From NCBI RefSeq assembly GCF_026571515.1, contig NW_026853980.1, positions 248,001 to 312,000 on the forward strand: 64,000 nucleotides of DNA, written 5' to 3'. The notes beneath the pieces were generated by a model that had not been told where the DNA came from, made no database searches, and was given only the letters and a program-made list of their open reading frames with translations. This stretch comes from Ruditapes philippinarum (lineage: Eukaryota). Both the position numbers and the translations under genes were made by a program. Positions 1-64,000 of the stretch are shown here, in pieces (within the stretch, counting starts at the first letter, position 1; each line of letters begins with the position of its first letter).

Positions 1-169
1 ATTGAAGTTCAAATGTTCGATTGTAATGTCGTTTGGATAATAATGTGAGTAACAATTGAATGTTTGCCACCACATATGTATATGGATATTTAAACATACA
101 CATCCTGAATATTATCATTCCTTGTACAATATACTTACCTGACCTTTTCTGTTCATCTATTCATGCCAG

Positions 170-283
170 GACCCTGCCAAACAGGTGACAATACTTGCCT
201 GAATGATGCTTATTGTCAAACAGATAATGGAGTCACAACATGTATATGTAAGACTGGTTTCTCCGGTCCAACCTGTAGCAATG
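170..283 (+). CDS. EGF-like domain exon, unit 1
   Basis: [37 protein letters not shown]; 6-Cys EGF spacing; phase 1-1; cag and gtaagt boundaries. Confidence 0.92.
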
Positions 284-3200
284 GTAAGTTACTTTACAAA
301 AAAAATCTTTATATTTTAGGATAATACAAAATAGTGTTAATTCGTTTATAGTCTTGTTTCTGACTGAAGACTATTACTTCAATAATCATGATTTTCGTAA
401 TATTAAAATGGATGTCTAACATGATTTCATGTTTGTTGACCCTTAACATTTAATATTTTTAGATAAAAAACTGTTAAATTTTTCCATCGGCACTTATGTT
501 ACGTTTTAATATTGCAGTTTCGGCAGGACTTTCCTCCACACATGCTGTAAGTTAAAATACTAGTACTTTCCTTTTTGAACTTAGTAACTGTGTTTTAAAT
601 TTTGATTCAAATGGCAAATTCTTGATTTTATAGATACTGTTGGCAAAGATAGTTAAATGTATTTTATCATGCTAATTTTTTCAAATTTCGTTGTGCAACT
701 TATTAAATTATTACAGGCGTTCACAGACGTAGCCAAGCCAAAGATTATTTCCTGTGTTTTGAACCAAAAGTGCAGTTTTGCTTTGATTGTCAGCGAAAAT
801 TCAAATCATGCGTACGTTTCAAATTCAACATTATTTTCCTCCTATTTATTTTATACTCTCTGGTTGATTTTTCTAAAATTTTCATTTATTTAATGTTAAA
901 ATAGTCAGTGTTGTTATTTATTTTTTTACTTTGAGATCATTGAATCAGGCACATTACGTAAGTGTTGAAAATTAAATAACACTTAAGCTGTTGCTGTCTT
1001 TAATGCTTCCTTGGGATCACGCTTTTTCCATTTTTGTCATTAACTTAGAAAATACTGTTATTCTAGATTTTATGTTTGACAAATGGTGCTCCAACCTTCG
1101 TATTTATGACGAAATGTTCAGGTTATTTCAACACTTCTTGTTTTGTAGACCCATTGTATCTGCAGGGTATGTTGATCCATCGCTGCTGCTGGAAGAAATT
1201 GAGATTGTTGATAGATTACCAATTCACAATAGTTATCAAGCTAATATTAGAATGAAATCTACACAATTGGGTTTGAAGGTTTTGTGCATTCAGACAAAGG
1301 ACATAAATGGGTAAGATATATGATTGTGTATTTGTATTTGGAAGACGTATAAAAGAGTCATATAGTGGTTCATCGTTTGACATTATTTCGGTTGAATGAA
1401 AAGGTGTCCCTTGCAATTTCTTGTCTGACAAAGCACAACTGTAACACTACCTTGTTCCCCCTTTTCAGTCTTCTGATCTGGAACATAATTTTTCAAAGGA
1501 TAATTTTGAAACTATTTTGTCAAAGAACACATTCTATTCCTTGTTTTATTATAATAACCAAACTTTTTGCAATGTTCTTGTCCTTCACACTTCAATAAAA
1601 CTTGATGAAAATGTCCATAACAAATTAGTTATACAATACATTATTCTTTAGTTTACTGAAACGAACTTACTTTTGCGAGTGGTATAAAAAGGTGAACTTG
1701 TCTGTCGTTAGTAGCCAACTCAATGGTTTTGAGATGATAACTTGAATATGTTCCCATGGAGTTAATAATTGTTGTAACACAGATAAGTTCAGATATAGTT
1801 ACAAACAAATTCTTTTACAGGGTTTTGCCTTTTATCTTCAATATTACACACACAAAGTCTGGTTTCAGTTTACTATTTCTAACAAGTTTTGACCATTTTG
1901 TGTTTTTGTTTACAATAATTAAACATTGTCTCCAGAAAACAATTATTCAAACGCAAAACATTTAAGAATGCATGATTTTTTAATTAATATTATATGAAAC
2001 AGATTTTGTTAAAGGTCCTGTATGTTTTGTGATTGATATTGTAACTGTGTGTATACCACACTTGCAAAAAATATAAATGTATATAATGATGCAAATAAAA
2101 CAATTTTCAAACATCGAAGAATATGTAAAATGTGTACTGCAAATATTTGTGCACATTATATTTAATCCAAGAATCATATGTCTTCATTTCTTAGTGGAGA
2201 AATTGACTAGAATTTATAAAAATAAATTTCTAATTACCTCCTTTTATTTACATGAAATGTTAAATTCGGTAATATCTTTATAAATAAGGCTTATTGGAAC
2301 TTACAATATTGACAAATCTTAATTTGAGCATTATATTTATGAAACCATGAACAAATTGTGTATTAGGATCTTTAAATGTTTTACAGGCCAATATTTTCAT
2401 GTCTTCTTTTAAAAGTAGTAATCATTTTCAATCTTTATGTTTGCAAAAATGTTTCCGATGATAACACCGTAGAGGGACTATAAATACATTTATGGTACAC
2501 ATTTTGGTTGAATTTATATCTAAATATACCAACTTCCAACTTTTTTTACAAACGGGTACAATTTTTGAATTAGAAATAAAAACTAGACAGTAAAATGATA
2601 AAAGATAAAAGTATATATTGTCGGAAATACATTTGGCACTTCTTCAAGGTGGTCTTTATCTTGCTGTTTCCATATCTTTGTGATAAGACGATAATTTAAT
2701 AATATTAATCTAGTTTAATGAAAAGGCTTATCAAAGAAATGGATATTATAGGTGGGCATTCAAAATACAATACAATTTAGTATTAAAGTGTAAGATGGGG
2801 GTATTAATGACTTTATTTAATACCTCTAGTTTTAGCAAACCAAACAATACTTCATAGATTTACAACAAAAGTGTATATATATGTTATATAAACTTCTTGA
2901 TAAACAAATGAACATAGACAATCCAAAAGATAAGCACCAGTTTTAATTAATTTATCTATTAATTACAATTAATAAACGAATGCCATTAACATATACAAAT
3001 GCATACACATAAACTGCATCCTATTGCTTATAACTCAGTGTATATCATGTCATAATTATCTACAAATGCATAAATATAAACTGCATTCTATTGCTTATAA
3101 CTATGTGTTTATCATGTCATAATTATCTACAAATGCATAAATATAAACTGCATTCTATTGCTCATAACTAAGTGTTTATCATGTTGACAGAATTAACAAA

Positions 3201-6200
3201 GACGAGCTGTGTACTGATGTCGACGTTGTTTCTGGTGAGTAATCTATAAAATAATGGTATGGTAATTGAATTGGCTTCCTTGTAAACATTCAGAAACAAA
3301 ATGTTTAAAGCATACTTTGAAATACCAGTGCACCTTTTAGAATTAAGTGCATGTTTATCTTTTTGAAGATCATAATGGAATACTTAAATATTTGTTTCTA
3401 GTTCAATGCAATATTGAATGATATAACTTACTTTATAGATTCATTTTTATTTAATATAATTATTTATCATTTCTTTTAGATACCGTCACTATATACACGT
3501 TTAAGGTATGTCTTTGATTTTTTTTACTAATTCAGATATTTTGAAAGACATTAAACATTACATGAGTTTTAACATTAATCATTTGCAAATAGTAGTTGAT
3601 TTAATTGTAACTTTGGCCAGAAATATGTATCTTTCACTTATTCGTCACGTGCTTGTTTTTAAATCTGTTTTGGCAAGTACACGATATTGATAATCACAGT
3701 TACTTTTCTTGGTAATTATTTGTTGTGGTTTAAATGATAACTGACATTTATTATTCAAGTTAATATCTTAATATTTTATCTTTACTAGGATCGACCTCAT
3801 TTTGTCGAGCCAAGTTTGCCCACGGATGCCGAGGTAGAATGTCTCGCGGGCGGACCATGTCACGTGCTCTATCGTGTGACTCCTGGCACTGGAAATGAAA
3901 ACGAATGGTTAAAATATATAATAATTTTAGTTTGTTGCTGAACATAATTTAGGGTTTTAATTAATTAACGTTTTTGAAACGCATATTCTTGTACATGAAA
4001 TATTCGTTGATAAAACGCAAACATAATGATGTAAAAGCACATACAATCAGAGAAAATCTTTTATTGAATTAGCAAATCCAGTATAAGGTTGATATGATCA
4101 TTATATATGAGATATGTCATCATGTGCTAAATGTAATGTTGTATCATTATAACAGTTCAATAACAGTTAATATGAATTTTTAGTGTGACGTTAAAAGTAA
4201 ACCCACCTGCTGGGTTTGTGAACTATTTTCTCTTCTCATCATGTGATACGTGTCCTACCAATGGTAACTGTACAGTCGATGTATCTATAGTTAACACTAT
4301 TGCGGACAAAAACACTGCTCGAAAGTTCTGTTTGTCTGTCGGCCTAAAAGGGTAATATCCTTAATAATTATATTCATTGTTTTTCAAACCGTATATATTA
4401 TCGAAAAATACAAATTCTTTCTAATTAATTGAATGTGATAAATATGACTCAGTAATCTATATTCAGATTTATCCTTCTTTATTATCAATATAAAATACAG
4501 TTAATAACTTTCCAAACGGCATTTTTGTATACGATGCAAGAGCATAATTTGAAGTATTCCTATCTTTTAATGTCTTCTTTTAATCATATGTGTATATTTA
4601 TATCTAGAAAATCAGACGACGGTGAACAACGTTGTTTTAACATAAACGTAAAAGATCAAACGACTATTGGTAGGCGTTATACTGAAATTGCTTATTATAA
4701 TTAAAAATCAAGGTTTTTGAGAGATATGTTGTTAATAATTTACGTTTATGGTAGGGTACGATCATTTTATAAGTACCAACAAGAGGTTTAAATTCTCATG
4801 TAAAATTAATAAATCAAATCTATAGCTCTTTTCAGTTGTTTTTTATTCTAAACTATGAACATGGTTTAAGCGTTATGTTTTGCACAACTTCATTTCAAAA
4901 TGAAGATTGTTTAAAAAGTTAATTCAAACGAATTCTCATGGCATAATGATATTATCAATATACAATGTTTAAACATATACTATGTCTGTTTTATAGTTAA
5001 GAAAGGATGTCAGACGCTCGAATGCAAGAATGGAGGCTTTTGTGATGGACATGACATGAATAATCCCGTTTGCTACTGTTCAAAGGGATTTTCTGGGTCA
5101 CAATGCAAAGAAGGTTACACTTTCATTCTATTCTTATTATCAAAGATAACTGCGAGTTGATCCGAGATTAAAAATACAGATACAGATAAAATTATGCTCT
5201 TACTCATAAAACATATCAACATTATTTTATACTGAAGTTTGTCTTATTTACAATTTGTCATGGAGAATTTTCCACCATTGTTACTGCATACGATTTATGA
5301 TATTTTTATATCTTTTGTAGCGAAAGTAGATAGCCAAATGACGGGACCACAAACACTGGTAATGTAAAAATAGCTTTGAATTGAAACATAATAATCATGT
5401 TCCTCAAGTATCCAACACTGAATGTTTGTGAAATGGTCTAATATAGACGACATTTTTGAAATAGTTCTAAGCAAATGGTTTTCAAATCCAATAGATATTT
5501 GTACCACATTGTACCAACATGCAAGTAACAGAACAGTTCACAGTAAATTGCAATGAATAAATAAAAGATCAGTTTCTACTAAATGAAAAAAATAACGATG
5601 TGAGCCAAAGTGTGAATCTGTCATATTTGATTTTTGATAAAATTATTTTTTAGGCAGTTTACAATAAAACATCATTAAATCTTTGTAGAGTTTCATCGGA
5701 GATTTTACAGTTCCGTCTGAGGTTAAATGCGTTATCAACGAGGCATGTGATATACCGTTCCAAGTAATTTCAAAGAACGGACATTCGTAAGCTTTCCTAT
5801 GTTTTAGCTTTCTCTGATTGTATCTTTTTATTAACGTTTTTCATGAAGAAAGTTACGTACCTACACAATGTTTATGATTTCTGATAGTTGCCGAACATAC
5901 ATTGAATAAAACTATGTTATTTATTTATCACTTTTTTGAATTTATTGTATAAAAGATTTTAATATTATTTAATATTACTTATGTGTTTTTATGTCAAGCC
6001 CAAGTGTATCTCTGGGATATCACGATCCACTGCTGAATGTGATGGAACCTTCCTTTATGCCCCTCGCAAGTTCTTCTACCGTATTTCAAGGAAAGATAGT
6101 GTCTATTCCTATTAAGGAAGGAGACTTCAGATTCTGTCTGCAGGCAACTCTCAACAGGTAACAAAAGACACACATCTAGTTAATCATCTTATAACAAAGT

Positions 6201-9200
6201 ACCTATACAAATTGACTGTTCGTGATGTTTGGGAGTCGAAAACCTTTAAATAAGTGTCAATAATTCATTTTTTCTGTATTTTTTTAAATGAAAGTATGTT
6301 ACATTTCAGAATGTTTAAACACACACACGGTGTCATTTTATGACAAGAATGCTTGGTTTCCTCATGTATTCCATACTCACTAAGATAAGGTGGTTGTAAA
6401 ATCTTTCCCGTACAAGATAATGATTTGTTTGAAAGTTATGCCAAAAATAAAACCTTGGCCGACTTACATACTGGTTTTATCGCAATAATACTATCATGGC
6501 TACTACTTAATTTCATTACTTTTATGGGTTTTTTTTATTTGTTTGCTGGTCATTTTAAAAACGATCATAAATTTAAATTTGTCATAACTACATTATTAAA
6601 GCTTCTATTCGTATTTTTTTTGTTTTTAATTTTTAGCAAAACTGAAGATGAAATATGTGTCATGGTTGAAGTGATAAGTAAGTAGTTAGTTGATTACGTT
6701 TAATCTTCAAACCTACATAATACCGCAAATGTCTGTAAGATTGTAGAAACACAAATAATTCGAAAAGTAACAACAGCTTTAGTACAATAACTATTGAACA
6801 TTGTTTATAGACAGGACTGTTTGTGAGAATTTGTATGTTAATAGGGTATGGTAAATCCGTTAAAGGTAGATTCCAAACTGAAAGGCTTCATCTTGATCAT
6901 TGGCCATTTAAAATGACCACTAAAATTGCTTCCAATTTATTTATCATAAATGAATAACATATCAAATAAAACTTTTAAAATTGGAAAAAAAAAACCTGAA
7001 AATTTTCATCAAAAACATTTTCATAAAGTAGTTTGCTGCAATTCTGATTATGGCTATTTTAACCCATAAGCCGTGTTACGTTTGATAGATCTGTTTCTAC
7101 AGGTAATGATCTTCTTACCCACCGGGTACATTTATAATTATAACTTAGCCACCGCCTTTCTTGGAGCTATCCTTATCCCTAACATGACTAAATGATCAGA
7201 GGCAGAGCCCTTTCCTTGAACTTCTCTTTCCCATCATTAATTACTGGGACATTGTTTTTCCTTTAACTACCATTAACGCCACTATCACTAACTGGTTCGA
7301 AGCAACACTTAAAATTGTCTCCAAGGCACTCGGCTCAAAAGGCAACCTATTACAATTTTAGATGTACCCAAGAAAGACAATTTTAAGTTTCCTTATAGCC
7401 CAAGACACATAATAAATGAGCAAAGCAGTAGAAGAATCATTGGAGGACTGGACCATGGGTGATTGCTTAACAGTTCTCACAGCTGATACTCTCTTATGCC
7501 TTTAGTGCTATTACACCACATAATATAGTATTACAGTTCAGTTGATATTAACTGACAGTTGATTTCGATTCTTGGACATTGTGGGGATCACTTAATATGA
7601 TAATTTGAAGCCCCTCTTGACAAATCAAACTGACTTGTTTTAAACAAGGCACGCGATTTGATGCTTATGGCTTTTGGCGCAGGCATATAACCTGTTTGCC
7701 TTAAACTTACAAGATGCAATTGCATTTTAGCTGGCTCTTTGTGGATTTTGCTCCTTTGCTCCTGAACCAACAATCAATTATTCAAGCACATAAAAAACAT
7801 ATGAATGTAACTGATAATAATTATGCAAAATAAAGATTATATAGAGCTTTGCCCTATAGTGTTCAGCAAGGCGCCCACATTGTATTACATTGTTTGACAC
7901 ATTTGACCACTGACATCTCTCAACATTAAAATGAAAGCATTCCATCTGCTTTTTTCAACGAAGTTCAAAGTCTCAAAGTACTAGAGATACCTATGACCAA
8001 CATAAGTTCATAATCAAATGAGATCATGACATGATTTTACGGACATAGCCTTATTATTCCGCAGGAAGTCCTAAGGTTTATCGATAAAAGGCCTAAAACC
8101 GATAAGAATGTCTCGAGAGGAATCTCTAATTCAAGTCAACCCTAATTTATTCACAAATCACTGATTTAAATCCCCTTAGATAGCTGTTTGGTTTTGCCGT
8201 TCCTTAACATATGCATTCAACAATATTCCACCATTTCTATCCGAACACTGCCAGCCCTAAGCCATTCAAAATGCATTATTTAATATCACATGACAACAAA
8301 ATAGAGGACAAAAGACCTCAAAAATGGGAGTCTACGGAACGCTATCCGCCATGTTTTTTTTAAAAAGTTAAAATACTTTCTTCAAGTTCGAAGCTCGAAA
8401 CCACATGTAGCTATGGACTCCTACGGGGTAAATAGTATATTGAATTTTTTTATAAAAAGAATAAACATTACCGCGTTTGTTAAGGAATGAGTCTCATTTT
8501 TGAAAAACTAATACTTGCATTCATTTCGATCTGCTCAATGATTGTTTTTCATTATTAACACCAGCAAAGCCTTCAGCACTATCTTGAGCAGTAACAAATC
8601 AGAAAGAAAACATCAAAAGACTACCAAGCTAATACTTCAGAACATGACAAATTTATGCTATGTGTACACATAAATATATGGGTACTGAATGCACAAGTGT
8701 AATGCAAAATGTATATATGAGACCATATTGAGGGCTGTATTTCATAACACAGTAAGATTCTTTCAAAACTCCGGTATCAAATTTATTCAGTAGGCACTTT
8801 CACATGAACGAAATGAAATTTTACCTAATAATTATCATGCTCTGTCAAATAAATAGAGGATATTTGTTTGTTTGTGTGTAAGATGAAATTTTATTTCATC
8901 GAGTGGGCTTTAAAAACAGTATTCTCACGAGTGGCGAAGCCACGAGTGAGAATACTGTTTTTAAAGTTCACGAGATGAAATAAAATTACATCTTACACAA
9001 CAAACAGACAAATTTTCTTTTTATTTTATGCTTAAAAACAAGTTAAAACGAAATTTCCATAATTTTAACGTTAATATTAAAACTGTTTCCCCCATTGAGA
9101 GCCCCATTTATTCGGAATTTCTCATTAAAAAAAAGAAGTCTTGAGCTGAAAAATAAGTCCGCCAGCAACATTAAATGACGGTGACATTTATTAATTTTAT

Positions 9201-12200
9201 TAAAAAAATATGAATGATCGCTTGTTTTGATAATAAAAACAAACAATTCTTGTAGGAGAAAAAGTCCAACCATCCATCCATATTTCTGTTACTTAGTGCG
9301 AATTTATATTAGACCTGGCTTTGTAAATTGTAAGCGGCAGCCATTTTTTAAAGTTCTGTATTTCATGGGAGGAAAATAATTGTGTAAGATTCAGAGGGAT
9401 ATAATTTGGATTTGTTAGTCATACACATTCTTAAAAGAAAGAAAACTTATTTGAGGATTGTAACAGACAAAAAATAAGTGTTGACAGATGTGAAAACATT
9501 CAGAAAAGGAGCTAAGAAAATGGAAAACTTGGAAACCTGCTCAAGAACGCTGGGTTGATTTAACTTATTCTTCGAGTTATGGCTGTCAATGCTTTCAATT
9601 TTTCATAAAGCATACGGCAGTTATTGCTCGTAGGATACTTTAATATGCCCAAATGTCATCAAGAGCAGTTTTGCATGGGGAAGGAATGTATTTTTGAGAC
9701 TGTCAAAATGAAACAAAAAAACGAAATTTGGTGATTGGAATTTCATGAATTTGAATGAATAGAAGTAAGTTTTCTTCTTTTTATTACTTTTGACATTTAA
9801 GTTATTTATCAATTTCAGTTTTGCTTTTTCTTTAAACAGCCTGACATTGTCAGAATTGTCAGCAAAAATAAAATTGAGGTACCACATGGGGAAAATCTTA
9901 AAAAAGTAGTTTCGTCATTGAAAAGAGTGAAATTATATTTTGATAATTTTCACTGTGAAATTACCAAATATAATTTTCACGGATAAATCAGTAATCCACT
10001 GAAAAGCATAAAATAAAACAAAATATTATACATGATACCGTATATATCCTTTTTTACCTTGTTTTGTGGCGATCTGTACGTATTATCTAAAATAGCTAGG
10101 ACATGGTTATATCATCAACTGATTAAGTGTTTAACTTAATGAATATTGAAGAATCATTTGTCATTATTGTTCGTTTTATTTTTACAAACCAACTTACAGA
10201 GATGATCAGTCCAAGACATAAACATTATTGTTTCATTCTTTATTTGCAAGTCAGATATCACGGTACGATGTGTTCAATAAATTTGAGTGAAAATAGTTTA
10301 AATAGGTTTAAAATATATATACAGCAGACTTTTATAAACAGGATTTTTATAAACAGACGTACGTTTTCAAAAGCTTTGCGTTTATTTTGCGATTTGGTGT
10401 ATTTGAAATGATGATAAGTTCCTTTCACTTCAAAATCGATATAATAAAAAAAGATATTTCAGTATATAACTACATGGCATTTCATGGTGAAAAACAAGAA
10501 AAACAATTTCACATAGTTATTACCATGAGTGATACAACAACCAATAAAAATCATTAAAAATTACTATATCATGATTATAAAATAAAACCTAAAGACTAGT
10601 TATAAGAAGACAAACTATACAAAACAGTAATCATTTTGTAATTTTTTATATAAAAGATATAAAAAAAAAAATTTAAAAAAAGATTAAAAAAATAATGTTA
10701 TTTTGAAAATGTCATTTTTTTTTTCTGAAAAGGTCGAAGCTTAAGAAAAGCGTTTGTTTTTATTGAACTGATTTTATAAAAGATATAATTAAAATACCTC
10801 CATGTTATCTATAAATGAAAAATTGACATGTATTCATATACCCAGGATGACACAAAAAAGTGCGTGTGAATTCACTTGTTTCCATTGTTGTCCAGAATAT
10901 TTATTATAATGCATGTATATCAATATCAGATATCAGATTTCAGAAGAATAACCAATATTTAATTTTTAAAATCAACTGCAGTTCTTCATAAAGAAAAATT
11001 AATTAACCTAGTATCCTAAAAACAGTGTATAGAATTTATTTCTATTTCAGGTACAGCCGTGGAAAAAACGGACAAGGTAAACATTAGTTTAATTTAAATA
11101 TGTATAATTTGCGTATGAAACATTGTTTTATCTTCTAATTCAAATATTTTTAGAAAATTAAGTAATTTAAACACGATTTTAATAAGTTAATGATTTTTCA
11201 AACATTAGTTATTGAGTATAGTTTCTGACAAAATATTTAAGTATGTTGAAATATCGTTAGAGAAAAGTAGAAAACTGATAATTGTTTGTTGTTATTTTTT
11301 TTCATTTTTACAGACCAAGCCTTACTTTCTTCCCCCTACACTATCAACTGACGCTACTGTGCTGTGTAAAATCAAAAAGGCTTGTCATTTCGACATGCAT
11401 TTTACATCTGGAGATAAGTTTGCTGGATTTGCAGGAGTGTGGTAATATACAAGTTTATATTTTAAAATAGGAAATTAACTTAGTATATTTTCTTGACTTA
11501 TACACGTCATTCTAAATATTTCGTTTAATGCATTGCATGGATTTGTAATATTGTGCTGTTTTATAACCTTTTAGTCCATCTCTGACTGAGAGGAGTCCAA
11601 GTCCTGTACAAGGTGTACACATATTTAATGTAAAGAGAGAGAACAGTTCGGTGTGTACTGGGGATGTCACGTACGTTCCACCACAAGCAGACGGTCCGCA
11701 CCAACTTTGTCTACAAGTATCGTTACCAGGGTAACAAACATTTCATTTCTGTCTTTCAAATATTTTAAAGTTATTACTTTGTGAAATGATACATCTGTCG
11801 TATATAAAGTGATGATAATTTAAGTATAATTACTGACAATTTAACGATCCGTTATCGTTCTAATGAACTAGTTTGTTTGTAGACGTTAAGAAAGTTAATA
11901 CTACAGTTGCAGTTCATATAGTGTAGAAACAAAAAAATGGTAAGATTAGTTGTATCGCATTTGATTCACGCTCCTGATAAAAGCCATAAGCAGTGTATTT
12001 GAAAATAACTGAAAATGAATTTCTTTATATACATTCAGGAAAAAAGGTGAACGTAGATGTTACACTATTAAAGTAGTCAAAGATATGGACAAGGAAGGTA
12101 AATATATCTAATTATTAAAGTTTTGATTATTTTGTTTGTAATGTTCATTATCATCACATATCAAATGACTATAAATATGTACGATCAACGTTTTTAATTA

Positions 12201-15200
12201 TGCAATTGGTGTTTGAAAACTTTTATTTTGCAGTTTCATCATCATGTCGTGGAATCATTTGTCAACACAACGGAAAATGTTTGGCAGATTTCAAGAAGGT
12301 GCCAGTAACATTCTCGTGTATATGTACATCTGCTGGATTCGTTGGCAAAAATTGTGGACATGGTGAATATAATTTATTGCTCTTTAATACGAATTATTTT
12401 TAAGAACGTGATGAAAATCAATGATTAACAATTTTTTTTTCAATTTAAAATGGTCACAAATATGCGTTTGTATTATAAATATTCAGACAAATATACAATC
12501 GTATCAATAACTAGATGGAATAAACTGCAAAATGTGTCACGAGAAAAAAACGGCAAAAAGGAAAAGATTCTCGCTCCGACAGTCATTATACCTTTTTGTC
12601 AGATCGCAGACTTCATCAAAAAACTTTATAATATGAAACTCGCTCAATTTACGTCACTAAAGAAGGAATGTATATTTTATTACGATTTATGAATTATGTA
12701 TCAGGAATAGACAAGAACAAGACTTTACCAGGAGTCAAGAATTTGAATGGTACGATTAGTGGAATTCATCATTTTGAAATAGACAGCGCTATTCCAACTG
12801 ACGTCAAATGTGAAGAACAAAGTGAATGCTGTATCAATATACCGTATATTGGGATGAAAAATAATCCGTAAGGGACGTTTGCACATATTTACTTTCCAAT
12901 ATGCATGTACATAATAAATATATATAAATATAAAGTTATATTAATCATGTTACTTATTTCATTCCATTTTGTTCATTTTGGGAAATATGGTAACGAGAAA
13001 AGTACCTACCAACTATAAAACCGAGTATACGGTCAAATGTTGGCGTCTAATTGACAATTGGCATCTAATTCTATATGGGGATGCCAAAAATATACGTAAG
13101 GGACTTTTTGTACATATAATCTTTTCAATTTGCGTGTGCATTGCAAATATATAATATTAAAATGATATTAAATATGTTTATCATTTAGTCCATGTAGTCC
13201 ATTTGGGGAACATGATAACGAGAAATGTAGCTACCCTCAAAATACCGAGTAAACGGTCGAATGTTGGCGTCGATCGGTAGTGTTCAATATATGTTTAATG
13301 CTGTTTCTATTTGAAATTAAATTGCTGATATTTTTGATAAAAAAATGTCAAGACCATCATAAACATGACTGTAAAAATATTATACCAGTTGGCTTATATT
13401 TTTATTATTTCACGCCGTTTACAACGGATAAGGGGCGTCCGTGGCCGAGTGGTTAAGGTCGTTGATTTCAAATCACTTGCCCCTCACCCCTTTGGGTTCG
13501 AATCCCGACAGGGACTTTGAATTCTTTCATGTGAGGAAGTTATCTGGCTAGCGCACGTAACGTCCGTGGTTCTACTCAGGTTCCCGTTTTGTCCCTGAAA
13601 TAATGCACGGAAAGGCAGCTGAGGTCTTCTTCCACCAGTAAAGCTGGCACGTCGCGATATGACCTATACTGTGTCGATGTGACGTAAAACAAAAACAAAC
13701 GAAAAAAAACAACGGATAAAAAACATACCCTTTCACAATGATCAACATGAAAAAATTATATTGTGTCGATTGCTTCTGATTTGATGAAAAAGATAGTGCG
13801 ACGTTAATCCCAAGTTGCTTGTTCCATTATAATATGTGAAGGTCCATGATGAGTAACTCTGTTTTGGTAGGAAGACATATAGCTAAATACAGCTGCAACT
13901 TTTATGTTATTTTCTTCTTAATACTTTCTTTTTCTTTTCAATTGGTTTTAATCATCAATGTTTTCTAATGAATGTGTTTCTTGATAACAAAGATATGATA
14001 TAAAATACTATTAATTTTGTGTTCAGGTCTCCTATTTTAGATGCGTTTTGCACTGAAAACAACATGTACAATATGCTGCTTGACGTCACATATTTCATCT
14101 TATTGTTCTGAAGAAGTCCGTTGACGATTGAATGCTGTAACAACCAATGCAAGAACTTGTGAGAGATGCACGTTTAGTTTGTTTTTTCGACTCGAGTGTA
14201 TTGGTTCCCATTATTTTTTATTTCTTTCGAGAGCATTTCATTTTTTATGTTTTATCTTTCAGTCCATTGATTGGTTTGATGAGTTCCGGTTTGAGTATAT
14301 CAAACCAAAGTGTGCTAGGAACTGGAAATACTGATCATTCAAGACATATTTCACAGATATGTGTTAAAGCATCGCTAGGTGGTCCTTATAAATTCTGCCA
14401 GCAGACTACTACAAATGGCACAAATAAAGGGTAACTAATTTGCAAATACAAATGGTACAATTTCAGGGTAACTTATTTGCAACTACTAACATCCCAAATG
14501 TATGCTGTAACTTATTTTCCATTAACATAGTTCTATTTGCATCATATGCAATAATTCAAAGCTTACTTTGTTACTTTATTGTTGCATTACCCTCTATTCC
14601 GATTTTATTTCAATTTGTTAAGATTTTCCTATTTCCTTTAATATAATATATGCTTTTTGTAAAGTTGTGATGATCTTTTTTATTTCAAGGATTAATATTG
14701 ACGAGATTTGCACGAATATCACAGTACAACATAAAAGTAAGTCTTACATTTCAGATAAATATCATTTATTGTCACGTCATATTACTTTGCATTTTCAATT
14801 TCAGTTAACACGATTTGTAATGATTCACTTTACATGAATAAGTGTCGTGAAAGAAAAACAATAACGAGTGGTTGTTTGTCATTTAATGCCGCTTACATTT
14901 TAGACGGGTGTTCTTTCTATACTATGCATATACCTCCAAATGCGTAAATTGATCAAAGCATATTATTGACATTAATGAATATTTACAGCTAATTTTATTG
15001 TGGTTTGCCTAAATGAACGTTTTATTTTAAATAGAAGAGGCAAATATGAAATCAAAAACCTACACATAAAAAGAAGCAATAGTGCTTTTTAATGCCCCCA
15101 AATGTGGCAGATAGTAATCTCACTGTCCGTTCGATAATCTTGTCCGCGCTTCCTCGCCAAAACCGATGGGGGATTCAATGAAACTTCACAGGAGGGATCA

Positions 15201-18200
15201 GTACCATCCCTAGTTATGCATATCGCCCACATGTTCTGCTTGGCTGCACAAAATGGTGGCCAGAGCTATAATAAAAAAACTTGGATAGCTTTAACAGGTC
15301 AAAATGTCGATCGGATTTCAAAAAAAATTCACAGAAGTGATCAGCTCCTTTCCTTGTTGTGCATATCGCCGGCACGTTCTGCTCTGTTGAGTAAAATGGA
15401 CACCAGAGCTATAAATAGGTCAAATTGCTGATGTAACCAATGATATATCTATTTAACACCTATTTGTCGTTATTTAACACCTATTTGTCGTTTTCATTTA
15501 AACATGCCTATAGCCTTTGTGGCTAGATCTTACGTATCAAATTCCAAATCGGTTTAGGTAGCCAATTTTTAGATTGTAATAATATTAGATGTTTAAACCT
15601 CCTATGATATAAAATCAGTTTAAAGGACCTGTTTTTATAATTTTACATCTTGTTTGTCATTCCTCCACTGTTGTTTTAAATTCGCTTAACCTCGTCCAAA
15701 TAGTTTTGCTATTAATTAACCTTTACTGGTTTAGAAGTAAATTATTTTTTATCTTTTATTTCAGATTCAAATCATAACACGGTACGACAATACTTTACTT
15801 AACTGTACTTACTAGCAAACCGTTGACTTTTAAAAGTGTAGATATGAAGTGAAAATATATGTACAAACTAAAATACTCATTCAATTACATGTTTTAATTA
15901 TATGGTGTTATTACATAAATTGCTGTAATGTTTTATCAATATAAAATAATATCCAAACTTTAAATTTATCACAAAAATAATAAAATCGATAATGAATCCG
16001 TACGTCATGTTTTTTTTAATGTTCTTTCACTCTATTTTAGCCTCCGCCACATTTTAGCAAGAGTATTCCTGATGGCTCGACAGTTGTATGTAAACCTAAC
16101 ACAATCTGTCACAATCAGATTATTACAGAGCAACAGCCTGGAGGTCAATGGTATTGTAATATTTTTCTAAATAGTTTAAACCTTGCGGTTCAGTGAAACT
16201 GATATTTATTTGATTATATTTTAAGATTACATTTTCATCAGAAAATTATTTGATATCCATTGACAAAAGCGTTCAATAATTTGTATTTACGTGCTATAGT
16301 TGAATAGTGGCGCAGCTTTGTTTATATGTTTTGTTACTACCTTAAATCAAAGCGCTGTTGTAATTGACTATCCACTCATATATTTTCAATACAACCTTTC
16401 CGTTTATACAACGTTCTATGATGTAATCGCTTATAGACTTGAAAAAAAATCGAAGACCATGTACCCACTTCCATTTTTACACCAATCATAGTTTAATACG
16501 CATTTCTCTATCGCGTCTCTGTTCACCCAGTTGATAAATTCTAATTGTGGTGGTTTGCTTTTTTTCTGTCAATAAAGTTAAGGATGTAACTGTTTCAGAA
16601 ATACAGAATGTTTCAGGTGTTATGAGAGTGTGTGCTTTCTTGCGTCCATGTTTGTGCCTTAAATATAAATATCATTTAAAAGGTATTGCGATATTCTGTT
16701 TATTATAAAATTTACATGTCTTCCAAAGAACATCTTTGAACTGCGTTGTAATCGGAAGTGAATGCTGTTAGTTCGATAGCCTCGGGAGGAACAATTTCTG
16801 AGTATTTCATAAAATTGTATTCGCGAATACTTCGTGAATTCAAAACTCGATCGGCTCTATTATATAATTCCTTCCTGGCCACCGATTGTGTAGTACTTTC
16901 TAGAAAGAATGTGTTCGCCCGCACAATAGGGATCAGTTTAGTTATCAAGGGACCGCTTGTTCGAAGCGTAATTTCTTCGTAAAATCTGGAACATTGAGTC
17001 TAATAGCCACCAAGTCTTGTCTCTTACCAATGATTCAGAAATCAAGTGAGGTTAGAATTTGGTCACTTGCTGTGAAATTTGTAAAAGCTTGTCAGTTATT
17101 CACAAAAGCTGAGATATGACCCAAAAATGTGATTAAATCGGCGTAGAAGTCCAGCAAAACAAAGAAAACACACAGCAAATATTCAAAACATTTCACTTTG
17201 ATACTTTAAAAAATGATAAAAGCTATCTGCTTAGCTTTATTTGAATTTCATAAGATTTTCTGTAATTTAAATATATACAATCAGTTCTCAGGTCAGAGAG
17301 TGTGGAGAAGGAGTGCCGGGTGTACATTTCTTTAAAACTACTCCAGTTGATAATTTGTGCATGACGGATTTAGCTATCAAGACAGAAAATCCAGACAAGC
17401 TTGACTTGTGTACTTCCGCAGGGTAATTATATATTATGGCTTTTTTTCTCTAGGTTCATTTATTCACACATTGTTAAACAAAAATCAAGACTACTTAGAG
17501 GGAAGAAATATAAACAAATAAACCCGCCTGTCCTTCCCGTTGTTATCTGTTACACTGTCCTGCTTTGAGGCTGTCCTGTAGATTGAGACAAAAGTGAACT
17601 GTGAGGCATCCGTGTCAGTTGGATACATAATCAGTTCGTGATCATTTACCTTAATATTCCTCTTTAAAACATTGAATGCCATTATTTGACCCTGTGGCTG
17701 CAATGTCAAGAGTGATTGTACATTTTTTAACGATGCCTTTTATAAATGAATAACTTAAATCTCAATTCCTTTCATTTCAGATCCGGTGGACAACAAAATC
17801 ACATGAAAGTAGAAGTAAAAAATGTATCAAGTAAGCTTAACATATTTAAAATAAGTAGAGTTTAATGTGATTTTGTCAATTAGATATTCTCACAAAATGT
17901 ATTTTATAAGAAATGAATGTTAAACCTTCCTTTTACATTTACAGTGATTATAAAGCTCATAAAATTAATCACATAAACAGTGATTATAATACTCCTAAAA
18001 TAAATTCAATGTTTTCATATACATTAGGTTTTGGGCCATGTCAGAAACTACATTGTTTAAATGGTGGTAGTTGTTTAGCAGTTCATGAATCAGATGCTAT
18101 TTGTAAATGCCTACCTGGATACACTGGCCAAGTTTGTGAGACAGGTACACAAAACATAACTTTTTACACATGTTAAATAAAATCTAACAAAATGCACTGA

Positions 18201-21200
18201 GAATTCATTCCCTCATATTTATGGTTTGATACTCACTGCTGCATTATTAAGTGTTATGGTTAGAAATATGACTTATATTGCAATTGAAAAAGACTTATAT
18301 TTTTGAAAGATATTCTAAATGGAACGAAAACATAAAAACGTGTTGTTGAGTTATTTCTCTTTACACATTTTTAAAGAGAATGTATATATAATATAATTCT
18401 TATTAAAAGGGATAAACTTGTTCAATGTCTCTTTAATCGTGCATATGTAATAGTTTTTTAAATGATTAACTTACACATTTGTACATGATAGTGTTATTAT
18501 AACTTTCATAAGGCACTTATGTACATAAATGTCAGCATGAACTGCCTTTCTGTGTGGTTGGATTCGATATTGCTAGGTTACCTTCTTTGTTTCATCTTAA
18601 CTGATTTTAAGATTCTTGAAATAATACATTCATGTTTTATGCAAATTAAGCTATTTTTCTACTTTTGTAAAGAGAAAATAAAAACATAATTTAATTTTCT
18701 TTGCAAAGATATAGATGAATGTTTATCTACACCTTGCCAAAATGGAGGAACTTGTTTAGATAAGCTGAACGAGTATCAATGTAATTGTATGCCTGGTTAC
18801 ACTGGAGCTGACTGTGAAACAGGTAATTAATGATATATCTGAGTTCTGTCGATAATGCTGATCGCCTTATTATAGAGAGTTAAGCTAGTGTACACTTTAA
18901 TTGTGTTTAAATTGATTTTTGGGATGCTTAATTGTGGTATTTAAGTTAGATAGTTTGTTGAAAAAAACCATTGGACTGCGGCAAACAGTTTGACAAATTT
19001 CCAAAGAAAACTTTAACCATTTTTGTTGGCATGTTTCGAAAACATACGTTATTTTTGTTATCTTATGGTTTTATGTCATAAGATTTGGCATTACATAATA
19101 AGTTTTGATCTTGAAACCGACTATCTTTCTGTCCTACCTTATCATATACTATTAACAAATATGTACGAAGAGTTTTTGTGTTGGTATCCTTAATGTTACC
19201 TTATTCTTAATAAAATTATAATCAACTTGTTGTTCAGATACCCATAATGCATATCTCTTTTAATGGATGCCTAAGTCAGTTCAGTTGTAAAAAAATATTT
19301 TTTCAAGCTAAATAATTTCAGTCTGCTGATGCTTTAATCAATGAAATAATAGTTCTTTGAAGTTGAAATTATAATTTTGTTAGTCATTAAAAGACACATA
19401 TATATGTATAAAATGTACGCATCAGTTTGATTATATATTCTTTCAGACATAAACGAGTGTGCATCTAATCCTTGCATCAATGGAGCAACCTGTTTAGATA
19501 AAGTAAACGGGTACTTTTGCAACTGTACTCCTGGTTTCTCAGGGACAAATTGTGAAACAGGTAATTTAATATCTATATAAAACGCTGCTTAATAAAACAT
19601 TTGCATTCCATTGTAAATTTAAATGCATAAATTTTTGACCCGCAAAAACAAATACTGTTTATTGCTGATATTAGGCAGTGGGCCTTTTTGGTGTAATTTT
19701 TGCAAAAAATGGACAAATAATTAAGATATTTTTTTTACATTTGTTCAGAGATAATAAAATCATAATTTAATTTTCTTTGCAAAGATATAGATGAATGTTT
19801 ATCTACACCTTGCCAAAATGGAGGAACTTGTTTAAATAAGCTGAACGAATATCAATGTAACTGTATGCCTGGTTATACTGGAGAAAACTGTGAAACAGGT
19901 ATTTATTGATATATCTGAGTTCTGTCGGTAATGCTGATCTCCCTATTATAGAGAGTTAAGCTAGTGTACACTTTAATTGTGTTTAAAATCTCTTTTGGGA
20001 TGCTTTATTGTGGTATTTAAGTAAGATAGTTTGTTGGAAAAAAAACATTGGACTGCGGCAAACAGTTTGACAATTTTCCAAAGAAAACATAAACCATTAT
20101 TATTGGAATGCTTCAAAAACATTCGTTATTTTTGTTATCTTGTGGTTTTAGGTCACAAGATTTAGCATTACATAATGAAGTTCTGATCTTGAAACCGACT
20201 ATCTTTCTGACCTACCTAATCATATACTATTAACAAATATGTGCTAAGAGTTACTGTTTTGGTATCCTTAATGTTACCCTATTCCTAACAAAATAATAAT
20301 CAATTTATTGTTTAGATAACCATAGTGCATATCTGTTTTAATGCAAGCCAAAGTCAGTTCAGTTGTAAAAAAAATCAAGCTAAATAATTCACTCTGCTAA
20401 TGCTTAGATCATTGAGTTATAGTTCTTTGAAGATGAAATTATAATTTTAATATTCGTAACAAGACTAATATGTGTATAAAATGTACGCATAAATTTGATT
20501 ACATATTCTTTCAGACATAGACGAGTGTGCATCTAATCCTTGCGTCAATGGAGCAACATGTTTAGATAAAGTAAACGCGTATTTTTGCAACTGTATCCCT
20601 GGTTTCTCGGGGACAAATTGTGAAACAGGTAATTTCATTTCTGTATAAAACGTTGCTTAATTAAACATTAATGTTGCATTTCGATCCTAAATGTTACTGC
20701 ATATCTTTGTGTCACGCCAAAACAAATACTGTTTACTGCTGTTATTAAGCATTAGGCCCTTTTATGGTGTAATTTTTTGCAAAAATGGACAAATTATATT
20801 TTTTAATAAATTTAAAGTGTTTTCTATTTTCATCCTTTAGTCTTTTTTATAATTTACATATACTTACAGATGTAAACGAGTGCACATCTAACCCTTGTAA
20901 AAATGGAGCAACTTGTGTAGATAGAGTGAATAGTTATCAATGTCAGTGTAGCCCTGGTTACAATGGGACAAACTGTAATGGTAAGTTATCTTATCTGTTG
21001 AAGTGTAATCATATACGATCTACCTTAACCTCCAGTTCTAACACTTTGCGCCTGCAAGGACTGTATAAAAAGTATGCACTGTATGACCTCAACAACAAAA
21101 CCAACCACGCAAAAACAAACGACATTGAGAACATAAACAAAAACAAACAGCACAAATCAACTGCAAACGACTTTGACCTCATCAACAAAACCAACAACAC

Positions 21201-24200
21201 AAAAGCACACGACATTGACCTTATCAACAATACCAACTTCACAAAAGCAAATGAAATTGATATCAACAACGAAACAAAATACACAAAAGTACACGGCATT
21301 AACGACAAACGGTAAGTCAACAGTTCACACCAAACAGATGACATTGACTTGTATGACAACATCGGCATAATTGTCGAAGGCGACAAACTTATCTAAAGCA
21401 GCAAAACCCTCGGAAACCAGCAGCAAAGTTAATGCAAAGTATCCGATTTTTAAGTAATGTTTTGTTTTAGATATAAAGCTTCAACATAGCCCTTGTTTCT
21501 TGCTGTAAAGAAGCTGTAGGCAATAAACCTGCTATCCTTTAGTTTTTAGAATACAAAACTTCTGCTCGATCATTCAGTCTAATAACTGATCACCGTTTTG
21601 AATTAAATATACTGTTTGTCCTTTACAGCTTGCATGTGTAAACATGGTAAATGTGCTCCAAATGGATGTATTTGTTATGAAGGATGGTCCGGAAATGATT
21701 GTGACAAAGGTAACTAACTTGGTAGACCTTTGTATGTCTTTTGTTTCTGATAGACTAGTTAAATATGAGGTAAACTATGATTAAGTAGGTTTGAATATAT
21801 TACTCCAAATAGTATGTATAATATTTACAAACAGGTATTTAATCAAACAGCTTTTAAATTGATTGACAAGGATGAAAACAAAATTCTTATTCTTTTCTAA
21901 AATATTATCTGTGCTGTGCGACTGGTGAGCTTTAATTTAAAACATTTAGGTATAGTAGCTATAATAGTAGGGAAAAATATAGGAAAATAAAATAATGGTA
22001 TATGACTTTTCCTGTTGAATTTTTCAGTTGGTGGTTCAAGAACTCATAGTGGAATAAAGACCGATACTGATAGGGTGTGTATTTTATCCAGCAGTTAGCT
22101 GCAGTCATTTTGTTAGGTTTAAATATATCACTATTAACATTGTATACAGATTAAAACAAACATTAGATTAGTAAAAAGGCATACTATTTATATCAAAAAT
22201 CTTAATGTATAAAGATCTGTTTTCTTTTACTAGTCTCCACCGGCGTTTACAGAGTATGTTATTCCACAAATAATACCCTGCACGATAAACAAATCTTGCA
22301 AGATAATGCTTCCTGTAGACGGAAAACCGCGGTAAAGATTTTGTTGATCATTACTGCCAATTTTTGTCTTAAATAAAATATTTTTTATCATAATGATCAT
22401 TATTAAATTTGAACATAATTATTAACTTTATAAGTGCTTTTTATTTGATCTGAACTATTATAGACGTAAGTTTTCATCTGTATTCTAGTAAAGGTCTTTG
22501 TACGACACGGCAAAACGGCGATATTCCGATGACAAGTTGCATGGGATCATGTCGCTTCTTATTGTTGCACTACCGGTTGTTAAATATTTAAAATGGAAGT
22601 TTTTAGAGTAATTTATTATATATTAATCCATGATTTTGAATATTATTTTACAGCCATAAACCAGTTGTAGAACATGGAGATACAGATCCTGGTCTTAACA
22701 CTCTCCCAATTACAGTAAATCCTAATCATGCTGTTCCATGTGATTCAACCATGGCAAAATGTGCATATGAGGCAATTATAACAGTGATACCTACTGAGAT
22801 AAAGTTATATAAATATTGCGTTCAAACAAAGGACTACAAAAGGTTTGGATCAGCAAAATTGTTAACAAAAAAGCACAATTTGCTTCAACACGCGTTTGTT
22901 CATTAAGTTCTTTTAGTTTCAAATTGAAAATTTGAAAATTATCAAAAATAAGTGTTTTAGATATTGATATGAAAACTTTCAAAATGTTTTGACTTTCAAT
23001 TGCTATGTGGTTTTATCTTTGGTTAAGAATGGGGTTATGTAATTGATAATTAGACATATACAAATACAAATATGACATAACTAGTTCAGATGTGTCGATT
23101 AAGTCTTTTTTTAAATAGAAAACATGTACTTGTGCTGAACATATATAACAAATGTTCCATTAAAACTTTTAAAATGCTTTCAAAGATTTAAACTTGATAT
23201 GGGAACATGATGTGTAGGGCACTTTTTTTGAATAACAGTGATACACATACACTATTTTTAATGTATTTGTTCCCAAGTAATGATGATTTTATAATATTTT
23301 GTTGTTTCGTAAATATAAAAATGAGTAAAAATGTCTACATTTATAAATACTTATACAATTAAAAAATTGACATCATTTTTTATGACTTTTTATTTGTTTA
23401 TTTATTTGTTTATTTATTTATTTATTTATTTATTTATTTTCAGCGTTCTTGCGGATGAGTTGTGTTATAAGATTCAAGGAGGTTTGTAAACAAATTTTTG
23501 CTTTTATTGTTTACTTTAACAAGTTTTTTAAAAGGTGTTATTTTTTTAATTCTGTTCAAAACGACATTATTGTGAGTTCAAGATTGAGAGGGAGATATTT
23601 ATTAATTATTAATTCTTTGCAAGTATATGTAGCCGATGCTAATTTAATAAACTAGCTAGCATTTAAAATAAATGAAAAATATTGATATCAAGGCGAAAGT
23701 ATTTGTAAGGAACAGGGATTACACAAGTCCGGGAAAACAAAAATTCTTGATAATGAAATATTTATTTTACTTTTCAGTTAAAGACGAGACAAGTCCAGTA
23801 AGTGCCGTTGTCTAATCTGTCAAAAGCAATTGAAATTTAGTATGTCAGTACTCGTTTTCTTTCAAAAGCACTGTACTTAATATTTTAAGTTAACTAGCAC
23901 ATGTACTATATTGATATTGAATAATATTGTCTGAAGCAATGAAATTTTTTTCTAAAAATATATGTCAGCATATGACTTACATGCGTATGTATTTTGACCC
24001 AATTTTTTCCTAGATCGGGAGAGTAATGTCCTCTGATTAAGCTAACATAGACTTTGTATACTGTATAACTGCAAATGTTTAACTGCGATAGGCATGAAAT
24101 TTTAAAAGAATACTTTGCATTATGTGAACTAACGCACTAGGTCTGTTGATGCAAATCTAATTGATGCTGGGAGAAATAGTTCCCCTGTTTTAGAAAATTA

Positions 24201-27200
24201 CACAATATTTGGATGTAAAAAGTATAAAATGGGGGCTCCCGTGCCCTATAAACCAACTCTACTTTCTAATTGTGTCGCCTTGAAAACATCGACAAATAGA
24301 ATTCCTTTTGTCGTCGTCGGAAGAGTCGGCGACAGCGCCCCTAGGCTTTTCTGGAGCATTTCTCAGTGAGTATATGTCGGATTGACTCCAAACTTGGTAT
24401 ACATGCTTCTTTTAATGACCAAAAGTAAAGTGCACAAGAATCGTAACTCTGAACTTCTGATTTTTAAGTTACTTCCCTTTGTAAATTTGTATACTTTTTT
24501 TGTCCGAGCCACTTCTCCTAAACTATAAAAGCCATGGACTTGAAACTTCATAGGATGATATATCTCTTTGAGAAAAGTGCAGTGCACAAAAACAAACTGG
24601 TACTCTGTATTTCATGATTATTTACTTATTGCCCTTTGTTAATTTTGATACTTAATAGGCTAGTCAAGAGCATAGCTTGGTCACTATAAGTTTGGTTGAC
24701 TCAAATTTTGTATGCATTCATTGACCTGAAGTGCAGTACACAAGAATCCAGAGTCCTCCATTTGATATGTCAGTGTACACCTTTTCTATGGTATTTTTAT
24801 TTTTGGTAATAGAACAGTTTATTAACCCTGACGTAACATTGCTACAATCAAATCAAATGTCACTAAAGTTAAAGGTGCATATACATTTGCAAGAGCAGTG
24901 TTTATAAATAACCTATATTTAAGAAGAAAATGCCTAACTGGCAGCTATACTGTGACAAGGCGACACATCAGACTCGCAGAGTTCTAGTTTTGATTCATTC
25001 CAAACTAACTAATTTTTGTTCCTATTCTATCATTTCTAGGCTGGAATATTTAGCTATCCTCCAACGTTGCCAGAAAATTCGACGATGAGTTGTCCGTATG
25101 ACCAAGCTTGTCACTATCAACTTGCAATCAAAACACCGGGTAAACCTTGGTAAGTCATGAACAGCCTTGAATTGAATTATCAGTTATATTTTATTTTGTC
25201 TGTACGAGGTGTGTTCAAAAAGTCCAAAGACAATCCCGTCCTTTAACATTTAACTGTAGTAAGTACAACAATGTTTTTAATTACATGTTTTAAGTAATGA
25301 GTAGATGTTATCTTTAAATTCAATCAAAGAATGCAATTGTATGAAAATTTCTGACTTTATGAATGATAGGTTCGGGCGCAACCCGGAAATGAAGTTTATT
25401 ATATAGTATTTATATTACACCAGACCTGGCACTGTCAGGAAAACATTAATATGTATAGAAATATTATATACATTACGAACGGTAATCATTGATTTAATAG
25501 ACCAATTTGTTTTCAATATACATATTTTGTATTACATCATTATGTCTCAGGATGATGTCAGAAACTTTATACTCTTTTTAATTTTTTATTACATATCATT
25601 ACGTAATAAATCAAGTATGATACTATTGTAACAGAAAATGATCCATCTGACAATACAAATAACACGTACGATACGTGCAATTCAATAAAGAGAAAGATAT
25701 TGTTATATTCACTTTAATTTCAGCGATAAAGATTTGAATGTCCAACCATCAAGTTCTTCTGTGCATGTGTTCTCATCAAATAAAACGAATGGCAGCATAT
25801 GTCATTATGATGTTGTTTATGTGCCATCTAAAGATAAATCAGGGAAACAAAACTTATGTGTTTCGTAAGTATTTTATTTAAACCTGTATAATCATACTTT
25901 CATACAACTATAAGATGTATGAAATCTTTAAAACTTTAATAAAATAGAGAAAATATGAGTCCCATAAGAAAGTCCAACACGGCAAAATTGAAAATGTTGC
26001 AGGCTCGGTTTGATTGAGTCTGTTCATGGACGGTAATGTCAAGTGCAAACTACCGTCTACGCCCCTTAGCACCTACTTAAGCAGAATTTTAACATGAACT
26101 GGTACAATTTTGAATTTAGAAACATCCGCAGATGTATTCATATGGCGGTTATCATGGTTACATTAAAAAAAGATAATGAGATTACGTATGTAATAGTGGT
26201 AGTAATTTATACAAAACTGACATACAAACCTTTTTTTTCGTTATGCTTAAATTTCTACATGAATGTAATACCGGTATTCTAAAAATATCACATCAGTTTG
26301 CAATGCAAGACAAAGCATACTTTAAGAAAATAACGCAGGAATAATATACAAAGTAACGCCGACTTGTGTACATTTATGGCTATAACGTTTGTAACACTTT
26401 CAGTAAACGGACTAGTATTTTTTATCATAAATCAATAAATTATTGCTGCTATAGTCTCATTTCATATATTTCCGGGAGAGAGATCATTCGTGAGAATGAC
26501 ACCCTTGCTGCCTTTAGAAGGCGATATTTGTGTTTCCATCAATTAGTACCATAACCTAAACGATGTATAATATGTTACTGTTTTAGATTTTCGGTGTAAC
26601 TGAGACAGTTGTCGAAGTACGAGCCTCATATTATAATAAAAGGAAGCAGATGTTATTGTGAATTGTTATTACATTTACGAAATGGCAAGAATTATATCGT
26701 TGCTTCTTCCACCAAATTGGCCTTCAATATAAATTGTCTTTATCAGATTTTTGTCACTCCTTTTAGTATTAGATGACCCTCATAGTTCGTAAGACGCCCA
26801 TAAGTCGCCTATAATACGCTTGCGAGGTTGTCATTCGCTCGAATGATCTCGAAAAGCAAAGCATTTAGGGTAAGCTGTTGGGAGGGTTTATGTCTTATGT
26901 ACAGCCTCAGTCAAACCGAGTCTGCAATTTTTATGTTATATTCTTGTTTTGGGGTTCTTATTTTAGCTTCCGAGGATCACATTTTTGTAATGTTCATGCT
27001 TGACAACAGCAGGTGTCAATTGCCGTGTGGAAATTGTAGAAAATTTAGACCGTAATTTACTTTAGTATTGTAATATTTTTCTGGTCTTTCGTTAGTATTG
27101 AAGATTGAATTTCGCACAAGCCGTTGCTATGTTCACGAGAGATGTTGCACGTTTACAGTATATCCCATGGGCAGACACGATCAAACCGAGTCTGCACTTT

Positions 27201-29440
27201 ACATATAATATTGTTGTTGTCATTGCTTCCGAGGGATCACTCTATTCAAAGATTTTTTAAATATAATGTCTCAGTATCCACTTATTCTTTTCTTTTAAAC
27301 AGAATGAATTAAGTCGGTCCGTCTATATACTGTATTGTACATTCCCTTCATATGTCTGCATGATTTAGTGTTACATTTGTTATACATGTATAAATGTACT
27401 CGTATATACAAAATAATAATTATATAAATTTGTCTTCAAATTGATATAAATATACATATATATATATACAATTCTATTCATATAAAAATTGACTTCGGAT
27501 TAATTGCTACATTTTTTAAAGAAAAATCCATTTTTTGTAGTCGAATAAGTTCACCTTCACAGAAACATTGTATGGTTGTAGATGTTAAAGGTAAGGTTTG
27601 TCATTATTTTCATTTCTTTATTAAATTATTTTACATCAAATAAATTATGACTTTTTTTAATAATTGGATGGTTGCTAAGTTAAAGGGAGAATATCACTTG
27701 TTATGTTACAATGAGGTTAAAGAAGTTTTATTTTAAGATAAAATGCACATTTAAACTGTAGAATACAAATACATTGTAAAAGCAAAATGAGAATGGCGAT
27801 GGATAATAGACTAGTTCCTATAATGATGTATCAATCCTGATAAATTTGGATGATAGTTGAAATAATTTTGACTATAACGAAAAATCAGCAGCAATATATA
27901 TTAATAGTGTTCGTTATATTTTTTAGAAAAATGCAACACGAAGAAAGGTATGTATTACAGATATTTAAAATAAAAAATAAGCTTTATTTAATTCTAGTAT
28001 GCACACTTGTGTTTCTTATTTCAATTTTATATTTTTATAGTTTATTTTCTGTTCAATTATGTCCCCTTTTTAAATCTCTCTTAGTACATTTCTCAAAATC
28101 TTTCAAAGATATTCACTTTATTCTTAGAGCACATGTTAACTTTTTAATTTGAAACGAATTTCTAAGGGTCAGATAGTCATGGATTTAAAGTATTGAATTT
28201 AATATACTTGTTGACTATCATGGGCAGATATGTCATTTTTGTAGTCTAAGAACTGTATCCCGTTTTTTATATTCTTTTTATTTAACTATCCAGCATTAAG
28301 AAAAATGAAACGTACTGTCCGTGAAAAGGTCTTGTTTTAAGTAGATATGAGTTTTTGATGACGTCATGTCAAATGTTATTTTTTGTATCATAATTATTAT
28401 GCACATATTTATAAATCCTGTATAAACTGACAATAGCAATTATATTTTAACTAAACTATGATTATGTAGTTACTATACATATTTGCATTATCATTGATGA
28501 GTTTTGATATTTATTACAGCCAGCGAGGAAGCGGTGAGTATTTTTAATCTTGCTTTATTTGAAATAAAACAGTCAGCGATAAATGTCAGCTGTCGATATG
28601 TAATGTCTTTCATCATGAATTTGAATATCACCGAAGTTATGAAATGAGTGATGTGTTTTATAGTGTTTCGGGTGGATTGAACTGAGTTTACAATGTGTGC
28701 TCATCCCTCTGTTCTTCTTCTTTGCCTATACTTATCTATATTTCTCATGATTTACTTTAAAACATATGTATATCGAAATAACGTGCTGTAAAGTAGTTGT
28801 GTTTAGCATTTGATACGCCGAGCAATGTTGTGTGCCTTGTCGTTCGTCCGTTAGCCATTGCTTGTCCGCGTTATATCTTTTATTTCGATGATGTTTCTTA
28901 TTTCATCTAAAACGCGTCGGGATCACTACCGCATAGTTTAAAACTCCGTCTTGGGCGAGCCGTTGTGTACTTGAGCAAAAGACTTTACACTCTTTGCTCG
29001 GTACTGGTTGGTTCCAGGAACGGGTCCGAGGGTGTGTCTTCAATCTATATATATCTGTATCTATATATGTCTTCATTCACAATCGAACTAATAAACCAAC
29101 ATAACTGATACTCGCAACTTGTGTTATAAGCAATTATATCAAATTTTATGCTTATGTTTTACAGCGTGAAATGGTAACTAAGGGATACGCAAGCTGTTTC
29201 TGCATTGTCAACAACAAGAAGGTACAGGTTATTAAGAAACGACCAGTTGCACAGAAGGGTAAAATGTTTAAAGCGGCTGGGTTTGGAGCAGGTGGAGTTG
29301 CGGGTACAATGGCTGTAGGTGTAGCAGTGTATATGATTGTAAATAAAGTTCGCCAGCCAAAGAAACCTCCCACCACACGCCCACCATCGTCGTTGTCAAC
29401 AGGAAATGTACGTCAAAGAACACGCGTTCATCCTCAATGA
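170..29440 (+). CDS. Multi-exon gene (5'-partial) for a large EGF-domain single-pass membrane protein with 8 copies of a Cys-containing ~100-aa module
   Basis: Hand-spliced exons, all AG/GT-bounded and phase-compatible: 170-283, 518-546, 717-811, 1149-1310, 3191-3234, 3480-3505, 3789-3907, 4184-4351, 4608-4669, 4997-5113, 5321-5358, 5689-5786, 5999-6157, 6637-6677, 11051-11076, 11314-11441, 11575-11730, 12039-12097, 12234-12362, 12705-12867, 14263-14430, 14690-14736, 15765-15781, 16041-16150, 17285-17422, 17781-17830, 18028-18144, 18709-18822, 19447-19560, 19785-19898, 20515-20628, 20870-20980, 21629-21709, 22028-22074, 22234-22331, 22654-22842, 23444-23481, 23778-23797, 25040-25149, 25724-25864, 27541-27590, 27927-27947, 28520-28533, 29165-29440. 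Total 4232 nt with no internal stop. Contains 10 EGF-like domains and a C-terminal hydrophobic segment. Confidence 0.88.
518..4669 (+). CDS. Unit 1 module pair (A1: 717-811, 1149-1310, 3191-3234; B1: 3789-3907, 4184-4351, 4608-4669; linker micro-exons 518-546 and 3480-3505)
   Basis: [19 protein letters not shown]...[22 protein letters not shown] and [25 protein letters not shown]...[23 protein letters not shown]; intron phases 0-2-2-1 in each module. Confidence 0.85.
2994..3185. repeat. Intronic tandem repeat, 67-bp unit, about 3 copies
   Basis: Unit tacaaatgcataaatataaactgcattctattgcttataact...atcatgt starts at 2994, 3061 and 3128. Confidence 0.9.
4997..5113 (+). CDS. EGF-like domain exon, unit 2
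   Basis: [38 protein letters not shown]; phase 1-1. Confidence 0.92.
5321..12097 (+). CDS. Unit 2 module pair (A2: 5689-5786, 5999-6157, 6637-6677; B2: 11314-11441, 11575-11730, 12039-12097; micro-exons 5321-5358 and 11051-11076)
   Basis: [20 protein letters not shown]...[21 protein letters not shown] and [25 protein letters not shown]...[34 protein letters not shown]. Confidence 0.85.
8850..10018. mobile_element. Non-autonomous element with a long terminal palindrome (Crypton-like, tentative)
   Basis: ~85-bp imperfect inverted arms around gtggc-gaa-gccac (loop 8936-8938); ttttattttatgc near 9020 is mirrored by gcataaaataaaa at 10006-10018; no ORF. Family assignment is by recalled resemblance only. 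Confidence 0.5.
12234..12362 (+). CDS. EGF-like domain exon, unit 3
   Basis: [42 protein letters not shown]; phase 1-1. Confidence 0.92.
12705..17830 (+). CDS. Unit 3 module pair (A3: 12705-12867, 14263-14430, 14690-14736; B3: 16041-16150, 17285-17422, 17781-17830; micro-exon 15765-15781)
   Basis: [21 protein letters not shown]...[25 protein letters not shown] and [24 protein letters not shown]...[18 protein letters not shown]. Confidence 0.83.
13432..13708 (+). mobile_element. Full-length tRNA-derived SINE (Meta-SINE-like)
   Basis: A box tggccgagtggttaagg, B box ggttcgaatccc, core ggttctactcaggttcccg...aaataatgcacgg, A-rich tail; 11-bp target-site duplication acaacggataa at 13421-13431 and 13709-13719. 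Confidence 0.9.
15088..15430 (+). mobile_element. Degenerate Helentron/HINE-like element
   Basis: T-run then atgccccc...ggca stem, gtccgt remnant, and two related units (gaaacttcacagg...gatcagtacc...tgcatatcgcc...ccagagctata). Confidence 0.55.
18028..18144 (+). CDS. EGF-like domain exon, unit 4
   Basis: [38 protein letters not shown]; phase 1-1. Confidence 0.93.
18670..20810 (+). repeat. Tandem duplication of a ~1.07-kb block holding two cbEGF exons and their introns
   Basis: 18670-19745 aligns colinearly with 19745-20810 through both introns; the exon pairs are offset by 1076 and 1068 bp. Confidence 0.93.
18709..20980 (+). CDS. Five calcium-binding EGF exons (18709-18822, 19447-19560, 19785-19898, 20515-20628, 20870-20980)
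   Basis: Each reads D-I/V-D/N-E-C-x-S-x-P-C-x-NG-x-TC...Y-x-C-x-C-x-PG-Y/F-x-G-x-x-C, the Notch/fibropellin-type cbEGF consensus; exons are 114 or 111 nt, phase 1-1. Confidence 0.95.
21083..21365 (+). repeat. Degenerate ~39-bp tandem repeat reading as a Thr-rich peptide in one frame
   Basis: acgacattgacctcaacaacaaaaccaaccacacaaaag-like units; [14 protein letters not shown] / [14 protein letters not shown]. Confidence 0.75.
21629..21709 (+). CDS. Short (tenascin-type) EGF-like exon
   Basis: [26 protein letters not shown]; phase 1-1. Confidence 0.88.
22028..28533 (+). CDS. Unit 4 module pair (A4: 22234-22331, 22654-22842, 23444-23481; B4: 25040-25149, 25724-25864, 27541-27590) plus linker micro-exons
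   Basis: [22 protein letters not shown]...[20 protein letters not shown] and [25 protein letters not shown]...[19 protein letters not shown]; micro-exons 22028-22074, 23778-23797, 27927-27947, 28520-28533. Confidence 0.82.
23391..23440 (+). repeat. (TTTA)n microsatellite forming the pyrimidine tract of exon 23444
   Basis: Direct reading of the sequence. Confidence 0.9.
24262..24990 (+). mobile_element. Helentron/HINE-like element
   Basis: Subterminal inverted repeat tgtgtcgccttg (~24271) and caaggcgacaca (~24956), gtcgtc/gtcggc microsatellite, diverged internal units, 3' hairpin gactcgcagagttc then ctagtttt. Confidence 0.7.
25203..25400. mobile_element. Possible mariner-like MITE end
   Basis: TA followed by cgaggtgtgttcaaaaagt resembles a Tc1/mariner TIR; no partner TIR located. 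Confidence 0.3.
28940..29100 (+). mobile_element. 5'-degraded CORE-type SINE
   Basis: ttgagcaaaagactttacactctttgctcggtactggttggttccaggaacgg...ttcacaatcgaactaa; matches the copy at 57401-57610. Confidence 0.65.
29165..29440 (+). CDS. Terminal exon: Gly-rich transmembrane helix and short basic cytoplasmic tail
   Basis: Acceptor ttttacag; [23 protein letters not shown] followed by NKVRQPKK...RTRVHPQ and TGA. Confidence 0.85.
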   Translation, partial: REMVTKGYASCFCIVNNKKVQVIKKRPVAQKGKMFKAAGFGAGGVAGTMAVGVAVYMIVNKVRQPKKPPTTRPPSSLSTGNVRQRTRVHPQ

Positions 29441-30949
29441 CGGACACGCGCAATCAGTTAAATTCGAAGAACAACACCCTAATGACAACTGATAGTTCAG
29501 ACATTTTTGATTTTGTATGCCATTTAAAATAGATAATGTTCTGTAAGGACATTTTTTCTACGGTATATTATACTAAATTACAGACTTTCAGGCACTTTCA
29601 AAAATATGTGTTATCTTTTTTTATAAAAAAATATATACGATTTATTGATAAATAATGATATTAAAATACTTTAAGTGAAGAATGTATGTAAAACTCCAAA
29701 TCTCGATATTTTTATATTTGTGTTATAAAGCTTTTGGCAGGTTTCGATTTCATGATATCTATTGTCATATTAAGTAATAATGTCTTCACAGCTCTGTAAC
29801 AATTTGTATGTTATATATTAGTAAAATGTAGTAAGCATTCAATGTCTGTAATCTTTGTCTCCTTCTTCTAAATCTTCAAAAGGGTTTCAACTTCTAAAAC
29901 CATACAAGGAGATAAAATGACGTCAACGAACGTTTTGTTCTTCGTTGTTTGACGTTTTGGTGTCCTTAATTAAAATAGAGACCTTTGTGTGTATTATCAA
30001 CAAAACATTATCGTTGATATTGGGCAAGGAGACGTTTTATGTTCACCCTTCTCCGTTTAAACCTTATCTGTATATTAAATGTAACAAACATGCTTTTAGG
30101 AGGTTACGTTCAGCAATTTTCGCAACATTACATAATTTCTTGATCAATCTCATGTGATAGTAAGATGCATGAAAAACATTATGCATTTAAACAAAATGTA
30201 TCATTTAATAATGATACTCTTGAAGAAAATGTTCTTTATTCTTTACTTTTATTTCTAAAGAGTTCATAGCTCATATATTTTTATGCTTGTAATAAAGGAG
30301 TAATATAAATATATGAATTTATATAACTGATAACCATGAAATTATCTTTTAAAGCAGACATGTACTTTTAAAAAGGATTTGCTTTCAAACGAGAAGTAAG
30401 AAAACTTTTGAAGTTTTATATGCTTTGCTGATTATTCTAGTATGTCAATGATAATGGTCACTCCGTTGGGTTGCCGAATATGAAGTCGTCTGGCTTAGTA
30501 GTGTTTTTACACTTGGGTCCAAGCTTTAAGAAATCAAGCAGGGCTTTAAGCAGGGCACACATTTTTTTGCGCAGTCAATCATTTCTGGTTCCTTAACATA
30601 ATTATAATGTATATCATTCGCCTCCAATCTGAATTTAGTTTAGATCTACTTATATCTTTCTTGTAGATCTGATATCCTTCACCTTCAATCAAATTTGGAT
30701 TTCCGGAGTTTGCTAATTTTAGCCATTAAATTAAATCGTCCGTTACAAATAGGCATTAAAAAGTCAATTCTGTTGATGAAAATATCATAGCACACTTTGC
30801 ATGAACTTTCACAAGGTTTCAGTTACTTTATATTTACTTGTTACAATGGCAAATTATTAAAAGATCCTATTACACAAATTCTTTAGGGTTTATATCACAT
30901 ATATGATGTTCAAATGAAGATTTATCAATATTGTATGGTTCAAAAAGCA

Positions 30950-32370
30950 TTATTTGTTTTAAACAAACATATGTATTTTTATACACAGTGCGCTTATGTG
31001 TACGCAAAGTGTTCAAATTATATTCCACACAGATCTACTTCCCTGTTTAACTGTTTTATAATTTGTATTCTACAGTCACAGCTTTCGTTTGCAGATATTC
31101 GTTCAATGCTTCTTCCCCTGCAATAAAAGAAAACATTGTGTTGTTTCTTCTCTCATAGGAACATGTATCCATGGAAACTGTCAGTGAAATTGAAGACAAT
31201 TAAACTGAAATGAGATTGTTACATTACAAAATTACCAAAAAGTGGTCTCAAATCTCATTAATATCTTGAATTCAACATAAACAATATTATTATTTCCCTT
31301 CAGGATTATTTTTTTGAATCCAGAAAATTAATTTTTTCTCCTTAACGAAACCATTATATATTAGATTCCACTTTTTTCCAACACTGAAGGCAAATTGTGT
31401 GTAACATGATTTTATTCCTAGAAGAAATTTTAATTTAAAAGCATAATATTGTTAAATGTTAAAGTCATAAAAATAATGTTATATGGTTTATTCAAATGCA
31501 TACAAATGTGGTAAATAAAAAGACATGGAAGTGTGGAAAATACAAAATGTATTAAATGTGGTTCATTTTTAGAGCATGAAATAGTGAAAAATGTAAAGGG
31601 CATAAATAAAGGTTAAATAAAAAACAATTCAAAAGGCAATTATTGTTAAATTGAGTATTGGAAAGGCATAAACACATGGTAAAATTAAGGCATGAATATG
31701 CGGTAAAATTAATGCATGATCATGTGGTATAATAAAATAGGATAAAATTGTGGTAAAATTGAATTCACTAGTGCATTAAATTCATTTTCAAATTTACCAT
31801 TGTTTGAAAGATTTGATACAAATTGATATTCTACTTCAGCAACAATTGTTTCACAGAACACACATTTTGCGCAAAATTATTTCAATTAATTTGTTCTAAA
31901 TTTTAACATTTCAAGACGTTTATCACCACCCACTTTATTTTAGATTAAAATAGCAAAAATGATTTTTTTCTACGTGAATGAACTGAACAAGGTCCGAGAA
32001 GGTTACTCAAAATATGAACAATGTGCTTGCTAAATATGCAAATGGATGCTGTACCAAGAACTTGAACACATCTTCTTCACATCCGTTGATAAAAATACTT
32101 GGATGCTCAGTATGTACTTTCACATGATCAGTATGTACTTTCACATGGTGTAAAATGACTATTATTTGACTTAAACAGATATAGAATACAAAATTGTCAG
32201 GGAATTGTCATAATACCAAGTTTAAAAATACAAAGGGTCATAATTCTGCCAAAAGCATCACAGAATCATTCAGGGCACTTCAATGACAATCACGGTGAAA
32301 ATCCTTTAGAAAAATGTAGGAGTTGCACATTGAACGAATATGTTTCATCCAGATACTGACATGGCCTTAT
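30950..32370 (-). repeat. Diverged duplicate of the ALDH1L proximal 3'UTR, last exon and most of the last intron
   Basis: Colinear blocks: 30950-31670 with 42540-43285; 31755-31965 with 44625-44850; 32205-32365 with 46845-47035. Confidence 0.9.
31056..31117 (-). CDS. ALDH1L1: Second copy of the ALDH1L terminal coding exon (alternative last exon or pseudo-exon)
   Basis: Intact acceptor tttcttttattgcag; encodes [20 protein letters not shown]; same 62-nt length and phase as 42660-42721. Confidence 0.55.
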
Positions 32371-33960
32371 TCCAGCTTTCATGGTACCTAGGCTCAGACT
32401 ATATGAGTTCGTTATAGACCAAAAGAACACATCGTCATTAAGGTAAACGTTTTTTACATTTCTATATTAAAAGTAGGTTATTAGTACCAACCACGTTCAG
32501 ATAAGTAAATTTGCAGACCTTTTTTGAAAGATTGAGGGCTTAAAAATATACATTGCCTTATTCAAATTGTTTGCTCAGAGTTTTAAGTAACTAAGTATTA
32601 GAGGTAAAGCTAAAGAAACAGTATGCAGACTTGGTGTTTATCAAGTTTATTCTTACTTCAGAAATTTTCTATCTTATGTGACACTGTTTGAAGCAGTATT
32701 ATTTCTTAAATATAAAACCTTCGTGCTGCAAATAAGATTCGTTCAATATAATTTTACGCAAAAACTTATAATGCTCGTACAAAGTTACTTACATTATATA
32801 TTTTGTTACTGCCTATGGATTTCTTCCAATTAAAGTTTTATGAAAGAAATGTTTTGTTATGTAAATCGATATATAAAATAGCAATATGATAATGTTTTAT
32901 GCGATACAAAGTCTGATATAGTTGGAATGTACTGTTTATCTTTATATACAAGAATTAGATTGTAGTTTGTGACAAAGTTTTTCACTGATTGTCACTGACA
33001 CATTCTGATCGGCTTTATACAAAACCTTAACACTTTGAAATTTAGTTGAGCTGGTTTTGAAAAGAAATCATAGGTCTATTTCATAAAAGCTTGTGAAGAT
33101 TGGTATAAGTTCTGAAATACAAGGCTTACTAGGTTGAAACTCTTTAAAAGTGAAGTGTGTTTTATAGGATTGTAGAAATTTCACAGAGTTACAAAGACTT
33201 GGAAAAATTTCAAGATTCATATAGATATAAGCAATTCTATATTTGTGAATAATTTATAAGGGTCTTTTTTAGTTTTAATTTTGAAGATATTTTTTTCTTA
33301 GTTCTTTGTCATCTGATCAAAACTATTGCATTTTATTCTTCCCTTCAACCATGCAATTATTATCAATAAAACTCTATATGAAAGATCTTGGGGTTGTCCT
33401 TTTAAACATTGTTAAAACTTTAAATTTCAGTATATTGACAGTAATGAAATGCTGAGTGGAGTTTCCAAGAGAATTAACAAGAAATATCTTTTAATTGTCT
33501 TCAATGAATATTACAAATTTCAAAAACATGAACATTCAATTGTGTCAATCCTTTTAAGGTTTAACTTTAAACTGTGCAAAAAAATAAGATTGAATATAAA
33601 GTTATCCTCAAACCATATATTAGTTAAAATCAAACAATGTTATGAAAACAAATAGGTTCATAACAGAGAAAAATAAAATTATATAAAACATTCGTAAAAT
33701 AAAAATTATACTAAAAATACTTGTGCAATTGCAGATCGAACTAAAAATATTAGTCTAAATGTGAACGGTTTACTGCGCTACTAGGGTTTACGTGTAAACG
33801 TTCAATTTGTTTTCTTAATCAAAAAAATGTAACAGTCGATAATAAGATTACTTGCACAACCCATTATACCGAAATAGTATAACCGAAGAATGTAAACGTT
33901 AACGTGTTCTACCTCTACATACCTGCACACCTTAAACTACATTTTCATTTAGGTCATATA

Positions 33961-34035
33961 TATCGTTTTCACTCTCGAGTACCGTTGGGGTAAAATAATA
34001 TGCAAATCAATACAGCACATGACACGAAACCAGAT
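33961..34035 (+). promoter_or_regulatory. Candidate promoter motifs of the B-box gene (IRF-like gttttcactctc, octamer ATGCAAAT at 34000-34007)
   Basis: Motif matches ~280-320 bp upstream of the ATG; short motifs can occur by chance in AT-rich DNA. Confidence 0.25.
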
Positions 34036-34283
34036 ATTTATCCGACAAAGTTTGAAGAATGAAGTAAAGGCTGTTTTAAAACTGGCGTGATTCGAATGTA
34101 TACCAATAATTTGTGTTATTACAACTGTTTATTATACTTATAGTTGATTCAAGTAATTAATTGGGGAACAATGTAACTTTGCTAACTGAAAAGAGAATAC
34201 TATCTTCAGTGAATGTAAACTGTGATTATGTTACAGTAGAAAATGAACTAACAATAAAAGTTTAATATTTAAAAAAAACAAAG

Positions 34284-35657
34284 ATGGCCGAACAAGAAAG
34301 AGGAAGTAAACTATCAAAAGACAACTTTGGAGAATATTTACCGTCTGAGAAAGGAATAAATATCGCAGATGCATCGGTATGTGTAAGCTCTGGAATCAAG
34401 AGCTCAGGAGTTGCTTCAGTTTACAAGAGTTCAGAGGAATTCTATGAATATACCTGCGATCCTTGTAAACATTTTGGAGATTGTTTTGAGGCTGAAGGAT
34501 TTTGTACACATTGCAAGGAATATCTTTGTATCACATGCTTTCGGAGTCATTCCAGGAACAAGGCATCGAAGCACCACACGTTACTTGAGAAAGATAACAT
34601 GCCGAGAAAAAAACCAAAACTCTGCAATCCGTGTAAATTAGCTGGAGACGAAAAAATAGCAGTTGGATATTGTGAAAACTGTTGTGATTTCCTGTGCAAC
34701 GATTGTTACAAGAGCCATCCTAGAAATAAAATGTCAAGGGATCACGTGCTAGTAAAGGATGAGGGACTTGAGGAAACCGAACAAGTTGTTACTTCTTCCT
34801 TTGCTCAAATGAATATCACTAAAGGAAAGACCAGTGGCGGAAATATAGGTGCGAAATTTTCTTACGTTCGAGATATCAATGTTAAGTCAGATACTGACAA
34901 AAAGGACTGTTTAATTGCGAGAATAACGTTAGTTTCTGAAAATGACATTGTCCTTTGTGATGAAGACAATGTATGCTTAAAACTGTTTGATATCAATAGG
35001 AACATAATCAAAGCTGTTCTAGCATTACCATCTAGTTTCTATGGTGTAACAGCGATATCTAATGATGAGATTGCTGTTGTTGGAGAAATTGAAAATGAGA
35101 TACACATTATTTCAATACATGACAGTATGACAATAGACCGTACAATCAAAACAACTGGTACATGTCTAGATTTGAAGATGTTGAACAATCTTTTATATGT
35201 GTCATTGTGGAAACCTACAAAGTTTCAGATACTCCGACCAACTGGGGAAATAACCAAAACGATCAAGCTTGATGATGATGTATTCAAAGATGTTACTCCT
35301 CATTATATAGCTGTGAGTCCTGATGAGACTGTGATCTACATTTCTGACTGGGAAACTAACAAAGTAATATCCCTTGATATGAATGGTAGAATGTTAGCAT
35401 TGTATAATGGTGAGTTAGATTATCCACTCGATATGTTCGTTTCTCCATCTGGATCAGTCTACGTTTGTAGCCAGAGCCAGCACATCGTATACAAGATGAA
35501 TTCAGATCTGAGTGAAGCTTTGGTAATACTAGGACCAGGAGATGGATTAAGGTACCCAACAGCCATGTGTTTGAATGCTAATAATCAGTATATTTACATC
35601 AGCAGTGGAAGAGATGAGGCTGCATATTGTAATAACATAAAAGTCTTTAAGTGTTGA
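34284..35657 (+). CDS. B-box zinc-finger plus NHL-like beta-propeller protein (RING-less TRIM-like), 457 aa
   Basis: Uninterrupted ORF with good start context aagATGG; two CxxC...CxxCx4CxxCx3Hx8H motifs; propeller-like repeats (PHYIAVSPDETVIYISDWETNKVISLD, YPLDMFVSPSGSVYVCS, YPTAMCLN); AATAAA at 35708 and 35932. Confidence 0.93.
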   Translation: MAEQERGSKLSKDNFGEYLPSEKGINIADASVCVSSGIKSSGVASVYKSSEEFYEYTCDPCKHFGDCFEAEGFCTHCKEYLCITCFRSHSRNKASKHHTLLEKDNMPRKKPKLCNPCKLAGDEKIAVGYCENCCDFLCNDCYKSHPRNKMSRDHVLVKDEGLEETEQVVTSSFAQMNITKGKTSGGNIGAKFSYVRDINVKSDTDKKDCLIARITLVSENDIVLCDEDNVCLKLFDINRNIIKAVLALPSSFYGVTAISNDEIAVVGEIENEIHIISIHDSMTIDRTIKTTGTCLDLKMLNNLLYVSLWKPTKFQILRPTGEITKTIKLDDDVFKDVTPHYIAVSPDETVIYISDWETNKVISLDMNGRMLALYNGELDYPLDMFVSPSGSVYVCSQSQHIVYKMNSDLSEALVILGPGDGLRYPTAMCLNANNQYIYISSGRDEAAYCNNIKVFKC

Positions 35658-36516
35658 AGAATATTCATTCTCGAACATTTGCAGATTTACTTTTTATCTC
35701 ATATGTAAATAAACAGATGACTATTGACACTTGGTCAAAAGAGAAACAATTACAATTTAGGGATCAAGTATTTAGTGTTATGAAAGAATTAAGGGATTGC
35801 AAATGATTTTGGAGGTCAATTTTCATGCAGTGTTGCAGTATAAACATAGATAATACAAAACATTAAAAGCTTAGAGAGTTAATTATTTTATACCTTATCC
35901 TTTTAAAAGATCAAAAAATGTAAAAATTAATAATAAAGCTTGGATGTTTGTTTAAAATGTGTCAGACCGAGTGGTATGAAATTCCGTATCAATTTAACTG
36001 AATAACATTTTAATTTTTCATTTCAAATACAAAATTTACGTTAACAACTTCATGAGCACATGATTCCATCTTCATGAATTCACAATCAGGAATCTCGTGA
36101 TAACATGAATTTTATGAATACTCTCCCTGGACATGGCAAAAACAAACAAACAAAACGACAGTTATTTGTTTGTATTTTATTATTATCAACCAAATCTCAA
36201 ATTCACTGATAAGGTAATAAAACTTTTCATCTCCTGAATACCTTAGCAATAATATACTTCAATTTAATGCTGTTTGTTTCTGCTGTAAATTATTACTAGT
36301 TATAAATTCATTAAACATATTATAGCGACATTTCAAATCATGTAAACTAATAAAAAGTCATGTTACATTTCAAATGTTTCTATTTTCTGATATTGGAAAA
36401 AAGTTACCAAATTGTTCTTATGTAATGTTATAGCATTTTTCTGTTACATTATTATCATCAATCACATTACAAACGGTTCATTTTCAACTGTTCTAAAGGG
36501 ATACCAGCTTCGTTAA

Positions 36517-36826
36517 AGGAATTCCACTGAGGTCCAAAAGCCTAAAAACATGAAATTTGAATTCCTTACATAGATCAGCTGGGGCACTTAAAACAATAAG
36601 AAACGCAAAAGATAATTAAGAAATATACTTAGAAATAAATTTAAATTCGTATATTCGTACTATTTTTTCTGTCAAATCTGAATGTAAAGCGTTGGAGATT
36701 TTTATTCTGGAAAACGGAGCGAGCCAACGATCTGAAATTTTGCACACAAGTTATCGGTCTAGAGCTACAGAAATTAGAACATCCATCTTTAGTCAACTTA
36801 AACAAAAACCTCAGTGGAGTCCCACT
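36517..36826. mobile_element. TTAA-flanked MITE (Kolobok-like ends)
   Basis: ttaa|aggaattccactgagg at the left end and cctcagtggagtccc at the right end; a same-family end cttttggacctcagtggagttcct|ttaa occurs at ~58014-58058. Confidence 0.5.
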
Positions 36827-37834
36827 TACATGCCTTATTTATCAAGTATAACATACATTCTTCCATAAATACACGAAACTCCTCAAATTCTTTATAAAAG
36901 AAGACATAAAACCTAACAAATAACCAAAACAAAGGTTTGTTCAACACACCAAAACCAGATAACAAACAATGATACATATTTGACACACATTTTTATAGTC
37001 ACTTCATACACTATTTTGTGATAAAAACGGAGTGGGTAGGAAAAATTATTTTAATAAAAACATGAATTCAAATGTATAAATAATATTCATATAAAATAAT
37101 ACATGCATAAATGAAAGAAATCTCTTTTTAAAAATGCAAACTTAAAATTTCCAAAACCTGATTAGATAAAAAAATGTAATCTAATTCTTCAAAGCCTTAA
37201 GTTTTTAACATTCTTTTTTTCCTAATGATTTTTTTCAAGTCTTAATTGAAAAGCATATAGACAAATAAGAAAGATACAAAAAGAAATTTATTTTAACAGG
37301 ATATGAGTATTGTTTAACATTTAACACAATATTTTCAAACCAGTAAATTAAAACAAAATAAGTAGAAATTAGTTTTATCTTTAGTTGTGTAATCTTTTAC
37401 ATTTACCATCACTTCATCAACCATTTACAGACTCAAACAAACCGAGTCTGCAACATTTCAATTTTGCAATATTTGGCTACCGGAGAAGAACAACTAAATT
37501 CCTTAATCTAGCTTGATAGCTGCTTCACCTTGTTAATAACTGAATTAATATTTCAATCACATTTTCATCTCTTTGTATTTGTATGTATATGAATGAAATG
37601 GCAAATGTGACAATGATACAGCACTTATATTATGTAAGACTAGTAAGGCATTATTCATAAAATACTTTGAGACACCTTCTTTATAAATATTATTCGCTAT
37701 CTTTTTGATTCATTTCATTAACTAACAACAATAAAATCTAACAAAAAGCAATGCTTCTATAAATTGTCTTATTAAGCATCAAATCAAGAACTGCCTCATT
37801 CGTAAATCAGCCCATCCCATAAGCCAGCAAATGA

Positions 37835-39790
37835 AAGTTGTACCTCTGAGGTACAATTAATAATCATAAATGGAGGTATACCTGTGCTATGCAATAAGTA
37901 ATTTTAAGCCAAACATACTGAATGGAGGTTGTACCTCTGCCATGAAATAAGTAATTATAAACCAAACATAATTAAAGAAGAATGTGCATCTACTGTACAA
38001 TAGGTAATTATAAGCCAACATAGTAAGTGGATGATGTACCTCTCCCATAGTAATTATAAGCTAAATAATGTGAAGGAAGGCCAGGCATGTACAGTTGCGA
38101 GCTATTTAGTTAATAACTATTTATAAGTCAAACAAAAGTAATAAAGGATAGATATGTTCAGCTGTATGTTGTACAATAGTTAATTATTAGCCAAATACAG
38201 TGAGTGAAAGCTGTACCTCCTCTGTGCAGTAAATATAAACCAAACATAGTAAATAATGGATGTACCTTTCCTGTACAGTAATTAATAAACAAGCAAATTC
38301 GATGAATTTATATCCCCCGCCGAGTACTGGTTATTATTAACACAACAACTGAAGACATAAGGCTTTATTTATATATTAATCATGGCATAAACAGTAATAT
38401 TCTTTGAACTTGATAAATATTCAGGGCAATAACATAGCCATAACTTTGTGTTAAATAGTAAAATCTGAAAATGCCAATGAGATGTATGCATACTACATAA
38501 CTAATCAAGGGCCATAAATCTGAGTTATAAGTATCTGACTGGAACAATGCGACTATATGCACATATCCTCTTAGTGTCACATAAAGTTTCATTGAATTCC
38601 AGCCAGTAGTAGCAGAGAACTAGCGAGGAAACAAATATTTTTTCTATATGTATACTGCATAACTAATCAAGGGCCATAACTCTGAGTTAAAGTGTCTGAC
38701 CGAAACAAGCCGACGATATGCGCATCTCCTCTTGGTATTGAAGGTTCCCATAAAGTTTCGTTGAATTCCAGCCAGTAGTTGCAGAGAAGTAGCGAGGAAA
38801 CGATTTTTACTCCATATGCATACTGCATAACTAATCAAGGGCCATAACTCTGAGTTAAAGTGTCTGACCGGAACAAGCCGACGATATGCGCATCTCCTCT
38901 TGGTATTGAAGGTTCCCATAAAGTTTCGTTGAATTCCAGCCAGTAGTTGCAGAGAAGTAGTGCGGAAACGAGTTTTACTCTATATGCATACTACATAACT
39001 AATCAAGGGCCATAACTCTGAGTTAAAGTGTCTGACCGGAACAAGCCGACGATATGCGCATCTCCTCTTGATATTGATGATTCCCATAAAGTTTCGTTGG
39101 ATTCCAGCCAGTAGTTGCAGAGAACTACTCCGGAAACGATTTTTACTCTATATGCATACTACATAACTAATCAAGGGCCATAACTCTAAGTTAAAGGGTC
39201 GGACCGGAACAAGCCGACGATATGCGCATCTCCTCTTGATATTGATGATTCCCATAAAGTTTCGTTGAATTCCAGCCAGTAGTTGCAAAGAACTACTCCG
39301 GAAACAAAATTCGGACGACGGACGGATGGATGGACGGACGGACAACGCCAAAACTATATCCCCCTCCCGATTCCATCGGCGGGGGATAATAAATACTGTT
39401 CAGTAAGTATTTATCAGCCAAACATAGTGAATGAAAATTGTACCTCTGCTGTGCAGTAATTATATACCCAACATTGTAAATGAAGGCTGTACCTTTCCTG
39501 TACAGTTAGTAATTATTTTATGCAAAACACAGTGAATTATGGCTGAACATGCACAGCTTACAGCTGTGCAGTGCGCAATTATAAACAATGAATTAAGGTT
39601 GGACACGTACAGTTTACAGCAGCAAGAAATAATAACCCAAACACAGCGGAAGAAGATGTGGCATGTACAGTTGTACGCTGTGCAGTAAGTATTTATAAGT
39701 CAAACAAAAACAATAGAAACCTTACTTATTTGTACAGCTGTATGCTGTAGAGAAAGTAATTATAAGCAAAATATAATGTACAGCAAGCAA
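37835..39790. repeat. Old degenerate ~55-60 bp minisatellite, split by the element at 38288-39390
   Basis: Recurrent aattataagccaaacatagtgaatggag...tgtacctctgctgtgca on both sides of the insertion. Confidence 0.7.
38288..39390 (-). mobile_element. Helentron/HINE-like element with ~169-bp internal repeats (about 5 copies)
   Basis: Subterminal IR tatcccccgccga (38311) and tcggcgggggata (~39376), (GACG/GATG)n microsatellite, aacaag end. Confidence 0.88.
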
Positions 39791-41120
39791 TGACAAAGAA
39801 AAGCAACAAAATCTAACATAAAAACTCAAATATAAAATATCAATGCAACAACTTGTTGAAATATTAGCTACTCTATATCATTTTTGTTATCAATATTACT
39901 ATGAATCTAATAGTTTTAATTTAGACAGCACCAAGAATGAAAATTATTATATTCATTAAATAAACAATATTAATACTGACCAGTTATTTATTCCAATTTA
40001 ACATCAAACAAAATTGAGGTACTGAAATAATTTACCCCACTATCTATAATAGAGGTAACTTTGATTGAAAATATGGAACAAAATAACAACAATGTTTATG
40101 AAACTCACTTTAATTATTAACAAGTGTCCAAACAAATCTTTTGAAAAGATTTTAAGCATAAACTGTGATATAATTATATACCACATCGTTAGGTATGTAA
40201 TATAATATAGCTATATACCAACAAAAAGAGGTATATATTATGATATTTATATACCATACAAATAGGTATTTATCAAGATCATACAGTTATATACCAATAC
40301 CAATATATATCATGATAGAGTTATATACCATAAGGTATATTTTATGAAATAGCTATATACCAATACCAAGAATATATTTCATGTTAATATACAATTGAAC
40401 ATGTCAATTTCCAAAGAAATAAGCCATGACAATATTGTTATATACATTCATTTACAACAATAAGTATTTGTAACTATACAAATACTGCATCTTAATATAC
40501 AGTGTATTTAGAGGTTGCATTTAAAACATCTAATGTTGTAAATAAAAAATACAACAATAATGGCTAGTTTTGTAAGAATAAAGTAATTATATATAGTTTT
40601 TTGGGTTATTAAATTCCATATTTACATGTAACATTTTCCACTTAAAAAAAAACAGTATTTTTCCCTCTAGCTTAAAATTATTTACAATAAAAGATAACTT
40701 ATATGTTGGCTGTTTTCACTTCTTTCAACTAGAGACCATAAATTATTGTTTAATTTCTATAAAAAAAACCCAGCTCTTTTTACATCTTGTAATTGTATTT
40801 CATATAATGGGTGATTAAGTTACAATAAAAATAAGACTATAATTATATATATTTTTTCCATTTTATTTTTTCTATTTTTTAATCTATCAATTTATTTCCA
40901 ATATTCTTGTGTTTGTTTTTCTTCTTTTGGTGTGTGTATAGGGTAGGGTTGGGTAAGGGCCAAGACAGAGAGAGGTTGACTAATGACTATAAAAAAATTG
41001 GAGCAATGCCTTTATTGCCAATCCTCAACAAATGCCATTAAAATAAGTTATATGAGTATTTTTCCTTAATTTGGTGGCCAGTGCTTTTACTGCGTGTTTG
41101 CAGGTAAGACACAACATTTA

Positions 41121-41490
41121 TTTCCATTATTTTAATATTGAGAACATAGCAACACTTTATCAATATTGAATACAACATTTCCATTATTTCAATATTAAAA
41201 ACATAGCAACACTTTATCAATATTGAATACAACATTTCCATTATTTCAATATTAAAAACATAGCAACACTTTATCAATATTGAATACAATATTTCCATTA
41301 TTTCAATATTAAAAACATAGCAACACTTTATCAATATTGAATACAACTTTTCCATTATTTCAATATTAAAAAGATAGCAACACTTTATCAATATTGAATA
41401 CAACATTTCCATTATTTTAATATTAAAAACATAGCAACACTTTATCAATATTGAATTATTTCAATATTTAAAACATAGAAACACTTAATC
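41121..41490. repeat. 57-bp minisatellite, about 6 copies
   Basis: Unit ttccattatttcaatattaaaaacatagcaacactttatcaatattgaatacaacat; accounts for the repetitive ORF at 41038-41448. Confidence 0.93.
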
Positions 41491-42659
41491 AATATCAAAC
41501 ATAGTGAAAATCAAATAGCCATGTACAAACGATTTCAAATTGTACAGGTATGTTTCAATAAAGTTGCAGAATTAACTGATAAAATCTTATTTCTATATCT
41601 GACTACCTAATCTCCTGCAAATTTATAACTATTCGTGGAGAACTAATTTTTGTGCTTTTCGTTGATAGGTATACTCACAAATTTTAGATGCAATGAAATT
41701 TTATTTTATTCCGGAGTAATTTTTTGTATTTTTTTTCTTTCTTTTACTTTTTCTGCTTAAATAGTACATGAATTAAAAAAAAACATGAAAAAAGTTCTTT
41801 TGCACAAAAACCACGAAATTCCATGTGTGACCACAAAATTAAGTAAGTATTGGTATTCACTTCCATAATAATGATAGAAAGGTGCTACTGATGCACTGTG
41901 ACAATGTAGTAGTTTCACTTGGTAATAATTTCATTTATTGCCATTTTATCTGAATATATCTATACCTAACAAATTACCAGTTCATTATGGTATGACACAA
42001 ACAAAGACATTCTAAAAACATAATATAACATGATTTTTATATAAAAAAATCAACAATCAAATCACCCAAACAAAAAACATGATTGTAGAAAATAAAACTT
42101 CCATTTTTTGATACACTTTGTATTAATACATATAAAGTTATCTTCGTCAATAAACAATAGCTGCATTTTTTATCATCGTAATATATGATATTACACTGAT
42201 GAAATACTTAATATTATGTACTGAAACAATAACTGACATTACCCGATTTATTTTTTATTTTTGATAAACTGCCAAATTATTTCTATATATTAATTGTCCG
42301 AACAAATTAACAGTATCATTTAACACATTGTTACAATGTTAATTGACATTATTTGTGTACACATCATTGTGAACACAACAAAGAGTGATGACATCATCAA
42401 TTTTAGTTTAGATTTGGTTCAACAATTCAGTATTAAAAAATAGTGAAATTTATCTAAAATACAAAAAAAAGAAATTTCAGTGTATGTCACTTTTTTTAGT
42501 GTAGTTTTCTTTTTCTGGCACCTTTTTTTATATTTATATCTTTTTATACAAAACTATGTACATTTAAGTACGCACAGTGTGTTTATGTGTAACACAAAGT
42601 ATCAATTCTCTATTGTTCAATATACTCCCCACACAGATCTACTTCCCTGTAAAACTGTT

Positions 42660-42721
42660 TTATAAATTATATTCTACAGTCACCGCTTTTGTCTGCAGAT
42701 ATTCGTTCAATGCTTCTTCCC
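42660..42721 (-). CDS. ALDH1L1: ALDH1L terminal exon (proximal copy)
   Basis: [20 protein letters not shown]. Confidence 0.9.
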
Positions 42722-45700
42722 CTGCAATAAAAGAAAACATTGTTTTATTTTCTCTCACAGGAATGAACATGTATCCATGGTAACTGTCAGTGAAATTGAA
42801 GACAGTTAAACTGAAATGAGGTTGTTAAATTACGCAATTAACAACAAGTGGTCGGAAATCTCATTAATATCTTTACACTATGTGCATTCAACAAAAACAA
42901 CATTATTGTTTCCTTTCAGGACTTTGTTTTTTTAATCCAGAGAATTAATTTTTCTCCTTATTGAAACCAATTGAGCACTTTTTGGATAAGAACTTTTTTC
43001 AAACGCAACAGGAAAACTTTCAGTAACATGAGTACATTCCTAAAAGAAATGTTAAAAGAATAATATTGTAAAATGTTCAAGACATAAAAATACTGGTATG
43101 GTTTATTTTAAAGGCATACAAATGTGGTAAATAAAATGGGTAAATACAAAATGCATTAAATGTGGTTCAATTTTAGGGCATGAAATTGTGGAAAATTTAA
43201 AAGGTAAGAATAGAGGTGAAATAAAAACAATTCAAAAGGCATGTATTTATGGTAAAGTAAAGTACATTGTATTTGAAAGGCATCATTTATATTTCTCAGG
43301 AACTTTAAATTTTGGTATGTTGTAAAAGTTTCCAAAAATTACGCCTTTGCCAAGCAGATGAATTTTTGCTTCTTCAGCTCTCCTGGCAATTGGCATAATT
43401 ATAGGGAAGTATTTTGTATGGAAGTCATGGACCACTTTGTTTACAGTTTGCAACCTTTATGACACATTACTGCATGTTTAACCATAGGGCTGTCATTGAT
43501 GGAAACTTTTGTATCGATATATCTAGAGACAAATATCGACGATACATCGAAATATCGACTTTGACAATAGATTCAATGAAAAACATTATATATATGTTAT
43601 AATTTGGGATCATGGTGTTATGCATGCTTGTATTACACATTACAAATGCTACATACTAACAGAAAGTTTGTTTTTTCTGTTATTCTTGTCACTGATTTTT
43701 GAAAATAGAGTTAAAGGTTCAAGTTAGCCAAGAAAACTAGAAACAAGTGACTTCTCTTATAAGCCAAAATAGAGAGGTACATGTAGATTTACTACCAGAA
43801 TTTTTTTTTAGCTTGTATCGATATGTGAAAGTGTGTATTGATATTGTATCGAATGACGAATATCGATGATATATCGATATCGCAATATTCAATGACTGCC
43901 CTAGTTTAACAGTACTTTCTTCAGTTGTTTTACATTATACATGCAATAAATCCTTTTTTAAATCCTTCTTATACACATATTTGACATTTCTAACGAACTA
44001 AAAAATGAATGGATTTCTAAGGTATGTGCTTTTTACTCAGACCTGATACTCTTTACAGGTGTGTAGAAATAGACAGGATAGAAATTGACGGTATTACTAA
44101 TCAGGTGCAAAATTTTAATGTGCATCAGTCCGATATGCATTTACTTCATATCTGGTGCTTTTGAACCCGCAACCCAAACTTTATCTATGACCTCTATTCG
44201 CTTTTATAAAAACATGTCTGCTATGTTTCGGTTTCAGACATGCCCAGTCAGCTTGTAGCGTAAAAGTGCAACCAATCGCTAAAGTCACGCAATATGAACA
44301 TCTTTAAATCAATCACATTCACCAAATGACAGTTCCAAGGTCAAATCAGTATTCAAAAGCTATTTCATAAAAATTAAGTTCCCAATATCATAATAATAAA
44401 CAAAACTACAATTACCACAACTTTTGTTTCATTAAATCTAATGGAAATTGACTGCAGTGTTTCAATGTCAAGATCTGTTAACCTTTTTTCTAGTTTTTAT
44501 CATGTAATTTCCTTTCTATTTGAAGCAAGCTGAGCATATTCAGTTTTCAATATGCATTTTACTTCATCTTGAGGCACGATTTATTAGATTTTAAATGATT
44601 CTTTTGATATTAAATGTATTATGAAATTGAATTCACCAATGCATTAAATTCATTTATGAATTTACCCTTATTTGGAGGAATTGATACAAAAACAGTTGAT
44701 ATTCTACTTCATTCCATTTGAGCAACAACTGTTTTCACATAATTTGCGCAAATTTCTAACAATAAATTTGTTCTAAATTTGGCATGCTAACATTTCAACA
44801 CATTCATCACCACCCACTTTATTTTAGATTAGAATAGCAGAGAAATGATGTCTTTAGCACTTATCCGAAAACCTTAATATGTTGAGATTATTTTTTTTAT
44901 ATAAAAATGCACCGTAATTTAAACCAGCCATGATATTTTCATTCCCCTCCCCCTCCACAAAGTTACTAGCAGTATTTGTACAATAAATAAATCTGTATCA
45001 GGGCTTAAAGGGACTTCACTAAGGTTTTTTAACATGACAGGAATGGAAATATGTTTCCGAGATTTGTCACCCATTTGACAAAGGTCTGAACTGAATAACT
45101 TGTCTGCAAATTTTAAGCTCATTCCCTCTTTGCGCTTTTCCCGTACATTCATTCTTATTGTGCAATATGACTCAGAAATGAAAACTTTTACAATGTGTTT
45201 CACTCAAATCTAGCTAAGAATCCCACAAAAATAGGTATTCAATCTAATAATTATTCTATTTCTTTATTGTCCTTTTCAGAGTTTTCAATTTCTAGTGCTT
45301 CATTAATCTTCATTAATCTATGTAAAAAAAATTAAAGTGTATGTTTTTATGCTTTTTGACTAAATTGTTTGTATAGAATTAGCTGAATGAGTTCCAAAAA
45401 AATATAAAAAATCAGCATATAATATGAACAATGCAATGAAAACAATTTGGATGTCATGCCGAGGACTTGAACTTGGACTCAAAAATTCTGCACATCCATT
45501 GATATACATTGAATACAGGAATGCATTTGTAATTTCACATGGTGTAACTATTCTGAGAACTTGATAGTAAAAACAAGAGCGATCAGTAATCACATGTGTC
45601 GCCTCATGATGGCCAATTTCATGTTGGGACAAATTTTGTGACAGACGGACAGTGCACAACTAGACTAACCACTTTGTACTGATCATTCCTGTAAAGTTTG

Positions 45701-48700
45701 GATAAAATTGCACAAGTAGTTTATGAGGAGTAGTCCGGACAAGCTTTTGCGTATCTGGCAACACACAGAAAAAAACACCTTTTTATCAAAGGGCCATAAC
45801 TCGGCCAAAAATCATTCAACCGGAAAACCCGTGCAATATGCGCAAGGTCTTGAGCTACAGATCAATCCTGTAAAGTTTCATTGAAATTGCATAAGTGGTA
45901 TAAGAGAAGTAGTCTGGACAAACTTTAAAAATAAAAATTATAAAAGGGCCATAACTCAAACAAAAATCATTGAACCGGAAAATGCTGACAATATGCACAA
46001 CTAGACTTGGTACTGATCATTCCTGTAAAGTTTGGATGAAATTGCACCAGTAGTTTATGAGGAGTAGTCCGGACAAGCTTTTGTGTATCTGGCAACACAC
46101 AGAAAAAGAAACCTTTTTATCAAAGGGCCATAACTCGGCCAAAAATCATTCAACCGGAAAACCCGTGCAATATGCGCAAGGACTTGAGCTACAGATCAAT
46201 CCTGTAAAGTTTCATTGAAATTGCATTAGTGGTATAAGAGAAGTAGTCCGGACAAACTTTAAAATTAAAAATTATTAAAGGGCCATAACTCTGACAAAAA
46301 TCATTGAACCGGAAAATCCTGACAATATGCACAACTAGACTTGGTACTGATCATTCCTGTAAAATTTGGATGAAATTGCACCAGTAGTTTATGAGGAGTA
46401 GTCCGGACAAGTTTTGTGACGGACGGACGGACAGACGGACAGACAGACAGACAGACAGACGGACAGACGGACAGACAGAAGACGGAGAAGTGATCCCTAT
46501 ATGTCGCCACTACTCCGTAGAGGCGACACAACAAAAACATGGATATTAAACGTAGAAATTTTTAGTTCAAAAAGACCTTTAGTTCTGTCAAAATCCATGG
46601 TAGAGTTATAGGCCTTGGATAGTGACCTCCTATTACACTCTCAAATATTTAAGTTTCTGAATTTTCAACACATTCCCTTAACTAGTTTAAGAGACAATAA
46701 ATTGCACACAAAATCGTAACCAAAGTGTGACACAGATCACAAACTGAGTACAATAGCTAGCTCTCTCTCTCTATCCTTCAACTATTTGAGCTAAAATGAA
46801 TGCTTGACACAAGCAAATACTGCACAGATAAGTGTCATAATAATTGTCACAATACCATGTTTGAAAAAGTAAAGGGACTTAATTCTGCCCAAAAAGACCA
46901 AATCACCAAATCAAAGCATCATAACAAAATGACACAGACCACTTGATGACAATCATTCTTTGAAATTTTGGTCTCGAGAAAAAATGGAGCAGTTGCACAT
47001 TGGAAAAAATTGCTTTCATCCAGCTCCTGACATTCAACCTACTTTTTCATGGTTCAGTTTTATGTCATACCAACACTCATATGGTCATATGGCGAATTTC
47101 AAGCTTTACTGATGGAAAAAGGGCTCAGCTACCCCTTTTTGCAATATTTCATGCCCTAACGAGCACCGGAGTAGAACCACAGACATTTCCATTGGCTAGC
47201 ATTCACCAATTCAACAACCAGAGTTTCTTGCTAGAAAACCTGGTTATAAACTGCATGTTAAATAAGCCATGGACATACCAAGATCTTTTCCAAATCCTGA
47301 TTGTTTAAATCCTCCAAATGGTGAGGCAACGTCTGTCTTATTGTAAGTGTTCACAAACACTGTCCCTGCTTTAATACTGTCAGCCACTGTCATGGCCTTG
47401 TTTATGTCCTTGGTAAACACGCCCGAGGCCAGGCCGTATTCTGTATTGTTTGCCCGAGCTATAACTCCCTCGATGTCCCTAAAACGACAAATAAACATAA
47501 ATGTTTATCTTGACATACACGTTATGTTATAATTAAAATAGAAATTACCTTGCTGAATTTCTTAAATGGACTTGTCTAGCTTCCAGCTTTAGATTCTAGG
47601 GGCATAATTTGAACAATCTTAGTAGAGGGCCACTAGATCATGTTACATACCATATATCAAGGCACTAGGCCTTGTCGATTTTGACAAGAAGGTTTTTTTA
47701 AGATTTTCCTATATAACTTTATGCATGTATAAAACTTATGAGCCCCCTGGCAGGGTCCTCTTGACCCTAGGGTTATAATTTGAACAATCTTTTTAAAGGA
47801 CCATTGGATCATGTTGCATACTAAGTTTTAAGGATCTACACCTTCTGGATTTTGATAAGACATTTTTTAAGATTTTGTTTAAAAAAAAACTCTTTTGGTT
47901 GCGATGGCAACCAGAGTTCTTCATGAAATTTCATTCTTTTAACAACATTGGTAGAGCTTTATGCAAGGAACATGCCTGCCAAGTTTAACTGAATTTGTGA
48001 CAGGTGACCTAATTAAATTTGTGTCTATTTCAAACATGAAATTAAATTGACTTAGATATTTTCAACATATGAAATATTTCCAATTAATCATTTGTTTATT
48101 TTAAAAATGTTTAAATCATTCAGTGACTTAGTGCCAAGATGGACAGAAGTTGTAAATGTATTTATGTACAAAACACAATGTCACTATCAAAAATTTTACT
48201 TATCTTTATTCATATATTTTCATATTCATTTTAAACTTATAACCTGTTACAACTGCTATGATTCAACAATTGGTCGAAAAAACTCTAAATGGGCAGAATT
48301 TTTGAAAACTTGACAGTAATTACTGAATTACATATGGATTTAATCACTACAGTTTTGGTGCAGTACCTACAAACCCTTTCAGAAATAGTGATAGTAAAGT
48401 ATCTTTTTTTTCACTGCTACTTACAATTTTCATTCATTATTGTATATAAATCATGTGAACAGATGAATTGAATGTCTTTGATTGCATTTGGACGGGTGAA
48501 ATTTAACATTTAATCATTCCAACACCTTGTCCAATGTATATACCGGAATACGACATTCAGTGTGGCTCCCACACTTATTCTAGTCTCACTCATTACTTAT
48601 GGTATTGGCATGGTAACTTCTGAATGGAATGGTATGGTACATCATTTATGGTAGTAAATAAATCCCTTACCCATCCATGAATTTTGAAATAATCATAACA

Positions 48701-51700
48701 GGTCCGAAAGATTCCTCTATTGACATCATTGTTCCATCTTCAACATCGGTGAAAATTGTAGGCTCCATAAACAATCCTAGACAAAATAACAATAAAAAAA
48801 TATCTTTAAATTCATACTTGCATTGCAATCATTTATCTAATAAACAATAATTTTCCATTGGAAAACCTGGATTTAAGGGTTGAAAATCTAAAATCCAATA
48901 AACATTCACACAGAAATAAACTTACCCGGTCTGTCTACTTGTTTTCCACCATATACAAGGGTAGCACCTTCCTTCACACCAATATCACAGTATTCTACGA
49001 GTTTCTCTAAATGAGCACGGTGATTCTGTGGACCATGGTCGGTACTTCTGTCTAATGGGTCGCCAATCTTCATCTTCTTTACTTCCTTAACCTGATATAA
49101 GTAAATAGTAAGTAAGTAAGTAAGTAAGTAACGACTTTATTTTATGAGGCTAACACATTCAGTTTCCCGATCTTCCATGCGGGCCTCAGTATATACAAAA
49201 CAACATAAAATACAATCACAATCAACATTTAGACAACATAAATATGTACATTATACATCATATCAATACAATAAATAAGTAAACAATTTTTTCTTCTTAC
49301 ATAGAGAAGTGACATTTTCATAACTTCAGCATGGAAAGTATATGTTTTTGAAACAATATGTACAAACAGTTAGTTAGAAAATTGCCACTGGATATATGAG
49401 GATTGAAATTTCCTCAGGGTATCAGAATTTCGAATATGGATTGGTATGCTGTTCCATACCACAGGACCAGAGTAATTAAATGATTTTCTAAAAAATTCTG
49501 TTTTTGGTTTGGGTACAGTTAGTTTTTCATTTTGTATAGATCTTAAGTTAAAGTCATGTTTGTCATTTATTGTTTGGAATTTATTTTTCATATAAATAGG
49601 AAAGGATGGTTCATTTATAGATTTATACACGAGGATTGCCTTTTTGTACATAATTCTTTGATCAAAGGACATCCAATTTAATTCTTTAAATAGAATATTT
49701 GATGGGGTATCAAAACTTTTGTCTAAAATAATTCTTGCAGCTCTTTTTTGAAAGTTGACAATTTGCGAAAGTAATTCACTACTGCAGTTTCCCCAAATAG
49801 TGCAACAGTAGTCAATATGTAGCAAAATATAAGCATTAAAAAAGAGTTTTCTGGAGTGGAGATCAAGGTACTGTTTGATTCTAAGAAGCAAATAGAGCTG
49901 TGAATTGCATTTTTTAATAATATTTTGAATTTGTGTTTTCCATTTAAGATTTTTGTCAACCTGGACTCCTAGCAGTTTTTCAGTGTCTGTAAATTCTATC
50001 TCTTTGTTTTGAAGGTGCAGAGTAGATGAAGCAGTATTTTTTGATTTAGTATTTTTTAAAGAGAAATTTATGGCCTTAGTTTTTTGTGCATTTAATATCA
50101 TTGCATTTTGCCTACACCATGTGCTTGCTAACACTATCAAGATCTGTTTGAAGATTATAATTCATTTCCGTTAAAGTACTTCCAGTAGAAGTAAGGGAAG
50201 TGTCATCTGCAAACATATCAGTAGTTGACTGTTTAACATGAAGATGGATGTCATTTATGTATATCAAAAAAAGTAGGGGCCCAAGGACTGAGCCCTGAGG
50301 CACTCCTGAGACAACTTCAGCTGGTTCAGATAAAACACCAGACACATTGACTTTTTGTGACCTGTCTGATAGATAAGATCTTATCCAATCTATAGTATGT
50401 GAAGAGAAATTATAGAAAGGTAGTTTTTCTAGAAGAATTTGGTGGTTTACTAAATCAAAGGCTTTTGATAAGTCTAAAAAAACAGTTCCAACAAGTTTGC
50501 CATCATTCAGAGCACTGATCCAATTATCAATTATATTTGTAAGAGCTGTCTCACATGAATGATGTGCCCTGAAACCTGATTGAGCAGTGTAAAGTAAATG
50601 GTTTGTTTCTAAATAGAGCTTTAAGTGGTCTGATACATGTTTTTCAATTATTTTAGAGATAAGGGGAAGTACTGAAATTGGTCTGTAATTATTTTTGTCT
50701 CCCTTTGGTCCTTTTTTGTAAATTGGTGTTACCTTTGACTGTTTTAGCTGAGTTGGAAATTTTCCACTTTTTATGCTTAGATTTATAATACTACATAGAG
50801 GTTTACTTATGACATCAGCTGCTGTTTTTAGGAATTTTGCACCAATACCATCTAGGCCTGTTGCTTTTGTGGCGTCTAGACTATTGAGTTTCTGATTTAC
50901 ATAGCTTAAGTCAACAAAGGGTATTTCATATTTATTTGACTGATTTGAAATTTTGGATTTAACCGATTCTTGTAGAGCTGTTTTCAATTCATATGATAAT
51001 CCTTCTGATACATTTTCAGCTTTTTCAAATACACTTGCAAAGAAAGTATTAAAGGTTTCTGCTGTTAATTTTGGATCAGTTATCGGTAAACCATTCTCAT
51101 CATTTATGTAAGAATTTTGTTGAACATTTGTTTTGCCTGATAGGTTTTTCAAGTTTTTCCAAAGTTTTTTAGGATTTTTCTTATTTGAGTTTATTTCATA
51201 ATGAAAGAAATCTTTTTTTGCTGTATGAATAAGTTTTTTCACTTTTAATTTCCAATATTTGAAGTTATCAACATGATTTTTCTTTTTTGCATAGTCCCTG
51301 TTATGTATTGCATTAGCTATATCCTCATTGAACCAATCAGCTTGGTTTTTATGCTTAACTCGTTTTTGTTTGTATGGAGCATGTATATTGAGAGTTTCCA
51401 AAAATAATTTATTAAAAGTGTCTAAAGCGTCATCTGGATCATTAAACATATCAATAAGGGACCATGGTTGTTTTGACAGATCATCTAGAAATTTATCAGC
51501 GTTGAAGTTCTTTAAGTACCTGTATTTGATTGTAAAATGAATTGGACCTTTTATAACATTTTTGATAGTTCGTTTTGTGAAAATTATTGGAAAGTGGTCA
51601 CTAATAGAAAGTATAGGAACAGTAATGTATGATATATTTTGTGATTGATTACTATAGACATGATCAATAATAGTTGATGATGTTGATGTAACTCTTGTAG

Positions 51701-54700
51701 GCTGTGTTATAAGTTGTGACAGATTAAATGTATTAATAATATTATTCCATGCTGAGTTATTTGAACCTGTAGTTCCAAAATTATAGTTAAAATCTCCAAA
51801 AAGAATTATTTCTTTGTTTTCAACAAATATTTTTTCAAGAATTTCTTCAATGTTATCATTCCATGAAGTTAATGACGAAGGTGGCCTATAAATGTAACCT
51901 ATCAAAAATGGTTTTTGCTTTTCAAGTTTCATTTCGAGCCATATTGATTCAGTATCTTCAGATTGTAAATCAGATCTTAGTTCACATGGCAATGAATTTT
52001 TAACAAACAAAACAAGTCCACCACCATTTGATTTTCTGTCACGTCTAAAGAGTTGATAATTGTTTAAAGATATCTCTGAGTCAGCAAAAACATCACTTAG
52101 GAAAGTTTCTTGTAGACCTAGTATGTCAATGTCTGGATATTTGTCAACTAAATTTTTGATTTCATCTATTTTAGGATACAGGTAGTGAATGTTTAAATGA
52201 AAAAAGTTAATTCCTTTTTTGTCGAATGTTACTTCACTCAAAGTTTGAAGAGGCAAATCTGTTCTTTCATCATAATCCAAAGAATTTAGATTTTCAGAAA
52301 TAGGTTTAATATGTTTTGTTATCCTTTCATTTTGATTTGTAATGTTCAGTACAGTTTCATCACGGTTTTCATTTAATAAAACTGGTGTGGTCCCATCCAT
52401 GTTGTCTTTGGCCAGAGATTCCATGGTCCCTGATACATTCGGAATCTTTGATGTGGATGTTGATGTCGCCGAGCATTTCCATGCCAGATGTTGGCATTCC
52501 GAAAATTTACACTTTCTCTAGAGAAATTGTTTTCTTGTTGTCCGGAATTGTTGGTATTAATCCCAAGGATTTTTCTAATGCCTGCATTTATTTGCCTTCC
52601 CAATAAAGCTGAACCTTCTTTATTCAGTTGTACTTCATCATAGTAGAGATTCTGATTTACCTTATCATATTTCATGAATGCGCTTGTATTATCTAGGAAG
52701 AGGAATCCTTTGTTCTTGCAAAGCTTTTCTAGTAGATTATTTGCTTCATCAATATTTTTTCTTGATAATAAATCTCTCCTTTTTGGCAGAATGGATGATA
52801 CAGCTATTTTCACATTTTGGTTTGCTGATTGTATGGAAGTAACTAGATCAGTAAAATCTTCACATATGGACTGAGGAGAGTTTGCATTTGAGATGTTTTT
52901 TATGCCTGTGTGTAGGACGATTATATCAGCTTCTTTTGTCTGTGTTTTATTGTGAGTTATTATTTTATTTATGTCCTGAATGGTTGCTTCACTGGTTGAT
53001 TTTATGCTTACATTTACTTGTGAGTTCATTTTCTTTCGTATTAGTCCCTTGGTTACGGAATCTCCCAGGATTAGTACCTCATATTTCTTTGTTGTTGGAT
53101 TTGTGCGTCTTTCAGGTAAATGCATCTCTTATCATCTTTGTAAAGAGGTCACTCAGAGGTCATCTTTAAGATCATTGTTTACTACAACCTGTACTACTAG
53201 TCAAGGGTGACCTTATATGCCCCTCCCCCATCCTTTAATCCTATTTGATGAAAGATAGGCATATAAGGTCATAGTAGTACATAATAGTTCATATTGTAGC
53301 TTTCCTAATTGACTTTAAGTAAAAACCTATATGCCCCTCTAATGTCAAGATAACAATGTTAAGAAGGTCAAATTATGGCTTTCATAATACACTGAATGAG
53401 GGAGAGGGTGATCTCATACACGATGCAACTCTTAGCGATGATCACACTATTAAGGTTAGTGGATTTCTTAATTAACTGAATAAAGGTAACCCAGGAGTCC
53501 CCTCTGGTTCATAAGTTGTTTTTTTTAGATACACCAACACTGTGACGATAATTATAAAAGCAAATTTTTTCCAGATTAAATGATGGAAAAATGATCACAA
53601 AGAAATTCAATACACCTTTTTGTCATACAACACAGACTTTTTACCTTTATTATAAAAAAAAACATCTACATGAAAAACTCAATAGCTCCTGTAAATAGAA
53701 GGATTCTACGCCCCTGGCTGGATTTTAACCCACATCAATAACTGTATCTTTTGTAATCTAAACTTAAATGAAGTGCACGCAACTAAAATGAAGTGCATGC
53801 CATGGCTTATATTGCAATCAGGCAACGAGGAGCTTATTTGTATTTTCTATTCATGTAATAAAATAATAATCGAGTCCTGTCATGACAAAACCAACGTAAT
53901 GCGTTTGCGACCTGCATGGATCCAGACCAGTCTGGGCATCCGCGCAGTCTGATCAGGATCCATGCTGTTCGCTTACAATACCTACTAAAAGTAGAGAAAC
54001 TGATAGCGAACAGCATGGATCCTGATCAGACTGCGCGGAGGCGCAGGCTGGTCTGGATCCATGCTGGTCGCAAACGCATTACGTTGGATTTGTCGTGATG
54101 CGGCTCATATAGCACTTACCACACGTTCAAGAAACTCATCATGTATAGAATCTTCAACAAACAGCCGACCTGCAGCTATACAGTTCTCTCCCTTGTTGAA
54201 AAATACTGCTCCACAAGCCTGCAATATAGTAGAATGAATTTTACTGTTAATGAAATATCAACTTAATCTCACAATACAGTCAGGGACATCATACTATCAA
54301 AACTTGCCTCTGGTGAGCAAAAAAAATGGGGACCGGTAATGTAACCTTTTCCTATCCAACTTGGCCTTCAAATTTTGTGTATCCAAGCTTAGCCAAAATG
54401 TTATATGGCAAATTTTTTAATGAAGTGTGGAAAAGTTTCAAAAATGGTTTGCAACTGTTGGTATACAAGTGTCACAAGAAAAATGTAACAGGTAACGGGG
54501 GAAAAAAAGTGCAAAATGGTATGCCTGGAATCAAGTGATCATGTACAGTGGGGACAATTGAAAATATAGTCAATGAAGACAACATCAAACAGTTCATAGT
54601 ATCTCAGAAATTTTAAGACTGTCATCTACTTAGTTTGCCGAGAAGTTTAAAAGGCAATTTGTGTAATATGTCTTGTATAAGAAGGTAGCTTTACATTTAA

Positions 54701-57700
54701 AGTACATCCCTTACAGAGGTGATATTTTGAAGAGGTCAGAAGATACATTTACATAAAGTCACATAACGTTATTATGAGGAGTGGGCCACATTGTGTTATC
54801 AGGTAGTCTTATAATTTAATCTAAAATAAATAAATACAAGAGCTGTCCGTAAGACAGCGCGCTCGACTTTTTTATTGCTTGCCAATAAAAAAAGTTTTTG
54901 CAGTAAAAGGCAATACAAGAATCTCTGTATTTTTAAAGTGAACAATGGCCATGAGCATTAAGATATTTAGTGAAGAATTATTTTATTATGACATAATTTA
55001 TGGTAAAGTGAACAAGTGGATAGGAATGAATTTTTTTAGATTTTTTAAGTTTTTTAGTGCTTGCCTATAATACAAAACATTGACAGTTAAGGGCCATAAT
55101 TCAAATAAAATCTTTGACAGAATTACCTTCTCCTGGACATGTTTGGGAATCATGATTGTAAACAAGTATTCCAACTTTCAAATTAATATCTCAAACAGTT
55201 CAGTCAAAAAGTGGACTGGTACTAAAAACTTAACCAAGATTCTAAGTCGATAAAAGGCCTTAATTTTTAAAACAAATCCTTGACAGAGTTACCTTCTCTT
55301 GCGTACAGATGGGGGTAATGATGTGAAATAGCATTAAAAGTTTCAAAGCAATATCTCAAAGGGTTAAGGCAATAAGTGGATTTTACCCATATTCAATGTA
55401 TTTTCTAAGTCAAAAAGGGGCATAATTCTGTCAAAAACCTTGACAGAGTTATGTCCTCTTGTCTGTTGATGAAGGTCGTGATGGTAAACAAGTATGGTCA
55501 GTTTCAAAGCAATACCTCCAATGGTTTTGAAATAAAGTGAGGTGGTACAAAAAACTTAACCAAGCTCAATACACTTTCTAAGTCAAAAAAGGGCCATAAT
55601 TCTGTCAAAAACCTTGACAGAGTTATGTACTCTTGTCTGTAGATGGAGGTTATGATGGTGAACAAGTATGGTAAGTTTCAAAGCCATACTTGTAATACTT
55701 CTGAAATAAAGTGGGGTGGTACGAAAAACTTAACCAAGGTGTGACGCCAACGCCAACGCCGACGCCGACGCCGACGCCGGGGCGAGTAGGATAGCTCCCC
55801 TTTTCATAGAAAAGTCGAGCTAAAAATGATATCTTGCCGGTTTTTTGCATGTACACTCAGCAATGGCGTATCAAATATCAGTTACAATCTTTAAGAATTT
55901 CAATGAGTATTTTGTATTTAAATACTGTTGTCCATGATTATTCGGACAGACCTCGTACAGTGCATTTTGATATTGGAGACCTTGAAACTACTGATGAAAA
56001 ACTTTAACAATGTAAAGTAAGGCACTGAAATATTTCCCTGGCAACTATATTACTTTTAAATCTCATGCTGTCACGTTGAACCAGCTTTAAACCTTCAATG
56101 AACACATTCACAATGGGAAAAAAAAATTATCATCACAATCAGAAAATCTAATTATAGAGCATTATCCTATCCCACTCTGTGATACAATATTAATTAAAGA
56201 TTTTATCTGATAAAATTATGGGAAAATGCAGATAATGAAACATATACCATCACCTTAATGCAGTAATGGGTTAACTCCTATTAAATTATATAAAGAGTTA
56301 ACCTGTTACTGCACTTAAGTGACAATACACCAACTCAATGGGAGAATATTTCATGATGAAACGACATTTCAAAATCTTCCCCTATAATTAAATTTTCTCA
56401 TGCCAAACTTTTTTAGTTTTTTCCCTTGGGAGGAAAAAAAATCATGTTCAGGAATGAAGACTTCTGAGAATAAATAATTACTCAAAATGCTAATGAATGT
56501 TTAAATGAATAATACATCGCAGGTAATCAATCACTGAGATTCCAATTTTGTTCTGAGGGTGCATTTTTTTTGCTTCAATTTGTTCTTTTTCAAACAGTGT
56601 TCCCATTCTAATGATGTTTTATTATAAAGTGGCATGCCTTCAGATGAGCCAAAGTATTTCATTTCAAGAAAATCAAACTAGAGCACAATGTACAAAGATT
56701 TTAAGAAAATTTAAAAAAAGATTCAAGATTCATTTAATAATTCACATTTTATATGCGATTAATGAATGATTTAGCAGTATTTATCACCATATTTTTAGTG
56801 TGTGACTAACAAAGTAAGGGCTGTAGTTGCATGTTTTGACCTCTTTTTTTGGTTATTTACGTGGATTGTGAGTGTTGTTTGCAACTTATAAATTACTTTA
56901 TTGTTCTCTTCAAACTATTTTTTTTTTTAAATTAGCATTAATCTGGAGGCTTAGTGCTTGAGAAATTGGTATCAATTTTTAATCCATTGTTGGAAAAAAA
57001 TGCATGGTTGCAGTTCAAATACGCAGGAATATAATTACGAAGGCCGATAGTCTAAGCCTTTAATTCTTGATAAAAAATTCTTCTGTCATTCTATAAGTCC
57101 ATCTTCTTTGGCCCTCTTACATCATGAAACTTCAAAATACTTTTTCTTGGTTTGGTGTAACAATACACATACTGTATAAATCATATGACTATTTTCTATA
57201 CAACAATATAACTCTCAATAGAAGACAACTGTACCCTCTTCTTTACACACGGAATATTTTACTCCCAGAATTCAACATCATGGAGCTTAGAGCAAGTGAT
57301 TCGACCTGCAATCTTATTCATAGACAATCAATTATACAACAAAATAACCATCAGGAAAGAAAGTTTTTAATCATGACTGACCCCAAAAACCAACAGTGGC
57401 AGCATGGCTGAGTGATTAACATGTCAGACTAGTAACCAAAGGATTGCTGGCTGTTTGGGTTTAAACCCCGTCAGGGGCAAGCCGTTGTTTGAGTGAGCAA
57501 GAAACTTTACACAACATTGCTTAGTACTGGTTAGTTCCAAGAACGGTTCAGATAGTGTTTCAATAAGCTTATAGCTTCCAACATGATAAAACTAAAATAA
57601 GTATAAACTAATAACCAACAACAAAAGCAACAGGACAATTGTTGAAACAAAAATCTAACAGTACATACCATTCTCACTGCCTTATCGAGATCACAATCAT

Positions 57701-60700
57701 GGAAGATTATCAGCGGAGATTTCCCGCCTAACTCGAGTCCTACTTTCTTCACATTTACCTTGGCACAACTATAAATATAAACAAAACATATCTCCAATGT
57801 TCATCTGGTCCTTACAGAAATAATAAGTTGACAGATTTTTCAAACAAAAGAGATAGTGATGCTTTTGGTTAGCATAAGAATTTTTTTTCACTAGACATTT
57901 TTTGCAAAGCAATGTGACAAATAAACTTAAAAACTTGCATGGCTTTGGCAGCAGAAACAGTAGTTTGGGTCATATATGGCCTATGTAAGTGACCTATGTA
58001 AGAAGAAATTAATATTTCATATTTTTTAGTCTTTTGGACCTCAGTGGAGTTCCTTTAAGCTCAAAGTAGTAAACTGATTCAACAAAGATATATTTAGTAG
58101 ATGATACAAATTTGTTGAGGTCAAATTTTGAATTACTGTTGTATCTAAACATTTATTTTTTTGCTTATCATAACACACAGATTTTTTTTTCAGTTTTCAA
58201 CTCTGTAATGGTTTGATTGTTTGATTGATTGGTTTTTATGTTGCACTAACACAGTATAGGTCATATGGCGACCTTCAAGTTTTACTGGAGGAGAATGACC
58301 TTGGGTGCCATTCTGTGCATTATATCAGGCACAAACGGGCACCTTGGTAGAATCACGTTCAGTAAACTAGCTGGATAGCTTCCTCACATGAAAGAATTTT
58401 AAGTCCTTGTCAAGATTCGAATCCATGTATAACTTCAGACACTGCGATGCACCTAAGAACGGGCCTGGCCATTCTTAAGCCACATGACCTTTTCATCATT
58501 GACAAATCATTTTACCTTTCCATGATTGTTTTTCCTATAGGTGTTGAACCAGTGAAGCCAAGTTTGCGTATATCAGGGTGTTCAGACATGGCCTGTCCAA
58601 TAGAAGAGCCGGGTCCAGGTAAAATATTGATAACTCCTGGAGGGAAACCAGCCTTAACTGCAAGCTCAGCAAATTTTAGAGCTGTCAGTGGTGTTACCTA
58701 TAGATAAAACAGAAGCAAAGTATAAGTCAATTAATAACAAGATATGTTTGTAAAACATGTATGCCCCCTATCAGCAGCCAATTAGTCATGTGATAAGGTT
58801 ATTATGCATGACGTCTGACCCAGTGATCAAACAATTAATAAGGGTTATAAAGTATCTACTGGTCATGACCTTGACCTTTGACCCCTTGACCCAAAACTCA
58901 ATAGGGGTCATCTGCTGGTCACGACCAATCATCATACAAAGTTTAAAGTTCCTAGGCCTAGGCGTTTTTAGTAAATTGATCAGAAACCGTTTTTACCTAC
59001 AAGGTCAATGTGACCTTGACCTTTGACCCCTTGACCCCAAAATCAATAGGGGTCATCTGCTGGTCATGACCAATCACCATGCCAAGTTTGAAGTTCTTAG
59101 GCCTAAGGGTTCTCTTATTATTGATCGGAAACCGTTTTAACATACAAGGTCAATGTGACCTTGACCTTTGACCCCAAAATCAATAGGGGTCATCTGCTGG
59201 TCATGACCAATCACCATGCCAAGTTTGAAGTTTCTAGGCCGAAGCGTTCTTTAGTTATTGATCAGAAACCGTTTTTACTTACAAGGTCATTGTGACCTTG
59301 ACCTTTGACCCCTTGATCCCAAAATCAATAGGAGTAATCTGCTGGTCATGACAAATCACCATACTAAGTTTGAAGTTCCTAGGCCTAAGCGTTCTTGAGT
59401 TATTGATCAGAAACCGTTTTTACTTAAAAGGTCAATGTGACCTTGACCTTTGACCCCAAAATCAATAGGGGTCATCTGCTGGTCATGACCAATCACCATG
59501 CCAAGTTTGAAGTTTCTAGGCCGAAGCATTCTTTAGTTATTGATCAGAAACCGTTTTTACTTACAAGGTCATTGTGACCTTGACCTTTGACCCCTTGATC
59601 CCAAAATCAATAGGAGTAATCTGCTGGTCATGACAAATCACCATACCAAGTTTTGAAGTTCCTAGGCCTAAGCGTTCTTGAGTTATTGATCAGAAACCGT
59701 TTTTACTTAAAAGGTCAATGTGACCTTGACCTTTGACCCCTTCACCTAAAACTCAATAGGGTCATCTGCTGGTCATGACCAATCATCACACAAAGTTTGA
59801 AGTTCCTAGGCCTAAGCGTTTTTAGTTAATTGATCGGAAACCGTTTTTACCTACAAGGTCAATGTGACCTTGACCTTTGACCCCTTGACCCCAAAATCAA
59901 TAGGTCATCTGCTGGTCATGACCAATCACCATACCAAGTTTGAAGTTCCTAGGCATAAGGGTTCTTAAGTTATTGATCCGAAAGCATTTTTACCTACAAG
60001 GTCAATGTGACCTTCACCTTTGACCCCTAGACCCCAAAATCAATAGGGGTCATCTACTGGTCATGACCAATCACCATCTCAAGTTTGAAGTCCCTAGGCC
60101 TAAGGGTTCTTTCATTATTGATCGGAAACCGTTTTTACCTACAAGGTCAATGTGACCTTGACCTTTGACCCCTTAACGCCAAAATCAATAGGGGTCATCT
60201 GATTGGTTATAACCAATCACCATACCAAGTTTGAAGTTCCTAGGCCTTAAGGTTCTTTTGTTATTGATCAGAAACCGTTTTTAATTAAAAGGTCAATGTG
60301 ACCTTGACCTTTGACCCCTTGACCCCAAAATCTATACGGGTCATCTACTGATCATGACCAATCACCATACCAAGTTTGAAGTTCCTAGGCCTTAAGGTTC
60401 TTTAGTTATTGATCAGAAACCGTTTTTACCTACAAGGTCAATGTGACCTTGACCTTTGACCCCTTGACCCCAAAATCAATAGGGGTCATCTACTGATCAT
60501 GACCAATCACCATACCAAGTTTGAAGTTCCTAGGCCTTAAGGTTCTTTAGTTATTGATCGGAAACCGTTTTTGCTTTTAAGGTCAATATGACCTTGACCT
60601 TTGACCCCTTGACCCCAAAATCAATAGGGGTCATCTACTGGTCATGACCAATCACCATACCAAGTTTGAAGTTCCTAGGCCTTAAGGTTCTTTAGTTATT

Positions 60701-62824
60701 GATCGGAAACCGTTTTTGCTTTCAAGGTCAATGTGACCTTGACCTTTGACCCCTTGACTCCAAAATCAATAGGGGTCATCTACTGGTCATGACCAATCAC
60801 CATCCCAAGTTTGAAGTTCCTAGGCCTTAAGGTTCTTTAGTTATTGATCGGAAACCGTTTTTGCTTTCAAGGTCAATGTGACCTTGACCTTTGACCCCTT
60901 GACCCCAAAATCAATAGGGGTCATCTACTGGTCATGACCAATCACCATACCAAGTTTGAAGTTCCTATGCCTTAAGGTTCTTTAGTTATTGATCGGAAAC
61001 CGTTTTTGCTTTCAAGGTCAATGTGACCTTGACCTTTGACCCCTTGACCCCAAAATCAATAGGGGTCATCTACTGGTCATGACCAATCACCATACCAAGT
61101 TTGAAGTTCCTAGGCCTAAGGGTTCTTTAGTTATCACTCGGAAACCATTTGGTCTACGGACCGACGGACCGACGGACCGACGGACCGACAAGTGCAAAGC
61201 AATATACCCCCTTTTTTTCAAAATGGGGGCATAATAATTGCAGGAAAGGGTAACCAGCAATTACAGGATGCTGTTTACCTTGAGAGTTATCAGTGGTGTT
61301 ACCTTTACAGACAATTAATAAGTGGGGGGATAACTAGTGTACAGTGACACACAGACAAACAAGAGCACCGCTAGGCGGAGCATTATATGCCCGAAAGTGA
61401 TTTTTTTTTTTTTAGTAAAGATGAAGCATTTGTAAGACATGGGAGTAAAATAAAGTATTACCTCCTTCAAATAACAATCCTCCTTTGAAGTTTCAATATT
61501 GTGGTCCAAATGGAACTTTAAGTTATGCCCCAGAAACTGTTTTAAATTCTAAGTAATAGTGACCTTGACCTTTGACCTTGTGACCCGAAAATCATAAGGG
61601 GTCTTCTACCAAATATGGACAATCATACTATGAAGTTTAAACACAGTAGGCCAAATGATACTTTAGTTATGTTCCGAAAACTGTTTTCAGTTTTAAGGTA
61701 ATAGTGACCTTGACCTTGTGACCCCAAAATCAATAGGGGTCTTCTACCCAATATGGACACTCATCCTATGAAGTTTGAATATTGTGGGCTAAATGAAACT
61801 TAAGTTATGCTCAAGAAACTGTTTTCAATTTCTAAGTAATAGTGACCTTGACCTTTGACCTTGTGACCCCAAAATCAATAGGGGTCTTCTACCCAATATG
61901 GACAATCATCGTATGAAGTTTGAACACTGTGGGCCAAATAGAACTTAAGTTATGCTCCGGAAACTGTTTTCAGTTCTAAGGTAATAGTGACCTTGACCTT
62001 TGACCTTGTGACCCCAAAATCAATAGGGGTCTTCTACCCAATATGGACAATCATCCTATGAGGTTTGAACACTGTAGGCCAAATGGAACTTAAGTTATGC
62101 TCTGGAAACTGTTTTCAGTTTTAAGGTCATAATGACCTTGACCTTTGACCTTATGACCCCAAAATCAATAGGGGTCTTCTACCCAATATGGACAATCATC
62201 CTATGAAGTTTGAATATTGTGGGCCAAATGAAACTTAAGTTATGCTCCGGAAACCAAATTGCTAACGGACGGACGGACGGACGTACCAACTTTTGACATT
62301 TATGAGGCAAATCAGCTCATAAACACCACCTGGACCAACGTCCATAAGCAAAATTAGCTCATAAAAACAAAAAAATAGCTCTTAATTTGAATTTTATGAG
62401 TTTTTGTTCTTTATTTAACTACGGAATGAAGCTCATAAATATCAAATGTTTGCTCGTCCGGTAAGACGGACGGACATACGGACGGACGCCAGGGGGTATA
62501 ACATAATATGTCCGAAATTCTTTCGGGCATATAAAAATGGTCAACAAAATTGGTCAATAAATGCTTTTCCTTTCATTTTTAGAAACAAAGACTGGTTAAG
62601 TAAGAAATTATTAATGATTATAATTATACCTGCAAAAAATACTCAAAAGAGGGTGCTGCAGTATAGATAGATAGATAAATTTAGCCACAAAATTAAGAAA
62701 CAACCAGAAAGTCAGTACCTGAGCTGGTTTAAGCACAACAGTATTTCCTGCAGCCAGACATGCAGCCATTTTCCATGCCAACATCATAAGAGGGTAGTTC
62801 CATGGTACAACAATGGCACAAACA
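42660..62824 (-). CDS. ALDH1L1: 10-formyltetrahydrofolate dehydrogenase (ALDH1L family), last 8 coding exons; 5' part outside the window
   Basis: Exons 62719-62824, 58516-58697, 57669-57768, 54120-54218, 48926-49091, 48671-48776, 47279-47478, 42660-42721 splice in frame. Motifs [54 protein letters not shown] and [14 protein letters not shown] are characteristic of ALDH1L. L1 versus L2 cannot be decided without the N-terminus. Confidence 0.96.
43485..43903. mobile_element. hAT-like MITE
   Basis: TIRs tagggctgtcattga and tcaatgactgcccta, subterminal tatcga repeats, near-identical flanks gtttaacca / gtttaaca (~8-bp TSD). Confidence 0.8.
45572..46532 (-). mobile_element. Helentron/HINE-like element with a dimeric 334-bp higher-order repeat
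   Basis: Subterminal IR tgtgtcgcctc and gaggcgacaca, (GACG/GACA)n microsatellite at 46418-46485, alternating A/B subunits. Confidence 0.88.
47051..47200 (-). mobile_element. Degraded Meta-SINE-like fragment
   Basis: ggtcatatggcga...aagctttactgatgg...gagtagaaccac is the reverse complement of the 3' half of the 13432 SINE. Confidence 0.65.
47279..47478 (-). CDS. ALDH1L1: ALDH1L exon
   Basis: [24 protein letters not shown]...[13 protein letters not shown]. Confidence 0.96.
47590..48005 (-). repeat. Degenerate satellite/HINE fragment
   Basis: Two units ctagggg/ttataatttgaacaatctt...ccactagatcatgtt resembling the units at 63095-64000. Confidence 0.55.
48671..48776 (-). CDS. ALDH1L1: ALDH1L exon
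   Basis: [34 protein letters not shown]. Confidence 0.95.
48926..49091 (-). CDS. ALDH1L1: ALDH1L exon
   Basis: [55 protein letters not shown]. Confidence 0.95.
49370..52424 (-). pseudogene. LINE ORF2 (AP endonuclease plus reverse transcriptase) with a single frameshift
   Basis: APE motifs LQET, YRPP, GDFN, IDH, SDH; RT motifs [33 protein letters not shown] 4-bp duplication tgcttgct at 50122-50129 separates ORFs 50112-52424 and 49370-50140. Confidence 0.92.
52373..53115 (-). CDS. LINE ORF1 C-terminal part, SGNH/GDSL esterase-like domain (truncated)
   Basis: ILGDSV block [10 protein letters not shown] block [13 protein letters not shown] block V; esterase domains are known in CR1/L2-group ORF1 proteins. 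Confidence 0.8.
53869..54109. mobile_element. Fold-back MITE with ~105-bp inverted arms
   Basis: catgacaaaaccaacgtaatgcgtttgcgacc...catgctgttcgct mirrored by agcgaacagcatg...ggtcgcaaacgcattacgttggatttgtcgtg. Confidence 0.9.
54120..54218 (-). CDS. ALDH1L1: ALDH1L exon with the catalytic Cys
   Basis: [33 protein letters not shown]. Confidence 0.96.
54836..55826 (-). mobile_element. Helentron/HINE-like element with diverged internal repeats
   Basis: Hairpin gctgtccgtaagacagc, subterminal IR gctcgactttt and aaaagtcgagc, (GACGCC)n microsatellite at 55743-55778. Confidence 0.85.
57401..57610 (+). mobile_element. tRNA-derived CORE-type SINE (diverged)
   Basis: A-box-like tggctgagtgattaa, B-box-like gggtttaaacccc, core tgagcaagaaactttacac...tgcttagtactggttagttcc. 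Confidence 0.7.
57669..57768 (-). CDS. ALDH1L1: ALDH1L exon with the catalytic Glu
   Basis: [33 protein letters not shown]. Confidence 0.96.
58211..58490 (-). mobile_element. Meta-SINE-like copy
   Basis: Reverse complement aligns with 13432-13708 (acacagtataggtcatat, tgcattat, cttcctcacatgaaagaatt, gattcgaa); (CAAT)n tail. Confidence 0.85.
58516..58697 (-). CDS. ALDH1L1: ALDH1L exon
   Basis: [60 protein letters not shown]. Confidence 0.96.
58737..61237 (-). mobile_element. Helentron/HINE-like element carrying a ~144-bp satellite array (about 16 copies)
   Basis: Subterminal IR tatgccccc and gggggcata, (CGGACCGA)n microsatellite, unit aaggtcaatgtgaccttgacctttgacccc...gatcggaaaccg. Confidence 0.92.
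61358..62537 (-). mobile_element. Helentron/HINE-like element with ~142-bp repeats (about 5 copies)
   Basis: Subterminal IR tatatgcccgaaag and ctttcgggcatata, (GACG)n microsatellite, hairpin ccgctaggcgg. Confidence 0.88.
62287..62452. mobile_element. Small inverted-repeat element nested in the (GACG)n microsatellite
   Basis: caacttttgacatttatgag and ctcataaatatcaaatgtttg are near reverse complements. Confidence 0.55.
62719..62824 (-). CDS. ALDH1L1: ALDH1L exon
   Basis: [35 protein letters not shown]. Confidence 0.96.
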
Positions 62825-63094
62825 CTGTAACAAAAATAATGTCACATAAATTATCTTTAATAATACAACGAATATCACATAATGATCAATGACACTTTAT
62901 CTCGAACATTGAGGTTAATGGTCATTATTAATACATTTTGTCTCTTAACCTTGACTAAGAAAGTAAGCTGAATAAGTAGTGTGTCACTTGCTGAGAAATT
63001 GGTAATAACTGGTTAATCATTACACTCAGGTAAATTATTCAGGAAAGTTGGTTAGGTGGATGGACCGTCATCTGGTCATGATGTGACCAAACAA

Positions 63095-64000
63095 ACAAGA
63101 GGGCCATGATGGCCCTGAGGTCGCTCACCTGTATATAGCCACCCCCCCCCCCACCGGGGCCAATTTTTACCCAAGGGCTTTTATTTGTTTATTTGAACAC
63201 ACTTGGTAGACACCCATAAGAAGATGTTTCATGCTAAACATCTAAGTTCTAGCTCATTGGGTTTTTTATAAGAAGATTTTTTAAAGTTTTTACTATACAC
63301 ATAAAATTATAGTTAAAAACAATGACACCCCTGGGGCAGGGCCAGTTTTGACCCCCGAGCTTTTATTTGAACAAACTTTGTAGATATTTACTTAAAGATG
63401 TTTCATGCTTAATATCTAAACTCTAGCTATTTGGGTTTTTGCTATTCACATATAAGGAAAATCAATGACCCCCGGGGCGGGGCCAGTTTTGACCCCAGGG
63501 CTTTTATTTGAACATACTTGGTAGACACCCATTAGAACATGTTTCATGCTAAATATCTTAGCTCTAGCTCTTTGGGTTCTTTAAAAGAAGATTTTTTAAG
63601 TTTTTACTATATGCATATAGGGAAAATCAATGACCACAGGGGCGGGGCCAATTTTGACCCCAGGGCTTTTATTTGAACAAACTTAGTAGACACTCACTAG
63701 AAGATGTTTCATGCCAAATATCTTAGCTCTAGCTCTTTGGGTTCTTTAAAAGAAGATTTTTTAAGTTTTTACTATATGCATATAGGGAAAATCTATGACC
63801 CCCTGGGGCAGGGCCAATTTTGACCTCAGGGCTTTTATTTGAACAAACTTGGTAGACACTCATTAGAAGATGTTTCATGCTAAATATCTTAGCTCTAGCT
63901 CTTTTGGTTCTTTAAAAGAAGATTTTTTAAGTTTTTACTAAATGCATATAGGGAAAATCAATGACCCCCTGGGGCGTGGCCAATTTTGACCCCAGGGCTT
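63095..64000 (-). mobile_element. Helentron/HINE-like element with ~165-170 bp repeats, cut by the window end
   Basis: acaagagggccatgatggccct hairpin end; units ggggccaattttgaccccagggcttttatttgaacaaacttggtagacac. Confidence 0.85.

What the first reader, a model, noticed from the sequence alone, without database searches (positions are those of the whole stretch)
31056..42721. Duplicated ALDH1L terminal exon that looks selectively maintained: candidate alternative last exon
Seen: the 62-nt last coding exon occurs twice, 11.6 kb apart (42660-42721 and 31056-31117). Both copies have the same intact acceptor, phase and stop codon. All five differences fall at third codon positions: CAG/CAA, ACA/ACG, GCG/GCT and TAT/TAC are synonymous and AAT/AAA changes N to K. 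The co-duplicated intron and UTR carry many substitutions and indels. The duplication stops before the penultimate exon, so the distal copy can only be expressed by splicing from the donor at 47278. Inference: two mutually exclusive 3' ends with different 3'UTRs for a folate enzyme.
Basis: partly seen in the sequence, partly recalled or inferred. Interest (0 to 1): 0.78.

Follow-up and report, generated by a model that had tools for sequence, protein, structure and literature searches.

The report
Spare copy of ALDH1L last exon
A folate-enzyme gene in this animal genome has a second, still intact copy of its last coding exon 11.6 kb downstream, but the RNA we could read uses the first copy, so the second is most likely an unused leftover of a local duplication.

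Summary
The 62-nt last coding exon of a minus-strand ALDH1L-type gene occurs twice, at 42721-42660 and 31117-31056. The copies are 57/62 identical, with the same acceptor, phase and stop. All five differences are at third codon positions. The copy belongs to a ~1 kb block (end of the last intron, the exon and ~100 nt of 3'UTR). Three contigs of the assembly carry the block, so it is not an assembly artefact.

In four RNA-seq runs from four studies, 46 reads join donor 47279 to acceptor 42721. The only exon variant listed is 42669 (TAT>TAC, 45 of 45 reads). No distal-specific letters appear among the 41 rows shown, but 624 rows were hidden, so minor use cannot be excluded.

The selection signature is weaker than claimed. 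Two of the five differences are private to the proximal copy. At most three lie on the distal lineage, and one of those (N/K) is polymorphic. Exon conservation against the flanks gives only P about 0.02-0.03. A third, partial copy of the locus (C13394) lacks the distal exon.

Most likely this is an intact but unused relic. A tissue-specific alternative last exon keeps roughly 0.3 probability.

The parts
47279..47478 (-). Penultimate coding exon of the ALDH1L-type gene (200 nt). The donor GT is at 47278-47277, and the exon's last base G is the first base of the split Gly codon.
   Evidence: Sequence read. Matches Pfam Aldedh positions 382-446, E 8.6e-23. Genome six-frame hit C2467:295274-295498. 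100% identical to P0001, which its source names formyltetrahydrofolate dehydrogenase.
42722..47278 (-). Last intron (4,557 nt), removed in mRNA.
   Evidence: Joint 42720|47278 'skips 4557', CT..AC on the + strand (GT..AG on the minus strand). Read counts are 6, 19, 9 and 12 in X9, X10, X18 and X19, 46 in all.
42660..42721 (-). Proximal last coding exon, the one in use. It encodes (G)[19 protein letters not shown] and a stop.
   Evidence: junction reads. Some reads carrying the 42669 variant have 0 other differences from this copy (X10 and X19).
42542..42659 (-). Proximal 3'UTR, the part that is homologous to the distal copy. RNA depth falls to near zero below about 42560.
   Evidence: for the end of homology. 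Depth bins: for X19, 7.35/3.73 in 42561-42747 against 0.03/0.1 in 42374-42560.
42542..44855 (-). Proximal copy of the duplicated block (42542-43283 and 44611-44855), interrupted by 1.3 kb (43284-44610) that the distal copy lacks.
   Evidence: BLAST pairs. RNA reads on both strands over 43309-44056 suggest the extra piece is an expressed repeat.
30957..31969 (-). Distal copy of the block: about 850 nt of intron-derived sequence, the exon copy and about 100 nt of UTR-derived sequence.
   Evidence: 77.9% identity over 763 columns and 75.3% over 251 columns to the proximal block. The same block is on contigs C9291 and (intron part only) C13394.
31056..31117 (-). Distal copy of the last exon. It is intact (acceptor AG, frame, TAA) and encodes ...EYKL here and ...EYNL in C9291.
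   Evidence: No RNA support was seen. No indexed RNA run holds its words.
30849..30957 (.). Interspersed repeat of about 105 nt that begins where proximal/distal homology ends.
   Evidence: More than 30 contigs match at 84-95%.
34284..35657 (+). Intact 457-aa single-exon ORF with a B-box zinc finger. It lies on the opposite strand, in the 10.6 kb spacer between the two exon copies.
   Evidence: ORF. PF22586 ANCHR-like B-box, E 2.8e-6, 27.7 bits against a cut-off of 27.

Best explanation
A local DNA duplication copied the 3' end of an ALDH1L-type (10-formyltetrahydrofolate dehydrogenase) gene: the last ~0.9 kb of the final intron, the 62-nt last coding exon and the short 3'UTR. The copy now lies 11.6 kb downstream on the same strand. 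It is separated from the original by a spacer holding repeats and an antisense B-box gene.

The proximal exon is the working terminal exon (shown). The distal copy still has a usable acceptor, frame and stop (shown). It is most likely not used, or used only marginally. It is a short relic that has stayed intact partly by chance and partly because the exon has mutated more slowly than its A/T-rich, indel-prone flanks (inferred). If it were spliced, it would give the same protein, or a single N>K change at the next-to-last residue, with a different, repeat-derived 3'UTR.
For: The duplication is real and old.
- Three contigs carry the distal block.
- Quartet site patterns favour (distal,distal)|(proximal,proximal) by 12 to 4 to 1, among 403 ungapped columns.

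The proximal exon is the one used.
- 46 junction reads join 47279 to 42721 in 4 of 4 runs from 4 studies.
- The only exon variant shown is 42669, in 45 of 45 reads.
- Reads with that variant have 0 other differences from the proximal copy in X10 and X19.
- Depth drops about 100-160 nt after the stop, with no read-through in X19 (all).

The selection signal is weak.
- 2 of the 5 differences are private to the proximal copy and at most 3 are on the distal lineage.
- One of those is a non-synonymous polymorphism.
- With 16 indel events per 698 flank columns, the chance of no indel in 62 nt on one lineage is about 0.49.
- An intronic stretch is as well kept as the exon: 11 purely intronic 62-column windows have 5 or fewer differences.

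The distal exon looks dispensable or poorly equipped.
- A third, partial copy of the locus (C13394) keeps the proximal exon but ends 72 nt before the distal exon.
- The distal UTR runs into interspersed repeats after about 100 nt.
- The first canonical AATAAA I can read is about 800 nt downstream of its stop.
Against: - The distal exon differs from both proximal versions at 3 of 62 sites against 13.4% in the flanks, P = 0.027.
- All three sites are third positions, P = 0.035.
- The exon has no indel, stop or splice-site damage.
- C2467 and C9291 differ at only 2 of 300 sites around the exon against 9.7% overall, although 150-nt bins range from 76% to 100%.
- The immediate 50-nt flanks on both sides are more diverged than the exon: 80% and 74% against 92%.
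- The RNA test had low power: 46 junction reads, four runs of unknown tissue, and 624 of 665 variant rows hidden.
Confidence: 0.6

Rival explanations
1. This is a working alternative last exon. In some tissue, stage or condition, transcription runs past the proximal poly(A) site and donor 47279 is spliced to 31117. The result is the same enzyme with a different 3'UTR, and purifying selection keeps the distal exon intact.
For: - The acceptor, frame and stop are intact.
- All differences are at third positions.
- The exon is better kept than its flanks, P = 0.02-0.03.
- C9291's copy encodes exactly the proximal peptide.
- C2467 and C9291 are nearly identical around the exon.
- Duplicated terminal exons used in a mutually exclusive way are known, for example Drosophila pip (passages read in PMC9013439).
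Against: - No distal letters or distal junction were seen in 4 runs with 46 proximal junction reads.
- There is no read-through past the proximal 3' end in X19.
- Both forms give the same protein, so only a UTR effect could be selected.
- The distal UTR is repeat-derived.
- An antisense gene lies in the would-be 16-kb intron.
- The partial copy on C13394 lacks the distal exon.
- Two of the five 'synonymous' differences belong to the proximal lineage.
Confidence: 0.3
2. The extra similarity of the exon comes from a short gene-conversion tract between the two copies some time after the duplication, not from selection on the distal copy.
For: The two copies lie 11.6 kb apart in the same orientation. 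High identity is patchy and also covers an intronic stretch 51-100 nt upstream, at 47 of 50.
Against: The 50 nt on either side of the exon are only 80% and 74% identical, so a tract would have to coincide closely with the exon. I made no direct test.
Confidence: 0.07
3. The distal copy is an assembly artefact: a haplotype or mis-joined contig.
For: The assembly holds redundant contigs for this region (C9291, C13394).
Against: - The proximal and distal flanks are only about 78% identical with many indels, far below the 90-99% seen between redundant contigs.
- C9291 independently carries spacer, distal block and downstream DNA.
- C13394 independently carries distal block (intron part), spacer, proximal block and gene.
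Confidence: 0.03

Closest known systems
Tandem exon duplication giving mutually exclusive terminal exons (for example the Drosophila pip gene, as described in PMC9013439; passages read)
   Same: A homologous copy of the terminal exon lies downstream in the same orientation. It has its own acceptor and stop, and it could only be used instead of the first copy, never together with it.
   Different: Here use of the second copy is not shown. The two copies encode the same peptide. They are 11.6 kb apart with an antisense gene between them. There are only two copies.
Partial (3'-end) gene duplicates or exon relics left by segmental duplication
   Same: Only a fragment of the gene is copied (about 1 kb). 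Its flanks decay with substitutions, indels and repeat insertions, and there is no transcript evidence.
   Different: The exon copy itself is fully intact and somewhat better kept than its flanks (P about 0.02-0.03). A pure relic does not predict this.
ALDH1L1/ALDH1L2 (10-formyltetrahydrofolate dehydrogenase) genes of animals
   Same: The domain order is formyltransferase N and C exons upstream, then Aldedh exons, all on one strand of contig C2467. Fragments 74-100% identical to the penultimate exon are named formyltetrahydrofolate dehydrogenase, AL1L1 or AL1L2 by their sources.
   Different: I know of no duplicated terminal exon reported for this family. The search for 'ALDH1L1' plus 'bivalve' listed 1 paper, which I did not read. 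The search for 'exon duplication' plus 'alternative last exon' listed 4 papers, none on this gene by title.

Membership tests
ALDH1L (10-formyltetrahydrofolate dehydrogenase) | C-terminal aldehyde dehydrogenase domain (Pfam PF00171) | tested here: met
   Exons at window 47274-47498 (profile positions 374-449, 86.7 bits) and 58509-58697 (positions 164-226, 72.1 bits). The penultimate-exon peptide scores E 8.6e-23.
ALDH1L (10-formyltetrahydrofolate dehydrogenase) | N-terminal formyltransferase domain (PF00551 and PF02911) in the same gene | tested here: met
   Minus-strand hits on the same contig, 9.5-13 kb beyond the window's end: C2467:324951-325184 and 323981-324151 (PF00551) and 321532-321633 (PF02911, 32 bits). 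That they belong to the same transcript is inferred from order and strand, not shown.
ALDH1L (10-formyltetrahydrofolate dehydrogenase) | Acyl-carrier-like linker with a phosphopantetheine site between the two domains | not tested
   No search was made.
ALDH1L (10-formyltetrahydrofolate dehydrogenase) | Closest named relatives are ALDH1L proteins rather than other ALDH classes | tested here: met
   of the 120 proteins listed (546 hits at E <= 0.001), the named ones are formyltetrahydrofolate dehydrogenase, AL1L1, AL1L2 or cytosolic 10-formyltetrahydrofolate dehydrogenase-like, plus two 'hypothetical protein' entries and one generic 'acyl-CoA reductase-like NAD-dependent aldehyde dehydrogenase' (P0061). 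Only the 66-aa exon was searched.
Alternative last exons born by terminal-exon duplication | Two homologous terminal exons, each with an intact acceptor, frame and stop | tested here: met
Alternative last exons born by terminal-exon duplication | Transcripts joining the shared donor to each of the two acceptors | tested here: inconclusive
   Proximal: 46 junction reads in 4 of 4 runs.
Alternative last exons born by terminal-exon duplication | A poly(A) site after each exon | tested here: inconclusive
   Proximal: depth ends about 100-160 nt after the stop, but no end cluster was reported (table 6: none). Distal: not tested. The first canonical AATAAA is about 800 nt downstream (read by eye).
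Alternative last exons born by terminal-exon duplication | Both exons conserved in related species | not testable with these tools
No other tool here holds related animal genomes.

The most novel reading that the evidence does not exclude
The distal exon is a selected, tissue- or condition-specific alternative terminal exon. It leaves the folate enzyme unchanged but swaps its short 3'UTR for a longer, repeat-derived one. That would be a regulatory isoform created by duplicating a gene's 3' end and kept for as long as the flanks took to diverge by about 20%.
Probability: 0.25. Interest if true: 0.45.

Novelty: new member of a known kind. Interest (0 to 1): 0.3.

Why it matters
If the distal copy were used, it would be a clean natural example of 3'UTR diversification by duplication of a terminal exon with no change to the protein, in a central one-carbon-metabolism enzyme. 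As things stand, it mainly shows how a short exon copy can look selectively maintained. Part of the synonymous-only pattern comes from the functional partner copy, and the statistics of a 62-nt exon are too weak to decide without transcripts.

Tried and rejected
- **Spliced RNA contigs via the protein word search.** I searched with the penultimate-exon peptide alone. I read 16 of the 120 listed hits (546 at E <= 0.001). All 16 are single-exon ORFs that run on past the exon's end, and none carries the full last-exon peptide, so they give no transcript evidence.
- **Metagenome scan.** A 27-nt distal-UTR string gave 0 matches.
- **Indexed public runs.** Only 2 runs hold part of the 13 sampled words of the distal exon plus UTR (shares 0.31 and 0.23). 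Neither is on record as RNA. All 22 RNA runs listed for the species are unindexed raw reads of 2026, so this says nothing about expression.
- **C13394 as a simple allele: rejected.** Its 54 kb downstream of the breakpoint shares only one 400-nt repeat match with 81 kb of C2467, and it matches other contigs instead. Only one ALDH1L-type formyltransferase region exists in the assembly. C13394 is therefore a partial copy in another context, or a large structural variant.
- **RNA-mediated (retrocopy) origin: not adopted.** The block ends near the mRNA 3' end, which prompted the idea. But the copy contains intron sequence and sits 11.6 kb away in the same orientation.
- **Earlier notes of the scan.** Nothing was recorded for this place.
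- **Supplementary files of papers** were not consulted and bear on no claim here.
Full report
**Observation.** The gene lies on the minus strand. Its penultimate coding exon is 47478-47279, with the donor GT at 47278-47277.

The last coding exon is 42721-42660. A second copy lies at 31117-31056. In the pairwise alignment the two exons are 57 of 62 identical with no gap. The 27 intron bases before both acceptors are identical, and both copies end in TAA.

Read from the donor (G|GG GAA GAA ...), the five differences are CAG/CAA, ACA/ACG, GCG/GCT, TAT/TAC and AAT/AAA. All are third positions.

The copy is part of a block: distal 31969-30957 against proximal 44855-42542. Identity is 77.9% over 763 columns and 75.3% over 251 columns. 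The proximal copy has 1.3 kb extra at 43284-44610.

The flanks are more diverged than the exon:

| Region | Matches | Mismatches | Gap columns |
|---|---|---|---|
| Upstream flank | 449 | 85 | 55 |
| First 139 downstream columns | 86 | 34 | 19 |

No other exon of the gene is duplicated downstream.

**What the gene is.** The penultimate exon matches Pfam Aldedh positions 382-446 (E 8.6e-23). A second Aldedh exon lies at window 58509-58697.

On the same contig and strand, 9.5-13 kb beyond the window's end, there are Formyl_trans_N and Formyl_trans_C exons. This is the ALDH1L domain order.

Short database proteins 74-100% identical to the exon are named formyltetrahydrofolate dehydrogenase, AL1L1 or AL1L2 by their sources. 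I searched the gene exon by exon. I did not build or search a joined spliced model.

**Is the duplication real?** The window is C2467:248001-312000 of a 1.41-Gb assembly. Two other contigs carry the region.
- C9291 (18.8 kb) is collinear with window 28366-35756.
- C13394 is collinear with window 31189-57966.

Proximal and distal flanks are about 78% identical. Redundant contigs are 90-99% identical to the window in this area. A haplotype or mis-join artefact is therefore very unlikely.

**What the other copies say.**

C9291's distal exon is intact and reads AAT where the window reads AAA. It therefore encodes exactly the proximal peptide, and the N/K difference is a polymorphism. Overall, C9291 and the window differ at 279 of 2,891 aligned sites (90.3% identity). 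In the two 150-nt bins holding the exon and its upstream intron they differ at 0 and 2 sites. Other bins range from 76% to 98.7%.

C13394's proximal exon reads CAG ACA GCT TAC AAT. Only 3 separate the distal exon from both proximal versions.

C13394 also has the intron part of the distal block. It shares a 13-nt indel with the window's distal copy. Quartet site patterns favour (distal,distal)|(proximal,proximal) by 12 to 4 to 1, among 403 ungapped columns. The block duplication is therefore older than the split between C2467 and C13394.

In C13394, homology stops 72 nt before the distal acceptor, at an A-run followed by unrelated DNA. That version lacks the distal exon.

C13394's next 54 kb shares no collinear sequence with 81 kb of C2467 and matches other contigs instead. 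The assembly holds only one ALDH1L-type formyltransferase region. C13394 is thus a partial copy in another context or a large structural variant, not a simple allele.

**Strength of the selection argument.**
- Five of five differences at third positions has a chance of 0.0031. However, changes on the proximal exon are filtered by selection in any case.
- For the three differences that can lie on the distal lineage, the figure is 0.035. One of the three is non-synonymous.
- Three differences in 62 sites against a flank rate of 13.4% gives P = 0.027. Five in 62 against a pairwise flank rate of 18.1% gives P = 0.022.
- 57 of 728 sliding 62-column windows have 5 or fewer differences. 46 overlap the exon and 11 are purely intronic.
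- Flank indels number 16 events in 698 columns. The chance of no indel in 62 nt on one lineage is about 0.49.

Together these are suggestive of constraint but not decisive. The case was also picked out because it looked intact.

**RNA.** No indexed run on record as RNA holds the distal exon plus UTR (13 sampled words). Two runs of unknown kind hold shares of 0.31 and 0.23. All 22 RNA runs listed for the species are unindexed raw reads of 2026.

I laid four of them from four studies (X9 PolyA, X10 cDNA, X18 and X19 Oligo-dT) on window 42000-47600, at 92% likeness and 2% minimum share. At this setting, reads spliced to the distal exon should also lay on the proximal exon and show up as variant letters.

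Results:
- The joint 47279>42721 has 6, 19, 9 and 12 reads, 46 in all.
- Within the last exon, the only variant row shown is 42669 A>G (TAT>TAC), in 45 of 45 reads.
- Some of those reads have no other difference from the proximal copy (X10, X19).
- No row is shown for 42693, 42690, 42684 or 42666.
- Only 41 rows were shown and 624 hidden. I can therefore say only that proximal letters are the clear majority in every run, not that distal letters are absent.
- Depth over the last exon is only 2-10 fold.
- Depth falls to near zero below about 42560 (X19: 0.03/0.1). This puts the mRNA end roughly where proximal/distal homology ends (42542).

The tissues of the runs are unknown to me.

**Surroundings.** The 10.6-kb spacer holds tandem repeats. 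It also holds an intact 457-aa plus-strand ORF with a B-box domain.

The distal copy's homology ends at 30957, exactly where a ~105-nt interspersed repeat with more than 30 copies begins. By eye, the first canonical AATAAA after the distal stop is about 800 nt away.

**Verdict.** The most likely reading (0.6) is an old local duplicate of the gene's 3' end whose exon copy is intact but unused.

A tissue-specific alternative last exon that changes only the 3'UTR remains possible (about 0.3). Duplicated terminal exons used in this way are a known kind, for example Drosophila pip (passages read in PMC9013439; listing).

Gene conversion (0.07) and assembly artefact (0.03) are minor rivals.

Searches for this gene family with such an exon found nothing by title. 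One search listed 4 papers and one search listed 1; I saw the listings only.

Noticed in passing
window 34284-35657 (+): An intact 457-aa single-exon ORF with two B-box-like Cys/His motifs (Pfam PF22586, E 2.8e-6). It lies antisense in the spacer between the two exon copies. Diverged copies are on C9291 (72% and 86%) and C13394 (85%).
   Followed up: partly
window 45553-46674: A repeat in the last intron (334-nt and 155-nt tandem units plus a (GACA)n run at 46418-46486) is covered at roughly 100-900 fold per orientation by RNA reads in all four runs. The neighbouring ALDH1L exons have 2-50 fold. It is probably a highly expressed multi-copy element.
   Followed up: no
window 42669: The assembly reads TAT (Tyr) in the proximal last exon, but 45 of 45 RNA reads from four runs read TAC, as do C13394 and both distal copies. 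The assembled letter is a rare allele or an error.
   Followed up: partly
window 43284-44610: A 1.3-kb piece is present in the proximal intron copy but absent from the distal block. RNA reads lie on both strands over 43309-44056 at 2-13 fold, with many variant letters, which suggests a later insertion of an expressed repeat.
   Followed up: no
window 31292-31762 versus C9291: C9291 lacks this 471-bp stretch of the distal block's intron part. The deletion ends 174 nt upstream of the distal exon and leaves it untouched.
   Followed up: partly
window 58866-61150 and 61468-62254: Long tandem arrays (period about 145 nt, 88-92% between copies) lie next to the Aldedh exon at 58509-58697. I did not check whether they are related.
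   Followed up: no
C13394:140860-141676 (L008): An element with ~240-nt terminal inverted repeats is present at 94-99% identity on dozens of contigs. It looks MITE-like and recently active.
   Followed up: no
window 20785-21315 (+): An ORF holding a calcium-binding EGF-like motif ([16 protein letters not shown]...), probably an exon of a plus-strand gene downstream of the distal exon copy.
   Followed up: no
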